DNA of 51,054 nt, filler included, from Jimgerdemannia flammicorona (taxonomy: Eukaryota): NCBI GenBank assembly GCA_003990765.1. It is 2 parts of 2 records of this genome, joined end to end, with 100 filler letters (N's around TTAATTAATTAA, not from the genome) between each part and the next. Parts side by side here need not be neighbours in the genome. Positions count along the whole stretch, not along the records: positions 25,579 to 51,054 come from RBNJ01000827.1; 1 more part is not named here. One strand, given 5' to 3'. The notes below the pieces were generated by a model, which was not told the origin of the DNA, ran no database searches, and saw nothing but the letters and a program-made list of their open reading frames with translations. Below, in pieces: positions 1 to 51,054 of the stretch. Numbering within the stretch: the first letter of the stretch is position 1; every line of letters begins with the position of its first letter. The position numbers were made by a program, and so were the translations under genes.

Positions 1-1176
1 TTTTTTAACAGACTCATGTCCCACAGAATTTTATTAGAAGGGAACCTAGACTATATAGGCCAAAACCCTCCCCCACTACCCACCAAGCACTGCCCCTCCA
101 TTAACCTAGGCTAGCTATTGTCCAGCAGCTCGACCATGCCAGATGCAGCAGGGCTGATGGAGGCCTGCACCTCATTCTGTGCACTATGCTCTCCCTACTA
201 CCAGGGGAAACCCAACCATATGCCAATGACCGAAAGTGCACACCTGAGAACCCAACGTATGTACAAGGCCATGCCCAAGCCAAATAGAATAGCCTCTGCC
301 ACCCCAAAGAGAATGACAGGCAAAGAAAAAATCCTCATCAAAGTACAACATGGTGGGTAGGGCCTGGTTCTCCCAGTTGAGATGAGTAAAGAACTTACAT
401 GTGAGGTGGGAGGAGATCCCCAATACCCCACTACTCAAGCCTGCGGGCCTTGATCACGTTGCTATGTCAGCTCTCAGTTCCAGTTGAGTGCAGCCAAGAT
501 ACCTGAAATGGGTAGCCTCAGGCCTCCTGACTCCCCCTAATGACTGGGGCCCAATCCTGCTGACTGCCAAAAGAAGCTGATAGTGACACCTACTACCTAA
601 CTGCACTGCACCAATCAAAAGACCCCACTGAAGCAGCACCTGCCCCAGCCCTGATGACCACCCCCAGCCTGGCACCCTACTAATTCATCGTAATCGCTCT
701 TCCTCTTATCTGTAATGGCCATCTCCCCTTCCATCCTGACAATACCTGAAAAACAGTCACCTATGCCAGAACCGCACTCACCGGGAAGCTCGCCAAAGCC
801 AGAGGGCCCCACCACAGGCACCGAAGACCTGCAGATAACCTATACTGAGCACTTAATGCCCAAGGTCAGCTGACTTCCTACATAGCCCGAGACATACCGA
901 GACAGCACCTTGTTGGCGATGGCAAAAGGAAGAAGGCACTGCACCAAAACAGGTATACCCCAGATGCAGCTGAAGGCACCAGAACCTGCGAAAAAGTGGA
1001 GGAAGCACCAATCTGACACTGATAAAGGGGCAACTTGTCACCATTGCCCTCCTCCCACCATGCCCCTGCAGGCACAGCAAACCAATCTGAAGTAGAGGGG
1101 GTAATAATAGGGGAAAGGAGACTTGGAAGATCGCCTACCAAACCTTGTGACCAGTAAGGTAGCAGAGAAAGGGGTG
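1..1176 (-). mobile_element. ~1.18 kb polyadenylated non-autonomous retroposon (SINE-like), copy 1; tail runs off the window edge
   Basis: Reverse complement of 1651-2832 along its length; poly(T) at 1-6 with a TTTATT (AATAAA on minus) close by; abuts Gypsy LTR sequence at ~1177. Confidence 0.85.
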
Positions 1177-2969
1177 TGGTATTATGTCAGAGAGACTGGC
1201 TCCACTGCAAAGTTGTATCTAATCTTATAATAGGCTCTCTGGAAATAGCAGATGGTGCAGATTCTTTCTGAATCAGCAGACTTCTTAAATAACTTGAGTT
1301 CTCTTTAGACTTATCTAATAAGTAAACCAAAATATAACAGACTTTTCTTTATATCAGAAAGTGGACCAGAGTGGAAAATAGCTTACAACTTCTTAGCAGT
1401 AGTTTGTTGGCAAGTTTCTCCTCCTAAGTATATTAGACAATTGGCTTTTACTTTTGATTTTCAGATTGAGGTTTATTCACTCTTATCTCTAGAATATTTT
1501 ATATAGTTATAATTGCTATCTGGTTACTATGTTACTAATTATAGATTACTATCTATGGTAAGTATTTCTAGATAGTATAGTATACTAGACCAGTATGGTA
1601 TACTGATTTAGTATAGTATACTAAATCAGTACAGATAAATATACTGTTTCCAGCTCCTTTCTCTGCTATCTTACTGGTCACAAGGTTTGGTAGACAACCT
1701 TCCGAGTCCCCTTTCCCCTATTATTACTTCCTCTACCTCAGGTTGGTTTGCTGTGCCTACAGGGGCATGGTGGGAGGAGGGCAATGGTGATAAGTTGTCC
1801 CTTTATCAGTGTTGGATCAGTACTTCCTCCACTTTTTCGCAGATTCTGGTGCCTTCAGCTGTATCTGGGGTATATCTGTTTTGGTGCAGCGCCTTCTTCC
1901 TTTTGCCATCACCAACAAGGTATTGTCTTGGTGTGTCTCAGGCTATATAGGGAGTCGGCTGACCTTGGGCATCAAGTGCTCAGTATAGGTTACCTGCAGG
2001 TCCTTAGTATCTATAGTGGGACCCTCTGGCTTTGGCGAGCTTCCCAACAAGCGTGGTTCTGGCATAGGTGACTGCTTTTTGGGTATTGTCGGGATGGGAG
2101 GGGAGATGGCCATTACAGATAGGTAGAAGGGCGATAATGGTGAACCAGTAGGGTGCTAGGCTGGGGGCAGTCATTGGAGCTGGGGCAGGTACTACTTTGG
2201 TGGGGCCTTTTGATTGGTGTGGTGTGGTTAGGTGGTAGGTATCACTATCGGCTTCTTTTGGTGGTCAGCGGGGTTGGGCCCCAGTTGTCAGGGGGGGTCA
2301 GGAGGCCCAAGGTTACCCATTTCAGGCATCTTGGCTATACTCAACTAGAACTGGGAGCTGATATGACAATGTAATCAAGGCCTACAGGCTTAAGTAGTGG
2401 AGTATTGGGGGTTTCCTCCCACCTCACATGTAAGTCCTTTACTCACCTCAACTGGAAGAACCAGGCCCTACCCACCATGTTGTACTTTGATGAGGGTTTT
2501 TTATTTACCTGTCATTCTCTTTGGGGTGGTAGGGGCTATTCTATTCGGCTCGGGCATAGCCTTGTACATATGTTGGGTTCTCAGGCATGCACTTTTGGTC
2601 ATTGGCATATGGTTGGGTTTCCCCTGGTGGTAGGGAGAGCATGGTGTGCAGAATGAGGTGCGGGCCTATCAGCCCTGCTGCATCTGGTATGGTCGAGCTG
2701 CTAGACAATAGCTAGCCTAGGTTAATGGGGGGGCAGTACTTAGTGGGTGGTGGGGGAGAGTTTTGGCCTATATAGTCTAGGTTTCCTTCCAATAAAAATC
2801 CATGGGACATAAGTCCATTAAAAAAAAAAAAAAGATAAATATACTGTTTCTGGTATCTCTGGCTAATTTTACAGATTGGTATAGTAAAGCAGTCTTGATT
2901 GCTTAGTATACTAGATATAGTATGTGGTTAATTTATAATTTCAGTAGTACAATTTTGCTGCTTATCACA
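1177..2969 (-). repeat. 3' LTR of Gypsy A (partial), interrupted by SINE-like copy 2 and cut by copy 1
   Basis: Starts TGTGATAAGCAG on minus at 2969, directly after the PPT; aligns with the 5' LTR (e.g. aacagacttttct...gagtggaaaatagct at ~1337 and ~22241). Confidence 0.85.
1651..2832 (+). mobile_element. ~1.18 kb polyadenylated non-autonomous retroposon (SINE-like), copy 2, complete
   Basis: Exact 18-bp TSD agataaatatactgtttc at 1633-1650 and 2833-2850; AATAAA at ~2791; poly(A) ~2820-2832; no RT or endonuclease motifs. Confidence 0.92.
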
Positions 2970-3014
2970 TCAGCCCCCACTAAAGGATAGTCTATTCTCA
3001 GACTATCCTTTAGT
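2970..3014 (-). promoter_or_regulatory. Polypurine tract and adjacent 15-bp stem-loop of Gypsy A
   Basis: Minus strand gtgggggctga abuts the LTR TG; inverted repeat actaaaggatagtct (2979-2993) / agactatcctttagt (3000-3014). Confidence 0.75.
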
Positions 3015-3199
3015 TATTATTTCAATATATATAAGTATCTTCAGTATTAATATCTGAACTATTATCTTCATTTGAATCAGAGTTACTCTATTTGACAGAT
3101 TCTTCTTCTTCCTCTGGAAACAGAATTTTGATATGGTTGATAATACTTAAGTAGATAGTGAGATTCATTTATTATATATTATTCAGAGAGAACTGTATC

Positions 3200-3882
3200 T
3201 GTATCAATACTGGGGTGGTTTGAATTTTCCATAGAATCTCAGATAAGCAGAGGTCTCAGTTAGTAGAATTGACTTGGGCAAGTCTTTTCTTGATAGTCTG
3301 GTTCATTTATTCTATCATATCATTGATCTAAGAGTAGTATAATATGGTCTGTTTAAGATGGATCTTGTAAATTTAGGTATAACTTATGATTATATTATTG
3401 ATGAATTCTGTGCCTCAGTTAGAGATAAGTTCTTTTAAAAGTCTATATCTGAGTGTGAGTCTATAGAAGAGGCCTACAATTGTTAAGATCTCTGTAATTT
3501 CTATTAGAAAAACTTTAGACCACTTAGTCAGATGTTTCATAAATATAAGAATATACTTATTCCTTCTTAGTATAATAGATAAAGGTCTAATTATACCTAC
3601 TTCCTATCTCTGAAAGATGTTTTCTAATAGTATAATTAGTTGTAATAATGCTTGATAGTTCTTTCTTCCTTAAGATATTATATTTCTTAAGTATATTCTA
3701 GACTTGTGTTCTGAGATTAGACTAATATTAGTATATTGTTAGTAGCTCTTCTTCTATATTCATCTATTCTTAGTAGACTTTCTAGTGTTCTTTTCAGATG
3801 AGATCTTCTTGTGCTCTGATAGTCTGAGGAGCTTTCTTTAGCATGCAGTTTCTTAGTACAATCTTCTTCTGATTTATTGGAG
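3200..3882 (-). pseudogene. Gypsy A integrase (zinc-binding region and DDE core), many stops
   Basis: Minus translation gives IFQR*EVGIIRPL, NKYILIFMKHLTKW, ELISN*GTEF and YYS*INDMIE*MNQTIK, matching rve motifs after reverting transitions. Confidence 0.8.
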
Positions 3883-3892
3883 TTAGTGAGAA

Positions 3893-3942
<50 letters not shown>

Positions 3943-4044
3943 GTGTTTGTGGGAAATTTTTTTTTTTTTTTTTTTTTTTTATAGTCACTTGGACTCCTTT
4001 ATTCCACTAGTCTATAGAGTTACACTATTCATATCTCTCATCGA

Positions 4045-7000
4045 TTACCCTAGAACAACAATGGCCCCCTCCCTCCACTACATAATAATAATACAAGAAA
4101 GGGCCCTTCAGCCTACACCTTCTTTTCACCTCACCCCCTTCTCACCAAGTACAAGGTGCTCCTGACTCTTCTGGACAATGTCCAACACCTTCCTCATGGC
4201 CCCCACCTGGTGCCTCTTCCCCTGATACTACCACCCTTGCACCACTTCTAACAGCAACCCTTTCCACCACTCCACCAATTCTCCGATTCCTATCCAAGGA
4301 TCTCTCTTGAACACCCATCGCCAGTATACTGCCATCAATACCCAGATGCCAATAATCTGACCCAGGCCTCCCCAGATGTCCCCAATTTCACCCACCAGTT
4401 GACGCTTGATCACTCGACAAGAGGGGCCACCTGTCTGCTCACTCTCTACTCCCCAATAACCTTCTAATGTCTGCCAAAATCCTTCAACCCCTGGGCACTC
4501 AGCCAGAACATGCTCCGGTATCTACACTACTCTGCCATCTAGCTCACAACACTACTCACATTCCTTTACACCATCCTCGACCATCCACCCCATCCTGTAC
4601 CCCAGCATGACATTCCTCCACAGAAATCGCCACCATACTACCCAGAACTTGGGTGGGACAATCTTGAGTAGAGAGGTCCCCCAACCCCACACCCGGTCCC
4701 ACTCCCACTCTTCACCATACCCGGCCTTCTGCCAGCCAACCAGCCACCTCTCAAGCGGTCCTGTCCAGATCCACTCCATCACCCCAGTTAAAGAGTACTC
4801 TAACAATGGGTGGCCGCCAATATGAATCTCACCAAGTTGCCACCATTGCTGTTCCAGGTCCTCCTCTTCTCTGCCAGGCTCCAGGCCTGTAAGCCCCATT
4901 GCTAGCCATGCTTCTACAATACCCCACCAGAATCCCCGATAGCGCAGCCTGCCAACTTTTCCAACCTGGAGCAAATCTTGTATATCCTTCCGAAGCTCAT
5001 CCTGGGGGCAGAACCTAACTTCCCAATTGTTCTTGGCTAGTTTGCTCCAACCCTCCCCTCTTAATTCTGCCATTCGACAACCCCACCAGCCCTGAAGTAC
5101 CTTCAGCTGCCTTCTAAAGTCCACCAGCCCCAGACCTCCATCTGCCTTTGGTGTCACCATTATCTCCCAGCTAATCTGAGATCTTCTTCCCTGCCATAGC
5201 CATCCTTCGACCACCTTCTTCAGTTTCTATACCACCCACCCTAGAAAGTCCAGGTAGTACCCCAGGTACCACAGCTTCGGCAATCAATATACATTCAAAA
5301 CTACAATCCTCCCAACCAAAGAAAATCCCCTCCCCGATCAGCCCACCAAAGAATTCTCCCACTTCTGTATCAATCCACACCACTACTCTTTTGGCAGCAC
5401 CATCCCATATATCGAGAACCAGATGTCCAAATATTGCACTGCTTCTCCAGAACCAACCAAATGTCCAAAATGTCCATGCTCCCCCAAGCCAGCTCTAAGC
5501 TCCATAGTCTCACACTTGCCCCAGTTCAGCTTCACCCCTGCCAGCATCTCATACTGCCCTACCCCTTTTTGCAAGCATGCCACATCCTCCACACTGCCTA
5601 ATCCTACCATCATGTTATCCACAAAGGCCCCTAGCTTCCAGACCACCTCCCCTATCTTCAACCCAGTAAGCCTCCCCTTCAGCCATGCCAACAAGGGCTC
5701 TAAAGATAAAATATAAAGCAGGGGTGAAAGAGGATCTCTCTGTGGCACACCTCATCCTAAGAGAAACTCCGGACCACTCTACCCATTCATCAATACTGCA
5801 GCCTGGCAACCTCACACCAGACCCATCAGCTTTTGAGCCTCCCCCATGCCAAACCCAGCCTTCCATAGAACTGCCTCCAAGTAGTTCCACCTCACCCTAT
5901 CATAAGCCTTTTCCTGATCCAAGAACACCATTCTTCCATTGACTTGCCAGCTTCTACATCTCTCCAAAACATTTTGCACCCAGGCCGTACTGTCTTGAAT
6001 CTGTCTCCCCTTCACAAACCCTTGCTATTCCTTACCAACCAATTTGCCAATCCATTGCTGCATTCTCCCTGCCAGAATCTTGGAGACCAACTTCCTATCC
6101 ACATTCAGTAATATGATGGGCCTCTAGTTCTGCCACACACATCTGTCCCCTTTCTCCTTGTAGAGCAGAGAGACTAGTCCCAAGGAGCTATTGCCAATCC
6201 AGCAGCCTTCCCCCAGTGTAAAGTTTGCCATTTCCACCAACCATTCCCCAAACTCAGTCTGAAACTCCTTCCAGAACTCCCAGGGCAGACCATCCTCCCC
6301 TGGCGACAAGTCCACCTGCACTTTTCTCAGAACCTCCATCACTTCTTCGAGGGTCACCCTACCCATTACTGCCCCACCAATTGTAGGCTCTGCCTCCACA
6401 GGCCAGCCGCCAACCAAATTGTTATTATTCTCTAGTGCTGCCTCTCCTTCCATCAGCCCTCCATCATCCTGCCATAGAGAGCACCATCAACCAGAGATCT
6501 TCCCAAGCATATCCGTGATATCTGTCACCTCTGTTCCATCCTCTCGCAACACCAAGGCCCAACTGTGCCACACTCTCCTGGCCTTCAAGATTCCTGATAA
6601 GTATTTGGTGGGTTGCTCTCCTTCCTCCAACCTCCTTGCTCGCAATCTCGCCAGCAACCCATCCACCACCCTGTCTTCTGCTGCCTTCAAATCTGACTGC
6701 AACTCAGCTACCTCCTTGATCAATAGGGAGCACTGTTCCCCTGAGGAGTTCTCTCCTTCCAGAAGTTTAAGCTGCCAGCGAAGCCCCTGCTCCACTCTCC
6801 TTTCTCTATCCTTCTGCTCTCTTTCAGCTACTTCTCCTACATCATGCCAATATGCACCTGCTAGATGTTTAAATTTTCCCCACCACTGTGCTATTGGCTG
6901 GCCACCATACTTCCACCATGCTACTTCCTGTCTTGCGATTTTAACAAACTTGTCTCACTCCACCTGTCTCTTGAGTAGTGCCACATTAAGTCTCCATCTA

Positions 7001-7743
7001 CCTCTACTGCCACTGGTCACCTGGAATCTCCCACACACCTCCACACTCCAGTGATCTGACCAGGGACACCACCATACCTCTGATAAGTCCAAAATATTAC
7101 CCCAGTATTCTGCTACCAGGATCCAGTCAATCCTCATCCCAATCAAGTTCTTACCAATCAGATGCCACCTAGTAAATAGCCCTGACTTCTCACCTCGACG
7201 TTGCCATACTCCATCAACCAAACCCATTTCCTTCTCAGCTTGAAGCCATCATGAGAGCCCAGTGGAGACCACTATACTGACTCCACCATCTGACCTATCT
7301 AATGTCCTATCATGTACCATATTAAAGTCCCCTCCCAGAATGTCCAGCCCAATCTCCTCTCGGCCTCCCCAATCCAGCCAACCTTCCACCCATTGATTTC
7401 GCTCCCTGCCAACTGCCAGCAGATACACCGAGCCAACCACCAATCCATCACCAGCTCCTCCTTTCAATCTCCCCCAGACCAATCAATCACCATAATTCTC
7501 AACCTCCTTCAGTTCTCCTCTCCCCAATCCAATCAAGATGCCCACCTGCTCATTCCACCCTGCACTACCAAACCATTTCTTGCTCCACTCCTCATAATCT
7601 TGCTCCCCATAGGCTCAAATGTCCTGTAGAAATACCACATCATACCTCCTGTTCTTCAGCCACCTAAATAAATGCCTCCACTTCACTCTATCCCGCAAAC
7701 CATTGACATTTAGCGATAATATACGTAGACTATTCATCATCAT
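4045..7743 (-). pseudogene. LINE-A ORF2: APE endonuclease, reverse transcriptase, C-terminal cysteine region (disrupted)
   Basis: ILSLNVNGLR, GGDFN, RIDWIL, WSDH, SPGEDGLP, FLDQEKAYD, PQRDPLSP, AFVDN (FADD), GGLGL in the ORF fragments. Confidence 0.9.
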
Positions 7744-7755
7744 GAATATAAATGT

Positions 7756-9512
7756 TTAAAGCTCAGCCAGAGTCACCACCACCTTTTTGGCCCTACCGTA
7801 GATTATTGCCTTCCGTTTCTCACAGATAGCCCTCCAGATGCAGGCTCCATTCGCACCACTGCAGAAGGCATCCACTCGCTCCGATGCCACCTTCCTGATA
7901 TCAGCCATACAATCCTCATCCACCTCATATTCTTCATCATCCAGAAGTGCTGCCACCATCACTGTCACCAACTTCGGCCCCTGCAATACCACATTGAGGA
8001 ACCCTTCCCAGGCCTCCTGCGATCCATTAAACACATTCACTTCCTTGATATCCTCCTCTGCAAGTTCCTCGAGCACTGCCTGATACCAGTCATCTGCCAT
8101 CATCACTATGGGCCCAGGCATGGCTGGCCTTGGGGTCCTGCTCAGCTCCTGCAGCATCTCTCTATCCATTGACACATCGGAAGCCACATCCACCAGGTTG
8201 TCCTCCTTAGTGCCTTTCTCCAGCCGAACTACTTCATCTACTTCTGGGCATTTCCAATAAACATTCACTGCTCCCGCCCCCCAGTGTTCACCTCCTCCTT
8301 ATCTGCCCACTTCCCCTTTACTAGTGTATGAGTAGAGCTCTCCACTCCCCCTAGTTGTGCAAAGAACACCTCGGCTGTCTCCATCTCTTCCATCTGATTC
8401 TTGGCCACCTCTGCTCTCTCCTTTTTCTCCTTTTCTGAGCCCTGGAGGACCATCTGCAGGTGCTCCCAGTTTGCCCTTCACTACCTCTTCCTCCTCCCAT
8501 CTGTTGGGATCCAGATCCAGTCCTTGGCAAACTCCTCCCATCTCCTCTTCCGCAATTCCTTCGCAGCCTCTCTCTCCTCTAGGGCGACCAGCAATTCCTC
8601 CTCCTCCTGTTCAGAACCTTTCCTTCTCCACACTTTGCACTCCTGCCCTCCAATATGAATCACTTCTGGCCAGTCCCTCCCTTGCCCTGTGGCCTCCTTA
8701 CTCTCCAGTCTCACCATCACCTCACAATTGCCATTCCTCAGCTTGGTTCCCTCCCAGAACATGAATCCAAAGTCAACCATCTTGCCAAATGCCCCCAGCA
8801 CCTCTGCCACCATTCCCTTGGTCTCCTGTCTCCCCAGTGTTGGCAGCCCTTTAACCATCAGTCGCACTGCCCATGGGTCCCACCTCAGACACCTTGCTAT
8901 GCCAACCTTGATGCTCTTGACAACCAGCCCTTTCTCCAGGGCCTTCACCATCTCCTCCTCCTCAACAAATCCTATCTCAACTGCCTCTGCTAATGGGATG
9001 AACTTCAGTAACTCGGCCCCTGCAATCTCCTCTTCCACTAGCCACAAGACCTCTCTAGCAGACATCCCCAGCCCCAAGAAATTCACTAAAATAGCCCATG
9101 TTGACACTGACTTGTGGAAGAAGAGATGCACCACCAGTTCACCAGAACCTACTGCCATCATCACCTTCTTCTTGTTCTCTGATACTCCAGCAGTCACCCC
9201 AGCCACCAGCCCAGCCCCAGGAATACCAGTCCCAGCCACACTACTTCCGGACCCCTGGCCCCTAGCAGGCACCTGACCCATCACCTGACCAGTCACCTGG
9301 CCAGTCACCTGACTCCTACCCCTGTCTACACTACATTCCTCCTGCCCTACCCCCATGGGCCTGGCAGCCACCCTCCTGCCCCCCATCACCATATGCCAAC
9401 TCTCAATACCAGCCTGCCTCCCCTGACCACCTGTATTCCTAGCTCCTACATCAGCCCCAACCATTGCTGTGAAACTCTTAGGAAGACCCAGACCAGGCCT
9501 CCTTCTCTCCAA
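7756..9512 (-). pseudogene. LINE-A ORF1 (gag-like, RRM-like core, acidic C-terminus), disrupted
   Basis: ORF fragments 8481-9512 and 7756-8268 lie upstream of ORF2 and are homologous to the ORF at 45820-47403 (RCLRWDP, FG..VD.GF..WEGT). Confidence 0.8.
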
Positions 9513-9736
9513 ACACTCAGAGCTTGATGAACTCTGGATCGCTATCTGACGAAAACTCCACTGAAACAGACAAGACTTGTTGTATATTGTAGCTAGACTC
9601 CTGCTGCACCTTGTACACCAGAATAGATGATGGGAAAACTTGAAAACATATTGCTTGTCATGAAAAGATGTCTGTGTGGCTTAGCTTGCTTGGAATAGTT
9701 CAAGCAAAAGGAGTCCAGCTCTATTAGTGAGAAAGT

Positions 9737-11110
9737 ATATCAATATTGTTATGAGCTTTCTCTACTTTATAAATGATAGTGATTTTATAATCCTAAAGGA
9801 TAAGAATCTAGTGGACTAGGATTTTGGTGAGTTTCTTATAATTGAATAGTTATTAAGAGCTGCATAGTCAGTTATCAGGGTAAATCTTTTTCTGATGAGA
9901 TAATACTTGAATAGAGTGACTGCTTATATAACTATAAGATATTCTAGTTTAGTGCTACTATAGTTGATTTGCTACTGATTAGTTACTTAGCTTATATAAG
10001 CTATTACATAGTATTATTAGTCAGGTCCTTCTTGGGCTAGAACTACTCTGAGGCCATCTTTGGAGACATCTGTATACTAGATGAATGGTTTCTATAGATT
10101 AGATCAAATAAGAATTAGTGCTATAGTTATACAGTACTTGAGTTCTTTGAAGGCTTTCTCTTATAATTCTGTTCATTTGTAAGATACTTCTTTCTTGAGA
10201 AGAATTCAGATTGGGGTAGCAATTTGGGCAAAGTCCTTGATAAACCTTCTATAGTAGGATACTAGTATCAGAAATGATAGTGTTTCCTTCAGGGTCTTGG
10301 GTACTGACTAATTATTGATCTTCTTAGTTTTCTTTAGGTCTATATGAGTTTTTTCTTTTAAAACTATAAATCTAAGATATTCAAGTTTCTGTTTCCCAAA
10401 AAAGCATTTCTTGGCATTGAGTCTCAGGTAGTTCTTGTAGGTGAGCTTGAAGAATTCTTCTAGGTAGTGTAGGTATTCCTCAAAATTTACTAAATAGATA
10501 TTGGAATTATCTATGTATACAATTAGGCAGTAGTGGATCAATGGGCCATAGAATGAATTCATCATTCTCTGGAAGGTGGGAGGTATATTGCAAAGTTCAA
10601 AGGGCATTCAGAGATACTCAAATAGTTTCCCTAGAACAAGGAAGGCTGTCTTCTAAATATCTTTGAGATTTATGGAAATCTTATAGAATTCTGCAAAAAG
10701 GTCCTACTGCTGAAGTATCTGGTATCTTATAACTAATCTAAGAGATCATCAATTCTGAGCAAAGGATAGACATCCTTTTCAGTGACTAAATTGAGTTTTC
10801 TATAGTCTATGCAGAGTCTCTATCCTCCTTTCTTTAGTGCAATAAGTATAGGGCTAACCCAAGAGCTAGTTGAGGGTTAGATGACTCCATTGTCTAAGAG
10901 TTCCTAAATGTATTTCTTTTCAAATATCTTTAAGTGATGGGGTATTCTATAGGATTTCTGCCAGATGGGTGTTATATTTCCTATATTTATACTATAGTGA
11001 TATAATGGGTTATATAATAAGTTGCTATAATTAATAGTGAAGATATTTTGATATTTGTTGAAGAGTTCCACTAGTTATTATTATTGCTGGGGTGTCAATT
11101 CTTCTCTAAT
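9737..11110 (-). pseudogene. Gypsy A reverse transcriptase and RNase H
   Basis: MPFELCNIPPTFQRMM and VYIDN (YIDD) in ORF 10308-10607; upstream LCIDYRKLN and DVYPLLRIDDL-like; downstream TDVS and ITDYAAL RNase H motifs. Confidence 0.88.
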
Positions 11111-11509
11111 ATTGGTGGAAGGCTTTACTGTCTCCTGGGTCACAGAGAAGTCTTTCTTTTCTTCTGGGACTTTTTGCTATTTTCTGATAGATTTAGCTTA
11201 TAGACTTCTCTGTGAGTTTAATTGAGGAAGAGTACTAAGTATCCTATGATGGTTCCTTTTGGCAAGATGATGCTTTCTCAGCTCTAATTGATTGCTCAGA
11301 AGAATACTGGATTTATCTTATCAAGAAATATATATCCCTTAATGTTCAGGTTTGGGATATCTTCATTAAGTTTAAAGAAGAGATTTCTGGAGTTAGATAG
11401 TATAAAGATTTTGAAGATGGTTTGCTCTCCTGGCTCTAGGATAAGATTTTTGTATAACTTGACTAGTTGGTAATATACTTACTGGGGGGTATTCTTCTTG
11501 AGGTGTCTT

Positions 11510-17646
<6,137 letters not shown>

Positions 17647-17800
17647 GTTGGATGTAAGTTCCTTTAGATAGTTATATAGCTAGTTCTATTCTAAACATCA
17701 ATATTCTTCCAGGCTTGATGGATTTATCCTCTAGACTATAGATATTATACCCTATGTCTTCCTAGTGAGCTTTGGTCAGGGGTTTAGTCTTGAGATATAG
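17647..17800 (-). pseudogene. dUTPase domain of Gypsy A, N-terminal part (motif 1)
   Basis: LYLKTKPLTKAH*EDIGYNIYSLEDKSIKPGRILMFRIELAI*LSKGTYIQ, equivalent to P.KA..DAGYDIYS...I.PG......TG.AI.LP.GTY; in frame with 11510-11690 across the TSD. Confidence 0.85.
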
Positions 17801-19129
17801 CAGAATATACTGGATAACATTCTTGCTAAGTTTAGGCTATTCTTGATCTAAAGCTCTACTAGCAGAAAGTCTTTAAGCTTTGAGATTAAGGTGCAGCCAT
17901 CTGGCTCTAATAGAAGGGTCTCAGAGATAATTAATTCCTCTCTTTTCTGTGGGGTCTAGGGCTTTCATAAAGTTAGTGGTATCTTCTACCCATCTTTGGT
18001 AAGTTATATGTCTGATGAGAGCTAAGATATCTTCTTCTAAATTATAAATCTTAAAAATCCTTTTTTCTGATTTCTTGGCCTGGCTTTTTTGGATCTGAAT
18101 TCTATTGTCTCCTCTCTTTAGAGTATGGACTGCAACATTCTGACTGAGGTGAATCTTCTGATGTCTATAGTCTCAGCAGTCCATGTCTTCCATGGTTGCA
18201 ATATCTCATTGCTTAGAAATACTGTTCTCAGTTATTGATCTCTTATTGTCTTAGAAATCAGTATTTATCTTAGTTATAGATTGGAGGAAGGGTGGCCAAG
18301 AGATATACTTCTGTTCAGATGAAAAGGCCTTGTCCTCTAGCTCAGCTTTGTAACTTTGTAGTGACTTTCTGGAAGATAGTTGACTATATAACTGTAGTTG
18401 GGAGTTCTAGCCTTCAAGGTCTCTGTTTTTCTTATTGATCCAGTAGATAACACTGGTAGCAGTAATCTTAGAGAGAGTAAAAGACTATTTGATGTAGATA
18501 TCTTTCTAACTAAAAGGCTCTTTCTTGGTATATTTCTTATTTTGGAACAATAGGGATTATACTAGATCCTTCTTCAATATTCCAGAAGTCATTATCTTCT
18601 AGTAGTATTCAGTGAGAATTATTCTAGGAAATTAGTTCAGAGAATTCTTCCTCTTTAGATACTTTTTGTTCAGGAGCCTCTTGTTTGAGAGTTTTTTCTT
18701 CCTTAGATGATTCTTGATCTCAGATGGCTTGTACTTCTGCAGCTTTAGCTGTGGGTGTCTTTGGAACATACCTATACTTCTTTTTTCTTTTTCTGTACTC
18801 AGAGCAGACTATGCCAGGTGAATTTCTTGTCTCAATGATTTTGGAAGAGTGCTCAGCATACTTGTGTCTTTTGAGATAGGTAGAGCATCCTTTAATCTAT
18901 TCTGCAATAGCTCTAATTGTAATAGAGATAGTATTTATAGTCTATACATTGTCTTCTGACCTGTCATCTACTAGATTGATTCAGAGATTGAGCCTGGGAT
19001 CATTTTTATTTTTGAATTCTTCTTTCTCTTCTGTGATAGACTCTTTATTACTGACATATTCTTTCTGAATAGTGACCATCTTTTTCTTCTTTGATTGCTC
19101 ATAGCTGGTCACTTTAACTCTATATTTCT

Positions 19130-21300
19130 TGCCTCAGTAGTTAAACTTGAGTACTTGTGACCAATATCAATAACTGCATTCATTTTCTTCATCTAGTTAG
19201 TACTAAGGATTATGTCATAGGTGACAGCTTCAGTGACAATAGCTTTCAGGATAGAGAGCTGAATGTGTTCCAGAGAGATAGTAATGTTTTGTACTTCTCT
19301 AAGGGGTTGGGTTTAGGCTCCATGTGCTACAATAATGCTGAGATTGGATGGTCCATCAATGGGCTATTAGAGGGTGTCCAGAAATTATTTAGCAATAATA
19401 CAGATAACTACTCCTATATATATGAGGATTTTTGCCTTTTGTTCTCCAATATCTCTATATAGATAAGTGCTGATATATCTCTCTGTAACTTGAATAAGAG
19501 TAAGATCTGGTTCTTGCTATAGGATTGGAACTTGGCCAGTACTAGACCTAGTGGTTCTCAATAGTTTGTTTTGGACTCTAGCTATATCAGTTATAGAAAC
19601 TGCAGGAGAGGAACTTCCATCTTAGCTTCTTGAATCTTTTGCCAGACTTTATTATAGATATCTCTGGGTATGGTCTTTGGGGTGTGCTTCTTTTTAGACT
19701 TCAGGAAAGCAGGCTTTGGTTCTTCTTGCTCCATTTCTTCATCCTTTAGAGGTAGTTCATTTGTTTCAAGAACAAAAGATAAAGGAGACTGGGAAGGTAT
19801 TTCTACTTGCTCTTCTTTATATTCTTCATTTTTTTCTTGAATTCTTTGGCTGATATTCCTGGATGGTCTTTCTACAGGTCTCTTTCTTTTCTCTGCTGGG
19901 TAAACTGTTTTTCTGATAATAACTTTAGCTAGGTACAAGTTCAAGTTACTGTAGTCTTTATTGTTGCTTTCTTCTTCAAAGTCTTTGATAGGATAGGCTT
20001 CTGTCTTCTTGTGCTGAGTTTCATTTTTTCAGTTTGGTAGTTCTGAGTCTCTTCAGTCACTTCTTTTGTTATCACATCCAGTGGTATAGTGTTCAAATTA
20101 TCTACTGGACCTGGGCTCTATCTTAGATAAAATATCTCCTTTCTTCTCATGGTAGCTCCTGTTATCTTTAGGTAGATAACCTTGGTTCCTTTGTAGTGTA
20201 TACTCTCTGTTGTCTTATAGATAGCTCTGATTTTTATATATAGTGAGTTTTTCAATCTGCCCTACCAATCAGTCTAACTTAGAACTGAGATCTTGAATTT
20301 TATTTCTGTTCTTCTTCTATTCTTTAGCTGGTTTTCTTTTCTTAGATCTTTCCTGTCCTTGAAGAAGTCCTTGTAGGACTTTGACCAAGATGTCTTTCTT
20401 ATCATCCTTCTTATAATGATTACTCTAAGTAGTTTCTTATCTGATATTGAAAAATTCTTGGTCTATATCTACTTGCTCTTCAGATCTTCTAATACCTAGA
20501 GTATAGACATACTGAGCAATATTTAGCAGAATCCCATTTATAAAGGTCATTGGATCTATGATGTCTTGATTGGTAGCATTGAACTCAGTAGTATACATTC
20601 TCTTTTGAATTCTTATAAAGAAGGCTCTGAGTGATTCTCCAAGATTCATCTTCATTTCTATGATAGATTCTTGAGCCTTGTAGCAGATCTTATTTCCTGT
20701 ATACTTCTCAATAAGCCAATGGATCATAGCTTTATACTCTGCTAGCCAAGTTGATACTGCATTGATGACTGCCCTAAGGTTTGAGTTTGACTCATTCCTT
20801 GCTTAGGTGAAAATTCCTTTGACTGATTCTCTGAGTTAAGTCTTATAAATGGTAATCTTTCTTTCAGGAGAGAGGTTCTTCAGAGCTGTAATTTCTTCAA
20901 TTCCATGAAAGAATTCTCTTGAGTCTTTTTCTGGATATTCTGCAAATGTTAGCAATGAGGTGGCTATTTTGTTATCACTATCTTCTGATTCTAGTTCTGA
21001 TTCCAATCCTAGTACTGATTCTGATTCTGATTCTGATTTTAATGTTAATTCTGATTTACTTTCTAAATTATTGCTAGAGTTGGAGATACTTGAATATTCT
21101 GAGAATAGTATTGGAGATCTTGGATAAGGTGGAATAGATCTGAGTATCCTTGAAGAGACTACTCCTTGGTCTTCTTATTCTGTAATAACTAGTGGTAGAG
21201 GTTTAATGGTAGAAAATTAGACTTATTCAATGAGGTCTTCAAGTTATTGTATAAGCTTATTAAAAACCCTGGCAGGACTGTCTGTATAATCTGGTTGATC
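19130..21300 (-). pseudogene. Gypsy A gag and aspartic protease region (degenerate)
   Basis: KAKILIYIGV (DTG-like) at ~19400-19440 and ILST..MRKMNAVIDIG..LKF protease C-terminal pattern; gag-like fragments 19591-19944 and 20437-20727 lie between the PBS and PR. Confidence 0.65.
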
Positions 21301-21536
21301 TGGTTGATCTAGTAATAAGTCTATTGATACTGACTGGGAACTTTGTACTGTACTGACTTCTTGTTGAGATCCTTCTGAAGCTAGATAGTTAGTAAGTCTT
21401 GAAGTGATTATTTCTCTTCCTGTCTAAATACTGGTAATGACTAGTTATTTTATAGTGACAGAGATTGGTATTGTATCAAACATATCAGTTTGACTGTAAG
21501 TTCTTGTAAGCTGAAAAGTCATGTTGATTTTGAAAT

Positions 21537-21556
21537 CTTCTCAGTTAAGCCCCATA
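21537..21556 (-). promoter_or_regulatory. Primer-binding site, tRNA-Pro-like (degenerate)
   Basis: tatggggcttaactgagaag next to the LTR; the Gypsy B copy reads tttgaaggcttaactggaaag; both revert by transitions to TGGGGGCTCAACCGGGA. Confidence 0.6.
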
Positions 21557-22672
21557 TCTGGCTTAATGAAAGCAAATTACAAGGTTGGAGATTAATGTAG
21601 TTTGGCTTGAGCCCTTAGTTACTTTATCAAAAAGCAACAAAATGTTCTAAGATTTCTTATTAGTATTTAGTAGTATAATAGTCAAAGCTGGATATCTATA
21701 AATAGTTCTGGCAATTTTCTTTTTGAGATGATTCTTTAAGTATAGTAGTAATTTATATATATATAGCAAACAATCTTTATATAGTATAACAATCTTCAAA
21801 AGTATGTAATTTCTGATAGAACAATCTTAGTATAACAATCTTAGCAGTATTCTGTATATAGATTTGGCAGACAATTTGGATAACTCAGTTTTGGTATAGA
21901 TTCTCTTGAATTGACTCTTCTGGAAATATCAGGTAACTTGATAACTTAGGTAACTTAGATGATACAGATAACTCAAATGACTCAGATGATATAGATTCTT
22001 CCTAAATTGATAGACTTCTGGAGAAATAACTAGGATGATATGTATAGTTTGCAGATTCTTGATAAGTTATATTAAAGACTGGCTCTACTATAAAGTTATA
22101 TCAGATAGTCTGACTTATAGTAAGGTTTCTTATAGTGAACTCTCTGGGAATAGTAGATGGTGCAAATTCTTCCTGAATTGGTAGACTTCTTAAATAACTT
22201 AGGTTCTCTTTAAACTTATCTGATAAGTAAACTAAAATTTAACAGACTCTTTTTTGTATTAAAAAGTAAACTAGAGTGGAAAATAGCTCACAACTTCTTA
22301 GTAGTAGCTTATTAGCATATTTCTTCTCTTAAGTATACCAGACAATTGACTTTTGCTTTTGATTTTTTGAATGAGGTTTATTTACTCTTATCTTTGGAAT
22401 ATATTATATAGTTGTGGTTGCTATCTGGTTACTATATTGCTAATTATAGATTGCTATCTATGACAAGTATTCCTGAATAATATAGTATATTAGACTGGTA
22501 TAGTGTACTGATTTAGTATAGTATATTGATCAGTATAGATAAATATACTATTTCTGATATCTCTGGCTAATTATACAGGTTAATACAGTAAAGCTGTCTT
22601 GGTTGCTTAGGTACTAGATATGATATTTGGTTAATTTATGATTTCAGTAGTATAATTCTACTACTCATTATA
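21557..22672 (-). repeat. 5' LTR of Gypsy A (~1.1 kb) with internal short tandem repeats
   Basis: Homologous to 1177-2969 and, in inverted orientation, to 23916-24982; 9-bp repeats at ~21930-21995. Confidence 0.8.
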
Positions 22673-23915
22673 ATATCTATATCAGATTACTACTTTTTTT
22701 ATATTTGGCAAAAGATTGTCTTCTTTTTCCCAAGTAGTATCATACTTGGGGTATCTTTCTATTTTATAAGATAGTATCAGATGAGCTTGACAGCTCATCC
22801 AAATTAGCAATTCTTGTAATTCAGAATATAGTCTACTTTATATTTTAGTTACTGATCAATAATTACTAGATCTGAAGATACTATGATTCTTTCTTCAAAG
22901 GTGGTTGGAATATATGACTGAAGTTGAGATATATAAAATACTGGGTGAATTTTTTCTAATATTATCAGGAGGTCCAACTTATATATGATAGATTTATATT
23001 TTTCAAAGATCTTAAATAATCTAATATAGTAAGATCCAAGCTTCTTTTTTAGATCTATATTATCTAGAGTCAGATATCAGATACTAAGTAATACTTGTTC
23101 TCCTTTTTTATAAGTAACTTCTCTTTAATTTTTATTAATATATACTACTTATATTCTTTATATCTCTATGAGAGCATTTTATACTCTCTAAATATTGTCT
23201 TATATAGTATTAGTGATTTCTTATATAGTTGGTACTATGGTTTGAGTGATAACTATAGGAGTTCATAGATATTATCTATAGTTCAGATAGAATAATATCA
23301 TCTTAATACTTACACTTGAGCTATTATTATATATAAATTTAGCTAGAGTAAGCTTTTTATTTCAATTATTTTACAAATAGTCATAATAGATACTAAGCAT
23401 CTGTTTCAAAGTTCAATTGGTTCTTTCTATCTGGCCATCTATTTATGAGTAGTATACTATAGATATTTTTAGTTATACTCCTTAGCTCTTAAAGAGTACT
23501 TGTCAAAGTTACTTATAAATTTTGTATCTCAGTCTGAGATAATTGCTGATAGTAGTTTATAAAGATAAAACATATTGTCAATAAATAACTATATTGTTTC
23601 TAATACTGTTGTAGTAGTAGTTATTGTAATGAAGTAGGTCTGCTTACTGAGATAATCAATAAAGACAATAATTACATCTCTTCTTTTCTTGATTTTTGAC
23701 AACTAGATAATAAAATCTATTTCAATAGAATCCTAATTTTAAGTGGAAATTGGTAGTGGCTATAGTGTACTAGCTAGTACCTAGTTGCTAAACTTGTATC
23801 TTTAGCAGATATTACAGGATGCAATATAATTCTTAATATTAGATATTATTTTGAGTCAGTAAAAGTCATAGACAATATACTAGTATGTATATCTTATCAA
23901 ATTTCATATATCTAG
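22673..23915 (-). pseudogene. Chromovirus-type Gypsy integrase plus chromodomain fragment (older element)
   Basis: Minus translation: YIASCNIC, YYS*IDGQIERTN*TLKQML, IHPVFYISQL and YLIK*KDTP..DTTWEKEDNL (chromodomain; local frameshift). Confidence 0.8.
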
Positions 23916-25329
23916 TATAATGAGCAGTATAAATTATACTATCAGAATTATAAAATAACTATATACTATAATAGGTATACTAGATAACCAAGATGGCTTT
24001 ACTGTACTAACTTATATAATTAGCTAGAGATATCAAAAAGAGTATATTTATCTATACCAAACCAGTATACTATACTAAATCAGTATACTATACCAAACCA
24101 GTATACTGTACTGAACTAGTATATTATATCAACTCAGAATACTTGCTATAAATACTTAACTATATAGTAATTAGATAGTAACTATAATATATAAAATACT
24201 CTAGAGATAAGAGTGAATAAACCTCAGTCTGAAATTGAAATCAAAAAGTAAAAGACAAGTCTGCCTACTATACTTCAAGAGATATGTCTGTCAAAGTCAC
24301 TTAATTCTAAAGAAATTAGATTACAATACTTAGAAGAAATATCCACTCTATAGCTATTACTAGAAGATTGTGAGCCTGGTTTCCTTTTTCACTCCAGTCT
24401 ACTTTCTGATATAAAGAAGAAGAAGTCTGCTATATTTTGGTTCACTTGCTAGATAAGTCTAAAGAATCTGAGAAGTCTTCTATCTTGCTATAAAGCTAGT
24501 CTTTTGAAATAACTTTGCTGTAAAGCCAGTCTCTCTTGATGTAACTTCATACAAATAAAGCCAGTCTTTAATGTAACTTTGCTCAGAAAGAATCTATATT
24601 ATCTAAGTTATTTGAGTTATTTACTAAACTAAGTTATCTAAGTTATCTACTAAACTACTTATTAAGGAATCCTACTAAATTTACCATATTATATCAAGAT
24701 TGTCTTATTAGATATTACTTACTTTTGAAGAATATTATACTATAAAAAGATCATTTACTATTATACAAATTGCTACTATATCTAAGAACCATCCCAATAA
24801 GGAAATTGATATATAAATTGACCACTATATTCAGATTTGATTATTATACTACTAAATACTAACAAGAATATCAAGAAATTATAAAATATTTTATTGCTTT
24901 TTAATAAAGTAACTAGAGACTCAAGCCAAATTATATTAATCTCCAATCTTATAATTTGTCTCTATTGAGCCAGTATATTATATTTGAAGGCTTAACTGGA
25001 AAGATTTCAAAATTAATATGACTTTTCAGCTTACATGAACCTACAGTCAAACTGGATATATTTGATATAATATTAATCTCTACTACTACAGGAGAATTAG
25101 TCATCACTAGTATCTAGACAGAAAGAGAAGTAATTATCTTAAGACTTATCAATTACTCAGTATTAGAAGAATCTCAACCAGAAGTCAGTATATGTAGTAC
25201 AAAACCTTCAAACAGTGCTGATAGACTTACTACTACTGAGAGACTTAACTCAATCTGATAATATAGACAGCTCTGCTAGAAATTTTGAAGAGCTTATATA
25301 AGAACTTGAAGACCTTATTGCATAAGCTT

Positions 25330-25334
<5 letters not shown>
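23916..25334 (+). mobile_element. Gypsy B, 5' part (LTR 23916-24982, PBS ~24983-25002, leader), same family as Gypsy A
   Basis: Reverse-complement similarity to 21240-22672; truncated at 25334 by a poly(T)-tailed insertion. Confidence 0.8.
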
Positions 25335-25368
<34 letters not shown>

Positions 25369-25478
25369 CTCATAGTCCTGCAGATTTTTATTGGAAGGAA
25401 ACCTAGACTATATAGGTCAAAACCCTCCCTCACTACCCACCGAACAATATCCCCTCATTATCCTTGGTTTTTAATTTT
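25335..25478 (-). mobile_element. SINE-like element, 3' end (copy 3a), running into the assembly gap
   Basis: 28-nt poly(T) then a match to 7-~100 (tttattggaaggaaacctagactatatagg). Confidence 0.8.
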
Positions 25479-25578
25479 NNNNNNNNNNNNNNNNNNNNNN
25501 NNNNNNNNNNNNNNNNNNNNNNTTAATTAATTAANNNNNNNNNNNNNNNNNNNNNNNNNNNNNNNNNNNNNNNNNNNN
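25479..25578. other. Assembly gap (N run)
   Basis: N characters with a short ttaattaattaa remnant. Confidence 0.99.
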
Positions 25579-26420
25579 CATCAAAGCACAACACAGTGGG
25601 TAGGGCCTGGTTCTCCCAGTCGAGGTGAGTAAAGGACTTACACGTGAGGTGGGAGGAAACCCCCAATACCCCACTACTCAAGCCTGCGGGCCTCGATCAC
25701 ATTGCTGTGTCAGCTCCTGGTTCCAGTTGAGTGCAGCCAAGATGCCTGAAATGGGTAGCCTCGGGCCCCCCGACCCCCCCTGACGACTGGGGCCTCACCC
25801 CGCTACCTGCCAAAAGAAGCCGAGAGTGACACCTACCACCTAACCGCGCCGCACCAATCAAAAGGCCCCACTGAAGCAGCACCTGCCTCAGCCCCGATGA
25901 CCGCCCCCAGCCTGGCACCCTACTGGTTCACTGTAATTGCCCTTCTGCCTATCTGTGACGGCCATCTTCCCTCCCATCCCGACAACACCCAAAAAGCAGT
26001 CACCTATGCCAGAACCACGCTCGCCAGGAAGCTTGCCAAAGCCAGAGGGCCCCACCACAGGCACCGAGGACCTGCAGGTAATCTACACTGAGCACTTGAT
26101 GCCCAAGGTCGGCCAACTCCCTACGTAGCCCGAGACACACTGAGACAACTCCTTGTTGGTGACGGCAAAAGGAAGAAGGTGCCGCACTAAAACAGGTACA
26201 CCCCAGATGTAGCTGAAGGCACCAGAATCCGCGAAAAAGTGGAGGAAGCACCGATCCAACACCGATAAAGGGGCAACTCAGCACCATTGCCCTCCTCCCA
26301 CCATGCCCCTGCAGGCACAGCAAACCAACCCGAGGTAGAGGGGGTAATATTAGGGGAAAGGGGACTCGGAAGGTTGCCTACCAAACCTTGTGACTGGTAA
26401 GGTAGCGGAGAAAGGAGCTG
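25579..26420 (-). mobile_element. SINE-like element, 5' ~840 bp (copy 3b, least mutated)
   Basis: Colinear with 336-1170; ends gagaaaggagctg, the complement of the copy 2 start; retains many CpGs lost in copies 1 and 2. Confidence 0.9.
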
Positions 26421-29400
26421 ATTTATTACTTCATACTCTCCCAGCCAATATTCAGGTGTCTGTACAACCCCTCTCTTCTACTCAATATTAAAGTACTTCT
26501 TACACTCTATAGCACTTCTCTCTATCAGATATTCTGACTGAAAATTTGATATTATATTATACTACAGCAGTCTCAACTATACTATCTAAAACTTAGAGCT
26601 TGCTTTATGACCAAATATCATTCTAGCCCCACTCTTTACTATCTTTATCCTCTGCTCTACCTTTGGCCACAAATCTCTCTCCTGCTCTCAAAGATATTCT
26701 ATACTATCTCAAACTGAAATTATTCACTGATGTACTCTTTAGCAAAAGATGGTCCCACTACTATATCTGGGGTCTCCAGTCTATCTCCCCCTTATTATCT
26801 TACTAGTAGAGACTAATATAATGAGCTTCATCCATCTACTCTCTATCAGAATCTCTGAAAATATATCTTTTAGCTCTTCTCCAATACTATCAGAGAAAGC
26901 AAGTCACTATATATACTATAGAGAGAGAACTATATCTCCCACACTTACTGCATTAGAGATATCTACTTATAGCCCCTCAGCTTACTAGCTTACTTTAGCC
27001 ACTATACCTACAAGCAGTATAGATATTTGAAAAAGTCCCCCAGACTCAACCCACACCAGTCTACTAGCACTATCAATACCTTCTAATCAATCTGACTCTG
27101 TTATTCAGTCTACAACTAGGTTCTAGCCATCTTTAATAACCTCCTGACTACTTATACTAAAAAGTTCAAGTAATATCCTAGATATCACAACTTTGGTAGC
27201 CAATATATATTCAATACCAGCCAGAGAGATATACTAGCCTTTCTACTCTAGAAGCATATTCTCTCATTCTACCAGCTGCTATTCTCACTATCTCCTCAGT
27301 AATAGAGAATCATATACTAAGAAGTAAATTTCCAAATAATACACTACCTCCCCAGCTGAGACAACTGTACTAATTATATTTCTACTTACTATTCCTTTAT
27401 CTAACACTATAGTCTCATACTTGTACTAGTTAAGCTTAGTCTCTGAGCATCTCTCATATTATTTCACAGCTCTCTTCAGTGCTACCACATTTACCACCAA
27501 GTCCAGACTGATTATTATATCATTAGCAAAGGCTCTCATCTTCCAATTCATTTCTAGAATATTCAACTCTCTCACCTTGTACTAAATTCTATCCAACAGT
27601 AGTTCCAAGAAGAGTACTTCTCTGCTCAGGGAGAATGAAACCCCTCTGTATCTATTTACCAGAATACCTGCCTGACTTCCCTTCAGCAGACTGACCAAAG
27701 ACTGATGAAATCCTGGAGGAACTCCAATATACTTCAGTACCCCCTCTAGCCAAACTCACTAGACTCTGTTATATACCTTCTCCTGGTTCAAAAATATCAG
27801 ACAACCATCCACCCCTGCAGTATATGTCCTCTCAATGATACTATATACCTATGCTATCTCATCTCTTATCTGATGGTCACTGTCAAAGCCCCTCTACTCC
27901 TTCCCCAGTATCCATTGGGCCACTCTCTGTAGTCTATCCACTAATATTTTTATAACTAACTTGCAATCTATATTCAGAAGCATGATCAGCCTCCAATGCT
28001 TCTACTCCTCCTATCTCTCCTTATTCTTATACAATAGAGCTATAAGATCTAGATACTGTCTCCTAATCTAAGTCCCAGAGCCAATAACCTCATCACACAT
28101 CTATAATATCTTCTCTAAAACCAACTTGACTCCTACCATCCTCTTCCAGAAATCCTAAGATAAGCTATCCTCTCTGAGGGCTATCTCAAGACTCATCATT
28201 ACCAGTATCAGACAGATCTTCTCTCTTTTGACTGATACTCCAAGTTCATCCAAACTCTATGCTGGGTCTGGATACTAGTCTTTTAGATATCTTTCAATAT
28301 CCAGAGCATCCTCTCTCACTCTACAAATATCTCCACTATGCATTTAACTAGCTCAAGATTCTCTGAGTCCTCACTACTATCTTTTCTATCTCATTCAATA
28401 CTCTCTCCCACTGCTGTCTCACCCTCCTCACCTAAAGAAGTCTCAACAGAAACTTTGTAGGCTCTTCTCTCTCTTCCAAGCTTGACTATCTCAACTAAAC
28501 TACCATACTCTTCATCTATAGGTCCTTCTCCTACCTCAGTAGCCTTTTCAATTCCTCCATCTCAAGCTGGATCTACTGAACCCTTCAATCTCTCTCCTCT
28601 CTATCTGTTAGTAATTCAGCTCACATTATCAACATCTTCTCTAACTACTGAGAAGCCCACTATAACCAACCTCTTCTCTGAGCACTCTTTGCCCTCTCAT
28701 CCTCCTCTCAGAACCATTGAGTATCTAATTTTAACTACTACTATCAATCTTCTATCCCCAGCCCTTTTGCTCTCTAACTATAGATACTGATACTAATGTC
28801 CTCTATCTATACATTCCATAAGAAGAGCTCTTTCAGTAATGATATATTTAGGTGTCAATGTCTAGACCCCTCTCTACTTCCCCTAAAACTATAATCCAGA
28901 AGCTCTCAATAATTCAACCATGGGCACCAAACTATCTTCAAAGCTTCTCAGATATCTCTTCTCCAATACTCAGCAGTTAAGATCCAGTCAATCCTCAAGT
29001 TCAGCCCAGCTATCCAGTGAGTATAAACCCTGCAATCTCCTCATCTAAGTTACTCTGTATCCACCAGAGAGCTCAGACTTTTGATCTCCTTCCAGCCTTC
29101 CATTCCTCTACTCCTAAAAGCCATCTCCCTCTCCCCATCTATCCTGTCCAATAACCCATCATGAATTATATTAAAGTCTCCACCCAAACAGTCTATCCCT
29201 ACCTCTACTATAATATCTATATCTCATAGTCCTCTTATCCACTTCAAGTATGCCCCCTTTTCTGCCAGACAGTAATATGATCTAACAGTCAAGAGACTCT
29301 AGCCTGGCCTTCTCCATACTCTCTATACTACTCTACTACCCCAGTATCTGATGTCCCCAATGTCTCCCTTACTCTTCTGAACTAGAATACCCACCCTTCC

Positions 29401-31584
29401 TCTCTATATGACCACTCCCCCCCATTCCTTCATCTAGTCCAGCATTTCCAAGTCTTCTTTACATCTTATATCCTACAGCAAGAACAGATTAGTATCCAGT
29501 TCCCTCAGCTAGTAGAAAATATTCTGACATCTCACTATATCTTACAAATCATTGATATTTAAAGAGAAGATTCTAGTTATACTGTTCATATTGAATAATG
29601 TTTGAAGATAGATCCCCTACTCTATAATTCCATACTCACTATATTATCTGTCACATCTAGATTTCTCTCCACCTCAATCTCATCTACCTCCTTCTGCTGA
29701 GTATTCAGCACCTCTAGAATCTCCTGATAATCCTTATCATCCTGTACCTCTATTGAAGACCTATACTCCTTGCACACTATCTGCCACTTTGCCAATCTCT
29801 TCCTGGAGCCCTACAGATAAGACATATGATTATTTACAATTATCAGAAGAACTGTCTCTCTGTTATCATCTATCTCATACTTCTCTGCCTCTAGCAGAAC
29901 TACCATCAACTCATCCTAGAGCTTTCACACCATCTTATCTCCTTACAAGATATCATCACAGTATCTCTCACTAATAATATAAAAATCCACCTCATCTAAC
30001 TCATTAGCTATAATATTTATCAGTACCTTCTACAACTATCTCTTATCTCCAATAGCCTCATCTATTCTCAGGACTACCTCCAGCCTCTCAGCTCCCTGAC
30101 TGCTATTAGCATTTATCCTCACCAACTCATCCTAGTCCTCTTCTAGCACATTCTATAGCTCATTCATTCTCTCACTCCCTATAGACACTCTATACTGAAC
30201 TTGGGTCCTCTCTACCATTATTTTATCTTCAGCCACTACACTCTGTTCTGGGTCTCCACTCTTCTCCAGAGTTGCTTTCTGAGCCACTCTATTCTCCCTT
30301 GCCTAGGCACTTATCTTTAATCAGCTCTCTTAGTAAAATTCTCTCCCTTGGCCCTCCTTTCCAAATTCACTAACAAATCGCCTCTCTTGAGCCCTCTCTC
30401 AGGTAGCCCAATCTAGTTGCACTCTCTTGCCATTTACAGTCTCCACTACTATCTTAGCCTCAAACGTCTTTTAGGCCAATCATCTCCTTTTAACAGTACC
30501 AGCCAAATCTTCCAATATCTCTAGCAAGTCCTCCTCCTCCTCTAGTATTCCCTTTATTCTTGAGATCTTATACTCCACTGAGCCCCATTTAAGTGCTACT
30601 GGTAAATCTCATCATTCTCCTTATCTACCAGTCTCACCCTAATATCTACATTCTCTGTCCTAAACTCTGTACCTTTCCAGACCTAGAATCCAACATCCAC
30701 TATATTCCCATACTCCTTAATAGCATCAACAATCAGTCTTCTAACTATCTCCTTCTTCACCTTAAGCACATTTGCTACCACTAGCTGATTCTTCCAAGAG
30801 TCTCAGAGTAAGTATCTAGCTATAGAAACTACTATCCCCTCTATCACTACTCCTTTCTCCAATACTTCCAACATCAAATCCTCCTCCTCAAAGCCCACCT
30901 CTACTCTTTCCAGTCTCTTTAAGAACTTTATCAAGACTATTCACCTCCTAAGCCAGAAGTCTCAGAATTATTTTAGCTATAACTACTAAACTCTAGAAGC
31001 ATAGTATAACTACAAATTTAGATACTAATTTCTTAAGTAATAGTACTACCACCAGATATGTTACACTATCAGCCAGGTCTCCAGTTCTCATGCCCCCCCC
31101 TCCCCCCCCTCTATTCTGACCCACTATCAGCTATCATATTTGGATTTTTTTTTTTTAGATTAGTAGTCTCTCTTCTATCAGCAGTCCCACTTTCCTTAGC
31201 TCCTACTATTTCAGCTCTACCACTACCACTACCTTGAGCTACTCTATCAGATTCTATAGCCCCCTCCTTTCTCTTTTCTCGTTACAGCCAACTCTCCAAT
31301 CCTATCAATAAATATCCTGCCTTGACCTTTTCAGTAAAGCTCACTTTTCTAGTCTCTTATCTACTAGCTCTATCTCTTCTACCCCCTTATCTACTAGATA
31401 GAGAGCCCAACAAGCTCTTCTCCCAAGCTATGACTTCTTTCTACATACTATTAGTCAAATACCCTGCCCAGCATACTCTTTAGATTACTTGTTAGTCACT
31501 ATATTACTATTACCTTTTCTTCAAAAATGATGTTGAAAGTATTGTCAGAAGTTTGTATAACCAAAATAATACTGATAAAAGATA
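26421..31584 (-). mobile_element. LINE-C: degenerate L1/Tx1-like element with intact 5' end, 3' end cut by copy 3b
   Basis: ORF2 ATG at 29589 (IFSLNINDL), GGDFN, RIDWI, FLNQEKVYN, AFAND; ORF1 remnant and 5' UTR similar to LINE-B. Confidence 0.85.
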
Positions 31585-31589
31585 TCTTT

Positions 31590-34500
31590 TATAGCCAGGC
31601 ACTATTGTTGATAATTACAACCAACTGGACATCCTTGAGCCATTTGGATAGTATATCAAATAAATAGTCTACTCTTATACTATTTCATATTTTATTATTA
31701 GCAATATATCCTAGATCAACAGTATTTAGAAGTGACTCAAGTTTTGTACAAAAGGTTTCAAATATCTCTTTGCTATATATATATATCAAATTTGAGGTTA
31801 CAGAGTTTGACTCAGAATTTAGCAATCATTGTTTAGCTATAATATTGGGCAATTATAAGTTGTTTGAGCCCAGGAGCTATAGAGTGATCTCTATATTTAA
31901 AGATATTATTTGCTACATTTTGAGTAATAACCACAGATTAGATATCTTATATGAGGAGTTTTTCAGGAAGAGTTTATCACTATTCTTTAGCAGATCCTTA
32001 GAAGAATGTAATAACTTGGTAAATATAAGTCATAGTAGTAGCAAAAAGTTGTTCAATAGTGTGATATTAGTGGTTTATTAGAAAATAGTTAGCAATTTGC
32101 TCATTGGTCCATTAATTGGCTTCAAAATTAGTATCTACTATACTAATAAAGATTTAAACTTCTTGTATAATAATATTAAAGATAGATAGACTCAAAATTT
32201 TAGTTGGTTAGGTCTGTTCAGCTAAGTTAGTAATAGTTACTGTCATTATAGCTATCTGGACTATAAGGTCTTGAATTTGTTAGTTTGCTATATTATTTAT
32301 AGGAGATAGTTAAACTACTGGTAGTAGAGTTACTAGTATGACTTGAGATACTAGTGTAGAGTATAATGGTATTTCTTGAGTTTGTGTGAGTTATTAGAGT
32401 AACTGTTATAGATCTGATATAAAGATCTGATAAATAACTGTCTATTGTTTCATAGATATATTTTCTCTAAGATAGATATATCTCTTTCAGTAATATATCT
32501 AGAATTAAATTTGGTAAGATACTCCTCCTTCTCTTTACTTTGGTCTTAGTGTAGCTGAGTTTGTAGAGTATTAAAGTAGATAGTATCAATTGTATACTGA
32601 AGCTCAGATGGGCTTAAATCAAATGCTTCTTTGAGATTGAGTTCTGTTTTTAGTTCAGTTTTAGATTTAGATAGAGTTCTAGCTAGACCTGCTTCTGACT
32701 CAGAGTCTGATTATTGATAAAGAGTTTCTCTGACTTCTTTTTTAAAAATATAGTAGATCTTGTAATTCTAGAAATAATAGTAAGAGCAGTCTTAGTTCTG
32801 ATATAGTAATAGTCAGTAAAGTTAAGTTACTTGGCTATAGAGACTTGGACTTCATAAGGAACTAAGACTAGAAAGATAGCTGCTAGTTATCCTAGATTAC
32901 TTGGGTTTATTGAGCTTATAAAACTCTTATTGAGAAGAGTAAAGAAGACTTCTATAAAATCTTCTTTATCTTAACTTGTAGAGTATAGAGCAAGGAGTTC
33001 AGTGAATAGAGTTTTATCTATTTGCTGATTTAATTAGACTATATACTTCTTTATATATATATATAAAGCTTGTCTCATTTATTGTAGACATGAAGGTCTA
33101 ATTGTCCTTATATATTAGATTCAATTCACTCTAGATTGTCAGATAGTTCATAATAAATTCTAGTTCAGTAGTTAGACTTTATACTAACTTATAGAAATTT
33201 CTGCAAAGGATTGTAGCTAAGTAAGAAAGTATCTTAAAGTAAATTAGATTGTAAATCACTGCTATCAAGTTGTAAGAGAGTACTTTGTTGAGGTACTATT
33301 ATATAGTTCTGGAATAGTTTTCTGAAAGTTCTAAATATTCTAAAAGATTATTTTTTTAAGATCAAGATCAATTTCATATAGAGTACATCCTCTATACTTA
33401 TTAATTTCAAGATTGGATTAATGTCTCAACTAAAGTTCTTTTTCAGACTAATTCTGAATGTTCAGAAGTTCTCTTATTTCAGAAAGTTCAAGAAACTAAG
33501 ACCAGCTTAGTTGAATTGGTATATTACTATAAATAATACTTAATTAGGAAATTTCTAGATATAGGATCTAATATAGTCAGGTTTACTTAAAAGTAGTTTG
33601 TAGATTATTAAATAGATTTATTTGCTATTTATAATATTACTATTAGCTAATACTAAAGTAGTATATGAAGAGATAATTATTGTAGAGAAGTATTTGTCTA
33701 ATTCTTGTTAGTATTCTTGCCTGAGTTTTTAAGATCTAGAGGAGGGGATATTTATAATAATGGAAGGCTATCTGGACTAGGCCAAATATAGATACAGTAC
33801 TTTAGTACTTGATGAGTCAGAATATAGTCATAATATAAAGTATAAACTGACATATTCAGGAGATCTACTGACTAATGAGTTAGAATACACTTATATAGTA
33901 TAAATCTAATCTAACTAAACTAATAACTACTAAGCTATTTATAGATTTAGATACTATCTGATACTCTTCAATAAGATCACTATCAATAATATTATCTCTG
34001 ATAAAGTAGTTATCTAAGAAGAGTAGTTCTTGGATTATATCTCTCTGTTTATTTATATATAGTAGTATATTAGAATAAAATTATTATCTCACCAAATAGT
34101 ATCATCTGTTTTATATACTGGGTATAGTATTGGTGAGTGAAGAAGAGATATATTATCTTTACTTTCATTAGTTCACTATCAGTATATCTTCAGTAGGTTA
34201 TAGCACTATATGTTATAGAGTTATAGTAAGCTGGTAGTTGTTCTTCTTATCACTCATACTTGAGAGATGGAGTTATTGGTTCTATCTCAAGAGTTGACTA
34301 GAGATATAGATTGTATTCTCTTATTTCTTTATTATAGTTGAAGTAGTTAGATATAAATATAGGTTAATACTTATATTAGTAGTTATTATCTCAATAGGTC
34401 TTATAGATAGTTATGAGCTATTATAAGTTTATGGATAAGATTAATAGAATAATCAGAGTTAGCAGAGATCTTTGACTAGAAGTTATCTTGATATTGAAGG

Positions 34501-35280
34501 AGTCATTGTCTTCTACTTTATTATTGCTGAACTAGATTATATTATAAATATTCTTCATAGTATATCCTACTTAAGATATTTGTAGAATATAATTATCTGG
34601 GTATGTGAAGGGTCTGTCTGTGGTTTAAATATATGTACTTAATATTTCTAATTGAGTTCTTATATCATATTATCAATTTGACCATAGGTCAGAATAACAA
34701 TCATTTTAGTAGTAGTGACTTGGAGGTAGAGAATAAAAATACTATACTTATAAAAGAGTTCTTAGTGTTTACATATAATGAGCTTCTAGTATTGAGATAT
34801 TTTGATAATATCTATATTATAGTAGTAGTTAACCATATCTTCTAGGAGGCAGCCAATCTGATAGTAGCTTGAGATTTGTCTGATTCAGTGAGTCTTACTA
34901 AGTATATTCAGATCATTCCATTGAGCTTCTATAAAGTAGAGAAGGGCTAAGCTATAGATATTTATAAGAGGTAGAGATACTGTGATCTAATTGATAATAA
35001 TATTCTAAATATTAGTACAGATATAGTTATAGACTTCAGTAGTTATATCTGGGTATATGTTTGAGAGTTATGATTATTATTTTGGTTTATTATAGTTCTC
35101 TGTTTTAGTATACTAAGTGTTTGATATATTTACTTTCAATCTTAATTAGTAAGATTTTATTTTTATATATCTTGTATTCTATAACTTTAAGTTGACTCAG
35201 CTTCATAATCTTATATGTGATTTCTAAATTTGTTTTGAGAGTAATGTGTGATTTCAATAGCTTAGAGGTTGTATACTTAT
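31590..35280 (-). other. Unidentified, heavily mutated coding-like relic; portion near 31.6-32.2 kb resembles retrotransposon gag
   Basis: Minus frames whose stops are largely revertible; segments such as QYYS*TMIAKF*VKLCNLKF and FETFCTKLESLLNTVD; no diagnostic motif. Confidence 0.3.
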
Positions 35281-35284
35281 ATAC

Positions 35285-36606
35285 TCAACTCAGTAAGAGA
35301 GATATAGTACTCCCACCTAACTCTAAAAGACTACTCTCCAATCTACTATCTTCTTCTTCTATCAAATACTAGATAAGAATAATCTATATACTGATAGAAA
35401 AATTCTCAGATACTACACCATCTCCTTGACAAGAATAATAGTATCTATAATATTTCCACTTATCAAACTATTTTCCAGTACTATTATCTCACATTTATGC
35501 TAGTTGAGCTTAGCTCTAGAGCACTTCTCATATCAGTCTACAATAGCCCTCAGCTTACTAATATCATCAATAGAACTAAGTTTAACTATATATCATTAGC
35601 AAAGGCTCTAATCTTTCAGATAATTTCAAAGATCTGAAGCCACAATACCTTATAGCAAATCTTATCCTTTAATGACTCCAAAGATAAAGTATATAGAATA
35701 GAGAACAGCAGATCTCCCTGAGAGACTCCTCTCTATAATGAGAATGAGATACTATGATGGTTATTATACAAGATTACTATCTGGCTACTCTCTAATAGAC
35801 TAATTATTAATAATTTAAATTAGTAAGAGATATCAATCCTCTTTAATATCTTTTTTAGCCAGACTCACTATAGCCAATTATAGGCCTTCTTTTGATTCAG
35901 AAAGACCAATTGTCCATTCAGTCTACTAGTCCTCATCTCCTCAATTATACTATAAATTCATAACATCTTATCTCTAATCAGTCTACTATTAATAAACTTC
36001 TCTGCTTAACTCCTAACATCTGTTGAGCCATCTTCTGCAATCTCACAATAATCATCTTTATGACCAACTTCCTATTTATATTTAAAAGTATGATTAGTCT
36101 TCAGTTTCTTTAATTCTCTCTCCTGTTCTTGTCTTTATATAGTAGTATCACTAGGCTGAGATTCTGACCCCCAACTTACTCTCTAGATATAAGAACTAAG
36201 TTATATAGTACTGTCATCTCCTCTAAGATTCTTAGAACTTCTATCATCTTTTTTTAGAAATCTCAGAATAAGCTATTCTTACTGAGAGCTATGCTCTATT
36301 TTGTAGTCAATAAGATACTCAAAATTTTATTCTTCTAAACTAGTAAAACCAAGTCTCCAAGACCATCAACCTGTAGTAAATATCAACTCTTCAGAGAGTA
36401 CTCAATTACTTTCTCATCAGCACTCTCTTTTTTCTCACTTTATAGGCCACTCTATCTATTTTTCAAAAAATTTAAGATCTCTGCATTCTATTCACTAGAG
36501 TATTCTCCACATTGAATACTTCATCTACTACTACCTCACTCTTCTTATCTGAAGAAGCTTAGATAGATACTTAGTATATCTCTCATCTTCCTCAAGCCCT
36601 TGCTAC
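35285..36606 (-). mobile_element. LINE-D: internal ORF2 (RT) fragment
   Basis: Minus strand VSQGDLLFSILYTLSLE, AFAND, FLNQKKAY, GLEEDERYTKY homologous to the other LINEs. Confidence 0.8.
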
Positions 36607-37760
36607 TAATATTATTAGATTTATATTATATATTAGTAAGATTATATATATATTAGAATTTTATAATAATTTTAGTATATAATATTATAATAGTTATACT
36701 AGTTATAACTAGTATTACTATGGTTATATTTTAAAAATAGACTAATAATATTAATAATATTACAGATTAAAATAGTCTATAATATCTTAAAAACTAAAGT
36801 ATATTAGAATTAACTACTAATATTATTGGCTTACTGATATCATAAGTTAGTTCAGATGAGTTAATTTATTTCTTATTTAATATAGATATAGATAAAAGAC
36901 CTCTAACTCTATATATAGAAGTCTATTACTACTATATAATATAATATATTATATTATAGATCTATAGCAAAATCTAGAACAATTATCTCATAGTTGATTT
37001 ATAAAAATGATATTATTAAATAGTACTATTATATATAACCTAATAATAATACTATTATAGTATAACTTTTATATTATACTTAAGTAATTTTATATTTTAT
37101 ATTTCTTAACTAATAGCTAGTTGAATTCAAAAGATTTTAAAAATATATAAATATTTTCAAGAATATAACTCAATAAAGCTCAGATTTCTTATCTTTTAGA
37201 TAATAAGAAAATAATTAAGACTTAGGATTATAATTTATAAATAAGTCTCTAAATTACTTAAAATAAGACTATATATATCTAAAATAGATATTCTGAACTC
37301 TATAAATACTTAAACTCTAAAAAATATATAAAATTCTCAGACTCAGGCTATATCTGAAAAAGATATATTAAAAGACTTAAACTTTAAAAGAATTGAAGCC
37401 TATAATTATTAAATTATTATCTAAGTCTATTAGAAGAGAACTATACAAGTTAATTATAAGTATAACAAACAGTACTTAGGTATTAAAACAGCCACTTTCT
37501 CAAGCTAAATATTTCTGATATAAGTGTCTTTAAGTTATTAATACTAAAGATTGTAAACTTAAAGAATATAATTACTTTAATAGTAAAAAATACTATTATA
37601 TACTATAACTAGCCCTGTAAGATAATATACTTAGTACTGAGAAAAGACTAGAGAAAGGATATGAAAATACAATAACTAAAATATAATTAAGAAATTGTTA
37701 CAATAATTTTATTATATTTTCCCCTCTTTATAGATTTAAAGAGTTATATAATTTTTTCTT
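36607..37760. repeat. Extremely AT-rich mutated relic, family not identifiable
   Basis: Very high AT and TpA content, no CpG seen, no ORFs in the track. Confidence 0.45.
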
Positions 37761-38305
37761 GATCTTTTATAAAAAGTTGATTGCCCTATTAAGGTATTGG
37801 ACTTTTGATTTAACCAGATGTCATGTTGATGTGCTAGAACTAAAACCCCAAAAACGAAATATGCACAAAAAGAGTGTACAAGTTGGATGAAATAAATGTG
37901 TTATGCCATTTCGTCCAATTTTCTTGATGGTGACGACATGAAAAATTGTGTGACGTCACTTTTTTTTTTTTTCGGTTCAAAACAAAGATTTTGCAGCAAG
38001 CAGCCGATTTCCCTGTTCGAGCCCTATGAATTAGTCTGAACCTGCAGTTGCTAAGGGTAGTATGGCTCCCGCCCATCTCTACATGTGACCGTGACTGTGT
38101 GGTAGCTTACGGCTCATAACGACTCCCGAACCAACGGGTGTGAACGTGTAAGACTTTGATGTGGGATGTACTGTTCTTACATCTAGCACTTCAACGTTTG
38201 TTAAATATCTCTGTGCAGATAAGTATTTCATATTAACCTGCGGAATTTTGTATATTCTTCGAAATCCGAAACACCTACTAACTTTATTTTTGACCGGTTC
38301 CTTAT

Positions 38306-38363
38306 ACCGGTCTTGGTTGCTGTAAACCAACTGATGAGCCCCTTAAGCAAGGGCGAAACCGGT
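38306..38363 (+). ncRNA. Type III hammerhead ribozyme
   Basis: ACCGGU-C^-UUGGUU(GCUGUA)AACCAA-CUGAUGA-GCCC(CUUAAGCAA)GGGC-GAA-ACCGGU: complete core, three Watson-Crick stems (6/6/4 bp), GUC cleavage triplet at 38310-38312. Confidence 0.93.
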
Positions 38364-38499
38364 TCCACAGAAACACCTCTCCAGCTGCACGCAACCCATC
38401 TTCCATTGCCGCAAACACACACACTTTTACTATGTGTCAGTGTGGTCCTGCCGATGTTGAGTGCTGCATGTGTTTAGACAGCTCAAGTTTCCAACAGAG

Positions 38500-39260
38500 T
38501 CATAAGGTAATCCAAGCCAGGCAGGCATATCAGCCTTGTGAACGATGACATGCAGGGGTTGAGGTCGGGGTATTTCCATAGTTATGGTCATAATTTTTCT
38601 TCTTTTTGATTTGTGTGGGTACAGGCTGGAGAGGACTATGGGATAAAGAGGCTGTGTTCAATCCTGGTAGGAATGCTGAGTTGCTGTTTGGTTTACCTAT
38701 GTATGTGTTCCGTGGTCACAGGCAAAATAACTCCTTAATCAAAACCCCTCTCGCAGCCTATGAGGTGGCCCTGCATATTACGAATCTGCACAAGATCTAC
38801 TGTTCCTCCATCTTCAGAACTGACGCCCGCAAGGTCGCTGTGAATGACCTTTACTTGATAAGAAGGGCCAGCTGTGCGTTCTTTTCGGTTTAATGATGTT
38901 GTTCCTTGTGTGCTTGGCATTTTAGTTGGATTATACTGACAGCGTCTGGGCCAAAACGGCACAGGAAAGAGGTTTGTTTATCCTCATACTGTCGAAGGTG
39001 AATTGCATATTGGCTAACTGGGATCAGATTGTCTGCTTTTGCCACAATTCAGCTCTACCATGAACATCATCTCTGGCCTCACCCTAGCCACGGCTGGCGA
39101 TGCCCTCCTCTACGGCCTAAGTGTGTGTCATTCCCAAAGCTATCCCTGAGCAGGTGCGGGATTTTTTTGTGCGTGTATATACCCTTGTGGTCGGACGAGA
39201 TGACGTAGGGAGGCTATGGACGAGATGGCGGTAGCGACGGTAGCAGTAAATCTTTTCAAC
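38500..39260 (+). pseudogene. Intron-rich gene remnant(s) of unknown product
   Basis: Several short GT..AG segments with ctgac/ctaac branch-like motifs (~38667-38721, ~38874-38943, ~38971-39028); no continuous spliced ORF could be built by eye. Confidence 0.3.
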
Positions 39261-39264
39261 TCTA

Positions 39265-39550
39265 CGAAAATGTCAAAAAGCTGATGCTGGTACTAAGATC
39301 GTAATCCGTCTCATAAGTTACACCTATTGTCACTCGCAGCTGTGGATACGCAATGGCCACCTCATCAAGGCGAAGCATGTTCTTGATATTGCTGGCGGTT
39401 TACTTATATATTCTTCGCATTCTCATTTTGATATATTGGCGCTTATCCTCCTGCTTCTCTCGAATTTCAGGTAAACTCGCTGCTAGGTCCTCGCTCATCC
39501 AGTGGGAGCAGAAATCTGTTGAGAAAGCCGAAACTCTCACTTCGCATGGT
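39265..39550 (+). pseudogene. Ricin-B / CBM13 beta-trefoil lectin-like fragment with one intron (39398-39470)
   Basis: Spliced translation AGTKIVI...SQLWIRNGHLIKAKHVLDIAG^GKLAARSSLIQWEQKSVEKAE has the QxW, VLDI.G and LIQW ricin-B patterns; in-frame stop just upstream and no clear start. Confidence 0.6.
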
Positions 39551-40598
39551 CCTCCGCCTCTTCACATGAGGACACCGCTCTTCTGCATACTTGTACAAGT
39601 TTGTACGACTTTATATATTATATAAAGAACGATGCATGCGTCCATTTTGTGCTAGGTATAGACTCCGTGAACCACTGTCATGTCTGGTCATTCATTGAGA
39701 ACTTCAAAAGGATAGGAAGAGGGATGCGAGGTCATTTGCACTGGGCGAACAGAAAGGGAGAAGAGGGGACTATCGGCCCAGGGTGGAGTTTGTGTTTTGA
39801 TGATTTTAAATTTATATCATTCCAGTGTACTCATTCATGATTTACTTCCCAGACGCAAGTGCTGCAAAATGCGCGGTTGTTGTGGGCACCAACGCATACT
39901 CCCCACGATCCCCTCGCCCCCGGAGATGACGGACGAACAGTTCCTCCTTGGAACTGGTGTGCAACTATTCTACTCCTTCCAATGACGATGCATGGATGGG
40001 CATCGACTCCTTCACACAACATGTATGCTGGTGACGGGTCCAGTATGTCTGACCCTCAGGGTAAACGCCGCAATCATATACATCAGGAAACATGCCAGTA
40101 GGGATGCTGGTGAGGGGACACTGAGGAATGGGTATATTGGGGGAGTGAGTGTTGTTCAGGAGGACGGGAGGGAAATACCCAAAAATGACCTATGAAAAAA
40201 ATTATGAACGAAATAGCCTGATTAAAATGTAACATGTAACAATTGTCAGATAATAACTGTTGCTGGAGGTTCGTCAAGCTTTTGTTGCCCCGTAAACCAT
40301 GCTCTGTATTTTACCAATTGAAACAATGCAATGAGATCATTTCATTTTGGACCTGACTAGGAAGGTGGAATATTTATTCATTTTTAACTCGGCGCAACAC
40401 CCTGTTGATATTCGTTTTAGTCCATCTGATTCATTTCTAGCAATTATCTAAGATCCTATGCTGCAGTAAACGTGCAATTACATTCGTCCACGATATTTCC
40501 CCAAAGCTCTTTATCGAACGACACTAATAGCATATAATTATATATCCCCCCTGGCAATACCACAATTGGCTAATGTCCTCTCACCGTCACGCCATTGG

Positions 40599-41810
40599 CT
40601 ATACAATTGGCCCAACAATAGACTCCATGATCTCATCAATGACAAACTCATTGCATTCTGTCTCGATTTTGAGTCCCGGGTTAAATTTTTCGATCTCCTT
40701 CATAACGGACTTGGGCAGATTCCGCACCATATGTTGGACGTACACAATACAACTCTTGACGTGTCCGTTGCGCACGTGGGACCCGAGCACGCTGGCAAAC
40801 TGGCGGAATGGCACCATCGATATCTTGGGGCAGTCGGACATAGCGAACTGCTTGATCGAGGGACAAATACGCGGGGTACGGTTGCCGGAGAGGTATTGTA
40901 GGGCCTCGTCATTAAAACATGAACGAGAGATGTTGACAAATTGAAGAGCATCACATGCAGCAATGATCTTAGCGAGAGTGACGCCCTCGATAAGTTGGCA
41001 CCCCGTGAGAACGAGACACTCTAGAGTGTGGGCGAGCATATTAAAGCAACCAAAGATGGACTCGGTGGCGAGAGGCGTAGTACAGTTGACGAACACAACA
41101 ATCTTGAGAAGCTGGCATGTGTCGGCAATCGCGGACAGGAGATTGTTTGACAGAGGATCACGCAATCTTTGCTTATTGACCTGGTGGGAAAGGCGAAGGC
41201 TGCACAGGTTTGGAAGGAGTCTAATAATCCTGCAGTATTGTGCCTTCTTGATCCCTCCGACGTTTTTGAGATCCAAGTGTTTCAGTCCCGGCCAATGTTT
41301 GACAGCGGATATTAGTGCATCACCATCGCAGAAATGACGGAAGTGGAGAACGAGTTCGGTAAGGCGGGGCCAGTGAGTACGCATGGCCAAGAGAACGCGG
41401 ACATCATTGATCCAGTTCGTATTGCAATTCAGCACTTTAAAAGAAACTATATTAGGACAGGCCTTGATGAGGCTGCAGATGTCGTCATCTCGGTTTAAAC
41501 GCTCGGGGCACATGGAGAGGCGCATGGTGCGAGCAGTGCTGCCATATTCTCGATATCGATCATTCCAAAAGTAGTAGTCCATCATACTTTTGTAGCTTGC
41601 AAATACGACGTGTGTGTAGAGGAAGTGCATAGCAGGATTGCGCCATGCCCTTGCAACTAGAGCAAAGTTACTCATGTCGCGGCTATAATTACGGTCGATC
41701 TTGACATATCCCAGCATGATTGCTACGACCTCCTCGGGGAGGTGGAAAGTCTTAGGAGTTGTCTCAGACAGAGTATCAAATAGACGGGAGATTTGGCGCT
41801 GGAACTCCAT
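40599..41810 (-). CDS. F-box-like / leucine-rich-repeat (RNI-like) protein, 403 aa, intronless
   Basis: Uninterrupted ORF in CpG-normal DNA; LPEEVVAIMLGYV...FALVARAW F-box-like N-terminus; LRRs such as CPNIVSF, WPRLTELVL, WPGLKHLDL, LPNLCSLRL, LECLVLTGC. Confidence 0.9.
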   Translation of the reverse strand: MEFQRQISRLFDTLSETTPKTFHLPEEVVAIMLGYVKIDRNYSRDMSNFALVARAWRNPAMHFLYTHVVFASYKSMMDYYFWNDRYREYGSTARTMRLSMCPERLNRDDDICSLIKACPNIVSFKVLNCNTNWINDVRVLLAMRTHWPRLTELVLHFRHFCDGDALISAVKHWPGLKHLDLKNVGGIKKAQYCRIIRLLPNLCSLRLSHQVNKQRLRDPLSNNLLSAIADTCQLLKIVVFVNCTTPLATESIFGCFNMLAHTLECLVLTGCQLIEGVTLAKIIAACDALQFVNISRSCFNDEALQYLSGNRTPRICPSIKQFAMSDCPKISMVPFRQFASVLGSHVRNGHVKSCIVYVQHMVRNLPKSVMKEIEKFNPGLKIETECNEFVIDEIMESIVGPIV

Positions 41811-42289
41811 GCTTATGATACGTGAATTGTTGTGGGGCGGGAAGGGTAGCGAAGCAAAAAAAACTTATTAGAATGCAGTCACATAGGCCACCGAATTTTT
41901 ATCGATGAACAGTAATTCACCATGCTTACCACAAGAACCTCTCAAACAGCTTGTGCCGTCGATGGCTTCGCTTTGGTTCCAATATACCAGCTCCATGCTC
42001 AGAATCAGTGTGCCAGGTACAGAGACAGCAAATATTTGGTACTGCAGTATACAATAGAAAATCCTGAGCTGTTAAATACTCATTGTATTCTGGATTCTTG
42101 CTATTTGGTCAATGGAATGTGAAAAGGAACCAAGCTTCCATAATAAAACCACTTCCCAAAAAAAAAAAAAAAAAAAAAAAACAACTCATCTCAAATTTGA
42201 TGAGTGAGTATTTTTTATTTTTTATTTTTATAAGTGAGTATTTATTAATTACTTATTATATATATATAATAAATAATATCTTATACATA

Positions 42290-45288
42290 GTGGACTGCTG
42301 GGGTTTGAATGTTTAGAAGTCACTGAAGGCCAAGTGGTGTCTGTGGTCTAATCATTAGGGGCTATTGAGACAGTGTCATTTTGGGAGGAGTGGGGATAGA
42401 TCTGGATATTAGTACCTCAATTCCTCTTTGTTAGCTGAGAAGGTATTGTGAGATAAGTGGGCTGAGGATATTTAGCAAAGAGTAGAGGATTGAGTATGAG
42501 AGGGTGCCCCAGTTGGTGTCTAATAGGTATGGTTGAAGGAGGCTGCTAGGGTTTATTAGAGAGAAACTAGCAAGGTAGCAGAAAGGTAAAGAAGGAGGAG
42601 AGTGTCCCAGGCTTCTGCTAGATTGGCTAGGCTTTTGGAAAATTGGGCAGATCTTTTGGCCCTAAAGGGGGTGGAGAACTAGAGGTTGATGCTGACTAAG
42701 CTGAAGGTTGCAGAGTTATAGCAGGTGTTAAGAGAGGAGGAGGAGATACAGGTGCAGAGTTTGGCAGTATAATTATGCTGGCAGGGGCTGGAGGAGGGGA
42801 AGAGGTCCTCTAAGTACCTTTCAAAGATCCTTCAGGCCAGGAGAGTGAGACAGAGATGGGAGGGGATACTGGATTCTGATGGCCTACTTGTGCATAGTCT
42901 ATAAGATATTCTAGGATTGTTAAAGGAGAGGTGGAGTGGTTTGTGGAGTGAGTATTAATAAAAGAAGGAGTCTGAGTAACTATAAAAATGGTTTGTAAAG
43001 TGAGGAGGATGATGGGGCTGATGCAGCTACCATTGAACATACTTTGGAGGATTAGCACCTACTACAAGTAGATGGGCTGAACAGTTTGATGGTACTAGTA
43101 TAGGAGGAGGAAATTTGCCAGGTTCTTGCTATAACTATATTGAGCATGATACCAGGAGAGGATGGTCTGCCCTGGGACTTCTGGAAGAAGATAGTTGGAG
43201 TTTCTGGAGTGCTGAGAGAGATGATGGTGCTTTGTAACTTAGTATTACAGTCAGGGAGGTGGGTGGGTGAGCAAGATCTGAGGCTGGTGGTACTGCTTTA
43301 TAAGGACAAGAGCAGGAGGGAGGACTAGAAGAACTGGAGGCCTATCATACTCCTAGATATGGATAGAATGTTGGTCACCAAGATAGTAGTGATGAGACTG
43401 CAGAAGATGGCCCAGCAAGTCTTAAGTGAGGAGCAGTGAGGTTTTATAGGGGGCTGACTTATTAGAGATAGCACAGCTTGGGTGTACAATATCATTGAAG
43501 GAGCTCAAGTCTGTAGACTAGATGGGAGATTGGTCTTCTTGAACCAGAAGAAGGCATATAATCATATTCAGCAAGTCTGGTTGATAAAGGTTCTAGATAG
43601 AATTGGTGTCTCTTAGTAGTTCTAAGTGATAATGATCAACCTACTAGATGGGAGTAGAGCAGTGCTCATATATAATGGACATTGAGGGGTAGCATTTCCT
43701 CTGGATAGGGATGTTCTCTAGAGGGATCCACTGTCTCCTATTTTGTATGCTCTATCCTTGGAGCCATTGATAGGATTTGGTAGGAGATAGTAAGGCTTTC
43801 AGTATTTGACATTGTGTGAAAAGTTGGGGCCTTTGTAGATAATATAGTAGTTAGTCTGAGATCAGTTGCTGATATTGAAGAACTCTAGAAAATAGCAAAG
43901 TGGTATGAGGCATACTCTGAGGCTAAAATCAACTAGTACAAGTGTGAAATGATAGTTCTGGACAATGACCTGATAGAAGAGAATGTTATTGGAACAATTG
44001 TTTCTACTGGAGAGGCTGTGAGGTACTTGGGCATCTATCTCTTAGTATATGGATCAGTCCTACTAAGACCTTGGTGGAAGCAGTGGGTGGCTATCTGGGG
44101 GGAGATCCTGAGGAGTTGGGGAGGACACCATATGTCTTTGATAGGGCATGTTGCAATTTTGAATATCTACTAGCTACCAAAGCTATAGTATTTGGTATAT
44201 TATCTAGACTTTCCTGTCTGAATAGTGAAGAGGCTGTTGAAGCTGACCAAAGATTGGATCTGGGCTGGGAGGAGAAGTCAGATTAGTTGGGAAATCTTGT
44301 CATTGCTGGTAGCTAGAGGAGGTCTTAGGCTGGTTGAATTTCTAAAGAGACTGCATTGTCTGAGAGCATGGTGGCTGAAGAGAGCTATGGAACTGAGGGA
44401 TAGTAGCTGGGTTTCTCTAATAAAGAAGGTCTGAGAGATGAGGTTCTTATCAAGAGGCTCTATGAGAGATCTACTGTTCTTGGTTGGGCTTTAGAATAGT
44501 GAGTATATGTAGTATAAGAGCTTCTGGTAGGAAGTAGTCAATGGGGTACACTACATCGATATTTGCTGGCAGAGGGCTGAAGGAGAGATGCTTTGGGGTC
44601 TGGTGATGTAGAGATGAGATCAAGTATTATTAGGGGGTACTCTCCTAATTGACTTCAATATTGGTGATAGTATCAAGTCTCAGAGAGAATTGGAACAGGA
44701 TGTTTGGCCTAGTGGTTGGCAGATGGTGGGTATTGGAGAAGAGTGGGACTGGAATGGGGTCTGGGCCTAGAGTGCAGAGATATAGTATTGACTGCCACCT
44801 AAGTACTAGGTAGTTTGGTGGTACATATTAAAGAGGAATGTCATGCTTAACTTTCACTCAGACCACCTGGTAGAGGAGAGTAACTTTGACTATAAGAAGT
44901 ATTACAATGTAGAACAGGAAGGGGGGTTTGTGCAGACACCAGAACATTAGCTAGGAGAGAGTAAGGTACTTAGTGACTTTTGGTTAGTAGTTAAGAATTG
45001 ATTAGATGTTGTGAGAAGGGGGGATGGTGAGAGGGAGTGGTGGAAGGATCTGAGAGATAGATTGGTGAAGGAGGTTGAAAAGGAGTGGCTCACTATAGAT
45101 TGAGTTTTGGTGGTATGAGTAGGGCTGGCAGGACACTAGTTGTTTGTTTTTGAGAAAGAGAGGTATTTGGGATTGGGGGAGTAGCTGTTATAGTAAGAAG
45201 GGTTGATAGAGGATGTCTTGACAGACTGGTGGCTGAGATGGAGTCTGCAGAGTAGTCAGAGACATTGTCTGATAGAGAAAATTTATAG
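42290..45288 (+). mobile_element. LINE-E: 5'-truncated degenerate element (APE end, RT, C-terminus), interrupted near its 3' end by LINE-F
   Basis: WCLWSNH, IPGEDGLPWDFWKK, FLNQKKAY, DPLSPILYALSLEP, AFVDN; last bases gatagagaaaatttatag match the LINE-B 3' region. Confidence 0.85.
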
Positions 45289-45462
45289 CATCTCTCTCTG
45301 CTACAATTCATGTTACACACACTTTACAACATACTTTCGAATTGTTTATTGGAGAAAGATATTAAGGAGATGTCAACCAGTAAGCGAGCTGATGCACATC
45401 CTAGGTCAGGTGGACCTGGGGCCTTCAACTAGCAGTATGTTAGGAGAGGGTATGGACTGGGG

Positions 45463-47403
45463 ATGGGGTCTTTTGGTGGATCGAGTGGACTGGGCAGCTC
45501 GGGGGGTGGAGGAGGCACTGGTGGGGGGGCTGGAGGGCAGCAGGGAGGGAGCTTTGTGGATGCACTTAAGGCTGGGGGTTGGCCGAGGGGTGCTCGCAGT
45601 GGACAGGCAGGAGGAAAGGGGAAGCAGAAGGTTGGTGATGCTGGAGGAGCTGGGCCTTCGCTGGTGGGAGGTAGAGGGAGTGGAGTAGTGGCTGGGGGTA
45701 GTGGCGGGACTGCTGATGGTAGTGTGACAGTCAATCAGGAAAAAAAAAGAGATGTGATGGCTGATGGCCAGGGGGGGCAGGGGCTCCCAATGTGAAAGGG
45801 GGACCTGGCTGATAGTATAATGAGACTGGCGGTGGCCCCATTGCTCAAGAAGTCAATCTCGGAGTTTGCAGCTATCTTGTGCTTCCGGGGCTTGGTGGTG
45901 ATGGCGAGGATGGTCCTGGGGCTTATCTCAAGGCAGGTGACTGGTGCAGCCTCAGTGAAGTTCTTGAAGGGCATGGAGGGAGTTGAGGTGGGCTTTGAGG
46001 AGGCAGGCCTACTGGACGAGGCCATGAAGACAGGAGTGGTGGTTGGAGAGGTGGTGGTCCCCATGGTAAGGTGCTTGAGGTGGGACCCTAGGGTGGTGCA
46101 GCTTCTGGTGAGAGAGGTGCCCATGGTGACTAAGGAGGAGACTAGGAGGAGAGTGGAGGAGGTGATGGTAGAGTATGGAGATGTGGTGGACATTGGATTT
46201 CAGTTGTGGGAGGGGACAACTATCAGGATGGGCGACGTCGATATCAGGATTCGGTTGGCAGGGAAGGAGGCCACAGGGAAGACGAGTGATTGGCCCTTAG
46301 TGCTGATGTGGGGGGCCATCATCTGTAAGGTGTTGAGGGTGAAGGGGAGTGAAGAGGAGGAGGAGGACTTGTTGGAGGTGCTGGAGGAGTTGGGTGATAC
46401 AGTGGAGAGGAGGGCAAAGGCCTGGAAACTGTATGAGGAATCGATGCATCTGGAGGTTGTGGGTGGGAGGCATATCCATATAGATAAGAAGCAGTGGGAG
46501 TGGGTCCAGGGATGCAAGAGGCAGAAGGAGCTATTGGCGGGTATGACAGATAGGGAGAAGACGAAGTCAGATGGAGCTGAGGAGTCTGGAGGCGCTGAGG
46601 CCAGTGTCTGGGCTGGTAAAGGAGGAGAGGAGGTAGAGGTAAAGGAGGCAGGGGCTGGGAAGGGGCTGGACAAGGACCCATTCGCTGATGGTACCTTTGA
46701 AGTGTGGGAGCTGGAGTTGGATACCACCCCCCCCCCACTTATCAGGAGGGGCCCAGTGGGGAAGAGAGGGAGGACGGAGGATACACAGATGCAAGGGGCC
46801 CAGCAGGTGCGCTTTGGGGTCTCTGATGTGGCTCAAGGGGGTCAGGTGGTGGCAATTGGTGAGGATGAGCTGGCGGATGTCCCTGATACGGAGTGGGATG
46901 AGGCTGCTAGTGTAGGAGCTGACACCACGATGTTGGATGCAGGGCAACTGGGGACTCTGGGAGGGAAGGAGGTGGGGAACTTGTTGTGGGTACACAAGGT
47001 GATGGATAACCTCACAGCTGAAGTATTGGGGGAGGTAGACCTGCAGGCGATGCCTGAGGAGCATTGGGCAAAGATCCTGCGTGGGGATGGAATAGTGGAG
47101 GCACTGAAGGTGGAGATCCTGGTGATTTTAATGGAGGAGGAGGGATATGAGGTTGACGAGGTGAGGAAGGTGGAGCTGGGGGTGGTCGCTGCTGAGTGGG
47201 CAGACTACTGTTGGGCAGAGCATTGGGGTCTGCAGCTCTGGCTGGAGGCCTGTCTGGAGTATTGTGAGGATTTTGAGGAGCGTGAGGATGGGGCAATGGT
47301 AGAACTTCTGGGAGAGTTGGAGGTATGGGAAGCTGGGGAGAGGGAACTGGCTGCTGAACTTAACTTGGACTTGGCGCAGGAGAGGCAGGATGCCGACTTA
47401 TAG
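45463..47403 (+). pseudogene. LINE-F ORF1 (~646 codons, single in-frame TGA at 45793-45795)
   Basis: ORFs 45463-45795 and 45820-47403 are in frame; Gly-rich N-terminus, SFVDALK, RRM-like core, acidic C-terminus. Confidence 0.85.
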
Positions 47404-47435
47404 AGGATGGGCTCTGAGATATATCATTATTCCTT

Positions 47436-50400
47436 ATGAACAGTACAACCAACATTTTTTCCTTGAATGTGAATGGCCTAAGGGGATCTGGGCAGTATAG
47501 GAACATTTTTATTTAGCTTAAGAGATTGGAGGCTGATCTCTTTTTATTGCAGGATGTTCGATGTGAGGATGAGGATGATCGAGCAGAGTGGACTAGGGAG
47601 TGGGGGGGGGGCTGCTGCTTGGTTTGGAAAGGTAGTAATTCTGGTGAGGAAGGGCAGAGGAGACTTTTGGGGAATTGGGAGCTGGGGTGATCACTTGGTC
47701 TGGGGGGATTGGCATTGGCCAGGGTGGGAATTGGTGAAGGTGGACTCTTGCTACTGCTCTGTGACTAGGGGTGAGAGGATTGCATGGATTAGGGAATTGC
47801 TGGAGGAGGGTATTCTATTGGAGGAAGGGGTCGATGTACTCAGTGGGGACTTTAATATGGTTCGGGATCAGCGTCTGGACAGAACTGATGGAGGGAGGAG
47901 TGCCAGAGGTAGAAGTGGAGGTCTGGATGCATGGGAGGAGGTGGAGACATTGAGCTCCTTGGGGGATATGAGCAGAACGAGGTGGGGTGACACCAGGGTT
48001 TACACGCATTGGGTGAATGGCCTGGGCATAAGGATTGACTGGATTCTGACGGCGGAGTGCTGGGGTTCGGATGTTTGGAAGGCATTGGAAGTAGAGTGGT
48101 ACCCATGGTCTGATCACTGGGGACTGTTGGGGCAGGGGCAGTTTGGGGGGAGTGGAGACAGACCTGGACATTAGTGACTTAACTCCTCCCTGCTGGCTGA
48201 GAAGGAGTTGTGGGAACTGTGGGTGGAGGACATTCAGGCAAAAGTTTTTATCTGGAAGCATGAGGGTTTGCCTGTGGCTGTCTGCTGGATGAGGTTGAAA
48301 GAGGTTGCAAGGGTTTATTGGGGAGAGGCTGGTAGAGAGGCTGGGAGGCAGAGAAGGAGACATATGAAGTGTGCTTCCAGCAGGCTGAGGAGACTACAAA
48401 CAGATTGGGCAGATTTGCTCACTGTTGTAAGGGAGGAGGATTGGAGGATAGAGAGGGCAAAATTGGAGATAGTGGAACTACAACAGGTGCTGAGGGAAGA
48501 GGAGGAGACCCATATGCGGGGCATGGCTGCTAGGCTGCAGTGGCAGGGGCTTGAGGAGGGTGAGTGGCCTACTAGGTACTTATCGAGACTTCTCAAAGCT
48601 AGGAGAGTATGGCATAGGTGGGAGGGGATCCTGGATGATGATGGGGGCATGGTTCATGGCACGCAACAAATTCTGGGGGTCTTGAAGGAGAGATGGCAGG
48701 GTTTGTGGAGTGAGGGAGAAGGGGGTGCAGATGAGGCAGAGATTGTGGATACACTAGATGAGTGTGGGCCACTGCAGGTTGCTAGACTGGAGGACTTGAT
48801 CTTACCAGTACAGGGGGAGGAGATCCAGAGTGTCCTGGCAGCAACTAAGCTTGGGATGGCACCAGGGGAGGATGGATTGCCTTGGGACTTCTGGAAGAAG
48901 ATGGTAAATGTCTCCAGAGTGTTGGGTGAGATGCCTGATCTTTGTGACCATGTCCTTTGAAGTGGTGAGTGGGTTGGAGAGCAGGATCTGGGGCTGGTGG
49001 CCTTACTGTACAAAGACAAGGGAAGGAGGGAAGACTGGAAGAACTGGAGGCCGATCATGCTTCTGGATATGGACAGGAAGATGGTGACTAAGGTGATTGT
49101 CACAAGGCTGCAGAAGGTTGCCCAACAGGTGCTGGGGGAAGAGCAGAGGGGCTTTGTTGGGGGTAGGCTAATAAGAGATGAGACTGCATGGGTTCATGGT
49201 GTCATTGAAGGGGCCCGGGCCTGTGGACTAGATGGAAGGTTGGTCTTTCTGGACCAGGAGAAGGCCTACGACTATGTATAGCGGGTGTGGCTGGGAAAGG
49301 TGTTGGACCAAATTGGTGTTCCCCCAACATTTAGGGCCTCTATGTTGAGTCTGCTGGAAAGTAGTCAGGCAGCTCTGATGTGTAATGGTCACCATGGGAG
49401 GGCATTTCCCTTGAGAAGAGGTGTACCTCAGGGGGACCCTCTATCTCCAATTCTCTATGCCCTGTCACTGGAGCCATTGATAGATAGGATTCGCTGGAAG
49501 GTAGCAGGGCTCTCTATATATGGTATAGTGTGGAAGGTGGGGGCCTTTGCTGATGATATGGTGGTTGGACTTGGGTCTGTGGCAGATGTAGAGGCACTTC
49601 AGGAGACTGTGGAATAGTATGAGACTCACTCAGGGGCGAAACTCAACTGGCATAAGTGTGAGACAATGGTGCTAGGGAATGGGCTAGTGGGTGGGGACGT
49701 CATTGGAACAATTGTCCCTACTGGTGAGGTGGTGCAGTATCTGGGCATCTTCCTCTCTGTATATGGTTCTGTCCTGCCATGAGTGTGGTGGGAGGACAGG
49801 GTGAATAGTTGGGGAGAGGCCCTTCGAGGATGGGGAGGCCACCATATCTCTCTAGCAGGGTGAGTATCAATCCTGAATGTATATTGGTTCCCAATGCTGT
49901 AGTATGTGGCATATCACCTCGACTTCCCAGCATGGGTGGTGAAGAAGCTGACGAAGGTGGCTAGGGATTGGATTTGGGTGGGGAGGAGGTCCCTGGTCAG
50001 TTGGGATACTCTCGTGAGACCAGTAGTCAGGGGAGGTCTTGGCCTGGTGGATTTCCCTAAGAGGCTGCACTGCTTGAGAGCCTGGTGGTTGAAGAGAGCT
50101 GTGGAACTGCAGGGTGGAGGTTGGGTGCCTCTGCTGCAGAAGGTATAGGAGATGCGAACATCCCCCTGAGAGTCCTCCAGAGATCTGCTCTCTTTGGTGG
50201 GGCTGAATGGAGTTTGGAGGCTGCAGTTCAAGGGCTTTTGGTGGGAAGTGGCCAATGGAGCACACCGAATTGGCCTGCGATGGCAAGGTGATGAGGGGGA
50301 GGCGGCATGGGGGCCTAATATGTGGCGTTGGGAGAGACTGCTCCTGGGGGGTACTCCACTGGCTGTGTTCAATATTGGGGAGGGAGTGGAGTATCAGCGG

Positions 50401-51054
50401 GGGCTTGGCCAGGACCTTTGGCCAAGTAGCTGGCAGGTGGTTGGAATTGGAGAGGAGTAGGACTGGGCAGACATCTGGTCTTGGAGTGCTGAGGTACAGA
50501 GGTGGCTTCCTCCCAAGTTCTGAGTGGTATGGTGGAGAATGTTGCAGAGGAATATCATGCTGAATTTCCACTTGGGGCATTTAGTAGAGGGTGGACAATT
50601 TGACTGCAAGGAGTGTTATGGTGTTGGGCAGGCTGGGGGTTTCATATAGACGCCGGAACATTGGCTGGGAGAGTGTGAGGTCTTGGGGGAATTTTGGGCT
50701 GAGATAGGGGATAGACTGGGTATAGGGCATTGGTGAGTGGGGGAGGGGGATTGCTGGGAGGACTTAAGATCTCGGCTTGTAGGTGGGGTGGGGGATAGTT
50801 GGCTCACTGTAGGATGGGTGTTAGCAGTATGGGTGGGACTGGCGGGCCATTGGTTTTTTGTATTTGAGGAGGAGCAGTGGTTGGGGCTGTATGAGAAGGT
50901 GTTGAGGTAGGAGGAGCTGGTGGGGGATCTGCTGACTGGATGGTGGGTGGGTTGGGGTCCTCAGGGAGGATGACGTCATGGTTTGGTGATGAAGATCTGT
51001 GAGCAGAGTGGTGGGAGGGTGGGGATAGTGTTTGACAAAGTAGTCTTTCACAGG
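47436..51054 (+). pseudogene. LINE-F ORF2: APE-RT-Cys region with scattered stops
   Basis: IFSLNVNGLR, LLQD, SGDFN, RIDWIL, WSDH, NWRPIMLL, FLDQEKAYD, GVPQGDPLSP, AFADD, GGLGL, CKEC...TPEHWLGEC. Confidence 0.93.

What the first reader, a model, noticed from the sequence alone, without database searches (positions are those of the whole stretch)
38306..38363. Isolated canonical type III hammerhead ribozyme in the unmutated gene island
Seen: every hammerhead core nucleotide is present (CUGAUGA 38331-38337, G10.1-C11.1, GAAA 38355-38358, GUC with cleavage after 38312). Stems I (UUGGUU/AACCAA), II (GCCC/GGGC) and III (ACCGGU/ACCGGU) pair perfectly. Loop 1 GCU is complementary to loop 2 AGC, a candidate tertiary contact. 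Known: genomic hammerheads mostly occur in Penelope-like elements and retrozymes, often in tandem, and type III motifs are typical of plant retrozymes and viroid-like RNAs. Inference: I see only one copy, with CpGs intact, outside any recognisable element and on the same strand as downstream gene remnants. It may be a domesticated self-cleaving cis-element or the footprint of an undescribed fungal retrozyme or viroid-like integrant.
Basis: partly seen in the sequence, partly recalled or inferred. Interest (0 to 1): 0.88.

Follow-up and report, generated by a model that had tools for sequence, protein, structure and literature searches.

The report
Hammerhead ribozyme from an expressed repeat family
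The flagged 58 bases are a genuine self-cutting hammerhead RNA motif, but it is not a lone oddity: it is one copy of a repeated, strongly represented family, and it is a rearranged version of the ribozyme carried by tandem "retrozyme"-type repeats elsewhere.

Summary
The motif is real. All core nucleotides and three perfect stems sit at 38306-38363 (+). Rfam Hammerhead_3 scores 42.8 bits, below its 48.5 gathering score, with E 4.5e-6 for the whole window. It is the only such core in 51 kb.

It is single-copy only within the window. Contigs from two public runs of the same organism include many different sequences that share the ribozyme core and then diverge. Summed depth there is in the thousands, against 3-12 for contigs identical to this locus.

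One environmental contig, L009, carries a near-identical ribozyme in two tandem 530-nt units. There it has the circularly permuted, minimal type I form typical of non-LTR retrozymes.

My best reading is a dispersed, diverged copy of a retrozyme-like, hammerhead-bearing repeat family. It lies upstream of a spliced, apparently non-coding + strand transcript.

In this copy, a 7-bp upstream hairpin is predicted to sequester the cleavage site, so activity is uncertain.

A fungal host is likely but not established. Cleavage and RNA circles could not be tested. I rate it a new variant of a known kind, of moderate interest.

The parts
38306..38363 (+). Complete type III hammerhead ribozyme motif
   Evidence: Sequence. 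Rfam RF00008 at 42.8 bits over model positions 1-54. Minimum-energy fold of 38300-38370.
38306..38312 (+). 5' strand of stem III (ACCGGU) plus C17. The predicted cut lies between 38312 and 38313.
   Evidence: Sequence and Rfam alignment. Cleavage was not tested.
38313..38330 (+). Stem I hairpin: UUGGUU, loop GCUGUA, AACCAA
   Evidence: Paralogue variants 38326 A>G and 38328 C>T keep the pairing as G-U wobbles.
38331..38337 (+). Catalytic core CUGAUGA (C3-A9)
   Evidence: No variant at 10% or more was listed here among the contigs laid.
38338..38354 (+). Stem II (GCCC/GGGC) with a 9-nt loop 2 that contains AGC
   Evidence: It matches L009 with one mismatch.
38355..38363 (+). Core GAAA and the 3' strand of stem III (ACCGGU)
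38292..38298 (+). Upstream arm GACCGGU. It can pair with 38306-38312 and hide the cleavage site.
   Evidence: Partition function of 38285-38372 gives pair probability about 0.98 for this hairpin and about 0 for stem III. The same hairpin appears in the fold of 38150-38480.
38293..38301 (+). First copy of the 9-nt direct repeat ACCGGUUCC. The second copy is at 38358-38366.
   Evidence: Read directly from the sequence. Its meaning is inferred.
38183..38405 (+). Approximate stretch around the ribozyme that has expressed or assembled paralogues. The limits are inferred from contig joints and loose ends.
   Evidence: One contig of depth 930 joins 38213 to 38261. An 86-nt contig of depth 745 covers 38278-38361 with 6 differences. 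Loose ends behind 38357-38378 resemble the window's own downstream sequence.
38623..40200 (+). Downstream transcript with GT..AG-bounded skips (38665>38756, 38873>39053, 39653>39851). It has no long open frame.
   Evidence: Contigs identical to the window bridge these skips in both runs. The start at 38623 is inferred from the length of record 1. The longest open frame after joining is 102 aa. The local ORFs have no Pfam family.

Best explanation
The motif is a genuine type III hammerhead. It is one dispersed, diverged copy of a multi-copy hammerhead-bearing repeat family, most likely a retrozyme-like non-autonomous retroelement or its derivative.

Its ribozyme is a circular permutation of the minimal type I hammerhead found in tandem 530-nt repeats in L009. 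In L009, stem I is open and stem III is a single A-U pair closing a palindromic CCGG loop. In the window, the roughly 480-nt body between the two stem I strands is reduced to a 6-nt loop, and the palindrome ACCGGU is present on both sides. Stem III therefore forms in cis, and the ribozyme no longer needs a partner copy.

When transcribed on the + strand, it would cut after C38312. That would separate upstream RNA from the downstream spliced, apparently non-coding transcript.

In this copy a third ACCGGU, at 38293, can form a stronger 7-bp hairpin with the cleavage-site strand. Cutting is therefore probably attenuated or conditional.

Shown: the motif, its uniqueness in the window, the existence of many related contigs, and the permuted relative.

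Inferred: mobility, direction of the permutation, cleavage, any circular RNA, and the switch.
For: - Motif and statistics.
- Family: 50 of 92 (X1) and 38 of 92 (X2) laid contigs lie only partly on the stretch. Loose ends cluster at the edges of the ribozyme (before 38323/38324, behind 38357-38378, and 79 more not shown).
- Depth: summed depth at 38328 is 3426 (X1) and 6002 (X2). Contigs identical to the window have depth 3-12.
- Variants: 4 (X1) and 7 (X2) contigs carry 38326 A>G. Three of three stem variants (38308 C>T, 38326 A>G, 38328 C>T) keep pairing as G-U. No variant is listed in the core or stem II.
- Shared flanks: paralogous contigs share the upstream flank (38278-38305; the joint 38213>38261 at depth 930) and the downstream flank.
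- Same arrangement in paralogues: two loose ends before 38323/38324 read GUC, then a stem I strand, then a short loop. Other copies therefore also have the type III layout.
- Permuted relative: L009 matches 38324-38363 (38 of 40) and 38306-38322 (17 of 17) in swapped order, and nothing else in the window. It has two units identical at 530 of 530 positions, followed by unique flank.
- Possible tertiary contact: GCU after stem I and AGC in loop 2 are present in both the window and L009.
- Literature: a one-pair helix III with a palindromic tetraloop in tandem repeats is the described form of amphibian and other animal retrozyme hammerheads (PMC7229834 and PMC4209133, passages read).
Against: - No second hammerhead, long terminal repeat or tandem array lies around it in the window.
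- No retroelement protein lies next to it. Of 91 ORFs of 90 aa or more, only five hit RVT_1 and one weakly hits an AP-endonuclease family. All are in distant LINE-like blocks.
- The runs are contigs whose kind is only guessed as RNA. Depth is summed over contigs and may include other organisms or an RNA replicon.
- I laid reads at 90% likeness, where the tool warns that joints can come from repeats.
- The Rfam score is below gathering.
- With upstream context, the hammerhead fold is not the predicted one: -18.7 kcal/mol against -23.6 for the competing fold and -27.8 for the minimum.
- The only fixed fragment end seen is at 38310, not 38312/38313. It comes from one contig in X2, whose loose letters I recognise from memory as an adapter tail.
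- Only one relative was found outside the organism.
Confidence: 0.55

Rival explanations
1. It is a domesticated, locus-specific cis-acting ribozyme. It processes or down-regulates the downstream spliced non-coding transcript, and the other copies are irrelevant relatives.
For: - It lies about 250-300 nt upstream of, and on the same strand as, a transcript with GT..AG skips.
- It sits in a CpG-normal island while all surrounding repeats have lost their CpGs.
- The three-palindrome arrangement could act as a switch.
Against: - Many contigs share the core and the flanks. The unit is therefore repeated, not locus-specific.
- No listed contig links the ribozyme to the downstream exons. The table was cut, with 200 pieces not shown.
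- No orthologous locus could be examined.
Confidence: 0.1
2. It is an endogenised fragment of a viroid-like or ribozyme-bearing RNA replicon. The abundant contigs are the replicating RNA, and the window holds a DNA copy of part of it.
For: - Type III hammerheads are typical of viroid-like RNAs (PMC7761336, passages read).
- Summed depth is very high.
- One contig in X2 goes back from 38367 to 38312 with 12 letters between.
Against: - Several different flanks adjoin the core in both runs, which fits many genomic loci better than one replicon.
- The paralogues share this locus's flanks.
- The nearest relative, L009, is an array that ends in unique flank. That is what a DNA tandem array gives and not a circle assembled twice.
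- No ribozyme is found on the opposite strand.
Confidence: 0.1
3. It is the terminal-repeat hammerhead of a Penelope-like element, or a solo remnant of one.
For: - Penelope-like elements carry hammerheads in their flanking repeats, including in fungi (PMC4209133, passages read).
- Animal retrozymes are argued to derive from them (10.64898/2026.07.22.740005, abstract only).
- These elements are also known for keeping spliceosomal introns (PMC4209133 abstract).
Against: - No Penelope-type reverse transcriptase or GIY-YIG domain appears among the 91 ORFs scanned. The RT fragments sit beside an AP-endonuclease-like ORF, which is LINE-like.
- The fungal examples described are type I with a large helix III (PMC4209133), unlike this motif.
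Confidence: 0.1
4. It is a chance match with no biological meaning.
For: - The Rfam score is below the gathering threshold.
- The fold energy is ordinary, z = -1.1.
Against: - E is 4.5e-6 for the window.
- 0.01 matches to the core pattern are expected by chance.
- A near-identical ribozyme occurs in an unrelated contig.
- Many related contigs were laid.
Confidence: 0.02

Closest known systems
Non-LTR retrozymes of animals: tandem repeats with type I hammerheads, expressed as abundant linear and circular RNAs (PMC7229834, PMC7761336)
   Same: - The relative L009 has tandem units. Each carries a hammerhead with a 6-bp helix I, a 4-bp helix II and a one-pair helix III closed by a palindromic tetraloop.
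- The window's ribozyme shares stems I and II, loop 2 and the palindrome with L009.
- Related sequences are very strongly represented in the two runs.
   Different: - The window copy is type III (stem I closed, stem III open), single and not tandem.
- The L009 unit is 530 nt with 60% G+C. The reported range is roughly 150-400 nt with G+C under 50%.
- The host is probably not an animal.
- No circles were shown.
[quoted passage not shown]
   Same: Type III topology, a non-coding element, and monomer-competent stem III.
   Different: No pair of long terminal repeats and no second hammerhead within the window. PBS and PPT were not looked for.
Hammerheads of Penelope-like elements, including fungal ones (PMC4209133)
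   Same: A hammerhead tied to a eukaryotic retroelement family, and a palindromic helix III theme.
   Different: No Penelope-like ORF lies nearby. The fungal examples described are type I with a large helix III.
Repeat-associated hammerheads of the yeast Yarrowia lipolytica (PMC3088659, passages read)
   Same: A hammerhead in interspersed multi-copy repeats of a fungus.
   Different: I could not compare sequences or topology. The passages give neither.
Double-hammerhead (dimeric) cleavage in newt satellite and viroid RNAs (as cited in PMC4209133 and PMC7229834)
   Same: The window's stem III is the duplex that two palindromic ACCGGU loops of neighbouring type I units would form.
   Different: Here both strands are on one short RNA, so no second unit is needed.

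Membership tests
Hammerhead ribozyme, type III (Rfam RF00008) | Conserved core: C3-A9 CUGAUGA, G12 A13 A14, the A15.1-U16.1 pair, and H17 at the cleavage site | tested here: met
   All are present at 38331-38337, 38355-38358 and 38311-38312.
Hammerhead ribozyme, type III (Rfam RF00008) | Three helices around the core, with I and II closed by loops and III open, plus the G10.1-C11.1 pair | tested here: met
   Rfam alignment and minimum-energy fold: 6, 4 and 6 base pairs.
Hammerhead ribozyme, type III (Rfam RF00008) | Score at or above Rfam's gathering threshold | tested here: not met
   42.8 bits against 48.5. No hit in the gathering scan. The E-value is nevertheless 4.5e-6.
Hammerhead ribozyme, type III (Rfam RF00008) | Site-specific self-cleavage | not testable with these tools
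   Only contigs were available, and they cannot show ends. The predicted competing hairpin makes the outcome open.
Hammerhead ribozyme, type III (Rfam RF00008) | Loop 1 to loop 2 tertiary contact | tested here: inconclusive
   GCU and AGC are complementary and both are kept in L009, but there is no covariation. One paralogue changes the G (38319 G>T).
Non-LTR (tandem) retrozyme | Head-to-tail tandem units, each with a hammerhead | tested here: not met
   The window has no tandem array and no second motif. The relative L009 meets this feature, with 2 units of 530 nt.
Non-LTR (tandem) retrozyme | Type I hammerhead with a weak helix III and a palindromic loop | tested here: not met
   The window motif is the permuted type III form. 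L009 has the type I form.
Non-LTR (tandem) retrozyme | Abundant monomeric linear and circular RNA | tested here: inconclusive
   Summed contig depth at the core is in the thousands. However, the run kind is a guess and depth is no measure of level. Only one go-back joint was seen, and it has 12 extra letters.
Plant-type LTR retrozyme | Two direct long terminal repeats, each with a type III hammerhead, 600-1000 nt apart | tested here: not met
   No repeat of 38000-38480 occurs anywhere in the window. There is one hammerhead only.
Plant-type LTR retrozyme | Primer-binding site, polypurine tract and target-site duplication | not tested
   The element's boundaries are unknown without other genomic copies.
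Penelope-like element terminal repeat | Adjacent Penelope-type RT, with or without GIY-YIG | tested here: not met
   All 91 ORFs of 90 aa or more were scanned against Pfam. Only RVT_1 fragments and a weak AP-endonuclease hit appeared, all more than 4 kb away.

The most novel reading that the evidence does not exclude
This could be an undescribed lineage of retrozyme-like elements in a probable fungus. In it, the partner-dependent type I hammerhead of tandem repeats has been circularly permuted into a self-sufficient type III hammerhead. That hammerhead is guarded by a third copy of the palindrome, which acts as an on/off hairpin. The family would give rise to very abundant small, possibly circular, RNAs. 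It would also have to survive in a genome that otherwise erases every CpG from repeats, even though three CpGs are essential to the ribozyme.
Probability: 0.2. Interest if true: 0.65.

Novelty: new variant of a known kind. Interest (0 to 1): 0.5.

Why it matters
Hammerheads in eukaryotic repeats are well known from animals (type I, tandem) and plants (type III, in LTRs).

A family that links the two topologies by a simple permutation would show how a dimer-dependent ribozyme becomes a monomeric one. If the host is indeed a fungus, it would also extend retrozyme-like elements to a kingdom where my searches found no report.

Passages in PMC4209133 and PMC3088659 mention only type I hammerheads of Penelope-like elements and repeat-associated hammerheads in Yarrowia.

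The three-palindrome arrangement gives a directly testable switch. If the family turns out to be an ordinary repeat of an already sampled lineage, this is simply one more genomic hammerhead.

Tried and rejected
- Whole genome: none is held, so copy number and shared flanks could not be counted in DNA.
- Sequencing runs: no RNA holder is listed. Both runs are 'RNA?' by guess.
- Parts without cover: 35000-38005 and 42348-45000 are almost uncovered. I draw nothing from that.
- Ends and strand cannot be read from contigs.
- Collection scans with the ribozyme pattern:
  - Prokaryote genomes gave 0.
  - Viral contigs gave 7 loci with a looser pattern (L001-L007 not examined further).
  - Viral contigs gave 1 locus with the stricter pattern (L011, an unrelated virus-like element).
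  - Metagenomes gave 3 loci, of which only L009 is related.
- Rfam does not call L009's minimal hammerhead at E of 0.01 or less.
- Taxon:
  - The F-box-like ORF 40599-41864 (-) has no homologue at 1e-5.
  - A LINE ORF has none at 1e-3 among longer proteins.
  - Atlas neighbours were Mucoromycota or Ascomycota for the F-box clusters, and arthropod or chordate for RT clusters. The host is unsettled.
  - Transition-rich repeat decay (450 transitions against 143 transversions between two LINE copies), TpA-rich AT blocks and CpG-free repeats fit a RIP-like process in a fungus. This is only a lead.
- No tRNA gene is found in the window. Near the motif the tandem-repeat scan finds only short AT-rich arrays and an A24 run, and nothing at the ribozyme itself.
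- Earlier notes of this scan hold nothing on this genome or on look-alikes. The hammerhead notes from other genomes did not bear on this case.
- The L009 monomer folded as a circle is not unusually stable, z = -1.6.
- Literature: a 12-letter sequence search found no paper. One paper id that I recalled is not held.
- I saw no supplementary files for any paper. The supplements of PMC3088659 and PMC4209133 hold the fungal hammerhead sequences that could bear on novelty.

Full report
**1. Observation**

- 5' strand of stem III, ACCGGU, at 38306-38311.
- C17 at 38312.
- Stem I, UUGGUU/AACCAA, closed by the loop GCUGUA.
- Core CUGAUGA at 38331-38337.
- Stem II, GCCC/GGGC, with a 9-nt loop.
- GAAA at 38355-38358.
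- 3' strand of stem III, ACCGGU, at 38358-38363.

Rfam's default scan of the window reports nothing. With E-value reporting, RF00008 Hammerhead_3 aligns end to end (model positions 1-54) at 42.8 bits against a gathering score of 48.5. E is 9.7e-8 on 1.1 kb and 4.5e-6 on the window.

On its own the 71-nt stretch folds into the three-way junction as its minimum-energy structure, with an ordinary energy (z = -1.1). A core-plus-CGAAA pattern occurs once against 0.01 expected. My own scan for a core with a helix II finds no other site on either strand. The motif is real and not a chance match.

**2. Setting in the window**

The motif lies at the left edge of a 4-kb stretch (38001-42000) with CpG observed/expected of 0.72-0.90. 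Every other 2-kb bin has 0-0.32, and several have exactly 0.

The surrounding blocks are decayed LINE-like elements. RVT_1 fragments lie at 5386-5751, 10311-10607 and 13332-13706 on the minus strand, and at 48961-49614 on the plus strand. A weak AP-endonuclease hit lies at 47482-48174.

All 91 ORFs of 90 aa or more were scanned against Pfam. None shows a Penelope-type, gypsy or copia protein.

Within the window the ribozyme region has no second copy, no flanking direct repeats and no tandem structure.

**3. Evidence from public runs**

Two runs of one coded organism hold about half of the sampled words of 37900-42100. Their kind is only guessed as RNA, and they are kept as contigs.

I laid them on 35000-45000 at 90% likeness. 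The results were as follows.
- Contigs identical to the window (0 other letters, 164-536 nt, depth 3-12) cover 38756-41839. In both runs they bridge GT..AG-bounded skips on the + strand (38665>38756, 38873>39053, 39653>39851). Spliced RNA would give this pattern.
- After joining these pieces, the + strand RNA has no open frame longer than 102 aa. The local ORFs have no Pfam family.
- At the ribozyme the picture changes. The bins 38006-38339 and 38340-38673 have summed depths of 711/1553 and 1059/1176 (X1/X2), against 0.3-104 in the other covered bins. At 38328 the depth is 3426 (X1) and 6002 (X2).
- Of 92 contigs laid per run, 50 (X1) and 38 (X2) lie only partly on the stretch.
- Loose ends pile up at the edges of the ribozyme: before 38323/38324 and behind 38357-38378. 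A further 79 are not shown.
- Four (X1) and seven (X2) contigs carry 38326 A>G.
- An 86-nt contig of depth 745 covers 38278-38361 with six differences.
- A contig of depth 930 joins 38213 to 38261.
- Loose ends behind 38357 and 38378 are recognisably diverged versions of the window's own downstream sequence.
- Two loose ends before 38323/38324 read GUC, then a stem I strand, then a short loop. Other copies therefore have the same type III layout.

The three variants inside stems (38308 C>T, 38326 A>G, 38328 C>T) all turn a Watson-Crick pair into G-U. None is listed in the core or stem II.

Caveats apply. Depth is summed over contigs and may include other organisms. Contigs recruited through the core are biased towards a conserved core. 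Three compatible transitions out of three is weak evidence, with a chance probability of about 1 in 8.

Even so, 'isolated' cannot stand. The locus is one member of a family whose other members are far more strongly represented.

**4. A relative elsewhere**

One scan of the metagenome collection, using the core, stem II and adjoining bases, gave three loci. L008 and L010 are an unrelated element (see section 8).

L009 is a 1294-nt contig read on its minus strand. It carries two head-to-tail units of 530 nt that are identical at 530 of 530 positions, followed by 234 nt of unique sequence. This is the edge of a DNA tandem array and not a circle assembled twice.

Each unit contains, in order:
- the 3' strand of stem I;
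- CUGAUGA;
- the same stem II and loop 2, with one mismatch;
- GAAA;
- CCGG;
- UC;
- the 5' strand of stem I, followed by GCUG.

BLAST finds only two matches between L009 and the window: 38324-38363 (38 of 40) and 38306-38322 (17 of 17). They are in swapped order and overlap on L009's single ACCGGU.

L009's ribozyme is therefore type I, with a one-pair helix III closing a palindromic tetraloop. Passages in PMC7229834 and PMC4209133 describe this form for animal tandem-repeat (non-LTR retrozyme) and Penelope-like hammerheads, which cleave efficiently only as dimers. Rfam does not call it at E of 0.01 or less.

The window's type III motif is what results if the roughly 480-nt body of such a unit is replaced by a 6-nt loop and the palindrome stands on both sides. 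The intermolecular stem III of the dimer becomes an intramolecular one. I cannot tell which form is ancestral.

**5. Would this copy cut?**

The palindrome ACCGGU occurs three times, at 38293, 38306 and 38358. The first and third are each followed by UCC, giving a 9-nt direct repeat.

With only 14 more upstream bases included, the partition function gives a probability of about 0.98 to a 7-bp hairpin (38292-38298 with 38306-12). That hairpin buries the cleavage site. Stem III gets a probability of about 0.

The hammerhead secondary structure scores -18.7 kcal/mol. The competing fold scores -23.6, and the minimum is -27.8. The 331-nt fold shows the same hairpin.

Energy models ignore hammerhead tertiary contacts, and viroid hammerheads are also masked by alternative folds. 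This therefore argues for attenuated or conditional cleavage, not for inactivity.

One X2 contig carries 25 loose letters directly before 38310. I recognise them from memory as an adapter tail. This indicates a fixed fragment end three bases upstream of the predicted cut and remains unexplained.

**6. Explanation and rivals**

- Best reading (0.55): a dispersed, diverged copy of a retrozyme-like, hammerhead-bearing repeat family, permuted to a monomeric type III form. On transcription it would cut after C38312.
- Locus-specific domesticated ribozyme for the downstream non-coding RNA (0.10). The shared flanks among paralogues weaken this.
- Endogenised piece of a ribozyme-bearing RNA replicon (0.10). 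The many different flanks and the DNA-array relative weaken this.
- Terminal repeat of a Penelope-like element (0.10). No such ORF was found, and the described fungal forms differ.
- Chance (0.02).

**7. Comparison with what is known, and novelty**

The motif works like a type III hammerhead and meets the structural definition, but not Rfam's curated score. It is not a member of either described retrozyme class on the features I could test: it is neither tandem nor flanked by LTRs. Its closest relative does meet the tandem type I description, though with a larger (530 nt) and more G+C-rich (60%) unit than reported for animals (PMC7761336, passages read).

Fungal genomic hammerheads in print, as far as my searches reached, are two kinds. 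One is the type I form of Penelope-like elements, with a large helix III (PMC4209133). The other is repeat-associated motifs in Yarrowia (PMC3088659).

I read passages only, and no supplements. For 10.64898/2026.07.22.740005 I saw the abstract and outline only.

The host's kingdom is not settled. The repeat decay pattern suggests a fungus.

Verdict: a correct catch of a real ribozyme whose 'isolated' status is wrong. It is a new variant of a known kind, of moderate interest.

**8. Seen in passing**

L008, L010 and L011 share a different type III hammerhead. It begins at the stop codon of a 567-aa ORF with no Pfam family.

Each L009 unit gives a weak match to the Alu domain of SRP RNA (22 bits against a gathering score of 105, E 0.003).

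All LINE-like copies in the window are G-rich and C-poor on their sense strand.

Noticed in passing
window 4000-9700, 12000-17500, 27000-31500 (minus-sense) and 42300-51054 (plus-sense): Decayed LINE-like copies (RVT_1 fragments, weak AP-endonuclease) have a G+C skew of about 0.4-0.55. The sense strand is always G-rich and C-poor where RT or endonuclease fragments show which strand that is (4000-17500 and 42300-51054); for 27000-31500 the sense is only inferred from the same sign of skew. CpG is almost or entirely absent. Two copies differ by 450 transitions against 143 transversions, with G/A differences mostly after T or G. This points to a strand-consistent, transition-type hypermutation of this family. 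It is not explained.
   Followed up: partly
L008 1960-2040, L010 1500-1580, L011 530-610 (minus strand): A different type III hammerhead starts right at the stop codon of a 567-aa ORF with no Pfam family. It occurs in three environmental contigs of 2.1-5.2 kb, one of them filed as viral. It may be a ribozyme-bearing RNA virus-like element. It is unrelated to the window apart from a similar stem II.
   Followed up: partly
L009 468-644 and 998-1174 (minus strand): Each 530-nt tandem unit gives a weak match to the Alu-domain end of Plant_SRP RNA (22.1 bits, gathering 105, E 0.003). This hints that the retrozyme-like unit may contain a 7SL-derived module.
   Followed up: no
window 38310: One contig of run X2 has 25 loose letters directly before 38310. 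I recognise them from memory as an Illumina adapter tail. This means an abundant fragment end lies 3 nt upstream of the predicted cleavage site.
   Followed up: no
window 40599-41864 (-): This is an intact 421-aa ORF covered by contigs identical to the window. It looks F-box/LRR-like by language-model neighbours only. It has no Pfam family and no homologue at 1e-5 among 5.8 billion clustered proteins.
   Followed up: partly
window 37958-37972 and 42158-42181: A T13 run and an A24 run bracket the CpG-normal island. Similar A/T runs recur at 3887-3980, 11690-11789 and 25330-25362. They may be retroelement tails.
   Followed up: no
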